64,000 nt of DNA from Anthoceros angustus (GCA_010909165.1 MU008163.1:1240001-1304000); one strand, 5' to 3'; numbered from the stretch's first letter, positions 1 through 64,000 are shown. The notes: a model not told the origin generated them from the sequence alone. Program-made: numbers and translations.

Positions 1-1479
1 CCTCGAGCTCCACATCCACCCTCCTGCTCCTCCAAAATGCCCCGATCCCGCCAGGAAGCCGCGAATGCGAGCGCTTGCAACCCGTGAAGCCGCAAAAGCG
101 AGCGACCGACGGTCGGGGAATCAGCGTTTCCGCGCAACGCAGGCTGGCGGCAGGGGCAGCAGCAGCGCCATCGCTGCTGGAGCTGGCGGAGGGAGAAAGA
201 ACAGAAGGGACAGACCGACAGCAGAGACGCCAGGTTCGGGCCGAGCCGGAGCCGGAAGCGGACGCCTGACGGGCAGTCGGTATCGACCGCCCGTCGCCTC
301 CCACCGTATGGTATCGTAATATTACTACACATACGCTGTGATTACGCACGCAGCCAAGCCGCCCGCCCGCCTTGTCGGCCGGGATTAGCTAAGCACGCCC
401 ATTATTCGGAATTTCAAATCGGCGAATATGCCATGCCCATGGCTGCCCATCATTTCTGCAAGGTACCGGCTAAACGGCTAAACTTACCGCGTCCGGCGTC
501 ACAAGTAACGGGACACCATAAAATTAAGCGTATTCGGACAGCCCGCGGCCTCAACGGTCCGTTACCGTCCCAGGGGCGTTTCCGGAAACCAATCACCCGG
601 CGCCGCGTGATTGACAAACGGCCGGCGGGGAGCCGTGTTGAGGTTGGTTCCCGGCCGGGGCAGGATCGAATCGCGAATCAAACGCGCAGTCGTTCAGCTT
701 ATCTTAGTGGGCGCTTCGTTATCTCCTCCGTTGTCGCCTGTCGGTGACATTTGGGTGCATGCGCATGCAATATTTTTGCAAAAACTTGCCACTCTGCCAG
801 ATCTGTGTCGGATGCGGGTCCCGGAGTGGGCAAAAAAGCTGTAAACAAATACCGGATTCCACAACGCGATGCCTGTGCTGGGAGGAGAGAATCTGAAAAG
901 GATCGGAAAAGGTTCGGGAAAGAAGCGTGGAGGAGGATGGGGTTGTGGCTGCAGATTCCGGAACCCAATGGGCTGGTGGCGAGGGATCCAATGTCTGGGT
1001 AGGCGTTGAGGATGCCCGTTGGGATAGAAACGCGGAAGAAACGTTGACGACATGACCCACCACAGCGGTTTGGCTTGCAAATCGGCGTGACCCGGATCCG
1101 ATGACGGTGCACCGGACGGTAATGCGACGTCACACCTATCCGGCAGTTACCTGGTCGCGATCTTACCTGCCCGACTTGTTCTTGTTACTAATCACCTGTA
1201 TGCGCGCCGCAAGGCGTTCCTTCAGATCTTGGGGATTTGGTAAGATAATTCGCTCAATATCTTCTGATCTTAGCCAGCTAATTCGTCCACGATCTCTCAC
1301 AATCTTGTGAAGTGAAGTGATCGAAGGCGGTTGAATGAATTAATAATAATCATGCTGAGAGGATTTCGCATGGCACAGCCGAAGATACTGTATCGAGATT
1401 AGGTTCAATTTTGCCTGTTGCGTTGATGGAACGCAACCTTGGAGCTTCAGTCGTTTTGCTGCTGAGGAAGAAGGGGATC

Positions 1480-2065
1480 ATGGCCGCAGTAGGTGCAGCA
1501 GTCGTGGATGAAGATGCCAGTTGCTTCGAGCGCTCTCAGATGACCTCTCGTCGCTACTGTCAAGTGCGTGTGGCCTTGGCTAGGGTTTTTCCGAGCTGCT
1601 TGTAATTGTGGTGTTGGGAATTCTGGCGGGGTCTAACGACTGCACTAGCTGGGCTGGATGTCGTGTCAGGGTCTGTGAGAAGTCTTTGGAACACGGCAAG
1701 CCCTTCAGCCGGTACCAGAAGCCAGACGCTGTGAAGCAAGGTGAGGAACCAGCTCAGTGAATTCGAGGTAGGAGCCAGAACTGGGGCATCGTGGTGTCAT
1801 ACCCTGTTTAGTAAGGCTTGCTGTTATCAACACTTCAGGTTGGCGGATTGGGAGCCTGTGTCCTGAAACACTGGAGGAGGCCGAAGCGTTAGTTCCGTTT
1901 ATGGAGGTAAGTTTGCCATCCTCCGCGACCGATGGATTGTGCTTGCCATGTTGTAGACCTTCAAGCTGTAATGTGTGATATTTTGTTCAGAAAAAGGGAC
2001 GACTAGATGACATCCAAAATAAGGCGATGCTTGGTTACCTGACGCGAATTAAAAGGTTCGAGTGA
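1480..2065 (+). pseudogene. Degenerate paralog of RNA polymerase II subunit 4 (NRPB4)
   Basis: Aligns by eye with the intact gene at 37376-38249: MAAVGAAVVDEDAS, EKSL..RFSRYQKPDAVKQ, CPETLEEAEALVP, KKGRLDD..IKRFE*. A deletion fuses exon 1 to the end of exon 2, and a second deletion removes intron 3 plus 14 exonic nt. Confidence 0.9.
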
Positions 2066-2111
2066 ACTGCAATCTTTCAACTGGCAAATTTTGTTCGGCG
2101 AGGTCGAGATT

Positions 2112-2328
2112 GACTCCAGCGACCATGGCAAAGTGGTCCGTATGTCTGCATCTGCGTATATGCTTCCTGACATAGTTTTCTCGAAAGAGCTTAGTTTCCA
2201 TGCTGTGCTGTAGGCCAGATTGTGACTCCAGCGACCATGGGAAACTGGTCCGTATGTATGCTTCTGGTTATATGCTTCCTGACATAGTCTTATTGAAGGG
2301 CTTGGTTTCCATGCTGTGCTGTAGGCCA
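2112..2328. repeat. Two tandem copies of a ~110-bp unit (TGACTCCAGCGACCATGG...GTAGGCCAG)
   Basis: Direct repeat seen at ~2112-2218 and ~2223-2328. Confidence 0.8.
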
Positions 2329-2694
2329 GCCCCGTGTCCATTTCTTGTTTGGTGGTCTTGTTCATATTTTTTGTTTGATCTGTCAAGAATAGAGCTGTAA
2401 TCTTGACTATGGTTGTTACGAGTACAGTTCGTGGTCGGGAAGATGGGTAACTTAAGTTTTAAGTTTGACACCAGATGCAAGTAATCTGCTTGGCTAAGGG
2501 TACATCGTCGGGAATGTGGCTTGTTTTTCCAGGAAACCGATCTGTTGAGAGGCATCAGAAGGTCCGTCTACTGTTCAAGTTCAGGGTTGCAGGGAACAGG
2601 TTAGAGGAATGTTACAAGGAAGGCAATGCTTTGTTTGACGTCTGTTTAAGCGTACGTTGTCTGCTGCTCTCTCTCTCACTGCGAGTGCACTCTC

Positions 2695-3050
2695 ATCAGT
2701 AGCAGATGTGATCTCCGACAACTACGTTTGTCTTGGGCCGGCACGAGGCATCGGCTAGTCACACGAGTGTGCACGTAGTGGGTGGTGTAGATGGACACAC
2801 CATCTCGTTGTTGGGAAGACCATCTCTCTTATTGCTCGGCCGCTGGAACATTCCATATCTGGAAGTCGTGGTGGTAGGTTGTTTCTCGATCTTACAAGGC
2901 CCTCTTCCAATAGAGACGTTGGAACCGTAGATGACAGGCGTGGCACGATCCAAGCCAAGGCCTTGTGCCCTGTTGCCATCAGCCTGGTGCGTCGGGCCCT
3001 TCCTGGTAGGCTTGATTCCCTTGGTGAAATCCACCTTTGACCTATCTACA
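2695..3050 (-). pseudogene. 3' fragment of a SAXO/STOP-domain gene
   Basis: Frameshifted match (KGIKP.RKGP, RATPVIYG.NV.IG.GP, VVGDHICY*) to the intact ORF at 38873-39808; downstream flank 2470-2700 resembles 38650-38870. Confidence 0.85.
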
Positions 3051-3094
3051 CGTACCGTAGTCTAAAAGTGATTGCTGCCCTTTTCTTCAGCTCA

Positions 3095-3165
3095 ACTTGC
3101 ATCCATCTGCCAAATTGCATCCAAGGCTGGAGGTAGTGATAGCTTTCTCAGGGAGCCACCTCCCA
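3095..3165 (-). pseudogene. Remnant of the 3' end of an F-box gene of the local family
   Basis: CCAAGGCTGGAGGTAGTGATAGCTTTCTC..GGAGCCACCTCC resembles 35713-35780 and 6330-6400. Confidence 0.55.
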
Positions 3166-3584
3166 ATTTGTCATGTATTTTTGTCTGTCAGTGCGTATGA
3201 TTTGGGAGTCGTCCAATTTCGGTAAATAATTGCTCTCCCAGTGCCTTCATGACTTGAACTTTCTGCTGCACCAGAAACGTCTTAACTTGAGAAGGGGCAG
3301 GAGGACTTGTCAAGGCCCAAGAAGTAGGTAATAGAGAAAGCGAGAAGGCCCATGCCAAAACTGTGCTTGAGCTAGAAGCAGCTTTGGCTGCAAAGGCCAA
3401 GGCGCTGGAAGAGCCTCTTTCGTCGCAGGCAAAGGCGCTAAGGCAGCAAACGGGGCAAGGCTTCAATCTGATGAATCACTTATTAGTGCCAAGAGCAAAG
3501 AGCTTGCCCAGAGAAATAAAGCATGAGAGGCTGAGGTCTCAAAAACTACAGCAACAGATCTCTAAGGTCACAGCCTCCAATCTC

Positions 3585-3710
3585 GCGCTCCCGCTCCCGA
3601 TTCCACCCGCGTCTGCAACATGCCCGACCACTCCACGTTCTGCACTCCGCACGCGATCGCACCAGGCCCACCGGCAGCCCAGGTTGAATCTTGACGCCCA
3701 ACGCAAGAGT
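3585..3710 (-). pseudogene. Remnant of the F-box domain region of the local F-box family
   Basis: GCTCCCGCTCCCGATTCCACCCGC..CCGACCACTCCACGTTC..CGGCAGCCC..TTGAATCTTG matches 7320-7445 and 36740-36862. Confidence 0.75.
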
Positions 3711-3774
3711 TAAATCGGTATCATCGTAACCTAGGGCCGGTAGGGCATGGGCTCGATGATTAACTGCGATGCTG

Positions 3775-3985
3775 TGGTAAAGAAGCTTGTACACACACGG
3801 CAATCGACAACAAGGTAGTGAGCCCGTATCAGAAGCCTTTGGAGCTGATGTCCATTTTGCTGCAGTGCTTCTCAGTGGAAGGGGATTGGATCATCAATGG
3901 ATTGACGGGCAGTGGGTCAACGGCAGTTGCTGGACTTGTTAGTGGAAGAAATGTGATCTCACTTGGCTCTCATAGAAGGTCTTGT
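3775..3985 (+). pseudogene. C-terminal fragment of a beta-class N4-cytosine/N6-adenine DNA methyltransferase (N6_N4_Mtase-like)
   Basis: Translation DNKVVSPYQKPLELMSILLQCFSVEGDWIINGLTGSGSTAVAGLVSGRNVISL fits the (H)PxQKPxxL...GDxVLDxFxGSGTTxxAA...GR SAM-binding segment. The catalytic [D/S]PPY motif is absent from the fragment. Confidence 0.7.
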
Positions 3986-4009
3986 ATGTGCATCAAGCAG
4001 ACGAATATC

Positions 4010-4330
4010 AGGTCCAGGGGATGGCTCTTCAAGCGGACTGGGGTGATGTAACAGTTGCTGTACCGTTGGACTGGCCAGGCCAAGTTTGTGGCTTGTCAGA
4101 TGAGCTTAGCACGATGTGCAAGGCAGCAAGGAGGTATCCTGATTCCAGGCCTACCGTCAAGAGGATTACCAGCAAGAATGGCCTCATATTACCTAGTCAA
4201 GACATGCTCCAGGTCACCAAGTGCTGATGCCTCCTTGGAGATATCCAAGGCCAGGTCATGCATAAGTGAATCTGACTTTAGTTTCTTAACGAGACTGTCA
4301 AGCTGGCATTGCTGCATGTGTGTGTGGTGT
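4010..4330 (-). pseudogene. Degenerate LRR-like coding remnant, duplicated at 12125-12345
   Basis: Near-identical ~220 bp shared with 12125-12345. The minus-strand frame LDSLVKKLKSDSLMHDLALDISKEASALGDLEHVL is LRR-like and contains stops. Confidence 0.45.
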
Positions 4331-4586
4331 GCTTGCTAAAAACGACTATCGCACTTGTCTGCAATGGGCTTGAATTGAGAATTCGAATGCGCATGACGCG
4401 GAATCTCTTCATCGTCTGCTGGAGGTCCTGCTCCTCCACCTCAACGCTGCTGCTGTGAGATATTGTACATGTGTGGTCACCGGAGTGTTTGCACCTAAGC
4501 ACCAGTTTGCAAGCAAAGCTTCTTCTTCCGCACACAGTCTGATATTTAGACGTTTGTTGCTGGAGCAGGAACAGAAGCAATCCAGT

Positions 4587-4847
4587 ATGACCAGCAAAGA
4601 CGTCCCCGATCCCGGTGAGCCTTCTAGTTGGGGACCTCGCGATTACGTAGAACGCACACATGTTAGGGCGTACAAGGTTGCCGCACCCGCTCTAACTATG
4701 TGGGAGAGGATGAGAGGCCAAGGCTACAATGTCCTCAGCATGGCCATGCTTTTCTCCATCTTTCTGCTGTCCACCACGCTTGTGCGCAGGGACAAGGAGA
4801 TCGTGAATCTCAAACAGCAGCTGGGACAGCAGCTGGAAGAGAACCAG
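4587..4847 (+). CDS. Possible first exon of a small protein with one transmembrane helix plus coiled coil
   Basis: MTSKDVPDPG..WERMRGQGYNVLSMAMLFSIFLLSTTLVRRDKEIVNLKQQLGQQLEENQ ends at a CAG|GTGACC donor; no downstream exon identified. Confidence 0.4.
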
Positions 4848-6286
4848 GTGACCTCAATCTGGATGGTGTCAGTGCCTTGAAATGTGATCTACTTTCACAT
4901 GCTTTGACATAATTCACGGCAATTTCGATCAGGAGAGGAGCGAATATCTGAGGCGACACGTGAAAAGTCTGCAAGAGGGGGTGTTGTCTGAATTTGACCA
5001 GGCACGCAACGGCAAGGAGTTGCACCGCAGAGGAGCAAGAGTGCAGGACTTATTTGAGGAGCACTTTCCAGACTACTCGAGCAGATCCAAATCTGCTTGA
5101 ACAAATGTCCCGCCCTCTTTTCCTTGATCAGCGCCACCATGCACTACTGCAATGATCTCCTATTCTTGTGCTGCTGCTATTGTGGAAATGTACAGAGGAA
5201 GAAATGATGCAGCTGCTGCTCTCGTTCACAATTCCTATTGTTCACCATCCCTCCTGTTCACAAGTCCTCTTGTTCACAATCCCTCCTGTTCACAATTCCT
5301 CTTGTTCACAATCCCTCTTGTTTCTCAATTCCTCTTCCTCACTTCACAAGTTCTCTTCTTCACAACAAAATTGCTCCTGGCCAAGATTGATCTTGTCCAA
5401 ATTTGCTGCAAACGCGCGGAAGGGTAACTTGGGGCAAGGAAGTTCGGAAAGGAGATTCCAAGCGCACACCGGATTATGGACATGGTTTTCAGGCAAACCC
5501 TCATTAGGACACGATTGGTGAGAGTCGAGCGGCGGTACTGGTCTGTGTGGTGTGGAAATCGGAGGCGCTCCGGCGGTGATCTAGGTTTTTTCGTTTAGGT
5601 GCATTCTTGTGTTTTTGTGAGAGCTGCTGCAAATCGCAGGCTGGAGAGGTGCGGCTGAAGAAATTCTGGGCTAGCTCGCGACAAAGGAGGTAGATGCAAG
5701 CAGGGATTGGGGAAGGCATGGAAAGTGTGAGAAAGCAGCAGAGAAGCAACAGATGAAGCGGAGAGTGAGGTGGACAGCTCCTGGTGCAAGGGTGTGAAGA
5801 AGAAGAGGTGCCGGAGGCCGATAGCCTGCTGCTGCTGCTCGTCGGCAGCGGACACGGGCGTCGTGGGACCGGTGGTGCAGACTTCATGGAGAGCATCCAG
5901 CAAGACATCAACTCCAGCATGAGAGGAATTCGCATAGACTTAAGACTTAAACACTCTGGATAGAGCAACAAGTTAACTATCCAGGCACAGCCTGGCCGAG
6001 TTGTTTCGAGTTGTAACCAAGTTCTGTCATAAATGCCCGACTGATGGCCAGGGAAGTGAGGTTGGAGATACCTGGGCCCTTGCTAAAACTACGGACAGCC
6101 CCCTGGGAGACAGATTCTTCATGGCACACTGCCTTGAAACTGCCCGCCGGTGATACCCTCGAAAGTCATGTAGCAGCATAGATGCAATCTTCTGTTGAGC
6201 CAGCTCCCAGACTGCCGCGGCAGAGAGGCCAGTGCTAGGCAACTAGGGTTGCTTACCCAACCTGTAGTACATGTAATCGATTGCTG

Positions 6287-7543
6287 CTACGAATCTTGTT
6301 TCCAGCTAATGTACCTTGCATCCAGCTGCAACCAAGGATCGAGGGCGTGATAGGTCTTTCTCTCCAAATCCTTGTAGGGCAAGGAGGGGAGCCACCTCCA
6401 AGCTGGAGGTGTGTGTCGCAAATCGAGAGCCGCGATCTTATCCACTGTCTCATGCATGATGTACACTTCGTCCTGCCCCCCCACAGTCCGCAAGGCAATG
6501 CTGTACTGAAAACCTCCGCGATCCAGGCCTTCTTTCCTCGGGAATTGAGAGAACATGGAAGCGGGCATGGAATCCACCTCCGTCCAGACCCTGCGCACAA
6601 AGTCCACTTCCCAGATCTGCAAACACCGCAACGTAGAACCATTGCTCACACAGGCCGCGCAAAGCACACGGTCCCGCACGTTGATGAGGTTGGAGTAGAG
6701 AATGTCCAAGTCGACAGGGTTGGCCAAGGCCAACCAGCTCCACCTGGCCCGCTTGAGATCGTAGGCCAACAAATCGCCGTTTGTGGAAAAGGAAAAGCAG
6801 TAGAGCACGGTGCCTACAAACACTCCTTGCCCGGACAAGAAGTGGAGCTCGTGTAAGAAGTGGGGGTCCCCAGGCTTCCCTGGCAAGCCGGAGGTTGTCT
6901 CACTCCAGCACCCAAGCTCGGAGTCGAACACAAACGTCGGGACGTCAACAGATAGCTCGTTTACTACCACGAGCTTGAAGGACTTGGCCACGGCGTCCAC
7001 GAACACGCCCCGCACATACGGGATCCCCTGGAGGCCATTCGGGAACGCCGGCAGCCAGATTGCCGAGCGCGTCACCGGGTTGCCGATCAGCGGGAACCTT
7101 GTCTGCCCCTTACCGGGTTGCAGAGAATCCAGCACCATGCCGCCGCCCGCGCTGGCCAGGGGGAATAGCGGTGGGTAGTGGAGCCATGGCGCGACTGGTA
7201 GCTTGTACCAGCGGTCGGAGGCCGGGTTGTAGGCGCACCCTGCGACATGGCGCCACTTGCCTGCCACGCCCGGCGAACTGCTAGCGGGCGCTATGCCTGT
7301 CACGAACAGCAGCCAATCCCGCGCTCCCACTCCCGATTCAAGCCGCTCCTGCAACAAGCCCGACCACTCCACGTTCGCCTTCCAGGCTCTGCACACAGCC
7401 TGTGATCGCACCAGGCTCACCAGCGGCAGCCGAGCTTGAATCTTGGCTGCAACTTCATCCGGCAGCTCGCTATCGCTCCAGGAAACGGAATCGGAAACGG
7501 GATCGGAAACGGAAACCACCTCCTCCTCCACAATCGTATCCAT
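6287..7543 (-). CDS. Intronless F-box protein (418 aa) with a kelch/FBA-like C-terminal region
   Basis: F-box motif LPDEVAAKIQARLPLVSLVRSQAVCRAW, then YNPASDRWYKLP, GNPVTRSAIWLP, LLAYDLKRARW. Paralog at 35684-36937. TATAAA on the minus strand at ~7620-7626. Confidence 0.9.
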   Translation of the reverse strand: MDTIVEEEVVSVSDPVSDSVSWSDSELPDEVAAKIQARLPLVSLVRSQAVCRAWKANVEWSGLLQERLESGVGARDWLLFVTGIAPASSSPGVAGKWRHVAGCAYNPASDRWYKLPVAPWLHYPPLFPLASAGGGMVLDSLQPGKGQTRFPLIGNPVTRSAIWLPAFPNGLQGIPYVRGVFVDAVAKSFKLVVVNELSVDVPTFVFDSELGCWSETTSGLPGKPGDPHFLHELHFLSGQGVFVGTVLYCFSFSTNGDLLAYDLKRARWSWLALANPVDLDILYSNLINVRDRVLCAACVSNGSTLRCLQIWEVDFVRRVWTEVDSMPASMFSQFPRKEGLDRGGFQYSIALRTVGGQDEVYIMHETVDKIAALDLRHTPPAWRWLPSLPYKDLERKTYHALDPWLQLDARYISWKQDS

Positions 7544-7689
7544 CTGGGACCTGGCTCTGCGCTCCCCTCGCGCTGCTGTTGTTGTTGGTGGTGCCGGATA
7601 GATGACAATGAGGACAAGGTTTTATAGGGACGGAGGCTATAGGGACGGAGGCCCTGACTGGGAACTTCACATAAGGAAGACCTACTTGA

Positions 7690-7830
7690 AAGTTTTAGCA
7701 AGTCCATGGTAGGAGCCAAAACTAGAAATTTGGCCATTGTGTTGAATAAGTTTTCTTCTTCGTCCTCCTCTCACACCTGCTATCAACACTATCTATGTAT
7801 ATAGGTTGGCGGATTGGGAAACTTGTGTAC
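7690..7830 (+). pseudogene. NRPB4 intron 4/exon 5 remnant upstream of the F-box gene
   Basis: GTAGGAGCCAAAACT and CTGCTATCAACAC..AGGTTGGCGGATTGGGAAACTTGTGT resemble 37935-38045 and 1768-1860. Confidence 0.5.
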
Positions 7831-7939
7831 CGTCTCAAGTTCCCAAATCGAGGATGGAACACGGAGAGTTATGTCTTTCAAATTTGGGGCCTTCCCGTGA
7901 CCGTCGTCAAGTGTTCATTCTAACAGGCTTGCAAGCAAA

Positions 7940-9120
7940 CTAATGTGCTCTCACCAGGAGCACTGCCTGCCAAGCTTCTTTTAGAAAGCAGTAAGTCCCA
8001 AGTTCAGTAATGGTATGCTATGCATACATACATAGCCTTTGGCCTTGCCATACTCTCTCTATAGTATGAAACCCTATCTCGCTTCTAGGATTGTCCTATA
8101 TACTTCTAGGACTTATTCTCATAACTCTAATATGCGATGTGTTGCACCAATCCTATAGATTTCTAATAGCTTCGCCCGATGGGAAGTGGTGCATTGTAGC
8201 ATTCTGCACCATGTGGTGTTAATCCGAGGTTGGCAGGATCAAGGTAAGGAGAACATCTGATGCTGGAATTCACACTGCCCCGCCTTTGAAAGTGATGGCA
8301 TTGGCGATGAAGTAGGCAGCGTTTACTATCACTGTGGAACTGTTGAACATCGTCAAGGGGCTTCCATTGGCTCCGGAGCTGCTCGCCGTGTCTGCCCATG
8401 CGATTGTGGTTGCCTCGGGTGTGATGATAGGCTTTATGTTCGGGATCTCACACTCTCCAAGCACAGCACAAACTCATTATTAATCTTTAATTGCAATTTC
8501 AAAGATACCTAGTTTGCCTACAGATAACTTTTGCAGACCTGCGAGTTAGGTGTGAAGGAAAGTTGAACTCAGCTTGGTAGCTTCCCGCAAGCATGCAAGT
8601 GAGAATGCGCTGCAGATTGTTGTGAGGAACTGAGTCATCGGATGCCTGGTCTGACATATAGTTTTTTGTTGCTGTTATGACAGACTTCTCCTCAAGGACC
8701 TTTTCCACAGTTGGAACTTGAAGGACCCCAATTTTCAAGCAATTCAGTCTCCACATATGCAATACCATAATAGTTTGCAATTGGTGGGTCTGCATGATGT
8801 TGGGTATGTGACACAATGAAGATGGTGGAAGACATTGACGGAAGAAGCACAGGATCCCATCCGGCCATGCTACTACAAAAATGGCTTCACATCACCGACA
8901 AGATCTTGGCGGTGCCTTGTGTGTGATCAAGTCGGTGCCTCGTTCGAACTATTCAGCCGCTTGATGCGTAAGTACGCAGCTTATTGCAATGTTCTACCCA
9001 TTCTTGTGCCACTGCTGGGGATTTGCAGGAGCAATAAATGAAGCTCCTCTCGTCCAAAACACTGTTGTTGTCGAAAATCACTCTTGTCTAGAATTTATAC
9101 TTGGAAGCGCTGTACATATA
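7940..9120 (-). repeat. Copy 1 of a dispersed chimeric module: pectin methylesterase exon fragments plus an LRR-like segment
   Basis: PME-like IPNIKPIITPEATTIAWADTASSSGANGSPLTMFNSSTVIVNAAYFIANAITFK at 8270-8460; the adjacent 8500-9090 is shared with 11370-11880 and 14430-15060. Confidence 0.75.
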
Positions 9121-9280
9121 TACATGTAATAATGTTTATTGAGGGAAAAACAAATTGATGGGAGAAGTCCATCGAGCATAGGACAACCTCGGGACAACCA
9201 CGACCTCAGGGTCGAGTCGAAAATAAAGAGCAACAAAGCTTCCTACCTCAAGTTACTGACTACAATATGATACGCATAAA

Positions 9281-9455
9281 GAGAAAATGGTTTACAAAAT
9301 ATGGAGAGAAAATGGTTTACAAAATATGGAGAGAAAATGGTTTACAAACTATGGAGAGAAAATGGTTTACAAACTATGGAGAGAAAATGGTTTACAAACT
9401 ATGGAGAGAAAATGGTTTACAAACTATGGAGAGAAAATGGTTTACAAACTATGGA
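9281..9455. repeat. Minisatellite, 7 x 25 bp (GAGAAAATGGTTTACAAAMTATGGA)
   Basis: Seven head-to-tail copies counted; the first two carry A and the last five carry C at the variable position. Confidence 0.97.
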
Positions 9456-9502
9456 GGTAGAGGAGATGCTTCACCCATGTCACTGCTTTGTAGATGATCG
9501 TC

Positions 9503-9632
9503 GTAGAGAAGGTCCATTCAAGGCCAGTTGAAACTCGCTATCTGAATAATGTAGTAAATTAGAGAGTGTAGAGAAGGTCAATTCAAGACCAATTGAAACT
9601 CGTTGTTTGAATAATGCAGTAAATTAGTGAGA
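9503..9632. repeat. Tandem duplication of a ~65-bp unit
   Basis: GTAGAGAAGGTC..TTGAAACTCG..TGAATAATG.AGTAAATTAG occurs twice. Confidence 0.8.
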
Positions 9633-10039
9633 TAACCCTGCTCCGTGCCTGCAGGCATAATGAGCCTTAATGTAGGATTTGAGAAAAAATTTGGTCAAAG
9701 TCCTCAACCAATGACTATATGTTTCGAGGGCGAGTAGAATGAACGGTGTCCATTTGCATCCCACTATATTTTCTCACTTTCACAGCCACAACTCCAACAG
9801 CCCAACCTGAAGGTTAGTAATAAGTTGTGTAAACATGAGTCGCGAATAGGGTTAGTTACCACCACAGGATTGGTTACCACCACGTCTACCCACGAAAACC
9901 GGGTCGTTGCATACCAAGTACAAACAGTGTAACCTGCTCCCTCATGCCATGCCTTATAATATATAAGTGATCTACTCATCTTGTTTCTAGATAACGTTGA
10001 AACCAGCTGCCGAATTGCGACCAACGGATGGTTTTTCTC

Positions 10040-10130
10040 TAAAGCTTCTTGTAGGGCAAGGAGGGGAGCCGCCTCCAAGCTTCAGGCGTGTGTCGCAGCG
10101 GGCATGGAATCTACTTATCCATATCATGCG
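10040..10130 (-). pseudogene. F-box gene 3' remnant
   Basis: TGTAGGGCAAGGAGGGGAGCCGCCTCCAAGC..GTGTGTCGCA matches 6373-6420. Confidence 0.7.
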
Positions 10131-10210
10131 CGCTAAGTCCATTTCCCAGAGATATCCAGAGCAAAAGTGGTAACACTCGGTGAGAGGGCTAGCTTGCTAG
10201 CTTCAATTAC

Positions 10211-10870
<660 letters not shown>

Positions 10871-10884
10871 TGTCTAACAAGCTA

Positions 10885-11880
10885 GCAAACTATTGTGCTC
10901 TCCCGTACTCTCCCTCCGTCATTTCACTTCCCGGGTTGGGACACACCCCACTTGCCTAGGTAGGGTGTATCCCAACCCGGGAATTGATCCCAATTCACAG
11001 GGGCACTGTTTAGGGACTACATAAAGTCTCCGTTCTGTCTGCCCTACTTCGCCCAGTGGGAAGTGTTTCATTGCAGCATTCTGCTCAAGTGTTGTTAGTC
11101 CAGGATTGACAGGATCGAGAGAAGAAATCTAACTCTGGAATTCACTCTGCCCAACTTGAAAGTCTTGGCGATGAAGTAAGCAGCTTTTACTGCCAGTGTG
11201 GAGCTGTTGAACGTCATCAAGGGACTTCCATCGGCCCCCGAGCTGCTGGCTGTGTCTGCTCATGCAATTGTGGTTGCCCAGGGCGTGATGATAGGCTTTG
11301 TGTTCTGCATGATCACATTCTCCAAGCACAGCACAAACTCATGATCTTCAATGGCCATTTTGAACCACTCCAGTTTGTCTACACATAATTTTTGCAGACC
11401 TGATAGTCAGTTGTAGAGGAAATTTGAGTAGCTTTCTGCGAGAATGCGCTGCTGATTGTTGTCGTATGCTGCCTGGACTGATGAATAGTTTTCTAGGACA
11501 TTGTTATGACAGACTTCTCCTCAAAGACCTTCTTCGCGGTCGGGAACGTGGAGTGGGAGGACCCAATTCGTTCACAACTGAGTTCTTCATGTGGGGAATA
11601 CCTAAATACCCTGTGGTTGGTGGGTCTGCATGGTGTTGGGCATGTGATCCACAAAGACGATGGTGAAGGGACTAACAGAACAAACAGAGGATCCCATCCG
11701 GCCATGCTGCAACAAGAATGGCTTCACATCACCTGGTCAAGACCTGCCCGAAGTCCTTCTGTGTGACAAAGTGCTGATGCGTCGTTGGAACTATTCCATG
11801 CCAGGTTTTGAATACATAGAACTTACTTAGCTTACTGCAATGATCCCCCCATTTTGTGCTGCTGCTGCTGCTGCTCTGGG
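10885..11880 (-). repeat. Copy 2 of the PME/LRR-like chimeric module
   Basis: PME fragment at 11040-11340 (NAAMKHFPLGEVGQ; WADTASSSG-type segment) plus an LRR-like segment homologous to 8500-9050. Confidence 0.75.
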
Positions 11881-12345
11881 AACGGGCAGAACGAAGAAAT
11901 GAAAGATTTTTTGACAGCTACATGGGGACAGCGCCTGTCTATCCAGTCAGTCAAAGGCAATTGCTGACGTTGTGCAGTGGGAAACAAAGCAAGGGTACTG
12001 GCTAAAACTGAGCGGAAAGCATGTGCAAAGTCATCCTTACCAAGTTCAGCTCCCCTCCATATTTCAGATCGGCCTTGAGTTTTTTTCATCTGGGAGGCAC
12101 AGAATGGGGGTCCTCCTGCGTATGGTCAGGTCCAGGGGATGGCTCTTCAAGCGGACTGGGGTGATGTAACAGTTGCTGTACCGTTGGACTGGCCAGGCCA
12201 AGTTTGTGGCTTGTCAGATGAGCTTAGCACGATGTGCAAGGCAGCAAGGAGGTATCTTGATTCGAGGCCTACCGTACAGAGGATTACCAGCAAGAATGGC
12301 CTCACATTATCTAGTCAAGACCTGCTGCAGGTCAACAGGTGGCCG

Positions 12346-14077
12346 TTAAAAGCCCTGCCCGCAATGTGAAGTTTCTGGATGGGTCGAGAATTGCTCGTGA
12401 ACTATCTACTGCCGGGACACCCTTCCACAGCAAAGCTAGTTCTTCGAGCAAGGGTTGTAGGTAGATATCCATATTGCTCACCTGGGAGGGGCCCGGGATA
12501 ATAAGTGGCATGAGAATGCAAGTCTTTTTTGGTGACATCCATGGTGGAAGATTGTGGATTTGCAGCAGAACAGCCATATGGAGTAAGAGCAGGACTGGTG
12601 GCCGCCAGGATTGAGGCCATCGGTAGAAATGCCAAGCCGAATGTTGCGGCTGTCCATCCCGAAATTGTCCTGGGCATCTAGAGCTTGCCAGGCCGGGGTG
12701 TCAGCCAGAATGCGCAATTTATGATCTGGGCTTCGGGCGGTGTGATGCCAGGACATTAGCTGTGCAAGACGCGGGCACATGAACATTCGCCAAAGTCTTT
12801 CCACAAGTGGAAAATATAACAGTATTTTGCGTGCAACAGGCTTGCTCCGTGGCACGGATGGAGCATGCCGTGGTTCCCCACACTGGGGGACACTCAAGCT
12901 CTTCAGCCAGATCACCCCAGAAAATACAGCGGTCACTGACGCAGGCGTCCACACGATGATAACTGTGACCGACCTGCAGCATGAACTTTTTTGCAGCTTG
13001 CCGAGAGGCTGGCATGGAATTGGGCCGCGGCAGCAGAATTCCGAAGCCATCTGAAAGAGAGCAGTCATTGCGGTATCTGATATGGCAAACCTATCCTGGA
13101 AATTGAGCAAAGCAAGAGTGGCAGAGAGCTCTGTCTCTGTGCTCTGGCATATATGCAGCCTCGACCTTCCAGAGGGGTGTGGTGGCAAGGGCGTTGAGGG
13201 ATGCCTTCCAGCGGTCGTCAACACCAGCAACCAAGGTATAGTCCGGCCCTGGCGGTGGATCTGACTCCTCGCACTCAGGTGGTGAATTGGGGGGCTCCGA
13301 ATCCTGAGAGGGGAGCCCCCCATCGCCAGTGGCTGGTGGGACGGGGACCAACCCTGGTTGCGCAAGCGCGACATCCGGCTGTCTTCGGATAGCGACGTCC
13401 CTGAGAGCTAAACCTTGCGTGCACGACATGTTATGTGTGAGAGCAGCAATAGTTAGAAGAGATCGACGCCCGAGATTTGGTTCAATCCAATTCGGGCAAT
13501 TTGGGGAGAATGATTGCGTACCCGCGATCCAAGGAATGTAAGCCAACTTTGGACATGGCGCCTAGAAACGTCTGCCCGCTGTCTCGTCTGGAAGGGTTCG
13601 CACTCGGGGCAGGGACCATACATGCGCAGAATCTGCCTGTCTCGGACCGGGCCTTCCATGGCTTGCAGGCTGACAAACACGGTGCAGAAATAGGGGCTGC
13701 CCCTCGCTAAGTGCCCTTCTGCTCGACTGACTGCAAATGCACCGACCCAACGGATATGCCCGGGGTACAAGCCCATTCTCGCTTACCCAGTAATGTGCAA
13801 TGTCTGGGTAATGAGCAATGTGTGCCCATGGCCAGTCAGCTCGGATAGGGTGTTCCGTCACCACGGATGGCAAGTGGTCACATATGATGTGCTTTAGCTT
13901 TCGTGAAGCCTGATTATAACGTGTATGAGCACTGCATCAAAAAAATACTAACCTGACTTGCAACCAAAATGCACGGATGAGATAGCGCGTCCTTCGACCT
14001 GGTGGACGTCAAATGAGAAAGACAAGAGACATCCGTGAAATAGGCCACGTCTTAAAGGCCCTTGCATTGTAGTAGTG
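12346..14077 (-). mobile_element. Truncated CACTA/En-Spm element (tnp2/Transposase_21 relic)
   Basis: Frameshifted DSRNIRLGISTDGLNP..SYSIW / HNLPPW..LIIPGP..DIYLQPLLEELALLWKG and a CPECxx transposase-associated segment. A CACTACTACA terminus lies on the minus strand, ending at 14077 at the junction with the PME module. Confidence 0.88.
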
Positions 14078-15060
14078 TAATGTGCTCTCGCCAGGAGCAC
14101 TGCTTCGCCCGGCGGGAAGTGGTGCATTGCAGCATTCTGCACCAGGTGGTGTTAATCCGAGGTTGGCAGGATCAAGGTAAGGACAAAATCTGATGCTGGA
14201 ATTCACACTGCCCCGCCTTCGAAAGTGATGGCCTAGGCGATGAAGTAGGCAGCGTTTACTGTCACTCTGGAACTGTTGAACGTCGTCAAGGGGCTTCCAT
14301 CGGCTCCGGAGCTGCTGGCCGTGTCTGCCCATGCGATTATGGTTGCCTCGGGCGTGATGATAGGCTTTATGTTCAGGATCTCACACTCTCCAAGCACAGC
14401 ACAAACTCATAATCTTTAATTGCAATTTCAAAGATACCTAGTTTGCCTACAGGTAACTTTTGCAGACCTGCGATTCAGGTGTGAAGGAAAGTTGAACTCA
14501 GCATGGTAGCTTCTTGTAAGCATGCAAGTGAGAACGCGCTGCAGATTGTTGTGAGGAACTGAGTACTCGGATGCCTGGTCTGACATATAGTTTTTTGTTG
14601 CTGTTATGACAGACTTCTCCACAAGGACCTTTCCCACAGTTGGAACATGGAAGGACCCCAATTTTCAAGCAATTCAGTCTCCACATGTGCAATACCACTA
14701 TAGTTTGCGGTTGGTGGGTCTGCATGATGTTGGGCATGTGACACAATGAAGATGGTGGAAGACATTGACGGAAGAAGCACAGGATCCCATCCGGCCATGC
14801 TGCTACAAAAATGGCTTCACATCACCTTGAGAAGATCTTGGCAGGCCTTGTGTGTGATCAAGTGCTGGTGCCTCGTTCGAACTATTCAAGGCCACGTGAT
14901 GCGTAAGTACAGCTTACGCAGCTTATTGCAATGTTCTACCCATTCTTGTGCCACTTCTGGGGATGTGCAGGAGCAACAAATGAAGCTCCTCTCGTCCAAA
15001 ACACTGCTGTTGTCGAAAATCAATCTTGTCCAGAATTTATACCTAGAAACGCTATACATA
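14078..15060 (-). repeat. Copy 3 of the PME/LRR-like chimeric module
   Basis: Highly similar to 7951-9120; minus-strand frame KFWTRLIFDNSSVLDERSF..HCNKLRKLYL is LRR/F-box-LRR-like. Confidence 0.75.
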
Positions 15061-16429
15061 TATTCATGTAGTAAACAGCGTCTATGTAGAAAGCGTTTCA
15101 TGAGAAACCCCTTTTTGCACACCACGGACTGGACCCCTTTTTGCACTTGAAAAAATCCGCACTATAATCAGCCTTTTTGGTATTTCTCTGCAGACATGTC
15201 ACCCGTAACCTTTTGAATAATTATTTTGATACACGTTATTTGAGATTGTAAATTGCAAGTATTTGGCAAAAACCTAAAGTCTCATTCTCGTTCGGCTTTT
15301 TCTTTCAAACTGGACATGTCACCCGTAACCTTTTGGTGGCAAACTTGTGCGCACTTATCTAGCAGTTTTCCAACACCTGGCAATGATTGCCAGGTGTTGG
15401 ACGTTTACAAACGTTTAGAGTTTTTAGGGCTTGCTGTAATTTTGGTGCGCAAACTTGTTTGTGCACCAACCTTTCATTCATACCAATCAATCCTAAGACT
15501 GTACTCTTACTCTTGCTCTGGGAATTTTATAGGACTTTGTTTCTTAGACATTGGGACAATAATATCTTCATTGACCTGATGCTCTTGATCCGCATGCAGT
15601 GCGAGAATGAGAGTGGCATGGTTTGCACTTGGAGCTGGGCCCACGCCAAACGTCTCAAGATTCAAAAGATGCAAAAGGTTTTACTACTAGTTCAAAGTTT
15701 TAACCACGAGAAAAAAGATGAGGGTTAAGTAGAGATAAGAACATATTCACGTTAGGGAGGTGCACAAAAAAGGTTGAAAAGGTCGAAAGGAACCCTTTAA
15801 AACAACAAAAATATTATAAAAAATACCAAAAAATTCACAAAAATATCAAAATTTTAGGGCAAGTGCGCACACTTGCCTCAAAAAATTGGACTTTTTTGGG
15901 ATTTTTTGGGGGTTTTTTAGATTTTTTGCTCTTTTTTTCTTTGGATGACTCGTCTGGGAATGCACTGGGAGGCATGAACCATATGGGTTCATGCTCCTAG
16001 GCCTTTCTTGACCTTGGGTGCGTACACTTGTGCGCGCACCTGGGACCCCTTGCCCCCTAGTGCACGCACTTGTTCACCCAGCTGGGCCCCCCTGGCATGT
16101 TTGATGATAACCTGGTACTAGGTCACAGCCGAAAGAGACGGAAACACCGCAAAGGATAAAAAGGGGATAGGGTGGTCTTCGTCGCACTAGGGCATAGGAT
16201 AGATATTCGAGTTCACGAAGGTGAGTGAAGACGTCCACCAAGTCCAAATTCATCTGCGCCAAAGAATTTCCAAGAGAAGAAAGACGGTCAAATTGAGTAT
16301 AATCTCTTTGCAGCATAATATATGAATAGCCTGATTCTAAGTATATTTTGATATTCTAACAACTCCTCCAAATTTTGGTCTTAGTACTAAAGGGGTTACG
16401 TAGTGCTGAGAGGCTCTTGGTACAACAAA

Positions 16430-17586
16430 TGTAAGTTTGTCGGGTTTGTTTCTTTATGTCGCTTCAGAGTAACTCCTAATAGAATATCAGTCTATTTATA
16501 TCTGCTTCAGAGTAACTCCTATTAGAATATCAGTCTAGTTTAGTTAGGCAACCCCTACACTCCAAGAGTCACACCCTTTCGGGGAGACTATAAGACATGT
16601 TATAAGCCAAGTACAACACCTAATTAATTCACTTTTTCTCTTTATGTTTACAGCATCACATCCACTAATCTAATATGGTATCAGAGCACTAGGATAGATG
16701 CTCGCTCCTAATGGCTAGATCTAGCGCATACAACTACCTTGGTAGAGATGATCGAACTCTACGTTAGACTGTGGGTCGAGACCATTCTCAACCTTTTTTG
16801 GTCGGCAGAATGGATTGACTACACCATCCTTTTGGATGCTACAATGATGTCCCGAATATAACATCCCTATGTGTTTGCCCACGCACTCACACGAGTCTAA
16901 GCATCGACATCAAATGGCTTAGCACCTAGGCCAAGCAATTTGTCTAAGAAATTAGGCTTAGCAATTAAGCATAATAGTCAGTTTGGTTAGGGTGGATTTA
17001 CCTCCTTAATTCTTTAGGCCCCTTCAAATCTCGTGATTTGATGGGCCACTAGCTCGACCCCTTCCTAGGATGGGAAAGAGGCATTTTGCCTCTTCTCTCC
17101 TATACCATCAGCTTCCTTGCTCTTCTCCATGGCCAGGCACTCACCCTCAAGAGCCCGAGGGCAACGTTCACAAGCCACACACCATGGACAACACCACCGT
17201 TGAAGCCACCCCACGAATTATGTAAATTTCGGCCTGTCATCGCACCTCGGTGGATGCGGAGCTTATCGCCATATGTTTTGGCGTTGCTTCTCAACAATTT
17301 TATTGTGCAGTGCCACTTCGAAGCCGTCCAAGCCAATAATCCTTCGTGCCTGATTTATCATCTTCACCCCAATCTCAATTGCAGATGTTCTAGCCTCGGA
17401 TGCCCTTCTCACGGATGGACAAAAGATGAATTTGACCCCAATCAGCCTACTGCATGGAGTGCTGGGATGGGCGACCCTCCCCATGATACTTCCGCACCAG
17501 AATTCGGAGGTTTCTAATTGAATTGTGCAGGAATAGGCGATAGGAATCTCAGCGCATGCCAGCCCAGAGGCTTGCTGCACACTGCA
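16430..17586 (+). mobile_element. 5' remnant of an LTR retrotransposon (putative LTR, tRNA-Met PBS, degenerate internal region)
   Basis: TGGTATCAGAGC at 16676-16687 is the canonical initiator tRNA-Met primer-binding site. It follows an AT-rich segment containing a 43-bp tandem duplication. The LTR start is approximate and no partner LTR was found. Confidence 0.6.
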
Positions 17587-18990
17587 GGGTGTAGGCCCGG
17601 TTAGGTATACCACATTTTGTGACATATGCAAATGTGCACTATGTGCTGCATATACGGCGAGTTTCGATTATCCAATATTTATATAGTTTGAAGTTAAGTC
17701 AAATTTGGAGCATGAACATGTCATGTACAAGAACTTGGGAAGTACGGCTCGGGCGTGAAGCCGTGGCGGTTTCGACTTCAGGAGCTCTCGAGGCGCCGCC
17801 ACACCATGGACAACACCACCGTTGAAGCCACCCACCTAATTATGTAAATTTCGGCTCATCGCACCTCGGTGGATGCGGAGCTTATCGCCATATGTTTTGG
17901 CGTTGCTTCTCAACAATTTTATTGTGCAGTGCCACTTCGAAGCCGTCCAAGCCAATAATCCTTCGTGCCTGATTTATCATCTTCACCCCAATCTCAATTG
18001 CAGATGTTCTAGCCTCGGATGCCCTTCTCACGGATGGACAAAAGATGAATTTGACCCCAATCTCGCATGGAGTCTTTGGGATGGGCGACCCTCCCATGAT
18101 ACTTCCGCACTGTAATCGGAGGTTTCTAATTGAATTGTGCAGAATAGGCGATAGGAATCTCGGCCACCAGGAGGCTTGCTTTGCCGAGTGTAGGCCCGGT
18201 TAGGTATACCACATTTTGTGACATATGCAAATGTGCACTATGTCTTTGCATATCTGGAGTTTCGATTATCCAATATTTATATAGTTTGAAGTTAAGTCAA
18301 ATTTGGAGCGTGAACATGTCATGTACAAGAACTTGGGAACTGAAGTACCGGCTCGGGCGTGAAGCCGTGGCGGTTTCGACTTCAGGAGCTCTCGAGGCGC
18401 CGCCACACCATGGACAACACCACCGTTGAAGCCACCCACCTAATTATGTAAATTTCGGCTCATCGCACCTCGGTGGATGCGGAGCTTATCGCCATATGTT
18501 TTGGTTGCTTCTCAACAATTTTATTGTGCGGTGCCACTGCCGTCCAAGCCAATAATCCTTCGTGCACGATTTATCATCTTCACCCCAATCTCAATTGCGG
18601 ATGTTCTAGCCTCGGATGCCCTTCTCACGGATGGACAAAAGATGAATTTGACCCAATCTCGCATGGAGTCTTTGGGATGGGCGACCCTCCCATGATACTT
18701 CCGCACTGTAATCGGAGGTTTCTAATTGAATTGTGCAGAATAGGCGATAGGAATCTCGGCCACCAGGAGGCTTGCTTTGCCGAGTGTAGGCCCGGTTAGG
18801 TATACCACATTTTGTGACATATGCAAATGTGCACTATGTCTTTGCATATCTGGAGTTTCGATTATCCAATATTTATATAGTTTGAAGTTAAGTCAAATTT
18901 GGAGCATGAACATGTCATGTACAGATGAACTTGGGAACTGAAATGGCTCGGGCGTGAAGCCGTGGCGGTTTCGACTTGAGGAGCTCGGGC
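17150..18990. repeat. Three tandem ~600-bp units, each consisting of flank plus the transposon left end
   Basis: GCCACACCATGGACAACACCACC starts each unit (~17175, ~17797, ~18401); each unit contains the TIR (17587, 18186, 18782). Confidence 0.92.
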
Positions 18991-19650
18991 GTGGCTGCCA
19001 CCACCATCGCCATTTGGAGTGTTCAGAGGAAGGGAGGAGGGTGCCCAACTCAGCCACAATGAGGTCCCCACGGTTAGAGGCCAGGCAGGCGCGGCGGAAG
19101 GGAGATCGGGCCAGCGCCGCCGGGGAGGACAGCCAAGTTCGGAGCCACCAATCTGCGAGGTGCGAGGTCGCCTGAGCTGCAATTGCTGGGGTTCGGGGCT
19201 TGCGTTTGCTGCCATGACCCTGCTCTGACAGCATCTGTGCCCACTGTAGGAAACGCCCACCTAGGAGCTCGGAAGCCAGGATGCGGACGGCCTCCAGGTA
19301 TGATTGCATGTTTGGAAAGTTTAGGGTGCGATTGGGTGAGGTGGTGATCGTCAAGTGCAAGGCCTCTTACGCCCAAGGTGGGAGGCACCTCTAAGCTCAT
19401 GTCCCGAGACCCGGCTTGTGGAGCCCTCCTCGAGCCCAGGCTGTGGTTTGGGGCCAGGACATGGGCCTCGTCTGCACGGCGAGAGCTGCAGATGGCGGAG
19501 GACAAGGGGCAGGCCGTCGCGATGGGGACTTGGCCAGCTCGGTAGTAGTGGCCAGCTCAAGGCAGTGCTCGGAGTGCTTTTCATGCTGCAGATGTGGATG
19601 GTGCTTGCTGTCTGCCTAACCGTGCTTTCCATTTAACTTAACAGTGGTCC

Positions 19651-22600
19651 TTGATGTGGGTTGTGTGTGCGAGGAATTCATCTAAGGCGACGTCCGAGCT
19701 TGAAGAAAGCGAGGACGCCAGATGTGGAAGACCACACTGTGAGGGGAGCTGGGCACTCATCCGCAGAGTGACGAGACCGGAGGTGAGGTGGAAGCGACCT
19801 CACCGAGGTGCCCAAGCCAAGTGGCGATCCATGGAATCCAAAAGTAGGGCAGCGGAAAAGCGGAGCCGGAAAGGGAAGGAGCGCCGAGCAGCAGCAAAGA
19901 GAGCGCTTCTGGAGGGAATATGGGCAGAAGCGAAAGAGCCCATGGCAAGATGGACATGGAGGGCGGCTGATGGCAGCATCCGTTGTGCTGGGGTGGATGT
20001 CAAAGACTTGGGGCTCGCAAATGGACTGAGGGAAATGTTGGGGAATGAGGAGGTGGAGAAGCTTTTTGGCCCCCCCAGTTTTAACGAGGGGCATGGTTGG
20101 CGGGGAACTGCTGCCCTCAGCGAAGAAGAATGGAGGGAAATTGATGTTCTTGTTTATGGCATGTACGAGTTGAGGCCCAGCTTGGGGGAGAAGCGGATCC
20201 CTAGGCTTATGGCCCTTGGGATTGCGCTGGAGAAACTTGCTGGCGTTGAGGTGAACTGGAGGGTGTTTCACGAGAAGACCCAATCCGGAAGGAATAAGAA
20301 GAAATACGAGAGGAAAGCGGGCGGGCGGTGAAGGCTGCAGGAGTCAAGGAGGAAGAGCCCCTACTCATTGTAGGGAAGCCCACAGGACATGAGCAGCAGC
20401 CACCTCATGGTAGGATGTGCTTGTTTTTATTTTGTCTCCAAGGTTGTCTAACATGCACGATTTATCTTCCTGTTCCGCATGCAGTCGCTAAGTCCTCTAG
20501 ACTACCTAGTATCCTCTAAGGAGCACCTGTGACGGCCCTCCTTGTCACCAACCTTTTGACATAGTGTAGGCTCATGTGAAGTGCACCATGCACTAGCTTA
20601 TCCCGTGAACTCGACTGTTGTTGAGCGACATGTCGTCGCACCTAGTCATGTCTGTTTGTTTCTCATCCGCTTGGTGTGCCCAATGTCAGTTTATCTGCAG
20701 TTTGTTCCACCTGTGTGTACAAGGCCACTTTGCTCGCACTCGTCCACTCACATGTGCGTTGCACCGATCATTTGCTATGTGTCATCTTCCACTTCGTGCC
20801 CAATGTCATTTTTCCGCACATTTGTTCCACCTGTGCACAATGCCACTTTGCTCGCACTCGTCCACTGCCACATGTGCATTGCACCCTCGTCATTTGCTCG
20901 CCGTCTTCCACTTCGTGCCCAATGTCATTTTTCCGCACATTTGTTCCACCTGTGCACAATGCCACTTTGCATGCACGTCCACTCGCCACATGTGCGTTGC
21001 ACCGATCATTTGCTCGTATCATCTTCCACTTCGTGCCCAAGGCCACTTTTCCTAGGCATATTGGTTCTACCTGGTGGCACAATGCCACTTTGCATGCAAT
21101 AATGTTCCACTGGAAGGGTGGATGGGTAACTTACTGGTGATGATCAGGTGAGGGCAGCACGCGAAGGAAGAGCAAGGTGGCTACCATCCTCAGCGACCAC
21201 CTGATCCGTATCGCTGGGGAGTTGACAGATGTGAATCTGCAACTTGACAAGGTGGATGCCACTGCAAAGGAGGTGAAGCAAGCATTGACTGGTGAAAAAC
21301 AGAGACTTGGGGAGGTGGCGTTCGACATCCGCAAGTGTTCTCAAGAAATGGAGATGGTGCAGAAGAGCATTGACGAGGACGAGACTTTTGAGGACATTCA
21401 AGGGCACAGATCCCTAATCAGCCACCTTTCGGGCCAGCTTGAAGCCTTGTACACTGGAGAAAAGCCCACCTTCGGGCCGCTTCAAGCCTTGTACACTGGA
21501 GAAAAGCACAGACCTTGGGTTGAGGAGTTAGCGGCAGAGGACTGCCGCCAACATGAGCTTGAGGCTTGCGTTGTTGACCGAAAGGAGGCGGATGTTCAAC
21601 ATCCTCAAGTCTCTTGCAGCATCATGGATGTTGAAGTGGAAGGGAGGCCTGGTCGCACCAACTTCCTTCCAGCGCCATTGAGCGGACGACCGCCAACAAT
21701 TGTGAATGCTTGCCCTATATGCGCAAGGTATTCTTTTTGCACCGGGCGGATCTGCTTTTCGAACGGTGTCCACCTTGTTTCTCATTGAGTGCGTGTCATT
21801 GCAGGTGGTTTGGCTGCAATGAGCGGTTTTGCTCGTCGGGCATATGTACCATGAATTTTGCCTTTTTCCCATTTGCACCAACAAGACATGTGCCCCGAAG
21901 ACTGCAGATGGATGTGGACACTGGTGGTATGTCGCAAAGGTTGGGACCTTCCAGCGCCATTGGAGCGAGGTGCAGTGAACAGCTCAAGGAGTGGAAATCT
22001 GAGTACCTTGAGCTGGTAAAGGATCCGGATGCATTGCTGTCCCGCCTTGAGAAGATCCGCCGTAGCCACCGCCAGGACATGCGGGCAGCAGCATCTCCAG
22101 GTGTGTGTAGAGGGGTGTGTGCCGAGGAATAGGGTTCTCCCTTTGCACCTGTGTTGCTTTCCCTCCAAAGTCTAATGCTATCATCGCGTTTTTTTCTGCA
22201 GCTTGCTATGAAAAAGCCGTCGGTGACAAGTGCCAGTCGCCGTGTTCCCATTCGGAACACGGCCACTCTTTTTGCCACCCCTGGCGGCGGCTCTTACGGC
22301 TCAGTTTTTGGCGTGCGGTCGAGAGCAGGGGTGCTTGGACCCCGCCCTCGGTGAAAAAAACGGCTCCAATGCAAGGGGGTCAATCTGGTGTAGGCCTCGA
22401 GAAGGTTGCAACAATGGAATTGCTGCAGGTTGATGACACCCACGCTGGAGCCGGATCACAGGAAGACCCAGTGGCTGTGGAACGAGGTGCAGTGTGGGGG
22501 GAGGCAGATCAGGAGGTTCATGGAGGTGATGACGTGGTTGGCGGCTTAGTGGACGACATCCAATCCCAAGCACTTGATGACTTTTACATGATGCGAAGTT

Positions 22601-24439
22601 TTGGACAACTTTGCAACAACGCCCACACGAGGCGGCGCCCAATGCGGAGGTGGAGAATGAGCCGCATGAGGTGAAGAAGGCCACATCCGAGGCGGGAAAA
22701 GGCCACACTTATAGTGGAGAATGCCACATTTGAGGTGGACAAGGACACATGAGGTGGATGGAGCTACCCGAGGTGAAGGCCACACCGGACAAATGCCACA
22801 CATGAGGTGGAGAATGACATAGCTCAGTTGAGAAGGCCACACTAGAGGTGGACAAGGACACGCTTGAGGTGGACATGGAGGGGCATCGTAGAGAAGGCCA
22901 CACCGACTGCACAATGCCACACATGAGGTGGAGAATGACACACTTGAGGTTGAGAAGGCCCCACTTGAGGTGGATAGGGACACACGAGGTGGAGAATGAG
23001 GACACATCTCATGAGGCGAAGGATGATGGACTGAAGTGGACAAGGACACATGTCGTGGAGCGGTGGGGTGGAGGTGTCGAACTGTCTGAGGCTGGAAATG
23101 TGAGTGGTGGGCAGGTTTGGTGCAAGATGGTAATAGTGAGGCCGCCGAGGGATGGGGACCCGCCCTCGGTGAAAAGCACTCCAATGCAAGGTCAATCGGT
23201 GTAGGCCTCGAGAAGGTTGCAACAATGGAATTGCTGCAGTTGATGACACCTGCGGGATCAGGAAGACCCGTGGGCGTGGAGCGAGGTGCGGTGTGGGGAG
23301 GCGGTCGGGAGGTTCATGGAGGTGATGACGTGGTTGGCGGCTTAGTGGGCGACATCCAACCCCAAGCACTTGATGACTTTTACATGATGCAGTTTTGGAC
23401 AACTTTGCAACAACGCCCACACGAGGCGGCGTGCGGTCGAGAATGAGCCGCATGAGGTGAAGAAGGCCACATCCGAGCGGAAAAGGCCACACTTATAGTG
23501 GAGAATGCCACATTTGAGGTGGACAAGGACACACAGGTGGAGAATGAGCCGCATGAGGTGGAGAATGCCACACATGAGGTGAAGGCCACACAGGCCACAT
23601 GAGGTGGAGAATGACATAGCTCAGTTGAGAAGGCCACACTAGAGGTGGACAAGGACACGCTTGAGGTGGACATGGAGGGGCATCGTAGAGAAGGCCACAC
23701 GACCGGACAAATGCCACACATGAGGTGGAGAATGACACACTTGAGGTTGAGAAGGCCCCACTTGAGGTGGATAGGGACACACGAGGTGGAGAATGAGGAC
23801 ACATCTCATGAGGCGAAGGATGATGGACCAAGTGGACAAGGACACATGTCGTGGAGCGGTGGGGTGGAGGTGTCGCACAGGCAGCGGGAAATGTGAGTGG
23901 GGTGGGCACAGGTTTGGTGCAGCATGATAATAGTGAGGCTGCCGAGGGGATGGGGACCCGCTCTGGGAGTAGAGGCACGGAAGGCTCCAAAGACGACCAA
24001 ACCGAAGCATTCATCAAGACCGAAGACTAGTCACTTGTCCTCGGGAGTGCGAGAGTTGGAGCCTGGAGACAACTATATGGTACGTGCGGAGCCAGGCAAT
24101 GCAGAGAACGTTAAATTCTACCTCCTCAGGTGTGTCGAGGGTGTTCGCAGACTCGAAGCACGGCATGAAGACAAGTTTTGGAAGGGTCGCCCAATTCGCA
24201 AAGGCGCTGAGGTTGTTGAAGGTAATTATTATGTGGAAGTAGGGCCCGGGCTATACCAGCTTCTGAACAAGGAGAAGCTTGGGCAACTCTCTGCGTGCGG
24301 TGCATCGCGTGGCCGCAGCCAAAGTCGATGCCGGAGCGGACATGGATCCCACAACAAGAAGGACAAGCCCAAGTATTGGGTAAGCCCTACAGTGCTGGCC
24401 ACGCTAGAGGAAGCCCTAGAGGCACATGTCAAACGCTGA
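19651..24439 (+). CDS. Second gene of the transposon, frame-disrupted as sequenced: basic N-terminus, coiled coil, RING-H2-like finger, acidic heptad repeats, conserved C-terminal domain
   Basis: ORF pieces at 19651-20331, 21177-21727 (coiled coil, then CPICAR), spliced GT 21728/AG 21804 to WFGCNE..GHMYHEFCL..CP, an EVENDTL/EVDKDTH repeat array, and 24050-24439 LEPGDNYMVRAE..FYLLRC..VEGNYY..KPKYWVSPTVLATLEEAL. Gene boundaries are approximate. Confidence 0.6.
20640..21100. repeat. ~119-bp tandem repeat x4 (probably intronic)
   Basis: GTGCCCAA recurs at 20676, 20796, 20915 and 21033. Confidence 0.88.
22340..23960. repeat. ~820-bp tandem duplication containing a ~21-bp GAGGTGGAGAATG-type minisatellite
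   Basis: CCCGCCCTCGGTGAAAA..GTAGGCCTCGAGAAGGTTGCAACAATGG occurs at ~22340 and ~23160; the copies differ by small indels. Confidence 0.88.
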
Positions 24440-24894
24440 ACTGTAGGTGGCTAGACAACCGGACAATGGAGAGACTAGAAAAGACACCGCTTGACATACT
24501 TGATAGAATGCTGGACAATTTTGAAGTGCTTCATCAGAGAAACAATAGCGCCTCCCGCATGTACACAGGGAGAGCCTTCCTTCCAACACACACCACGCCT
24601 AAACACGCAAGAACAAACATGGGCCAGGAAATAACGAACTTCTCCCAAACACTAGATGGCCCTTTTCTTGGTCCCTTCTTAGAGACTAGCTTGACTTCAC
24701 TGATTGTGTATCCTCATCATCCTCGGTGGGCCACCGACGACGCGTGATCACCGACGCCTCGGCCGTGGCGACCCTTTCCGCATCGCTGCCGGATCCGGGT
24801 TGCCGCATCACCACCAAATGACTACGCAAGTCTTCCGGACACTTGCCCGAGGGTCGCCCGAGCCATGAATGGTCTCCGCCTACCATCTCGCATC

Positions 24895-25080
24895 CGCCAT
24901 CGCACCGACACCGCGCACCGCCATCGCACCGACACCGCGCACCGCCATCGCACAACACCGCTACCGCCATCGCAGCAACACCCGCGCCATCGCACAACAC
25001 CGCTACCGCCATCGCAGCAACACCCGCGCCATCGCGACACCGCGCCATCGCACAACACCGCGCCATCGCGACACCCGCAC
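24895..25080. repeat. GC-rich minisatellite (CGCCATCGCAC(A/C)(A/G)ACAC) between the two convergent genes
   Basis: Repeated CGCCATCGC core, about 10 copies. Confidence 0.85.
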
Positions 25081-25341
25081 TGACGTGGCCATGACTCACT
25101 TGCATCAATCTTTGGCTCTTCCAAGGTCTTCCACGAGATGGGGTTTTAAAAGGCGCTTAAGTTGGGCATTGTCACCCGCAAGGTCGCAAGTCAAGCAAAG
25201 TGCTCCGGATCCCAAGCGGAGTGGAGCGGGTCATCACGTGTGAATATGGCCACATCTTGAGCAACCACCATGGTATTTACAAGTTCGTCAAGGTCATTTC
25301 AATTTCGTTCGGCATATGTACAATTGAGGCCTTAGAGTCGA

Positions 25342-28300
25342 CTACGAAAACACAAATGGGTTGGTTTCCCTCCTCACAAGCTCCTTAAAGGACTCGACCG
25401 TGTCCGAGTCAAGCACATACACTAATCGGCCTCCTTCCACGCGTTCCAAAAGTGGGAACTTGCAGTCTCCACGAGGATGAAAGAAGGGTGACCTCCGACC
25501 TCATGATCCAAAGTGTACACACAACCATCCGGCTCAACCCGAGTAGTATCGCCACAACCACCTTATCCTGGAGGAAATTTTGTCCGCTCAGGGACGTGGT
25601 AATGTGCTCGTGGTCACATGCACCGCAATGCACTTTGCCAAATAAAAGTTGAACCTTCGCCTCGGATCTCGTGACGCACCACAAAGTTGTCTCCAAGCTC
25701 CAAGAGGTGCAATTTCGAGACATCTTCACTAGCAACACCATTAGCGCAGGATCGGTGGCCCATCGGACCAACCGCATGTAGCGACATGGTGTGCGCCGTC
25801 TCGACCACCAACGCCTCCCTCTTGTCCGCCCCGAGTAATCGAATGCCATATGCATATAGGGCACGCCTCACATGCTCCATGGTCACCGCCCCATGCACAA
25901 AGACAAAAACACGCAAGATGCCGCATCTTGAGCCGAGGGTTGGTTGCATCCATGAGTCACCATATATGCTGGCATGCCTTTAGAACCCGGATTGGTGCAC
26001 ACCCCACCGCTGCCTGCGGTTGACTTCATTCTTTCCCACCAACCAAAAAACCCTTTGCACCTGCCTTTCTCCACTTGCATAGGAGGATGCAGCCCCATTG
26101 GATATACTGGACCGCAGGAAGTCGACAACGTCCGCGGCACTCTGCAGCCTTGTCGATGAAGGTGACACTCTTCGGCACGTAGTGCCCTCTTTAATATGGC
26201 ACCGCCTCGTGCTCCCCTTTCCGTGGCTCGACCCAAAATAGCTCCACAAAGATTCTCGCATCCTCCGGTTAGACTTGGGTACCGCCACAAAATAGCTTGG
26301 TCCTTAAAGCTGGCACCATCCGACCACATCCAATGCTCGTGGACTCTTGTATCCATTTGACAAGAGCTATCCCAATGTAGCATAAGGGCATCTTTGGACA
26401 AAGAGAGTGTCATGCATGTCATCACTAATGTAAAAGTGGTAAAACTTGAACATTACAGGGTCCTCCTCCACCACCGGCCCATCCGCATATATGTAACATG
26501 AACTAGAATAGTAACTTGATCACTATGCGATTGCATTGATTGTATCTCATTCGAACTTGAAAAGCATAGTTCGAAAAGTCCATAATGAAACTATCACATC
26601 CTCGAAACCAATCAATGCACTCAAACCTGTGGCTTGCCATCTTTGGACGTAGTCATGTGAAATGAAAGCAGTCAATTTATCCTTAAGAAATTCAATCATC
26701 GCCGACGGATGGGTTTCCCTGTAAACTAGCTTTATTCTGGACTTGGAGGTTCCGTCCTCATTCACTCCCACCTTCTGATATTCGAAGCACCGCCACTTCA
26801 GCTTCATCTCCGGCAAAATGCTTGTGAAACCTCCTTAGGACAGAGGGCCAGCTTGGAAACTCCACAGACGCTGCATTTACCAAGCAAACATTTTCGCCTA
26901 TGCCAGTCCTCATCTGGTGCTCTAGGGCATAAAATAGAGTGCACCATCTCTCGGACGGATGAAAACATCTCCGGCAAAATGCTTGTGAAACCTCCTTAGG
27001 ACGGAGGGCCACTTGGAAACTCCACAGTGCATTTACCAAGCAAACATTTTCGCCTATGCATCCTCATCCGGTGCTCTAGGGCATAAAGCAGTGCACCATC
27101 TCTGGACGGATGAAAACATCTCCGTCGCGTGGCACTTGTCCCCTCCTCGGGTTCCTCTCCACACACCCACGGTACACGTGCACACGAGGTGCACCTTTGA
27201 TGTGGCACGTGAAAGTATTCGTAGCGTCTTTCAAAATGCCATCTCGACATGGTACCGCAACAATGACATTTCTCTCTGTGGATTTGATGAAGAAGGGCTT
27301 CTCGAATGCTCGTTGGCCAATCTTGATATCCGGATTCTCCTTTGAAAGCGCAAAAACTCCGTCGCACATCACTCACGACAATGTATGCTCGTAACATCTC
27401 CTCTAAAAGCTGGGACACCAAGATGTGACCAAACAAAGTAGATAGAGTGGAGCGGTCAAAAAGGACACAGAGCCACATGAAGTGCCCCACTCACAAAGTG
27501 TGAGCCTTGTATATCCTCGAGTGAACTGAGCTACAAGAATGAACATTGCACGCAGAGCAAATGATCAGGAGCCATGGCAAAGGAGCGGGCCAATGATCGA
27601 GCTGTGGCAAATGAGCGAGCAGGGAACGACCAGAGCGAGCGAATGAGAAGGAGCCGAGCAAATGAGCAATAGCTGCAAATGACTGGAGCGAGCAAATGAC
27701 AAGGAGCGAGCAAATGACAAGGAGCGAGCGAGCAAATGAGCGAGTACAAATGACCGGAGCCGAGAAAATGAGCAATAGCAGGCAAATGACCATGGAGCGA
27801 GCAATGATCGTGGAGCCGGCAAATGACCAGAGCAAGAGCAACTAAACAAGAGCTGTGGCAAGCATGGCGCAAGCAAAGAGATGAAGCGGTCAAGCAGCCA
27901 CGTGAGGAAACTCGAACATGCAGAGTGCAGTAAAGAAGCTACTGTGTCATCACATATAGTGATGATCCCGGCTTGAAACAAGTTAAAGGGTTAGTGGCGG
28001 TGTTCAATTGCAAGAATAGACTAGCTTGCACTGGCAAGGAGACGCGCCACCACAGCAGCGCCAAAGGGAAGCAAGAAAGAGAAATTGCGTGAATCGAATC
28101 ACCTGAGAGGTATCTAGGAAATGGATGATGTGCGTGCGGAAGACAAGAGGAGCCACCAGTCGCCGCCTCGCATCCTTGGAGTTGGAGGAAGGCCTTGACG
28201 CCGACTCCCAAAATTGCAAAACAGCTTCCTTAACCCCTTGGGGCAAACAATCGAAACGAGCCTTCCGTCCCCACCCACACCAGCGCGCCTCCTCTGGTGC

Positions 28301-29850
28301 ACTTTGCAAATCGCCGGGTTTGAAGATGGCGTGCCACAACTCTTCTTGACCCCAAGGACTCGGCCCAAGCCCCAATTGCTTGCCTCACGCCGTTAGTTAG
28401 CACAATATTCATAAAGGTTTGTCTTGCCTTCAAGTGATCGACGCTTGTACACTCCAGCTTTTCATGGCCGCCGATGTTTGAGCGAGGGATGTGGCTTCGA
28501 GCCTTCACCCCTACGAACAGGGAAGAATTCCTTGAGGCCACGAAGCTGGAAAAAGCATCTAACACCTTAGCCTTGCTATCGAATTGAAGTGGGCAGTTCT
28601 ACAACCGAAAACGTGGCCAAGTTCTCGAGCAATACGCCCACATTGTGCATCACAGCCCCATCACGACTGGTGAGATCCGCCCCTTTGCCGTGCACGGAAT
28701 CGCCTTGACCGCTCTGTGGATGAAAGAGGACCTGGTGCTGTTTGCCCTCGTAGACTAGTTCCCTCCTCACTCATTGAGGGTTCTTCATCCGGAGAAGCTG
28801 CCTCACACCCACCCTCTGCCGTATGATTATCACCGTGACAATCCTCCTCCATGCGAAGGACTGCTCCTGCCTCTTGCCTAACATCCGCTACGCACAAAGA
28901 TGCTCCATCTTCCACACGCAAAGATGCAACTCGAATTTGCTTTTCCCTCCACCGGCGCTTCCAGGCTGCGTGTTTTGCTCTCCTAAGTGCACCCGAGAGG
29001 GAGGCGCTGCTGGAGCCATTCAATTCCCTTGCCTCGGACGGGCTCCCTTCCGCCTCCTCGTGCACTTTGCAAATCGCCGCGGGTTTGAAGATGGCGTGCC
29101 ACAACTACTCTTGACCCCAAGGACTCGGCCCAAGGCGCTCCATTGCTTGCCTCACGTCGTTAGTTAGCACAATATTCATAAAGGTTTGTCTTGCCTTCAA
29201 GTGATCGACGCTTGTACACTCCAGCTTTTCATGGCCGATGTTTGAGCGAGGGATGTGGCTTCGAGCCTTCACCCCTACGGCAGCGGGGAAGAATTCCTTG
29301 AGGCCACGAAGCTGGAAAAAGCATCTAACACCTTAGCCTTGCTATCGAATTGAAGTGGGCAGTTCTACAACCGAAAACGTGGCCAAGTTCTCGAGCAATA
29401 CGCCCACATTGTGCATCACATGCCCCATCGACTGGGTGAGATCCCTTTGCCGTGCAGAATCGCCTTGACCGCCTGTGGATGAAAGAGGACCGTGTGTTGC
29501 CCTCGTAGACTAGTTCCCTCCTCACTCATTGAGGGTTCTTCATCCGAGAAGCCGCCTCACACCCACCCTCTGCCGTATGATTATCACCGTGACAATCCTC
29601 CTCCATGCGAAGGACTCGCCTCTTGCCTAACATCCGCTACGCACAAAGATGCTCCATCTTCCACACGCAAAGATGCAACTCGAATTTGCTTTTCCCTCCA
29701 CCGGCGCTTCCAGGCTGCGTGTTTTGCTCTCCTAAGTGCACCCGGAGAGGGAGGCGCTGCTGGAGCCATTCAATTCCCTAGCCTGCTCCGGACGGGGCTC
29801 CCCTTCCTGCCTCTCCTCCCTCTCGCAGCTCACAGTACTGGGCACATGGT
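25342..29850 (-). CDS. Sola-like DDD transposase, frame-disrupted as sequenced
   Basis: In order on the minus strand: FWESASRPSSNSKDARRR..HFLDTSQ; NPDIKIGQRAFEKPFFIK.TERNV; DFS(E)NY..NEIQSM..QVTILVH; YHFYISDD.HDTLFVQ; WMWSDGA..FK; WSYFGSSHGKG..AILKRAL; LELGDNFVV..KFPLL..YVLDSDTVESFKELV, with a stop at 25342. The 5' limit is approximate. Confidence 0.75.
26806..27120. repeat. ~160-bp tandem duplication inside the transposase
   Basis: CATCTCCGGCAAAATGCTTGTGAAACCTCCTTAGGAC occurs at ~26806 and ~26966. Confidence 0.85.
27585..27850. repeat. GAGCGAGCAAATGA minisatellite (probably a transposase intron)
   Basis: Many degenerate copies of GAGC(G/A)AGCAAATGA. Confidence 0.85.
28298..29780. repeat. 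~760-bp tandem duplication in the 5' part of the transposase
   Basis: TGCACTTTGCAAATCGCC..GTGCCACAAC..CCCAAGGACTCGGCCCAAG occurs at ~28298 and ~29061, with downstream homology throughout. Confidence 0.9.
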
Positions 29851-30999
29851 TCACACACGGGCACCGAGCGCCTCAAGCGCAAAGCAGGCTGGTGAAAGGT
29901 CTCGCAGGCGTGAAGATGGCAGGTTATGCTCTCATCGGTGACAAGTGCCGCACCAACATGGGTACTTACCATCTTTTGAAAATCCCGCTTAGACAAAACT
30001 TTGAAATACAAACAAGTTCACTTTCGTGTTCCATGTTCACTTGACGGTTTCGTTTGAAATTCGCGGTACAACTTTGAAATTCCGCTTATTCCAAACTTTG
30101 AAATTTGAACAAGTTCCAACTTCATGTGACAAAGACTCACTTTTAGTGTTCTGTGTTCACTTGACGGTTTGCTTGAAATTCAAATGAGCTTGGTTGTGTG
30201 TCTTGTGCTCACTTTTGTATCCAAAGCTCACTTGTCCATCCATGATCAAGTAATTAAATACCAAATGCAAAATCATATCCTTAAGATCCGGCATTTCTGT
30301 GGACTTGTTGCCATGCTCTTAGTTTTGGGAAAAACTTGAATCACTTCGATCATTATTCTAGCGAGAAGAGTTTTTGAAGGTAAATATGTCCACATGTGGA
30401 CATATTTCCACGTTGCGTCCGTCCCCACATAATGTGGTCTACCTAACCGTGCTTGCACCCTGCACCAGTGGGGGAGAAGCAACCGCCTCCTATGTGCGCC
30501 ATGTAACTGGTCGTGGTGCCGGAGCAACACATACGATTTATGGCCTTGTGGCGTCTGACAACGCAGGAGCGGCCCTAAGTTGGGCGCCCACACCACCAGT
30601 TCATGGGGCAAATCGGTGGCCCCGCTGATCGAACCTGTACACGGTCACCTGCCGCGCCACCAAGTTAACGGCACGGCCATTTCCGGACCGACGCGCGCTG
30701 TTGAGGTAACCCCTCCACCAGGTTATGTGCCGGTTGGGGGGGGGAGTTTCCACCTTCACCTAATCTATCAATTCCGGATCTTCTACCGCCGATTTCTACC
30801 TCGACTCGTGGATTGGCTTTGAGAATTCCAGCTTGTGAGACAATCACTATCAAACAGGAAATCAAAGACCAGCCTAACGAGCAAGACCCTTCAAGAATGT
30901 ATATTCCGCTTACAAATTCAGTGGTAGGATATGCTACTCCAGCATATGTATGGTCCTTAGATAGAAGGCTAAATGCTAAACATATAGAAGGCCAAAGGC

Positions 31000-33815
31000 C
31001 ATTGGCCATTTGTATACTTTGCCTTCTTTATGCTTGGCCTTTGGCCTTCTACATGGCTTATAGATAGCTTTGCTAGTGTCCCTAGGTGTCAGATCATAAA
31101 TACGAATATCCCAACAAACAAGTCTTATTAAGAATGGAAGGGAGTTGTCGAAAAACAAATTGATTAAGAGGTTGACATACATGAGGGTGGATTGGAAAAT
31201 AACACTGTGACAAGTTAAGCGAGAGATTGACACACAACAAGGTGGATTGAAAAATAACTTCTGATAGTGTGACAAGTTGAGCGAGAGGTTGACATACAAT
31301 AGGGTGGATTGGAAAATAACTTCTAATGTTGTGACAAGTTGAGCAAGAGGTTTACACACAATAGGGTGGATTGGAAAATAACTTATGACACTATGACAAG
31401 TTGAGCGAGAGGTTGACATACAATAGTGTGGATTGAAAAATGACTTATGACATAGCGAGGTTGACATACTATTAATAGTGTGGATTGAAAAATGACTTAT
31501 GATACAGTGACAAGTTAAATGAGAGATTGACATATAGTAGGGTGGATTGGAAAAGAGATTGATATATAGTAGGGTGGATTGGAAAAAACTTCTGACAACA
31601 CAGTGTGAGACAAGGGATTGCCACCGACATCCAAGGCTTTCAAGTTTATCAAAGAGGTAGAGTTTTGAAGCACTCATAAGTTTAGCATAGGCCCAAGTCA
31701 AATGCATACATACAACATATATGTGTAGGTAGATGAAACGATAACACTCACGGTCGCCGACTCGACTAAACATGCATGCAAGTTTGTCGCTTCATTATGC
31801 TAGATACCATTGAGCGCATTATTTGTCCGCCAAGACATCGCTGCCACTGCACACACACTGGACTAACGACGCGTAATGAAACTGGTCACCGCCGACGGCT
31901 ATGTACAAGAAGTAGAGCCAGGGATAGCATGGCCCTTGATCCTAAACTGCTCACCGGGGCCCTTGCCTTTGTACGTGGCAGGTTCGAATGGTGCAAGGTT
32001 CCAACGCTTTGCGATACCCGCCCATGTGACGAGAGATGCTCTGAAGTCTATGATAGAGCCTTTTATTACAGAGGGCTTCAGCTCGGATCATGCAGTCAAC
32101 ACAACATCAGGGGATGTCGGTACTGGCCTGGCACAATGTGGGACCTCTCATCCGCCTCCGCCAGGCTCTGGGCACATTATGCCCCCTCATCAAGCTTGTG
32201 GGCAGCAATTAGTTAATCCCACTCACCGGAGAATACTGTTTGTGCACGATGAGCAAGACTCACCAGAGATTACGCAATCGGCTGATGAACCAAAAGCGTC
32301 AGGGGGTGGTGAAGGAAATGCATAAACCATCGCATGGCAATAGTGAGCAGATAGATGAGCGTCCTGTTGAGGATTTGGTGGCCTTCATCGAAGGCGGCAA
32401 GAATAGTGAATCTAAGCAACGTAGCAAGCGAAACCGCAACCGCGACCGACGTAGAAAGGAGGTTGTGCAAACTCATGAAGAAGGCCCTGTCCTAGATGAG
32501 CAAACGCCGAATAGCTTGTGTAGGATACTGCCCAAACTGACTGCCGAGGCTATTACTCGAAAGGTGGCATTCATGCTTAACGACGATAATTACGTGAATT
32601 TCTTCGAGGATGGCTTGAACCCTGTGTCCCGGGCTCAACTGGATGAGAAGGTTAAGGATTTTGCCGAATCTTGCGAACAAGAACGACAGGAGCGGGCGTC
32701 GAGCTTGAGGCCAAAACTTAGGCCAATCTGGAAGGACGAGGTTTCTGAAATGTCTTCTGTGGATTTCTGATTCGCTAGCGGCAAGCAAGGTTATCTCAGA
32801 AAGCTGCAGCACATCTGCGTACAGATTTTATTTAGTCCTAGCGTTTGTATCTACAAATTTTGATTTAAACTCCTGAGCAATGTTGGAGCAATTTTGTCGG
32901 GGTGTATTTTTTGGGTTCAGTAGCTTCCGTTGCGTACCTAATGGTAAAGGGGGTTTTGTCGAGTGGGTTTTGTCGAGTGTGGTCTGTTACCTGCAATACT
33001 CCTGCCTCTGGACTCTCCTATGCTGAAGACACCAGGCAACTGGTTTCTTTTTTCCCCTTGTCACATACCTCTGTCCCCGCACAAGAAAGCTTATTTTTCT
33101 GGTTGATAGGGTTGAAGGTTACAAGGGCTTTGCCAATGCCTTTTATGGTTTGGAAAATGGAGTGACAAACTTGCATGCATGTTTAGTCGAGTCGGTGACG
33201 GGTGGGTGTTATCCTTTCATCTACCTAAATTCATGCATTTCACTTGGACCTATGCTAGTGCTTCAAGAGTTTATTGTTGCCTCTTTGACAAACTTGAAAG
33301 CGTTGGATGTCGGTGCCAATCCTTTGTCTGGCACTATGCTGTCAGCAAGTTATTTTTCAATCCATTGTATGTCAATTTCTCACTCAACTTGTCACTCTGT
33401 CATAAGTTATTTTCCAATCCACCCTGCTGTATGCCAACCTCTCACTCAACTTGTCATAGTATCACGCGTTATTTTTCAATCCAACCTCATGTAATAATAT
33501 TAACCTCTTGCTCAATTTGTTTTTTGAACAGCTCCCTTCCATTCGTCATGGACTTGCTTGTTGGGAAATTCGTAGAATTCGTATTTATGATCTCTGGGCT
33601 AACAAATTAAAGATATCAATCAGTGATAAGATATGCTACTCCAACATATGTACGGCCCTTAGATAGAAAGCCAAATGACAAGCATATAGAAAGCCAAAGG
33701 CCGAGCATGTAGAAGGCCAAAGGCCAAGCACATAGAAGGCCAAAGGCCAAGCACATAGAAGGCCAAAGGCCAAGCACATAGAAGGCCAAAGGCCAAGCAT
33801 ACAAATGGCCAATGT
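31000..33815. repeat. Long imperfect inverted repeat (arms ~31000-31796 and ~33156-33815) enclosing ~1.36 kb
   Basis: GTCGCCGACTCGACTAAACATGCATGCAAGTTTGTC at ~31753-31788 is the reverse complement of ~33164-33199. The arms contain a ~62-bp tandem array (about 7 copies left, fewer right) and a 23-bp AGGCCAAGCACATAGAAGGCCAA array. A segment at 30918-30990 is in direct orientation with 33620-33690. Confidence 0.88.
31876..32770 (+). pseudogene. Intronless type II SKP1-like (ASK20/ASK21-like) relic
   Basis: MKLVTADGYVQEVE resembles ASK21 WLETADGSIQQVE. After a frameshift come EVYDRAF..WDLSSASARL and then RLRNRL..KR..IDERPVEDLVAFIEGG..FEDGLNPVSRAQLDEKVKDFA, like the ASK20/21 tail (VDERSVDDLLSFING..IDPA.KE.LDREVEDFA). 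Confidence 0.7.
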
Positions 33816-33979
33816 CATATTGGGTTAAGCGAATAAACTCATTAGGTAACTCATTAGTAAATAAGGTAGAGTATGTAGTGAACTCGAGCGCAATCTTTAG
33901 CGCCTTGTAGACCCGCGTTGCTGGGGGAAGCTAAACCTTCTTGGCTTGTCACATGACCATGTAGATATATGTATGTACG

Positions 33980-34790
33980 CTACCCCATACGCTGATAAAA
34001 TGTCCACTTTCCACAAGACTGTCCCTCTGCACTGACAGGATCACCAAGGCTAGGCGTAGAAGAAGATGTGGCGACAATCTGTTGCTCTTCATGAATAGCA
34101 AAAAGGACCAAACAAACAAGGTGAAGGCTACAATTTCGAGAAACACTCAGCCTGCAATCGCACTCCGATAAGAGTAGTCCGTCATACACATTGCTGTGAG
34201 CATCCTCTAGACTGCCACACTTTGCATACATATCGACCAAACTGTTGGCTACAATCACATCAGCTCGATGCCCTTGTTACCTGATTTGTGTAATTTGTGT
34301 GTGAAGCTGCTGACGGATCTCCAAACCTAGGCCACTTGCACATGCATTCAGGAGGTAAACAAAATGTCATGGGATGGGGTTCTGGGATGGCCTCTTCTTA
34401 CATGGCACTATAGGGGCTGAAGGGCTTCCTCGGCCATGCCCTGCTGGGAGTACCCCGATTATCATGGCATTCCGCGTCACCTCATGCTTTTCCAAGCAGT
34501 TGGCTACAAACAAAGACATGGCCTTGAAGCCCTGGTTCTGTAGTCCGTGCATGAATCTGTTTTCCTGTCTTCAAAGCTGGGTTGCATACACCCATGTTGC
34601 GCATGCAAGAGGCACACAAACGTCACAGAATCGGGTGGCAGCAGCGATCTCTGCTCGCATATAGCAATGCCAATGGCAGGGCTTCTTGGCCCATGCCCTG
34701 CTGCGAATACCCTGCTATCATGGTAATTCCATGTCACCAAGCGTCCGTGTTGTGGCAAGTTGTTTCGTGAGAGCAGCAAGGGAAGCCTCA
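33980..34790 (-). pseudogene. PLS-class PPR gene remnants
   Basis: VIVANSLVDMYAKCGSLEDAH (34196-34258), LVTWN.. and PDSVTFVCLL.A motifs in broken frames. Confidence 0.75.
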
Positions 34791-35529
34791 TGATGATGCG
34801 ATTCGGGATCCTTCAGGAAGCGTTTGTGGCATCTATCATGGAGCTGTTTGAGCTGGAGAGGGATGTGGCTGATCACCAGAGTGCGGTTTGGTTCCTACAA
34901 GACTGGGCAAGAGAGCAGGGTGCAGGCCAGGACTTTGTGAGACCGTTACCCTGGAGCGAGTCATGCCATTTGCCGCCAGACACGTTCTAGGCGTGGTTGT
35001 CTTGATGCAGATTGTGGAGGCTGTGGCAGCAGCGGATGTTCCTTCTGCAGATCCCTCGATTGTCATGACGGCTGCCGTTGGGTAGCTGGTACATGTACAG
35101 GGCCACTCACATGAAAGGTGGCTGTTTCGCTTACTCTGAGAATCCGGATGCAGGCGGTTTCAAATGGCAGGCAAGGTGTGGAGGCACGCAATGTTCACAG
35201 GGTACCATCTCTTAGACACTGAAGCTTGCATGCATGCATATGAGATTCATCCGGTGGAACAGACTCTGATGTTGTGGATCCTGGAAAGGAAAACGAGCCT
35301 TTGCACCCATGCAGAACATGATTTACGTTAAAATCGCTCACAGTCAACGGCTGGAGCACTTTCATTCATGCTTAACGACGCGAGCGTCTTTGGTTATACA
35401 CCACTCGAACAAGACTCAAAAAGTGGGAGATGCGCAGGTGCTAGGAAAGAAGCAAAGACTACGATGTGACGAGATGCTTACAGCACATAAATTCCAGCTG
35501 GACTTAGCTTACTTCAATTCATCAAATGT

Positions 35530-35660
35530 TCCGATTCTTGTGGTGCTGCAGCTGTGGGAATCTGTAAGAAATGAGGCTGCTATTGTCCAAACTCGCTCTG
35601 ATCCAAAATCGCTCCTGTCCTAAATCGCTCCTGTCCAAGATCTCTCTTGTCCAAAAGTTG
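35530..35660. repeat. Remnant of the LRR-like segment with ~17-bp tandem repeats, 3' of the second F-box gene
   Basis: TTCTTGTG..GCTGC..GAAATGAGGCTGC..CTCTTGTCCAAA resembles 5163-5400 and 9000-9060. Confidence 0.5.
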
Positions 35661-35683
35661 TGCATACAAAATCTTGTTTCGAG

Positions 35684-36937
35684 CTAATCTTGCATCCAGC
35701 GGCCAAATTCCAACCAAGGATGGAGGCCGTAGTAGCTCTTTCTCACAAATTCCTTGCAGGGCAAGGAAGGAAGCCACCTCCAGCTTGGAGGCGTGTGTCG
35801 GAAATCGAGAGCCGCAATCTGGTCCACCTTGTCATGGGCGATGTATAGTTCGTCCAGTCCCGCCACAAGCTGCAAATGAGACAGGACTCTCCTCCGGAAC
35901 ATGCCTTTCCCCCGCAACATGCCTTTCCCCTGGAATCGAGTGAACATGTGGGAGGGCATGGCGTCCACCACGGTCCAGGCCATGCGCGCGAAGTCCATTT
36001 CTAAAATGGACAAACTCGACTCAATGCAGGCCGCGCAAAGCAGCCGGTCCCGCACGTTGATGAGGTTGGAGTACAAGGTGTCCAAGACCGTGGGCTTGGC
36101 TACGACCACGCAGCTCCAGCTGGCCCGCTCCAGGTCGTAGGCCAGCAGATTGCCGTTTGCGGTGAAGCAGTAGAGCACGGTACGCACAAACACTCCGTGC
36201 CCGACCAAGGGCGCGGGGGTAAACCAGAAGGGAAAGTCGCGGCACGAGGGCAAGCCCTTGGTCGTCACACTCCAGCTCCCAACCGCGGAGTCGAACACAA
36301 AAGTCGGGCATTCTTGCTCCAGATCGTTCACTCCCACCAGCTTGAAGCATTTGGCCACGGCGTCCACGAACACGCCCCGCACATGCCACAACCGCATGCC
36401 ACTCGGAAACGGCGGCAGAGAGGCCCAGGAGCGCGCCACCGGGTTGCCGATGTGCGCATACATCAGCCGCGCCGGATCCTCCGGATCAGGATCCCCCGCC
36501 CGCCGCGGTTGCAAACTACACACCAACATGCCGCCGCCCGACCATGCCGGGGCCAGCTCCAGAGTGGATACGGAGCGGGAGAGCATCGTTTTGCGGTCCG
36601 GTAGGGTTCGCAGCCATGGCGGGAGTTGGAGCTGGTACCAGCGGTCGGAGGCGGGGTCGTAGGCGTACGAGGCCATGGCCCTCCCCAACCCCGACTCGGA
36701 CGACGGGCAACGGCCTGCCACCACCAGCATCCAATCCTGCGCTCCCGCTCCCAATTCCACCCGCTCCTGCAACAAGCCCGACCACTCCACGTTCGCCTTC
36801 CACCCTCTGCACACCGCACTCGATCTAATCAGGCTCACCAGCGGCAGCCGAGCTTGAATCTTGGCTGCAACTTCGTCCGGCAGCTCGCCGTTCCTCCAAG
36901 GAGCGGAGACCTCCTCTTCCTTCGCAATCGCATCCAT
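35684..36937 (-). CDS. Intronless F-box protein (~417 aa), paralog of 6287-7543
   Basis: ATG at 36937 (MDAIAKEEEV..). LPDEVAAKIQARLPLVSLIRSSAVCRGW, YDPASDRWYQL, LLAYDLERASW. Confidence 0.9.
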   Translation of the reverse strand: MDAIAKEEEVSAPWRNGELPDEVAAKIQARLPLVSLIRSSAVCRGWKANVEWSGLLQERVELGAGAQDWMLVVAGRCPSSESGLGRAMASYAYDPASDRWYQLQLPPWLRTLPDRKTMLSRSVSTLELAPAWSGGGMLVCSLQPRRAGDPDPEDPARLMYAHIGNPVARSWASLPPFPSGMRLWHVRGVFVDAVAKCFKLVGVNDLEQECPTFVFDSAVGSWSVTTKGLPSCRDFPFWFTPAPLVGHGVFVRTVLYCFTANGNLLAYDLERASWSCVVVAKPTVLDTLYSNLINVRDRLLCAACIESSLSILEMDFARMAWTVVDAMPSHMFTRFQGKGMLRGKGMFRRRVLSHLQLVAGLDELYIAHDKVDQIAALDFRHTPPSWRWLPSLPCKEFVRKSYYGLHPWLEFGRWMQD

Positions 36938-37375
36938 CTCGGACCTTGCCCTGCCCTCACCTCGCACCGCTGCCAGATTGTATAAGGGCGCAGGCCCTGG
37001 CTGGAACGGGAGGACCTACTGTATCTTTTTATCAAGCCCGGAAGCGCAACCAGCTCTCATCGAGCCCGTCATAGGAGCCAAAACTGGAAATTAGGCCATT
37101 GTGTTGAATATTACCATGACTAATCAGTGCCCTAGAGTGTTGTGACACTTTACCGTTTTAACATTGATAAATACAGTGACACAGTAACTTTTAGGTAATA
37201 ACAACCGAAGACTGTTAAACCTCGAGGCTTAGTTCAAGAGCGTGCGGTAAAATGGTACGTTTTTCAGGTTTGTCTGCCCCGCCCTTCCGGCTCCCTACCC
37301 GTGACGGGTTCGGTTTGGATTCAAAACAAATTTAGAACTGCAATCGTTTTGTGATTGAAGAAAGGAGGGGGGCCG

Positions 37376-38249
37376 ATGTCTGTACTAGGGGCAGCAGTAG
37401 TGGACGAAGATGCCAGTGAGCTGAAGCTGGGCCCTGGTGAGTTATCCGGCATGTTCTCCCGCGGTTTCTTCAACGTGTTGGGGTCTTGTTTTCGCTAAGT
37501 TGTGGAGCTGGCTGCAGATTTTGACAGGGCTAAGTGTTTGATGAATGCCGAGGTCTCGCTTATCCTGCAGCGGAAGTACGAGCAGCTTCAGGCGCTCTCA
37601 GATGATCCCTCGTCGCAAGTGTCACAGTACGTACGGCCCTGGCTAGGGTTTTTCCGAGTAGCAGTTGTGGTGTTGGGAATTTTGGCAGTGTCTAACACCT
37701 GCACTGTGTTTTTTGGGCTGGGTGCCTCGCTAGGGTTTTTGAGAAGTCTTTGCAGTATGTCAAGCGCTTCAGCCGGTACCAGAACCCAGACGCTGTGAAG
37801 CAAGTCAGAGAGTATCCTGCCTTGTAGACGTATTTGACATTCTGCGTGGCTGGTTTGCGATAGTTGCATGGTCGTGCATCTTTCCTTAATAAGTTGGCAG
37901 AGTTCTTGTGAGAAACCAGCTCACCGAGTTCGAGGTAGGAGCCAAAACTGGGGCATCGTGTTGTCACACTCTGTTCATTGATATGCTTGATATGGAACAT
38001 TGCTGTTATCGACACTGTAGGTTGGAGTGATTGGAAACTTGTGTCCTGAAACAGTGGAGGAGGCCAAAGCGTTGGTGCCATCCATAGCAGTAAGTTCACC
38101 AGCCTCCTAGACCTGAGGATTGTGCCTGCCATGTTGTAGACCTTCAAGCAGTAATATGCGTTCCCTTTTTTCAGAAAAAAGGACGACTGGATGACAACCA
38201 AATCGAGGGGATGCTAAGTGACCTGGCGCGCATCAAAAAGTTTGAGTGA
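37376..38249 (+). CDS. NRPB4: DNA-directed RNA polymerase II subunit 4 (RPB4), 6 exons, 141 aa
   Basis: Exons 37376-37436, 37518-37626, 37734-37811, 37901-37934, 38021-38089 and 38175-38249 total 426 nt with GT-AG introns. Protein ..AKCLMNAEVSLIL..VSQVFEKSLQYVKRFSRYQNPDAVKQVRE..LTEFEVGVIGNLCPETVEEA..KKFE* closely matches plant RPB4. Confidence 0.96.
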
Positions 38250-38872
38250 CGAGGTTGAAGGCAAAGCCTCCCACCAGCAAGCATGGTAAATTGGGTAGAT
38301 AGGGTTGACTCCTTCGACCCTGGGGTTGGCATGAATATTTCTGTATTGACATGTGTTATTAAGTTTGATGAGAAATATGCCTCCTGGCATAGTTTTCTCG
38401 AACGGCGTGGTTTCCATGCCGCGGTATAATCCAGCCCTGTGGTTTTCTTGTTTGGTGGTCCATGTTGCGCTTTAGTCCACCAAACTCTGTGCTCATTTCT
38501 TGTTTAGGGAGGGAGTCTGTCAAGAACTTGACTACGGCTGTCACAAGTATGGTACATGGGTGGGTCGGGAAGATAGGGTAAATGAAGTTGTCTGTTGGCT
38601 ACCAAAAAGCAAGCCACGGGTGGGTCGGGAAGATAGCCATGTGCTTGGCTCATGGCCCATCGTCGGGAAGGTGGGCTTTGTTTTTTCAAGTAGAGGAACC
38701 AATCTGTCAAGAGGCATCAGAAGCTCCCTCTAGACTTGCAAGGTCAGGTCTCAGGAATGTCAAAACAGTCCAAAACCAATCTGTAAAGGAAAAGCTTATG
38801 CTTTGTTTGACATCGACAAGCTGCAAGCATACCTTGTGCGCCCTTGCTCCTCACACTCCAGGTGCACTCTCG

Positions 38873-39808
38873 TCAGTAGCAGATGTGATCTCCGACAACT
38901 ACGTTAGGCTTGGGCCGCAAGAGCACGGGGCATCGATTGATTACGGGAACGTGCACGTAGTCGGTGGTGTAGACGGACACACCATCGAACTTGGCATCGC
39001 TCTTCGGAAGACAGTCTCTCCTTATCGGGGCGCGCGTTGGAACGTTCCATTTCTGGAAGTCGTGGTGGTAGGTTGTCTCTGGATCAAACGGCCCTTTGCC
39101 AATAAAGACGTTGGCACCATAGATAACAGGCGTGGCTCGCTTAGCCAGGGCCTTGGGCCCGAAATCTGCCTGATGCGTGGTGACCCCGTAGAATGGGCCG
39201 GACGACGCCAGCTGGTGCACCGGGCCCTTTCTCACGGGCTTGATTCCCTTGGATTTGTCCGTGAAATCCACTTTGTAAGTGGTGTGATCGTCGAAGGCCC
39301 CTGAGAAGTATTCGTTGTTTTGAGGCCGCATCAACGCTCTGGCGCAGCCAGGGTGCTTGGGGAAGTCATTCCTGTAGGTGGTGGTGTCATCGAAGGGCGC
39401 AGTGTTGGGGTCTGGGCCTGGAGGCCTGCGAATAACCTTGGGAGGAAGGGCGTGTTTCTTGTACCGATCGATGTACTCAGAATTGGGATCCTTGTAGTGC
39501 TGGCCCATAGGCATATTATACTCCAGGCTGGGGCCCCCTTTGTTATAGGTTACCTTTTCCGGGAGTCTCTTCTTGTCGAAGTCTGAGACGTATGTCGTGG
39601 TTCCATCGAACTTGGCATCGTTCTTCAGATTCTCCTTAGGCCTGATCTTCTTGTGCTCCGGGAGAGGCCATTTGGGATACTTGTGGATGTACTCGGACAT
39701 AGTATCCTTGGCATAGTGAACCAAGGACGAAGTGTGCTTCACCGGGCAGTGGTGAAGGCCGCAAGTGCACAGGGTGCACATGCACATGCGGGATCCCGCC
39801 TGATCCAT
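38873..39808 (-). CDS. SAXO: SAXO/FAM154 (STOP domain) microtubule-stabilising axonemal protein, 311 aa, uninterrupted ORF
   Basis: N-terminal CMCTLCTCGLHHCP and repeated Mn-type motifs (KFDGTTTYVSDF, PFDDTTTYRNDF, AFDDHTTYKVDF, PFDPETTYHHDFQKW, KFDGVSVYTTDY). First ATG at 39808. Confidence 0.9.
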   Translation of the reverse strand: MDQAGSRMCMCTLCTCGLHHCPVKHTSSLVHYAKDTMSEYIHKYPKWPLPEHKKIRPKENLKNDAKFDGTTTYVSDFDKKRLPEKVTYNKGGPSLEYNMPMGQHYKDPNSEYIDRYKKHALPPKVIRRPPGPDPNTAPFDDTTTYRNDFPKHPGCARALMRPQNNEYFSGAFDDHTTYKVDFTDKSKGIKPVRKGPVHQLASSGPFYGVTTHQADFGPKALAKRATPVIYGANVFIGKGPFDPETTYHHDFQKWNVPTRAPIRRDCLPKSDAKFDGVSVYTTDYVHVPVINRCPVLLRPKPNVVVGDHICY

Positions 39809-40887
39809 GGCAGCGGACACGGCCTTTGTCAGTCAGTGCACACCTCGGGGCGATCCAGAACGAGATGATTGCAAAGGAAACGGGGGATGGAAAACCTACA
39901 TGCTTCGACGCCTCGCATTTCTGACTTGAATCAGGCATCCTGGAGGAGGAGCTGGAGGAGGAGAAACACGCGCTTTTCAGCAAAACCCTGGCAGTTGCAC
40001 GGCGCGCTGGCTGATGAATCTGTGTCCCTGATTATCATGAAAATTGGCCACCGGAAGAGGAGTTCGCGCTTTCTTCCGTCCTTGATGCGGTCCAGTCCAG
40101 CAGCCGAAGTATGAGATTGGTTAGGTCCTGGAGCCGAACATCCCTCTTCTTCGGCCGGGGGATTGCTCCGGGAAAGATGTATGCAGGTATTTCCACCTCC
40201 GACATGTGTTCAAATCGTTCCCAATGCGACACGGGCGCTCTGTCCTGCAAACAGAGCGCAAGAAATTTTCACCAAAGAAGCGCAAATCCGGCTTGCAGGA
40301 ACACTGCTAGCCTCAAATCACACGTAATCTGCACAGGAAGGGTGGAAGATATGCACGCGCACCGCTACAAGTGAGGAATCCGCTCTTCCTTAAGAAGCTG
40401 CGCGGCAGATACTCCCGGCACGCAAGCCTGAGGGTGAGGCGAAGGAGTGTGTCGAGCCATTGCGTACTTTGACGCTTCAGGTGAGCGCCACGAAAACCGA
40501 CCTCTCCGGTTGACCGAAGCCGGTTATCCGGTAACAGTCCAGTGATGGGTGATAAAAAATCCCGTTATTAGACAGAAGTGTCTCAACAATGTGGTGACCT
40601 ATATCCTACCAGCCGTCCAGACGAAGGTCCTCAAGCAGAATGGTAGCCCCTCAAGTTGGGTAGGGTGCTAGATATGCTGTGAGCACGAATGCACTGAGAA
40701 ACAAAAAGAAGTTGAAGGTCCAATCCACTACGACGGAGTTGCTTGTATGTATATCCACGAATTCTTATCCTCCTCTCCGTTGCTGTGCTTATTGGTCACC
40801 TTGAGCTCAACAAATGCAGACCTTGCACAAAGACCTGTATAGGACTACTTTACAATTGCCGGAAATAGAGAGTGCTGTTCAGACCAC

Positions 40888-43751
40888 CTATTTTGGAAGT
40901 AGTGGTTCTCGTTCTCGCTCTCGCATGACCAACTGATGACTAGCCTGCAGTTCAATCCAGTCAAACTGCTGTCAACTCTAGCACCAATACCAGATGCAAC
41001 GCACGAAGTTCTGAAAGCAAAAGAAACTCACATCTTCTGTTGCTCCGGCGGTCATGTTCACCAACGAAGTTGACGAGTCCTTCGACCTGAGCGAATAGGA
41101 AGGAACGCCAAGTCAAAGACAGAGCAAAACTGAAAACAACAGAACTGTGTGAAGGTGAAGGCCTATGTGGCATACTTCATCAAGGAGCCTGTCTGTGGCT
41201 CTGTTTCTCCGTCATGTTCACCCTTGCCTTTAGACAGACTTGAGAAGAACTGCAAAAGAAGGGGCGGCGATGAGATAAAGTCTTCACAATATCTGCATGA
41301 TAATTCGGCATTGGGCATCTTCTTACAGGACCATTACCTGGTGCATTGAGATGAAGACAATAGTGACACCTAAGACAAAGTTGATTGTCAAAGTATGCCC
41401 GAATAAAGCTGCAGATGCTAATCCCGTGAATATTGTTGCCACAGTCGAGGAGTACTTTTTCAAAATCGCATCTGCGCAAGAACGAATTCATCCATGATTT
41501 GTATAACTGGATCCAGAACAGGGCCTGAATGGGATAGGCTACAGCTCAGCGACAGGTATCTGTCCCAAATACTCCAGGGCCATCCATGGGCTTCTAGTGA
41601 TTGCTTGAAATCTCTGGCAGAACAAGACTGAGTTTGAATCTCAACAATCAGAGACGTGTACAATACCTGCATACTTGAAAAAGAAAGAGGACAGGACACC
41701 TTGAGCTCCGTTATTCACAATAAGCAGAAAAGTTGCCCTCGAATGCCCTTGAAGGATGTTGAAACCATCCCCTCCTGCAATGCAGAATACATGTGAGGAA
41801 ACCTTAGCCACAAATATTTCTCGAGTGCATGGAATGGAAACAATTTCCTCCAAACATTGTGTTTGTAATTGGCATATTGACCCTAACCATCGGCGCATGT
41901 GAAGAACTAACCATGGTAGATGGTTGTCATAATTAGAGCTAAGAAGTTGAAGAATGCTCCCCACATATATAAGAAGAGACTCTGCTCCCATCAACAACAA
42001 CATCCCACATATCTTGTGAAGCAATTTGTCAAGATACATCTCCAAGCACAAGGTTACTGATCTAATCAGGGCTGGAAATGTGTACCAAGATTAAAAAGTA
42101 CCTGCAGAAAGACACTTGTTTCAAACTGGCTCTTAAGCGCATACTCGTTAAAAACTGATGCTAGTGAAGGAACTGTGACCTGCCAAGAGATTTGAGGTCC
42201 AACAGAAAACAGTTCAGGAATGCTGAGTTGTCAATGATGCACATTGCCACAAGGAAAGTGACCCAAATGAAAGATTTGAGCACAACCTTTAAGTTCCTTA
42301 GAGATGCATCTGAGGAACAACTTACAAAGATCAAGGTGTAAACATAAGCAATAGATGCAACAGGGACTGCAAGAGTGGTTGTCCCGGTTGGAGTTGTATG
42401 AAGCTGATTGACACTGATTCCTATAAGCAACAACACCAGGGCTTCCCACTGTGATGAAAAACATGCCTTGCTCAGTAATAAATCATGCAGTTCATGACAA
42501 AGGACAGTTCCAGACAGATGCAGCTCTTTGCAGTTCAAAGAACCGGGTTGAGCAAAAAATTGGAAACCTGAGTAATGGTGAATCGTCGCTTCATCATCAA
42601 TTTCAGAAGGAGAGCAATCATCAAAACCTGCAAGGTTGACGATCGGGCATAAATCCTTGTATCCAAGTAGTGAAGCGGATAATGAAATATGGGACATGGC
42701 TCGAATGATGTTTTCACCTTCAGATTACTCAGCATTTTCACTGTTGCAGGATTGAAATATAGCTGCAGGATTCACAAAACCACAAACAATTTCCTCAGAA
42801 AATCCTTCACATCAACGCCATCTATGGCAATACACGGTCTTTCAGCACAAAAAAACGTAATGAGAAAGCCTGTTCCACCTACCTGCATAATAAATTTCAA
42901 GTAGTTGTTGACAGCGTATAAGCAGGCAGGAACAGCTAGCAGATAGTTGGCTCTTGCTGCCTGTGGAAGCCATGATATCAGCAGGGTGAAATGTAAGTTC
43001 AAGTAAGCACAAGCTCAAGCAAGAACAAGAACAAGGAGGCACCTGGATCACCACAGCTGGGTTTATCAAAGACTTCTCGCCAGGCCTCTGTTTCCGCACC
43101 TGCATAACAGCGCCCCAAGGCCCAGACAAGTCACAAACAAAGTTGGCGAGGACTAGTATTGCGAGAAGACTGTAAAATCCTAATCCTGAAATTGGAAAGA
43201 GGATCACAGAAAGCTGAATCAACACACGTTGTTGAATACATACCTGGAACAGTATCATGAGTATGGCGAAAAATATCTTCATCAGCTCTGTCAAAAAATT
43301 GACACTCACTGGGCTAAACAGGAACTTGCCGTCCACCTTTGACATGTAGACGAGAATTGGCTGCAAGTGACATGAACACGGATACGACAGTCAACTCATT
43401 AGCTGCCAGGCCTATCCAGGCAATGTTCAACAAGTTGCTGGTAAAAATGCCGCTTGTACTCTAGCTGGCAAACATCTGGGGAAAAGGACTGGACAGAAGG
43501 AGACGAAGTATTCCGGTAGGACTGTAGGCGTCAGTGAATTGAATCTAGTTTGCACGTCAGGCACAAACATAAGAAGCTCCACTGGTTCAGATCCGAACCT
43601 GAAGGCCAATAAGTACGCAGTCTCCAACCACCAGCAACACATTGAGAGCGCGAAACCGCTTTGCAGGATTGTTTTGGTGCGCATCATATGCCTTAGACAC
43701 CTGTCGCACTGTCTTCGACCCGCACACCTTGCATTCCACCGTCCCATTCAT
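40888..43751 (-). CDS. Nucleotide-sugar transporter, SLC35A/CMP-sialic acid transporter-like family (At2g43240/At3g59360-like), multi-exon
   Basis: [30 protein letters not shown]|[85 protein letters not shown], with GT-AG introns. Confidence 0.95.
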
Positions 43752-44817
43752 TTTCGTCCCTCTTCTCTGAGGAGTAGACCACAAAAGAGTTCCCGACGCT
43801 GGAGATCAAGAAACTAGCCTTGATATGAGAGCGCTAAGTCCCAAGCATAGCAGTGAATTCCCGGGATGCCCGCGAGTGACTATGTTCCAAACCCTGTTTC
43901 GATGAGCCGGTGTCCCGCATCAGATCTGTGATAATCTTCCCAATGATCAGCAAGTGAGACGCCCTTCCTGACAGCGGAATAACTCCACATGTTGCCCCGG
44001 AGTTTGAACCAGACGGCGCAGCATGGATGGACTAAAATCTAAGCACCTACCGAGATGAAAATCCAGCCAATCTAACCTCAAGCTCCAGTTCCAGCACCTT
44101 CTCAGGTCCAGCTACGCCTCCCCCGCGTCTAGGTTCTTGAACAAGACAAACTCATATATTCACCAAGCAGAAAAAGCACAATCACCTATTCAGCTGGCAA
44201 CGAACGGATTCAGACGACCTTGGCACATTGCCATCCCGCAACCTTCCCCAAACTCCTGCATGTGGCAATTCTAAGAACAAAGGCCACCTACCTAAGCGCC
44301 AAAAACATCCTAACACATCCCGCTGATCCCAGAATCCGAGGCCTGTCAGTTCAAGCGCTCCGCGAGCGCACGCTTGAGTAGATCGGCTAATTGCGCAATC
44401 CGGCAACACAGGCAGCAAGGGTCGACAGATCCGGCACCTCGGAGATCGAGAAATTGCCGCCCGGCGGGAAAGAAGACAATGGAGCCACCAGGGCAGCGAG
44501 CGAATCAAGGCCCGAGGGCAAGCTTGCGCGCGCACAGCAAGCGAGTTCAGCCGACCGAGACTGACCGACGTGAAGGCAGGCAGCAGCTGGACGGGTGTGT
44601 CTGCTGGCTGTCCCCGGCTCGGCCTCGGACTCGTCCATCATCGAGCATACACGTTGTCCTCGCCATGGTCCCGCGTTAAACGTTTTCTATTTAGCAGGGG
44701 TTTTTAACCACGAGACGTCTCAACGTCTTGGTTCTGCGGGCCTTCGGGACGCGGGTCCGGAGCCTGCGTTTGGGAACCACTGGCTGTTTCACCGCAAGTG
44801 TGAAACGGATCAAAAGC

Positions 44818-45285
44818 ATGGCCGCAATGGCGTCGACGGCGCGTCTGGCAAGCGTGCTGGCTCTGCCGGCGCGGGAAGGAAGGGGCAGAAGGAATGCGAG
44901 GCCAGTGCTTTTGCGCGCGGAAGTGCAGAAGTCGGAAGACCAGCAGGATCCGTTTACGCCAGGGAAGTTGTCGCCGCCTTCGGCTGAGAGGTTGAGATCA
45001 GCTGTGCCTCCAAGCGCGTTTAACCAGGGGAACAGAGTTTTGGATGCGTTCAAGAAGAGCCAGCGGGAAGGCGGGACTACCAAATTCGGGCAGCCGTTGG
45101 TGCCGTCCAACATCTTTGAGGAGCCTAAGCGGACGCCTGAGGAGATCCAGGCTGATGCTTTCAAGTTCACCGTTTCCAAGGAAGCGATTTTTCTTGTGGT
45201 CTCGTTTCTGAGCATTTCTCTGGTCATGTTTGGGACTGTGTTTCTTGTGTGGAAGCTGGGAGGGATACATTACGATGAATACTGA
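44818..45285 (+). CDS. Small single-exon protein with a transit-peptide-like N-terminus and a C-terminal transmembrane helix (probably plastid membrane)
   Basis: MAAMASTARLASVLALPAREGRGRRNARPVLLRAE.. (Ala/Ser/Arg-rich), ending AIFLVVSFLSISLVMFGTVFLVWKLGGIHYDEY*. Family not recognised. Confidence 0.7.
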   Translation: MAAMASTARLASVLALPAREGRGRRNARPVLLRAEVQKSEDQQDPFTPGKLSPPSAERLRSAVPPSAFNQGNRVLDAFKKSQREGGTTKFGQPLVPSNIFEEPKRTPEEIQADAFKFTVSKEAIFLVVSFLSISLVMFGTVFLVWKLGGIHYDEY

Positions 45286-45688
45286 AGACGTCAGGGACGC
45301 CTTGGCCGTCGTTTGTACATTATTCAATGTAGGAGATTGCTAGAAATGCTAGGCCGTCGCTCCTCAAGCTGGAAATCTGGTTTTTTCCTGTTGAGGTTCC
45401 AGTTCCTATGGAGGTTCCAGTGCCATCGGTTTTAGAACTCGTGGCCAGGGGATGTGTGTGTGTCGTCGTATTATCCTGGGCGGAAAACCCTGGCTACCGG
45501 ATATTGTGTCGTGAATGTGACGAGTAAAAGAACATGTTTAATGCCCACGGAGGCCACGTCTCTCGGATGAACGTGCCAAATGCTTGCCCAGCAAAGCAAA
45601 CACGGGTGCATTGAAATGGAGGACGAGTCTGCAGAGATAGTCTACATTATGACTTGAAATCTGGAGTCCATGGTACAAGCACTGGGAC

Positions 45689-48600
45689 TCAGAAGTCGTC
45701 ATCGTCTTGATTCCAAGGCTGCTTCTCATCAAACCACCAAGTCTTGACTGTTGAATCATGTGAGCAACTGAAAGGCCAGGCAACATGGTGAAGAGAATGT
45801 CAGATTTGACACAATGAGTACGGGTAACAACTTCAAGTATTGCAAGCTAGAATCCCAACCTCGCCAACAAGCTCTGGTGCGGATTCCAGACAGCTCGATA
45901 AGCAATTCCCTGATGACTGTGAGAGCTGTTGCTTCCGAGTCGTTGCAGAACATCACCCGTGGCAGCATCCCAAATAAAGACTAGGCCATCCTGCAAGATG
46001 AAGAAGCTGGCGGATTAATGCCAAGCCTGAGAAGGGTGAGCCCAAGAATTATGGTCAAGTATTTCACCTCCGATCCACCAACAATAAGGGCTTCGTCAGG
46101 TCCGAAACTGGCTCGGACAAAATTTTTACTCGTGTTCTGGTGACCTTTAAACCTTCTTACTGGACGTGCCTGCAATATTTCCGCACAGAACGTGGTAATC
46201 AAATGGAGCCAAGCCTCAGGTATCATCTCAGGGTGCAGAAACAGACCAGCCGAACATCCCAAAGACGGTTCGAGTTGTCCTTGGAACCGCTCAGAAGAAG
46301 GCTGCCAGCTTTGTTCATCTCAACTGAAGTTACTTCTGCAATTCCATGTACAATTGCTCAGGAGTAAAGCCTATGGACAAGAATCCACAGTGTGAGTAAT
46401 TGGAACCTGTAGTCACCTCCAAGGTGTGAGCTGTATGTTTTGATACAAACACCACTCACTACGTCCCAGAACTTGATCGTGCTGTCCTTCGACCTGAAAC
46501 AGTCGAATCCCCAGTAGGTAAAAAGGGAAATTCAATGAAGAAGAAGCAGTCAAAAGAACTTCAACAAACATGGACCGACCCACTGATGACAAGGTTGCCC
46601 AGTGGATTGAAAATCACACGAGACACAGCTGAATTATGACCGCTGAAAGTCCTGACTAGTGTCCCTGAATGCAAGTCCCACATCCGCACTGTCTTGTCGT
46701 ATCCTCCAGTCACAACAAAGTTCTGCAGGGATTAACCGCTAACTCAGTGGCCATGTTGCAAATCATTCCAACAGCGACAAGAATGGGGATGCCAAATGGC
46801 ACAAGCTTACATTTGAATGGTGAAATTTTGCACTGTACACATCACCCTCGTGGCCCAACAGGGTTGATGAACAAGCGAATTTGGCTGTTCCACCAAGATT
46901 CCAAAGCTGCAGACATTCACGGATTGAATACGTGAATGGATGATGCAAGGTTTTCATCAGCAAACCTTCCAAACTTATTAGTACTTATAACTGAACCAGG
47001 GGCCATCAGGACAATCCACCCTACTAGTAGTGAACTGGACACACTGATAAGAGAACAGCGGAAGGCTGAACAGATACCTTGATGGTGGAGTCCCCAGAGG
47101 CACTAATAATCAAGTCCCCTGTAGTATTGGATGTTACATCCCAGACACGAGATGTGTGCCCGTTTCCAGTGCCACCAGCACCATCTCCGAGTACACGAAG
47201 ATGGTTCCCACTCTCCACATCCCACAGCTGGAGGGTATTATCACTGTGCACAATATACAATAAAAATGTGAAGCAGACTCCGCCACCAGTGCAAAACAAA
47301 GACGCCCACGTTCAAATAATACTGATCTTTTCCAGGATTGCTCAAGCTAAGTGCACAAACAGCACTCACCTTGAGCCAGACACCAACATTGAGCCCTCTT
47401 CTCCAACAAAATCGACACACCTGCCATGTCATTTCATTGTGAACACATCAGAATGTGCAACTGTTACTGGATAGATGGGAGGCAAAGCACACATTAACCA
47501 AGAAGCCACAATCAAAGACGCACTTCACGTTGCTCCGGTGGCCTCTAAATGTAGTTTTGTGGGCGTTGGGCAGAATAAAGCATGAGTAGTCCTCCAGCAA
47601 TCTGTGCACAGAGCAGCACCAGGCAGATGAATGCCGCTAGACCCCACAAAAATGGCCCTGCCAAGAAGCAGAAGCTGATCAATATTTCCAAAGCTCCAAC
47701 TCAGAAATAAACTAGGAGCACTCTGGTAACAGCTCAAAGGCTTGGAAGGTGCACCACAAGCCAAGGGCACGAGGTCCATACGTTGGAACATTAGGGATGA
47801 CTTTTGGATGATATCTGCTGAACTCGATCTGGTAACGGACCGCCTGCTTCAACATATGTAGCAAGCGATGCTGCTGCATCTCTTGTCTAGCCACTGCACA
47901 CAATGCCAATGCCTGCAAAGTTCACTTTCTTTCCAAGCATATGAAATAAACAAACTGCACGATTCGTGTCCAGAGTAGCTACCTTCAAAGTCACTATTCT
48001 CCATCTCTAGCATCGACGAGAACTGCTCCACCAGCTTCTCTCTGAGAAACATCTTAGACAACAAGCTAAGTTCAGCTAACCAGGCCTCGCCAAGTTACAA
48101 CGTCACTCCTCGACCTCAAAGGATGGGACGAATTACCGTGAAGCTGCTACACCTTCCCAGTTGAGAGGTGCATCTTGTATACACTTGCAGGTCAAGAGAT
48201 AGCACAAGTTCTTGAAGTCATTATTTTGAGCACCTACTTGCTCCAAGGGCTTCAGCCTCTTTGTAAGAAGGGCGAACGCCTGTCACTGAAAGGTTAGCCA
48301 GCCTATCCAGCTAACTGACCGTGATGGAAGTTTTAGCTTTGTTGCAGCTCGTGCATTCAGTGCAACTGCCCTAGACAAGAAGCCATCTCACCTTTTGATA
48401 CTCAAATTGATCAATGAGCTCTAGAAACTGCTCCTTGTACACGTTGTACAGAAAAGTCTTGTGATCTTTCAGGGGAGTCTTCTGAACCATCTTCTCCACC
48501 TCTGCCCACTCCCCATCTGCGGAGCATCAAGGACAGCTGAATTTCAACAACACCAACAGATGCGTCCTGCGCTGGGTGAAAACTTGCACTGGCTACAGAT

Positions 48601-49006
48601 AGATGTTAAGTACCAAGAATAGCAGCCTTGATGCGCTTGAAATGTGAGCGATTCCGAACCTGTTCATTGATCTTGACATTTGCTTCATCCTGAACAATCA
48701 TCATGGAAGCAAAATAGCCTTCATCCTGAAGATACTGGGTAATCATCTTCAGAATATCCTGCAATTACACTCACCACATAAGCCCATCACATACTACGGT
48801 GCTCCTCTCGCAAACCATGACCGGACATACACCAGTCGCAGCCATGTCATGACACTCACTTCCTTAATTTTCGGATTGTTGTGATCGAATATAGCGTCGT
48901 CATTACCGATTGTCCTGCGAGGTGGCCCTACGTAAAGAGCTCCCTGAGCACGCTCAATTAAACTGCTGGTAATCCCTGTCTCCGGGCTGCAATTCCACAC
49001 AACCAT
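45689..49006 (-). CDS. LisH/CTLH-WD40 repeat protein (SMU1/WDR26-like architecture), multi-exon
   Basis: LisH DILKMITQYLQDEGYFASMMIVQDEA, CTLH GEWAEVEKM..EQFLELI, RLLHMLKQAVRYQ, and WD repeats (FRGHRSNVKCVDF, GHTSRVWDV, GHEGDVYSAKFH, FKGHQNTSKNFVRASF, CSHDSTVKTWWF). Stop at 45689. Confidence 0.9.
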
Positions 49007-49739
49007 GGTCCCCACCTGTCAAAAAAAGTGCATCTTCTAACCTAGAGAATGCGCGTTCTGCAGCTGAAGACAGTCAGACGCAATTGGAGGACTGTGTGGG
49101 ACGGCCCGCACAAACCCACCCAATCAAGAACCTGACAGAAACTGCAGGAAGCTCACCGGCTGGCAGGAATTTGCGTCGATGCAGTAGGATGGCGTGTGAA
49201 GGGCTCTGCGTCGTTGCTGGGCTGCGCCATCGGAAACAGTCTGTCTCCAACACGGCGGAATGGCGACACGCCCAACCCGCTTTCATCCTTTCATCCTTTC
49301 ATCCGTGACATTTCGTTTCACCTCGACACCATATCTAATTCATCAAATGTTATCTTATGAATCCCAGTGTACTAGTAAAGTCCCTTTACTCCAATAAATA
49401 TGGAGGTACAACAGCACCCTTGATTTTGTTATGTAACATGTAATGCTTAGACCAGTATGGGCATACTGAAGCTTAGTCCCTAAGCAGGGCAAAGCTAACA
49501 AACATGATTTTTGGACTATCAAATTCTATTAAACGTGACCATTCTAAGCAAATACACGCAGGCCTACAATTTGGTACTTTACTAGGATATATATATTTTT
49601 AGATAAAATCTATATTATTATAAGTATATATAATACACATTACATGATATATTGGGACTTCTTCAGGTGAGTGTAAGACTCTTCCCCATGATATGCTACA
49701 CAAATTCATATATACCTTCAGAGAGTGTCTCTCCGACCC

Positions 49740-50170
49740 TTCGTGAGGAGGGATCGAGTGCGCTGTTCATGTGGCGTTAGTCGGCGAGCGGTTGCGTGAA
49801 CGATAGCTTTTCTCCATGGCCAAGGAGAGCGGATTTGTTCCGTATAGGGAGCGCCCATATACCTTGCGCAATGGCATGTCACTAAGGGCGGATCTATTTA
49901 TGACCAAGGGGGATCAAATTTATGTTGTGAATGTCATCGTAACGGACCCTACCTGGGACACTGATTGTGAACACGTCATCAACCCTCCGAGTTGGGCGGC
50001 GGAGGGATGCGCGACATCCAAATTATACAAGTACACACCTATGCATGACGGCCATGCCTTCATCCCCTCGCCGTTAAGACCCACAACGCCATGGGCAAGG
50101 ATTTCGGACGGCTCATGAAGGATTGTACTAAAGCCTACCACGGCTGTGGTAGGCTTGTGTACACGACGCC
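49740..50170 (+). mobile_element. 3' fragment of a non-LTR retrotransposon with a restriction-like endonuclease (RLE clade)
   Basis: MAKESG..RE..LRADL..VVNVIVTDPT..AAEGCATSKLYKY..HAFIP fits the RLE pattern E..RPD..DV.V..AA..K..KY..F.P; degenerate and 5'-truncated. Confidence 0.7.
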
Positions 50171-50594
50171 AACGAGTGCGGGAGACGCAGCATCAATGGT
50201 ACCGGTCGTACGTAGGTAGGCCTTTCCTTATTTCTGATCACGACATACTTGGGGCGGTTGGTAGTTTTAGGTTTGTCATTCGGGATTGCCCCTTGACCCT
50301 TTCATAGATTGTTCCCCATCGGCTGGGGGTAGATGGGTTTTCCCATCTCTTTTTATAAAGTCTCCACTTTTTTTTTTCTTTCTTTCAGGGAGTGTTTCCT
50401 CCGTGAGTTAGTCCTTCCATAAGAAAGTATGTAGCTCGAAAGCTTTTTCCTTGGGTGAGTTATTTCATGCGAAACTATGTACATATGTCGAGTGATAGAC
50501 TTCTTCCGTGTGGCAAAATTATCTTAGTGACTTTCCCTTCCCGTAAGTTCTTCAATGCAACATCACCTTTGATTGAATTCGTGGTGAATTCTTC

Positions 50595-50790
50595 CGTACT
50601 GCAAGATTACTTTGAGTCAACTTTCCCCACCACCTCGAGTAAGCTTTTGAAACGTCCTTATGCGTAAGCTTTTCGTCGAGTGACTTCTTCCCTCGTACTG
50701 CAAGATTACTTTGAGTCAACTTTCCCCACCACCTCGAGTAAGCTTTTGAAACGTCCTTATGCGTAAGCTTTTCGTCGAGTGACTTCTTCC
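50595..50790. repeat. 99-bp tandem duplication
   Basis: CGTACTGCAAGATTACTTTGAGTC.. at 50595 and 50694. Confidence 0.9.
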
Positions 50791-51239
50791 CTTGTCCGAC
50801 CATCTCATGAGAGACCACCCCTCTTTAATCACGAATATTTCAATTAGAGCGAGTTCTTTATGCAAGACCACGCTTCAAGATTGTGACCAATTAACAAGTT
50901 GACTTAAAATTATATTACCACACCCCAAAAGGTGGTTCAACAGGGTAATGCCGAAATAATTATTTTTTGAAAAAAAGGTCTAACATATATATTTATATTT
51001 TTAAAAAAATTTAAAATTTATGAAAAATAATTTTACCAAATTTCAACATTTATTAGAATACATAGGTATCTATATAGAACTAACAGATATGTATAGACCT
51101 CCCCTAGACATGCCCTAATTTTCCACACAAGCCCTAGTTTCCCAAACAACCTCCAGCTTTTCAAACAAGACCTAGTTTCTAAGAAGCCCTAGCTTTTCAA
51201 ACAAACACTTTTTAAATAAAGTCAACCTGATTTCTTTGT

Positions 51240-52570
51240 GCCTTTCTTGTTTGGGAAAGTGGCTACTTGCAAGCATCCAAACATGATAACAAACAAACAA
51301 TCCTTACTAACATCCATGTTTCGTAAAATTGAGAAAGAGGAGAGGGATGCTGAAATTGCACGAGATGTGCACTTGCTTTCTACAAGTGTGGCTGGGACTT
51401 CACATGAAAAAGTATTAGAACTAGCATCTATGAAGCGACAAATTGGAAGGTCTCGCAAGACAACATGTGGAGCAGTTCTCTTGCCAATGAAGAGGATCAA
51501 GCAAGAGGATGAGGATGTCAAGAGTGATGCGCACAAGAAACGAAGAGGTCCTTATACTAATTGGTTTCAAGACCATTTATGGCTTTCTATAAAAACAAGT
51601 GTTAGGAAGCATAGGAATTTGGCTAATGCATTGCATTATCTTAAGACTGCCCATGGAAAGCCCGGAATGGATAATCCATATACCAAGTTGACGCATGGAT
51701 CCTTGTACACTTGGTTTGACTCGAAGACATAAGAGTTGAAGCCTGCGTACAACCTTGCAGTTAGTAAAAACTCTGCAGCATCCTGGCCAACTATCAACAT
51801 GGAACCTTTGGAAGATAGATCTGATATGAGGAAGGAGCTTGGTGATTTCTTGAGAACTTTGAGGGATGAGGGGAAACCAACCAATGCCCCACTTGTCCAA
51901 CCCATGCTAAGGGGCATAATTCAAGTTAGAGCACCTGAACTCATTGGAAACGAAATCGCCTTTTAAGCTCCTGGAGACGTGGAAAGATGAAGGAAGGATG
52001 ATGGCATATAGAGTAACTTACTTCTCTCAAGAGTTTATGATATTCCACCGGAACTAGTTATCAATAGTGATCAAATGGGAATCCACTTGGATCCTACAAA
52101 GGGAGAAGGCATATGGGAGGTTAAAGGGACAAAAGACATCAAGATGCTTGGAGTAGAGGACAAGAGGCAAATTATAGCAGTGATATCTTCATCTACAACA
52201 AGTTACTTACCACCACTCTAAATCATCTTCACAAAAACAATATGTAGGTCAATGCTCAAAGCTCATGGGGTCATCAAAGGCATTTGTGAAGGAAATTTTG
52301 ATCCCTTACTATGAAAGGTAGCTGAAAATCTTGAGATTGGCCACAAGGCAGAAGATGATTTGGATTATAGATTGCTGAAGTGTTTATAAAAGCAAGGAAT
52401 TCCTAGACTGGCTGAAAAGTACTACCCTTTGATATGTGTGATCTTTATTTCTGCTAGATGCACTAGCAAGTTGCAACATGTTGATGCTCAACGCTCTTTG
52501 AAGCATGCTTTCAAGAAAGAATTCTGCAACTGGACAACCACTACTACTCAAGAGCACCTCAAGGAGGGAG
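51240..52570 (+). mobile_element. Degenerate pogo/Tc1-mariner-like (DDE_1) transposase
   Basis: KRRGPYTNWF.., IPPELVINSDQMGIHL.P..WEVKG.KD..GVEDKRQI and FISARCTSKLQHVDA.RSLKHAFK match pogo-type motifs, with stops and frameshifts. AT-rich flanks at ~50940-51060 and ~53410-53560; TIRs not resolved. Confidence 0.8.
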
Positions 52571-52844
52571 GAAAAATTGCTGTTAATCCACAAGGCCTTT
52601 CTTGCCCGTTCGGGATCAAGCGCAAGATCATAAAACAATGTTGTTCGAACATCCTCATTTTCTAGAACAACTGAAGACATAGAAGAAGAGCATGAGTTTG
52701 AAAGAGAAGGAGATGATAGAGACTACTTATCTGAAGTAGTGGATGTGATGAAGAAATGTTTAGCTACAACAAAAGCTTCAACAAGTGGACTAGCACCAAA
52801 TTACAGCAAAAACAAAGCTAGAATGAAACAGTTAGCTAGGAAGA

Positions 52845-52915
52845 ATAAACATCTACAGGATCTTTGGAAGAAATAAACATCTACAAGATCTTTGGAACAA
52901 ATAAACATCTACATG
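52845..52915. repeat. ~27-bp tandem repeat x3 (GAA..AATAAACATCTACA.GATCTTTG)
   Basis: Seen directly. Confidence 0.8.
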
Positions 52916-53739
52916 ATCTCCATGCATGTTGCACCAAAGAACATGAATCCGCTGCCAGGCAATGCACACAAACAACGATCAAGATGTATTATGCCTAAGA
53001 GGTCATGAGGCAGCAACCTCGGCTTCTACAATGCAAAGATGCCGTGGATGGGCTCGTGGCCGTCCGGCGCCTCACCGCTGCGCAGCCTTTGTTGCCTCAG
53101 GAGGTTGCAAGCAGGAGCCTATGCTGCCTCCTGAGGCTACAGCTAATCCTCTGCTGCTGTTGCCTGTAGTAGCCTCAGCTGCTGCAGGTTCAACAGTGCT
53201 GCAGCCACCTCACTGTGGCCTCAGCTTCTACAATGCAGCATGCCGTGGATGGGCTCGTAGCCGTCCAGCAGGCGCCTACAGTGAGTAAGGCCTGAACGAG
53301 ATCGGGATCCGTGCGTTCTCAGGCGATCCCGCTCTTCATCAGGCCTACTCGATCTCCCAAACCACGCCAGCCCGCTCCTTACCTTTTCCTTGTTTTCGGC
53401 ATCTTAGGCTTGTAAATTTTACACATTCGGCATTTTAAATATAATAATTTATGGATTTTCAACTTTTACTAAATTTAATTAATTAATACCGAATCACCCC
53501 TTGGAACTCCAAGTGTATAAAAAAATTGTTTGAATAAACATATTAAAATTATTTTTTATTGAGATGAAAAGGATGGAAAGAGCCCATCGAGGAGGGGACA
53601 ACCAAAGGGGACCGGAATAAACACCGGAAGGCACCAGAAGGCATAATGTAGTATTTTGCCAGCGCACGTGCGAAATAAATTCACGGAGGCACTCCCCTTA
53701 TGCTATGAATGAAGCAACGTGTTAACGAAAAGAACTGGT

Positions 53740-55350
53740 GGAAAAACATTGGGGTGGTATGGTAGGCCACTGCGCGCATGCCTTCATTACCCACTTAAAC
53801 GGGCCTTCTCACAATGCGTTGGGCAGAGAGGACGTGGTGACGTGGAATGCTCGGGATGATAATCGGGATACTCGTAGCAGGGCATGGGTCAGGAAGCCCT
53901 TCAACCTTCGCTGTGCCATGCAACAAGAGGGCATCCCTCTACCCCAGCCCACCCCATGACATTGTTTTTTACCTCTGAATGCATGTGCAAGTGTGTCACT
54001 GCAGGTGTGGAGATCGGTAAGCAGCTTCACACACAGATTAGAGACATTCGCATGAAGCTGATGTATAGCCATCAGTCTGGTCGATATGTATGCAAAGTGT
54101 GGCAGCTTTGAGGATGCTCGCAGCGTGTTTGACGGACTTGATAAGAAGGGACTCTGGTGACTTGGACTGCTCTTATCGGACAGCAGGGCATGGGCCATGA
54201 GGTCCCCTAAATCTCTACAGGGATATCAGACTGACAGAGAACAAGGAGATCAGACTGATGTGCGTTTGGCCAGCAGTTTGGTAAGCATGTATGCCAAGTG
54301 TGGCGTGGCTTGGAAGATGCTCAGAGAGTGTTTGATGGTCTTGGTCAAAAACATGCGGTGACATGGACTGCCGTAATTGCAGGGCATTGTCAGCAGGGCT
54401 GAGGGAAGGAACCCCTTCGTCATTACCGTGTCATGCAAGGAGAAGGCATCTCTGTACCCAATTCTGTGACATTTGTCTGCCTCCGGGCCTGTAGACATGT
54501 GGGTACCCAAGCTTAGAAATAGGGAAGCTCCCTAGATGTGCAAATTAGAGATGGAGAACATCAGGCCTGATTTGTTTGCAGCCAACAGTGGTCAACAGGT
54601 ATGCAGCCTGGAGGCTGCGCAAAGAGTATTTGAGGGACTCGGTGGTGAAAAAGAGGTTTTGACGTGGACTGCTCTAAGTGCAGGGTATTCCAAGCAGAGC
54701 ATGAACCAGGAACCCCTTTGCCTTTACAGTGTCATGCAAGAAGAAGTACCGTTGTACGCAATTCCGTTACATTTGTGTTCCTCCTCCAGACATGTGCAAA
54801 TTTGGCAGCTTTGCATCTCGGAAGGTAGCTGCATGCACAGATTGAAGAGCAAGGTCTCGCAGCTGATGTACTTGACGCTGGCAGTTTGATGAACATGTAT
54901 GGAAAGTCTGGGTGCATGCTTGACGCACAGCAGGTTTGTGATTCGTTGTCTGAAAGAGACCTAGTCGCCTGGATTGCATTGACTGCAGGCTACTCCTCCC
55001 AAACGGACAGTGAAGCAGTCTTTGACTTGGTTCAGAGAATGAGAGACGATGGCATCCAGCCAATGGCCACCATGTTCTAAGTATTCTAATGGCATGCTGT
55101 CATCCAGGTCGGGTGAAGACGGGGAAGGAGTACTTGGCAGCTATGAGCATCACAGTACAGCATCACTTCCACGGTGGAGCACTGTACATGCGTGACAGAT
55201 ATCCTGTGCCCTGCCTGCCTGGTTGATGAGGCACTAGCTTCCGTAAGAACAATGCCTGTACTGCCAAAGGCTGCAGTTTGGCACAAGCTGCTGGGTGCTT
55301 GTACAAGATTGGGGCACTATGTGGAGGTAGCACGCCCTGCTTTCGACGAT
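53740..55350 (+). pseudogene. PLS-E class PPR pseudogene
   Basis: DVVTWNA, LVDMYAKCGSFEDARSVFD, LTWTAL..GY, NMYGKSGCMLDAQQV.D..ERDLVAW and the E-domain EHCTCVTDIL..MP..P.AAVWHKLLGAC, all in broken frames. Confidence 0.88.
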
Positions 55351-55449
55351 GAACATAAAGATAAGAAATTGGGGGAGTATGTGTGTGGGAGGTGGGACGG
55401 TTTTTGTTTTAGGTATATATTATTAAAGACTGCATTTAAGCAGCATGAT

Positions 55450-55523
55450 GGCCCATTAGCTCAGTTGGTTAGAGCGTCGTGCTAATAACGCGAAGGTCAC
55501 AGGTTCGAAACCTGTATGGGCCA
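55450..55523 (+). tRNA. trnI-AAU: tRNA-Ile (anticodon AAU)
   Basis: GGCCCAT/ATGGGCC acceptor stem, D arm, TCGTG-CTAATAA-CGCGA anticodon arm, GGTTCGAAA T loop. TTTT terminator at 55524-55527 and an AT-rich TATA-like tract at ~55413-55426. Confidence 0.97.
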
Positions 55524-57071
55524 TTTTGGTTCTCATTCTTGCCCGCGTTGTTAGTGTACTCCGCTTCCTCTTGGAAGGATATGAGATGCGATGGATGTGG
55601 TTGCATTGGGTGCTGTACGCAATCCCACTTAGTTTTGGTCGGACCTGGAAGTGTGCGAGTTGCGATGGATGTGTTTGCATTGGGTGCTGTACGTGATGCA
55701 TGCAGAAGTGTGTTCATGTGGTCTTCCATCGTTTCTGCGCATGTATTTTAAGCAGGCCATAGAGCTGTATCAAGTCGGATGCGGATGTCCAGCTGTCCAA
55801 CTTGAAGGGGATCGGAGCTGGGAGCTGAACAACAGGTGCATGCAGATGTGGGTGGTCAGTGGGGGTTCAGCCTGACTGATTTGTTTGTTTGTTACTATAG
55901 CGGCTTGGTGGACATGTATGCAAAGGGCGGGAGCTTGGAAGATGCCCAGGAAGAGTCTTCCGTAAACTCGGTCGATCGGAAGGATCTCTACCTGATTATT
56001 TGGAACATGTCGAATTCGCCCACATCCTGCCAACAGTGCCAAGCCACACGGAGGCCTGAGGACTGCTTCCTCGCACCGAGCACGCAGCCTTCCTAAGAGG
56101 ACTCTTCAAGACCACCCCATCCTGGTAACTAGTCGAAGGGAACAGCCTCCTCCATCGACCAGGCCAGATCTTTAATCACCTCAGCAAGCTGCAGATCGAA
56201 GCCGAAGCAGCAGCTCCCGCATAGCCACCGCATAGCCATGAACTATGGAGGTAGGTACTGGTGGGACTGCTAGGGAGAGCCATCACGCTAGTGAAAGCTA
56301 TCCATGAGCATGCCCATTCATCGACATGATGACCGATAAAGCTTCATCGATGGAAGGAGACATGAACACGGACATGCATTTTGGCCGCAAGCCTAGCTCC
56401 TTCAATGTTAAGGGTCCGCTGGTCACCAGCCCATGCCCCAGGAATGGGAAGGGGTGAAGGTACAGCCATGGAAATGGGGGAAGTTCGAGGGTGATTCATC
56501 AGAGGATGACTCTCTCAGGAGTTGTGATTTGTATGAGCAGATTAGATTTTTATATCGAGTGCCGAAATACACCTGGCGTGGCCACCACTTGGCCGCTGCG
56601 CACAGGCAGCAGGTGGCAGCTTCATCTTCAGCTATGGTGCAGCATCCGTGGCCTCGCGTACTGCGTTGGGTAACGTTGTGCTTGCTCCGGAGCGTTTCTG
56701 TGCAGGAACGCTGGCTGCGACACAGATCAGACCGATTCTTGGGCTGACCACTTTTCTTGTCTGCAAATATTCCACCCGCTCCTCTTCCATGAATGCAGGG
56801 GATGCGTTTGTTGGGTGATTTGCTGCCAAAGTCAGGCGACTTGACGTGCACGCTGCGGGAGTGAAGATCTGTATTGCAACAGGCCAGGAGTCCATTGGGA
56901 TCTTTCTGCTAGGTGAGGCTCATGTCCATTTCGCATTCTTGATGTGTGGACTGAGGGTGGAAACAGTGGACGCGTTTGTCCAAGTGCCTGGTTGACTCAT
57001 GGAGAGACATTGGAAACAGTTGCTGAGTGGCGCGCACACTACTGGCTTTCAGGTGCTTAGTTTACGATTCC

Positions 57072-60000
57072 ATGGCCTTGGGGAGCAATCCTAGTGAAGA
57101 TGGTGGGCAGCAATCGGAGAGCCCGTCCTTTGAGGTTGCCATAGTGTGCAACCTGCCGCAGACACCGGAAATCAAGCCAGTGAAAGGCACTGATCCCATC
57201 GAGTTACTCATGTTACTGTTGCGAAACAACGGTTTGATTGTGGAGAAGGTTGAAGGAATGAACAGTGATTGCTTCCTCAAGGTACTGCTCTCGAGAGACG
57301 AGCATAAGCAGTAGAGTCTCGGGATGCTTCGTTTTAATTGGAGTGCATCCAGCTTCTTGAATTAGACAGACTATCCTGGGTGTTAGCAAAGGCTGTGTTG
57401 CTAGAGTTGTTAACTGGTGACTTCATGTAAGCATAGGTTGCAGCCCCGCCTGCTGTGATTGGTAGGACGGCTGGAAGGCTACAGATCAGGAAGCCCACTT
57501 TCATCGGTATTCTACTTACTCTACAGTGGCTTTTACTGTGAGATTCTTGATCTGTTTTGTCATGTGGAAGGTTGTCACTCACTGGTTCCATTTCGATTGG
57601 CCTAGGGCTGGATGCCGTGTTTGACTGGGAGCATCAAGATGCCTTTGTCCGTCAGCCATACGACAATTCCCTGTTCAGTTGGAGTGAGCGTTATGAATGC
57701 TACGACACATTACTTCACACTGCTGTAAGAAATCTGCTGAAATTCTCATTGCACGATGTTGTGTACACCTTACCATTGCCATCAGCACAGTTCTTTCAGT
57801 AAGGCGAAAACTGTAAGGTTCATGAGTGCGCTTCCTATACGTATTAGTGCAGCTGATGTGAGCTTACAGGCACCTGAATCTGGTTCTCGGATATCAGTTG
57901 GGGAGGACGTATTGGACATCAAGCCAGGGGAGCCTTTGCTACCTCGTCTAGAGTCTGCCAATATTGTCAAGGAGATTTTTCCTCTGCATGGTAGGGGTAT
58001 CATGGGTCTATACAAACTTACATTGTCATATGAGCTGAAATTTTATTCCAGACTACCATCATCTGATGTGATATACCACTTCCCCTAGATGAAAGCAAAC
58101 GAAAGGAGCTGCTTGAGAATTGGTCATACAACTGGTTGGGCCTCACGTCACAGCCTATAGATGCAATTTACACCTACTTTGGAGCGAAGGTAATATGTCG
58201 TTCCCTGATGATCTGCGGGGCACTGTCTTTAGGCAGCGTGAATAACTCAAACTGAGTTGAGGAGTTGATTTTACTATGTTAGACAGTGGTCGGAACGACT
58301 GGCACTTATCTTGGGATGACATTTGCAGATTGGGATATACTTCGCTTTCTTAGGGATGTACACTCAATGGCTTGCCCTCCCGGCGTTGTTGGGCCTTTTC
58401 TTTTACTTCAGAAACCTTGGGTATGGTCTTGCTCCATCCATATCATGTTATCTGTTTATGGGATACCCAATTTTGACATGCTTGTGCAGGTTGCATGATA
58501 AGTACAGACTCTGTGGTCTAACTAGCCACGTATGGTTGCTCAAAACTGTTGCAGATTCTGGGAACCATATGTTCCATCTTTATTCTCAATATTTGTTGTC
58601 ATATGGGCAGTGGTCTTTCTGCAGTTCTGGAAACGCAAAAATGCAGAGCTTTTGACAAGGTAACTCAGAAGAATTTGTTTACAATGACCTATTCAGAATG
58701 CAACATTGATGGGTGGATTTTTTCTATGCAGGTGGGGAATGAGCTCTGATTATGGTGAGCACATTGTAAGCAGACACTATAACCAGCAGGAGAAAGAAAA
58801 ACTGCTAAAAGGAGTGCTCAGTGAGCATCAGCGTGTGGAGTCAAATATAATTGAGCTTGAGAATAGACTCCTCCAGAGGGATGAATGGTTGGAACAGCTC
58901 AGGAGTGTTCGCAACAACGCCATTGTTATTGCTGGGATCTTGTGTCTGCAGCTGCCTTTTGAACTTGCTTATGCGCATATCAGCAAGATCACATCTTATG
59001 ATGCTTTGAGGTAAAGGTTGATGCATTATGGTCTGGACTAACCTGGCTTGACTGTGTAGGCATGGCTTAATGCAGACTTTCGTGGATGTTTCCTTCCTCT
59101 GTTCGTGAGCCCTAATAGGTCTCTGGGATTTCTTCTGTCATGGTAGGTATGCTCTTACTGCTGTTTACGTACTATCGATTCAACTGTTTACGAGAATCGG
59201 AGGCAAAGTTGCAATGAAGCTCTCCAAAACTCAACGTTATCCCACAGAGGCTGCAAAATCTGACAGCCTTGTATACAAGGTTTGTGCATACTGGTTGTTT
59301 ATTTGCTAACTCATGTTGGTGGATGGCTTTGGGCTGAATTGATCACGAATATGGTTGTCCCTCTGTATATTGCTAATTGGCAGGTTTTTGGAATCTACTT
59401 CATGCAATCATATATCGGATTGTTCTATCATGCTTTGTTCCATAGAGACTTCAAGGTTCTGCGTCGAATCCTGACAGAAAGATTGATCGTTTCCGAGGTG
59501 TTTGGCACTACATCCCTCACTGAAATTCACTGAAATTGCTTCGGACAGTGGTCATATTCGTGTAGAACACTATGGTTATCTCTATGTGCATTGATTGCTG
59601 AGATTGCCATGCGTCTCTCCATTGTGCTTTTGACATGATTTTGTGCCATCCTGCATCTTGCAGCTGATCAACAATGTTTCGGAGAACCTTATCCCATACC
59701 TTTCTTATCGGTATAATCAGTATAAGGCTTACAAGTACGTGCTGGCACCATCCGGGTCTTAAGTCTCCTACACATCGTCCTTATACTCCAATTAGCATTT
59801 TGAATAAATTAAGCTGATAATGTCATGTGAACCAGGTCGGAGCAGGACGAGAAGAACGAAACTGGAGAGAAAAGTGAAAAACTTTACTCATCTCGAATTC
59901 ACAAAGAATACCTGAAGCCACCCTATGCAGCAAGCATTTGTGATGACTGGGAGGATGGCCTTTTCGACGGTGAGAGTCAGTGATGCTCTTCTGCAACGTA

Positions 60001-60799
60001 CTGACATTCATTGCAGGTGTCTAACAGGTCTTTTTTCTGCTTGCAGACTTCCTGGAGCTTGCTTTGCAGTTCGGCATGGTTACTATGTTTGCATGCGCGT
60101 TCCCACTTGTTTCTGCTCTTGCACTTCTTGTAAGCTCTATCCCTGGCTTTTAGCGCAGTAGTAGGATTGTGCTTTTCTGTTCAAACGGCTTCAACAGCCA
60201 CGTGGTGCATGAGCTCTCTGTTCTTGTCTTGACAGAACAACCTCATGGAGATCAGATCCGATTCATTCAAGTTACTAGCTATAATGCGACGGCCTGTGCC
60301 CCATGCGGCAGCTTCCATCGGTGCATGGCTGAATATTTTTCAGGTCGGTAGTTTAGAGTTGTAGAACCGCTAAACACCTGCCACAACCTCACAACGCTGA
60401 GCCTGACTTCACTGATGTTTATTTCGCAGCATCTTGGCGTTGTGGCAATTGTCACCAATTGTGCACTTCTAGTATGTCTGTACGATGAAGTCGGACGATG
60501 GAAGATCGAACCAGGACTTGCAGTGATTCTTGTGATGGAGCATTTGTTGCTGCTCGCGAAGTTTGGTTTCTCTTGGTTTGTCCCAGAGGTAAGGTCCACT
60601 GATCGTGACGTTGTTTTGAGTCATTCGAGGAGACAAAATGTATGTGCTCTTTACAATGAGAACAACATTTTTCCTGTCGCAGGAGCCGGCGTGGGTGAAG
60701 GCCAAACGAATGAGGCGTAACAGGATCCAAGATTGTTTCTCCCTTGAGATGCTGAGTAAATTGGAGTCGAGCAAGACTGATAAAGCTCTTCACATCTGA
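57072..60799 (+). CDS. Anoctamin/TMEM16-like protein (At1g73020-like), multi-exon
   Basis: [29 protein letters not shown]|[69 protein letters not shown]|[37 protein letters not shown]|EPAWVKA. Stop at 60797-60799. Confidence 0.95.
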
Positions 60800-61181
60800 G
60801 AATGTATATCACGTCCTCTGTACTCTTGTATTATTGCTGTTTGAAACGACTTAGCACGAATCAGAATTTCACTACTTATTCAAGAACTTCTGCAAAACTT
60901 CCGCTGGCTTCATAAAATTGTCGGCTTCAAGCTCACGTTGATGCTGTTCGAGAAGTCGTTCGGTTCACCTAGTTTTCCTGGTGCAATGACCAGAACCGTG
61001 GAATCATCAGTATCTTAATAGCCATCCCGCCGGCAACAGGAAGCGGCTCCATGGACTTCATGTTGCTGCCACTGTTGCAGGCGATGGAAGCCATGACAAT
61101 GCCGCAGTTGCAGGCGGAGGAAAGCCGGTGCCCTAATATGCTAGTCAAGGTTGCCTCGCTTCTTCGGTTGCACCGCTGAGA

Positions 61182-62303
61182 TTGCTCTGCCTAGCACGCA
61201 AGCTATGCTCGGTTGCAGATGATATCCTGGTTGTGATTTACGGCTCCCATGGCATGGGATGCAGATCAATGACGGGAACGAGGAGGAAAGGCCGGCTACA
61301 TCTCGGATACGATGTGGTGATATTTTGTTATGGCGTCCTGGTTACGTCTTTAGGAAAACGGACAAGGCATGTGAAAGACTCACAGTGCGCCTGTCATGGC
61401 GCTGCAGGAGGCGCCGCAGGAAGTGCGGGAGGGAGCGCCACAAGTGCTTCACAGCGCACTGGCAGGTGCAAGAGCAAGGGCAAGGGCAAGGGCAAGGTAC
61501 CTGTTGATGATTCCTCAGCCTGTCTTCATTCGACCAGAGTCGATGAACGGGCAGACAGCGAGGCAAGAACAAGCGGTGCGGGGCATAAGGTGCTACGGCA
61601 GCACCCTTTCCCCTTCCAGAAGCGCTCATTCAACGTTCCTGAGAGCAAAGTGGCGGCCAAGCTGCAAAAGTTGGCTCGGGTGGTGGCTTGTATGGGGAAT
61701 GACGAGATTCCGAGCATCATCGGCCGCTACCTGAGCAGCAAGGACGAGTTGAGGACCAATCACGAGGGACATTTCGTGTTTGTCTCCAGGCAGATCATTG
61801 TTCCCACGGGAAAGAATCATGTGGATGTGGCTGAAGACAGGCCAGCGGGCTCTGGCTTCGGCATGTTCTTTAAGGTCGGAAGTGAGCTGGAGTCGTCAGG
61901 GGAGGCGTTGATGGCAAGCAACGGGAAGTTCTTCGCGCCTGTACTGCCTCTGTCCTTCGGCAGGAAGAGCGACCCGAGGATGTGGTTCAATCAAAGTGCG
62001 GTGCTGGCAGACACGGGCTGCAACCAAACCACATTCGATTTCTCTCTGCTGCTGCACTTGCTCAACAGCGAATATCGGGACGAGTACGCCGCTGTTGTCA
62101 GAGGCCTCCGAGTGGTGGGAGGCATCGTGGTGGTCTTGGTCGGCAGGATGGAGATCACCTTCTGCGGGCAGTATTTCCCATCCCTCCCCATCCGGTACGC
62201 GGACCTTCCTCATGTTGCTGTCATTGGTAGGGACCTGCTCAGTGAAGGAAGGTTGTTATACGATGGCGCCAACACGCGATTGCTCGTCAGCAAACCCAGT
62301 TGA
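61182..62303 (+). CDS. Protein with a C-terminal retropepsin-like (clan AA) aspartic protease domain; true start uncertain
   Basis: Open 373-codon frame with VLADTGC (DTG at 62010), a VVGG flap-like segment and VIGRDLL..LLYDG. N-terminal part is low complexity (GA-rich, KGKGKGK). No gag/RT/integrase seen nearby. Confidence 0.7.
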   Translation: MLCLARKLCSVADDILVVIYGSHGMGCRSMTGTRRKGRLHLGYDVVIFCYGVLVTSLGKRTRHVKDSQCACHGAAGGAAGSAGGSATSASQRTGRCKSKGKGKGKVPVDDSSACLHSTRVDERADSEARTSGAGHKVLRQHPFPFQKRSFNVPESKVAAKLQKLARVVACMGNDEIPSIIGRYLSSKDELRTNHEGHFVFVSRQIIVPTGKNHVDVAEDRPAGSGFGMFFKVGSELESSGEALMASNGKFFAPVLPLSFGRKSDPRMWFNQSAVLADTGCNQTTFDFSLLLHLLNSEYRDEYAAVVRGLRVVGGIVVVLVGRMEITFCGQYFPSLPIRYADLPHVAVIGRDLLSEGRLLYDGANTRLLVSKPS

Positions 62304-62386
62304 ACTGAGTCGATTAATATTCACGACCAAAATAATTCCCCAAGTATGAATTCATCTCCTTGATTGGGGACCACTTACGAACTAAT

Positions 62387-62755
62387 CTTTTGGAGGGAAG
62401 ACTCTACCTGAACGAATCTATGGTACATAGGTATTTGAAATGAGTGTGTACACTCTCGCGGAGCTTTTGGTGGGAAGACGCTACATATGAACTAATCTAT
62501 GGTACATGGGTATTTAAAACGAGTGTGTACACTCTCGAGGAGCTTTCCAATATACTCTCTGCATTCTCTTTTGGAGGGAAGACTCTACCTGAACGAATCT
62601 ATGGTACATAGGTATTTGAAATGAGTGTGTACACTCTCGCGGAGCTTTTGGTGGGAAGACGCTACATATGAACTAATCTATGGTACATGGGTATTTAAAA
62701 CGAGTGTGTACACTCTCGAGGAGCTTTCCAATATACTCTCTGCATTCTCTTTTGG
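62387..62755. repeat. 181-bp tandem duplication built from ~80-bp subunits, overlapping the 3' end of the adjacent gene
   Basis: GGAGGGAAGACTCTACC at 62392 and 62573; GAGTGTGTACACTCTCG occurs four times. Confidence 0.93.
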
Positions 62756-63690
62756 AGAGGAGTGAGGTCGGTAAAGCGCTTCCAATCCTCGAGAACTAAC
62801 CTGAGGTCCGCAAGTTTCCTTTGGAGGCCTGTGCAGCAATTGGCGTGCATAGTGCAAACTTGGTCGAAGTCCTTGCTCACTTCGCAGAATCCTCCAAAGT
62901 AAAGCGTGTCCAGGAATTCCACCTTGATACCTATCTTCTGATAAGTCTCATCGCCCTTAATGAAATTGAACACATCTTGGTCATGCTTATGCGGATGTTT
63001 CAGCCGAGATGCGTGCCAATATTTGTAAAATTCCCGTGTTCTTTCGTTGGCGCGAACATACACAAACCCTCCATTCGGCAAGTTGCTAAGGTCTGTGGGA
63101 TGGCCGCTGTACTTATCACAGGCAATCTGGAAATCGGGTTCCTTGGAAAATATCGGGAAAGGGTTGCGCAACCACATTACGTCCGCGTCCTGCGCAGTTC
63201 ACAAGCAGTGCTGGTGAGCCGTCCTGTTGTCACTTGGTTACACTCCTAAACAAACCAAAAACACAGAACACAATGAGATGCAAATTTTGATTCCAGGAAG
63301 GTTGAAGAGTCAGCATTGTAGTCACCGTGAAGACAAAATTGTAGCCAAGATCAAGCACTCCTCGAAGAAACTCTATTCTCCGCCACATCATTTTCAAATA
63401 GTCATCTGTCATGAAAAATTTCTCCCCAGCGAAATCTACTCCCTCAGTCCTCAGACGGTAGCAGTGCTCGTGACTGTGAACACAGCGGTTGTAAGAAAAC
63501 TCATCCAGAGTCACAACGACAAGATGGTGGACAAGGTGGCTGATGTTCTCCCCCCGTTGGAAGCTGCTGAGAAACAGGTCAAACATAGAGTTCTCAACCG
63601 CCCACGCTTGATTCAAAGTTGTAATAATTACAGTTTTATCTTCAGTAGCAGCCCTCTCTAGCACTCCTTGCAAATACGGTAGCTCGCTCT
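62695..63690 (-). CDS. Nucleotide-diphospho-sugar transferase family protein (PF03407-like), 5' exon(s) not resolved
   Basis: LERAATEDKTVIITTLNQAWA..MFDLFLSSF..HLVVVTLD..YLKMMWRRIEFL..LGYNFVFT|D.DIMWLRNPF..FQIACD..NGGFVYVRAN..HDQDVFNFIK..MHANCC.GL..K.ADL. Confidence 0.92.
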
Positions 63691-64000
63691 GCACCAGACC
63701 CACACGAATTAATCAAACAATCTCTAAAGAAGTGTTCACGCTAAGGGTTAATGACCCCACCTCAGACTAATAAAACAGCTGAAATGAAACTCAAGCTAGC
63801 CAAAAAGGTACCCTATCCATTTCTGCGATGGCACCGAACCGGGCTCTGAGTTCCAGGAATATGCGTATTACTGACCATTTTCCGTATGGAAAAAAGGGTC
63901 AATAATACGCGTACACCCGTGACCTGTGGCAATGGCACCCTGGTGGCACAGGGCCGAGTGGCTACCGAAATAAAGCCTGCAGAGATCCCCTCACCTGCCA

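Follow-up and report, generated by a model that had tools for sequence, protein, structure and literature searches.

We found that positions 17587 to 30460 of the window, by which we mean the whole 64,000-nucleotide stretch of Anthoceros angustus DNA that was analyzed, most probably hold an old Sola2-group transposon of the cut-and-paste type, in a copy that is no longer active, and that this copy belongs to a land-plant lineage whose elements carry two convergent genes, one for a DDD transposase and one for a RING accessory protein. The second gene is a conserved companion of the Sola2 transposase in mosses and liverworts as well, an association that is apparently undescribed. Its conserved identity, of which the original prediction was unaware, looks to be the new part of the finding.

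The ends of the element are marked by terminal inverted repeats (TIRs) of 35 bp. The outer left TIR (17587 to 17621, plus strand), which starts GGG, agrees at 30 of 35 positions with the reverse complement of the right TIR (30426 to 30460, minus strand), reproducing the identity that had been claimed. The TIR sequence of the window element is GRGTGYARGCMCGGTTAGGTAKACCACAT, and for its core, GGTTAGGTAKACCACAT, we counted 4 occurrences in the window where 0.02 would be expected. When we scanned the window for a 16-nt inverted end with an identical 4-bp flank, the pair 17587/30460 was the sole return. TGCA stands on both sides (17583 to 17586 and 30461 to 30464), where it was predicted as a 4-bp duplication; because it is its own reverse complement, however, this candidate target-site duplication (TSD) cannot be separated from a TIR that is simply 4 nt longer, and the inverted match is 39 nt once it is counted in. 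The flank pair is a single, palindromic case that contains GC, whereas published Sola2 TSDs are AT-rich. Of the predicted GGG/GAG start, GGG holds for the outermost ends (GGG...CCC), and GAG stems from two inner left TIR copies (18186 to 18220 and 18782 to 18816, plus strand), each preceded by TGCC. The view that GRG ends and a 4-bp flank are Sola2-like agrees with published dictyostelid Sola2 ends. Among the related loci L003 to L007 we saw no convincing TIR/TSD pair; two candidate pairs, of 36 nt in L005 and of 26 nt in L003, were considered as element ends and discarded. An exact TIR scan across metagenome contigs gave 0 matches, and the JGI contigs of multi-contig relatives are the same loci from many samples and too short to hold both ends.

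The expected size of about 12 to 13 kb was recovered in that 12.9 kb lie between the ends, but ~3.2 kb of this consists of five tandem duplications internal to the copy. At the left end, a ~597-bp array of ~3 copies straddles the junction (17178 to 19007, plus strand; units 88 to 93% identical), and the ~410 bp that lie before the outer TIR (17178 to 17586) recur at 17800 to 18185 and 18404 to 18781. Between the accessory exons lies a 119-bp repeat in ~3.5 copies (20628 to 21098, plus strand), followed by a ~820-bp duplication (22341 to 23967, plus strand; two copies, 88% identical) that is full of 21-bp/7-aa acidic repeats. A 160-bp duplication falls in the coding part of the transposase gene, and a ~765-bp duplication (28286 to 29813; two copies, 93% identical) covers the 5′ part of that gene and its upstream region.

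The transposase gene itself occupies 25578 to 28309 on the minus strand, is 25 to 45% identical to its relatives, and contains at least five frameshifts as well as in-frame stops. It comprises a region of N-terminal homology (28052 to 28309), a Cys-rich region that holds the 160-bp duplication (26805 to 27124), the catalytic core (26001 to 26834), and a truncated C-terminal domain (25578 to 25720), all on the minus strand. The predicted motifs were found there together with SDDMHD, decayed and in Sola2 order: DFSNY at 26580, EIQS at 26548, SDDMHD at 26426, SDGASFK at 26323, HGKG at 26225, and GAILKR at 26203. These motifs alternate between frames over distances too short for introns, so that at least five frameshifts must be present in the sequence as assembled. 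The introns that had been suspected are plausible, since intact relatives have them (the L001 gene has three exons, and the Ceratodon transposase gene spreads 774 aa over 4.8 kb), but they do not account for the frame changes of the core motifs. Of the catalytic aspartates, the first two can still be read, in DFSNY and SDDMHD; the frame changes behind HGKG, and comparison with L001 places something other than Asp at the third position, such that the DDD triad, all three residues of which are present in relatives, is not intact.

Judged from its sequence, the window transposase is a pseudogene of the family rather than a nonmember. Its homology with intact plant proteins extends over its full length. 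Among the relatives with a named source are proteins of Ceratodon, Calypogeia, Cryptomeria, Taxus, and Adiantum, with M758_1G230800 of Ceratodon as an intact case. A search of the whole library with HMMER, using a 95-aa piece, returned 65 matches, mostly fragments and at most 45% identical; two of them, P0026 and P0031, are repeat proteins and were rejected as false positives. Pfam gave no match on any large open reading frame (ORF) of the element. Given the frameshifted transposase core, the lost third catalytic position, a lost RING zinc ligand (see below), and the five tandem duplications, the copy at 17587 to 30460 as we read it cannot move by itself.

We assigned the transposase to Sola2 at the level of motifs, by comparing these with published reference cores. 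Sola2 is RNase H-like family E.12 (Majorek et al. 2014), and the core of Sola2-1_HM reads GDFAENYTF..EIQS..FISDDITHD..DGCAGQYK..FFATSHG (Majorek 2014 supplement). Of 62 long relatives, 58 carry the D1 motif, 56 the D2 motif, 58 the DG motif, and 61 the D3 motif, while EIQS was present in 32. The Sola1 core motifs (FDLEKVL..SDNCGGQNRN..ERGHT) and the Sola3 core motifs (KDYCQKV..SDNASSY..CRGKD), both from the same supplement, occurred in 0 of the 62 and in no window frame. The flank in the window is TGCA, not the AWWT target duplication that is a hallmark of Sola1 (PMC3845634). The Sola2-type transposase of the original prediction was thus supported by reference core motifs in 56 to 61 of the 62 relatives.

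It is highly improbable, with these counts, that the transposase belongs to another superfamily, whether Sola1, Sola3, KDZ/Zisupton, or CACTA; for CACTA, neither Pfam Transposase_21 nor any other CACTA model matched the transposase gene. (A separate CACTA fragment, at 12478 to 13374 in the window, does match Transposase_21.) A misreading of the boundaries or the TSD is easier to imagine but still unlikely. TGCA could be part of a 39-nt TIR without a detectable target duplication, the functional left end could be the inner TIR at 18186 or 18782, or the 597-bp unit could be a native subterminal repeat, with the true left end at or before 17178. Such readings gain from the self-complementarity of TGCA in what is a single case, from the recurrence inside the element of sequence that lies outside the outer TIR, and from the TGCC, not TGCA, that precedes the inner TIR copies. 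Yet only at the outer junction do both the flank and the opening three bases of the TIR (GGG/CCC) agree with the right end, as would be expected if a stretch spanning the site of insertion had been triplicated in tandem afterwards. In addition, the right end holds no part of the 597-bp unit apart from the TIR, and Sola2 elements produce 4-bp duplications. We therefore prefer 17587 to 30460 as the extent of the element.

The second convergent gene that had been predicted is real and lies on the plus strand. It begins with a conserved N-terminal domain (19642 to 20328; ends ...GIALEKLAGVEVNWRVF...), which a profile built from L003, L004, and L006 matched at E=3e-9, compared to E=2.7 for the next best of 2491 window ORFs. 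This domain is without a Pfam match. A word-indexed search for homologues of the 226-aa accessory ORF gave no match, a blank that reflects a limit of the tool, because the profile from the related loci later matched. The next exon encodes a coiled coil, an NFLPxP motif, and the first zinc-ligand pair, NACPICAR (21177 to 21788, plus strand). The rest of the RING-H2 finger (GHMYHEFC...ADGC) follows in another frame (21823 to 21975, plus strand), so the window's finger is split between two frames, and one of its Cys ligands, that before GH, reads Val. A RING profile ranked 21823 to 21975 best of the 2491 window ORFs (E=0.011), and the finger read across the break with X scored 20.9 bits, when none of 1000 shuffles exceeded 9.8; only the profile and this bridged reading were significant, BLASTP and tblastn of related RING exons against the window being not significant.

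In five loci, the ligands C9, C12, C26, H28, H31, C34, and C50 are invariant, and a profile of the accessory finger matched RLIM in the PDB at E=2.9e-6, followed by RNF13, Arkadia, and RNF4 at up to 5e-3. With these proteins it shares the spacing C-x2-C-x12-13-C-x-H-x2-H-x2-C. It differs from them in that the last ligand pair is C-x4-C in most members, in the Cys missing from the window copy, and in scores for Pfam RING families that fall below the curated cut-offs. By ligand pattern and by similarity to known RING-H2 domains, the accessory family carries a RING-H2 finger.

The two-gene layout, proposed as a trait of the lineage, is not peculiar to the window locus. Six other loci have enough flank for the comparison, and in every one the RING accessory gene is convergent to a Sola2 transposase: L003, L004, L005, L006 (Ceratodon), L007 (Calypogeia), and L017 each have the accessory's two exons on the opposite strand, downstream of the transposase. 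The convergent layout is accordingly known from seven loci, including the window, and at least three bryophyte lineages. A SET domain is added in three of the six related loci; in two diverged loci, the transposase, the SET gene (by Pfam, E=4.5e-15), and the RING exon are collinear. Three diverged loci of one assembly have RING exons that are 36% identical and keep order and orientation, with different flanks.

The accessory reading ends in a second copy of the ~125-aa C-terminal beta-barrel domain (24017 to 24440, plus strand), a domain otherwise found only on Sola2 transposases; one animal-like relative, P0040, has it too. An AF2 model of the domain is all-beta, with a mean pLDDT of 78.7. 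Foldseek with this model found nothing at E<=0.001, and the top rows from VIA-align were the BAH domain of ORC1, a Tudor domain, BAH1 of DNMT1, and the BAH domain of MTA1, with Z scores of 4.8 to 5.1 that lie under the tool's meaningful level.

Two further readings concern this second gene. The RING gene could be an ordinary host gene beside domesticated Sola2-derived genes, captured in the window copy by chance. Around the related loci we found no TIRs that would place both genes inside one mobile unit, and the existing annotation treats the Ceratodon and Calypogeia genes as coding for ordinary proteins. In the window, however, both genes lie between the TIRs, the three diverged loci of one assembly hold their arrangement despite their different flanks, and the RING gene is carried by 7 of 7 loci with enough flank, which leaves chance capture quite unlikely. 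Somewhat more credible, though on balance doubtful, is that the plus-strand beta-barrel arose as an inverted duplication of the transposase 3′ end, a rearrangement of this decayed copy and not part of the accessory's design. The six related loci carry the domain on the transposase only, the element is riddled with duplications, and a 30-nt inverted repeat (87% matched) joins both domain copies. Against this, every other duplication in the element is direct and tandem, the plus-strand copy keeps a frame of 180 aa open and fits the family profile better than the truncated copy of the transposase does, and beyond the 30 nt the DNA of the two copies has diverged such that any duplication would not be recent. 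We favor a beta-barrel that belongs to the accessory gene of a conserved pair.

Novelty had been expected from size and gene number, and in this respect the original prediction did not hold. Its picture of Sola2 as small, single-ORF elements is contradicted by the Sola2-Fanzor elements of dictyostelids, described in 2013 as 10.3 to 15.3 kb long with multi-exon genes (Bao and Jurka, PMC3627910), and by Sola1-1_Ec32 of Ectocarpus, a 21.5-kb Sola1 with a ParB-methyltransferase gene reported in 2025 (PMC12477816). Both features are thus precedented in published Sola elements, and ~3.2 kb of the length here is duplication. Nor is the presence of Sola in plants undescribed: it appears in plant transposable element (TE) tables and among recently active plant TIR families, and in Cupressus, a conifer, Sola2 is reported as the most abundant DNA-transposon superfamily (2026 preprint).

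Compared with Sola2-1_HM from Hydra (Bao et al. 2009), the intact relatives have the same order and wording of motifs (DFAENY, EIQS, SDDxxHD, DGCAGQ[FY]K, HGKGxxD), and the window element resembles it in having TIRs, GRG-type ends, and a candidate 4-bp flank. The plant lineage differs in its introns, the ~125-aa C-terminal beta-barrel, and the conserved second gene, and the single flank here is TGCA rather than AT-rich. The dictyostelid elements DFa-1/2/3 and PPa-1/4/5 (PMC3627910) likewise combine a Sola2 transposase and a second multi-exon gene; they have short TIRs and 4-bp TSDs. Their ends are GAG/GAA...CTC/TTC, their TSDs are AT-rich (AWWT, ATAT, AAAT), and their second gene is Fanzor1 (TnpB-like), in contrast to the coiled-coil RING-H2 protein here. 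Sola1-1_Ec32 (PMC12477816) is also a giant Sola with an opposite-strand accessory gene whose domains suggest that its product acts on DNA or chromatin; unlike that element, ours lacks Sola1 core motifs, and its cargo is RING-H2 with SET or beta-barrel in place of ParB and an amino-methyltransferase. A conserved element-encoded helper is also common to PIF/Harbinger (transposase plus Myb-like protein) and VANDAL/Hiun MULEs (plus the VANC antisilencing factor), although the helper proteins are unrelated. Neither group is known to have a RING E3-like helper.

To judge from the behavior of Sola and of DDD/E elements in general, the transposase of this lineage, when intact, would bind the GRG-type ends, excise the element, and reinsert it with a 4-bp duplication. 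The two genes would be transcribed towards each other from opposite ends of the element. From its fold and family, the accessory protein is predicted to be a RING E3 ubiquitin ligase or to work in the manner of one, with chromatin or host silencing factors as its probable target. Sister lineages extend it by a Pre-SET/SET histone methyltransferase-like domain, and the window copy appears to end in the transposase's own beta-barrel. We speculate, with considerable reservation, that land-plant Sola2 has been a distinct two-gene lineage with its own RING-H2 E3 ligase-like protein since before the bryophyte lineages diverged, extended by Pre-SET/SET in some branches and by the transposase's reader-like beta-barrel in the hornwort branch. 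The protein might aid the element by way of host chromatin or silencing factors, as a countersilencing or targeting E3 of a kind undescribed for plant DNA transposons.

The window copy itself is ordinary genomic debris, and its value lies in the lineage to which it points. This Sola2-RING lineage is spread across hornwort, moss, and liverwort genomes, and probably those of ferns and conifers, with a SET domain sometimes fused or linked to its RING protein. In public plant genomes, its transposase and RING genes are labelled as "hypothetical protein" host genes and merit a transposon flag. Since intact copies and genetics exist in Ceratodon and Physcomitrium, the idea is directly testable. Helpers that transposons encode and that engage chromatin are seldom seen, known cases being VANC in Arabidopsis and, in algal elements, the ParB-methyltransferase genes, and they shed light on the arms race of transposons with host silencing. 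If our proposal is true, an element-borne E3 ligase-like gene would be a new entry among them.

We consider it likely that the element at 17587-30460 is a real, inactive copy of a Sola2 transposon. Sola elements, described in 2009, are DDD transposons with 4-bp duplications, and the Repbase reference catalytic cores are available in the supplement to Majorek et al. 2014: GDFAENYTF..DEIQSYHW..CFISDDITHD..FTDGCAGQYK..WNFFATSHG for Sola2-1_HM, FDLEKVL..YSDNCGGQNRN..ERGHT for Sola1-1_AP, and KDYCQKV..SDNASSY..CRGKD for Sola3-1_HM. Two dictyostelid Sola2 transposases carry MDFKENI, FSDVLNH, FWSDGAKHFKS, and YHGKSDVD (PMC3627910). Pfam has no model for the window transposase gene, and a whole-library HMMER search with its longest clean piece returned 65 relatives, the best 41 to 45% identical; later searches returned hundreds. 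Among the 62 relatives that are 480 aa or longer, D[FY][AS]EN[YI] was present in 58, the SDDxxHD type in 56, DG[CA]xxQ[FY]K in 58, and H[GA]KGxxD in 61, and the Sola1 and Sola3 signatures were found in none of the 62. This distribution indicates that the transposase family is Sola2, as the original prediction had correctly proposed, at the level of a motif comparison with published references rather than a phylogeny.

Named relatives included Ceratodon purpureus M758_1G230800 (774 aa), two Calypogeia fissa proteins, Cryptomeria japonica LOC131074642, and proteins of Taxus chinensis and Adiantum nelumboides. The Ceratodon protein (P0161), the Calypogeia proteins P0198 and P0211, and the Cryptomeria protein are annotated publicly as hypothetical or uncharacterised host proteins, though they are Sola2 transposases.

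The window copy carries the predicted motifs on the minus strand in decayed form: DFSNY (26580), EIQS (26548), SDDMHD (26426), SDGASFK (26323), HGKG (26225), and GAILKR (26203). All six fall within 380 bp in alternating reading frames, at the spacing of intron-free relatives, which implies at least five frameshifts; in-frame stops are present as well. Every motif is shorter than its family version, and after HGKG a residue other than Asp occupies the position aligned with the third catalytic Asp. The gene is dead as assembled, the exact count of its lesions being uncertain. An intact three-exon relative on a Logan contig can be aligned to window positions 28246 down to 25584. All matches to the transposase family in the 64-kb window are confined to 24.0-28.3 kb, and a second Sola2 transposase copy was looked for in the whole window and not found.

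The predicted 35-nt terminal inverted repeats (TIRs) were confirmed: when 30426-30460 is reverse-complemented, 30 of its 35 bases are identical to those of 17587-17621. The window contains four copies of the TIR core GGTTAGGTAKACCACAT, where shuffled sequence gave an expectation of 0.02, and a scan of the element region for a 16-nt inverted end with an identical 4-bp flank found 17587/30460 as the only pair. Of the proposed 4-bp TGCA duplication, the presence of TGCA on both sides stood, but its interpretation is less certain: TGCA is palindromic, this is a single case, and counting it in extends the inverted match to 39 nt, so that it may represent either a target-site duplication or a 4-nt extension of the TIR. 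Compared with dictyostelid Sola2 elements, which end in GAG/GAA...CTC/TTC and have 4-bp, AT-rich duplications, the GGG or GAG ends here are compatible, and TGCA has the expected length without being AT-rich. The left end lies within a tandem array of about three copies of a ~597-bp unit (17178-19007). Approximately 410 bp from outside the outer left TIR recur within the element, at 17800-18185 and 18404-18781, and both of these stretches lead into an inner TIR copy (18186 and 18782, respectively) that begins with GAG and is preceded by TGCC. It is the outer left junction that agrees with the right end in both GGG/CCC and TGCA. The array is most simply explained if a segment spanning the insertion junction was later triplicated.

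In total, five separate direct tandem duplications, 82 to 93% identical, contribute ~3.2 kb to this 12.9-kb element: the three 597-bp copies at the left end, 3.5 copies of 119 bp (20628-21098), and two copies each of ~820 bp (22341-23967), ~160 bp (26805-27124, inside the Cys-rich region of the transposase), and ~765 bp (28286-29813). Without them the element would be ~9.6 kb. In related loci, 8.5 to >14.8 kb is taken up by the two genes alone, and the lineage is therefore large regardless of these duplications. Five in one element is an unusual density, which suggests a local or genome-wide bias to tandem duplication.

On the plus strand, from the left end to the transposase, a Pfam search gave no match, nor did a word-indexed protein search with the 226-aa first accessory open reading frame (ORF). 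In each of six related loci (L003, L004, and L005 of ENA assembly ERZ25073694; L006, Ceratodon; L007, Calypogeia; L017, a JGI metagenome contig), two matching exons occupy the opposite strand downstream of the Sola2 transposase. The first closes with a conserved block, ...G[IVL]xLE...VNW..., and the second has a coiled coil with a zinc finger, C-x2-C-x12-13-C-x-H-x-Y-H-x2-C...C. Against the PDB, the finger profile matched RING-H2 E3 ligases (RLIM, E=2.9e-6, then RNF13, Arkadia, RNF4, and RNF165); Pfam RING families matched every accessory member, all below cut-off. The predicted two-gene convergent layout was the same in all seven loci whose flanks were long enough. Three loci carry a SUV39-like Pre-SET/SET domain that separates the RING exon from the transposase and lies on the RING gene's strand, in each case minus (L003:14955-15284, L004:11784-12890, and L017:3204-3491; Pfam SET, E=4.5e-15). 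The arrangement is collinear in two diverged loci, and the region may be a transposon-borne, predicted histone-methyltransferase-like gene or exon.

A profile of the N-terminal block, built from L003, L004, and L006, recovered the L005 and L007 exons, both outside its training set, and matched the window ORF 19642-20328(+) at E=3e-9, the runner-up among 2491 ORFs scoring E=2.7. The best match to the RING profile in the whole window was 21823-21975(+) (GHMYHEFC...ADGC, E=0.011), ~100 nt beyond NACPICAR, which ends the coiled-coil ORF 21177-21788. Joined by X, the two pieces scored 20.9 bits; the maximum over 1000 shuffles was 9.8. The finger is divided over two frames, and one ligand Cys is Val. 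Together, the two profile matches and the bridged score indicate that the second gene of the window is a decayed member of the conserved accessory family.

Sola2 relatives also share a ~125-aa C-terminal domain (consensus, ...GDNFAV...VDFYIL.C...G..YYQK...). In the window, the copy that ends the transposase is truncated (25578-25720), and a better, open copy closes the accessory reading on the plus strand (24017-24440). Since the domain is restricted to the transposase in six related loci, the plus-strand copy either characterises the hornwort branch or arose locally by inverted duplication. AlphaFold, given 50 sequences, modelled the domain as an all-beta barrel (mean pLDDT, 78.7). Foldseek gave no significant match to the model, and the top VIA-align matches (the ORC1, DNMT1, and MTA1 BAH domains and a Tudor domain) had Z scores of 4.8 to 5.1, the tool's background level, at most a hint of a possible chromatin-reader fold.

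The element region is flanked by ordinary plant genes, F-box genes with an At3g26010-like beta-propeller at 6287-7543(-) and 35684-36967(-) (Pfam F-box-like, E about 1e-5). A fragment of a different DNA transposon, a CACTA/En-Spm transposase (12478-13374(-); Pfam Transposase_21, E=2.9e-12), lies 4 kb upstream. The window also holds an ORF with SAXO1-2 repeats (stabiliser of axonemal microtubules; 38873-39820(-), E=5e-11), which fits a plant with flagellate sperm, and a single tRNA gene (55450-55523(+); Rfam RF00005, 69.6 bits). Elsewhere, L004:1517-6120(-) is a Ty3/Gypsy chromovirus (gag, RT, RNase H, integrase, and chromodomain) immediately upstream of that locus's Sola2 transposase. In three JGI metagenome contigs (L015:5862-7855(+), L016, and L019), a CACTA transposase (Transposase_21, DUF4218) directly precedes a Sola2 C-terminal fragment, probably as nested transposons.

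The proposal that this is an undescribed giant plant Sola did not hold. Two-gene Sola2 elements with Fanzor1, 10.3 to 15.3 kb long and with multi-exon genes, were published in 2013 (PMC3627910), and a 21.5-kb Ectocarpus Sola1 whose opposite strand bears a ParB-methyltransferase gene in 2025 (PMC12477816, which cites similar proteins in green and red algae). Plant reports exist too: a Physcomitrella Sola1 is listed in a plant transposable element review, Sola is counted among recently active plant TIR families, and a 2026 preprint ranks Sola2 first in abundance among the DNA-transposon superfamilies of Cupressus. Given these reports, the grounds offered for novelty fail. In a search confined to the literature, none of the 39 papers mentioning Sola2 was found to describe a RING or SET accessory gene. 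The aspect worth following is the conserved accessory gene with its RING-H2 finger, to which SET is added in some branches.
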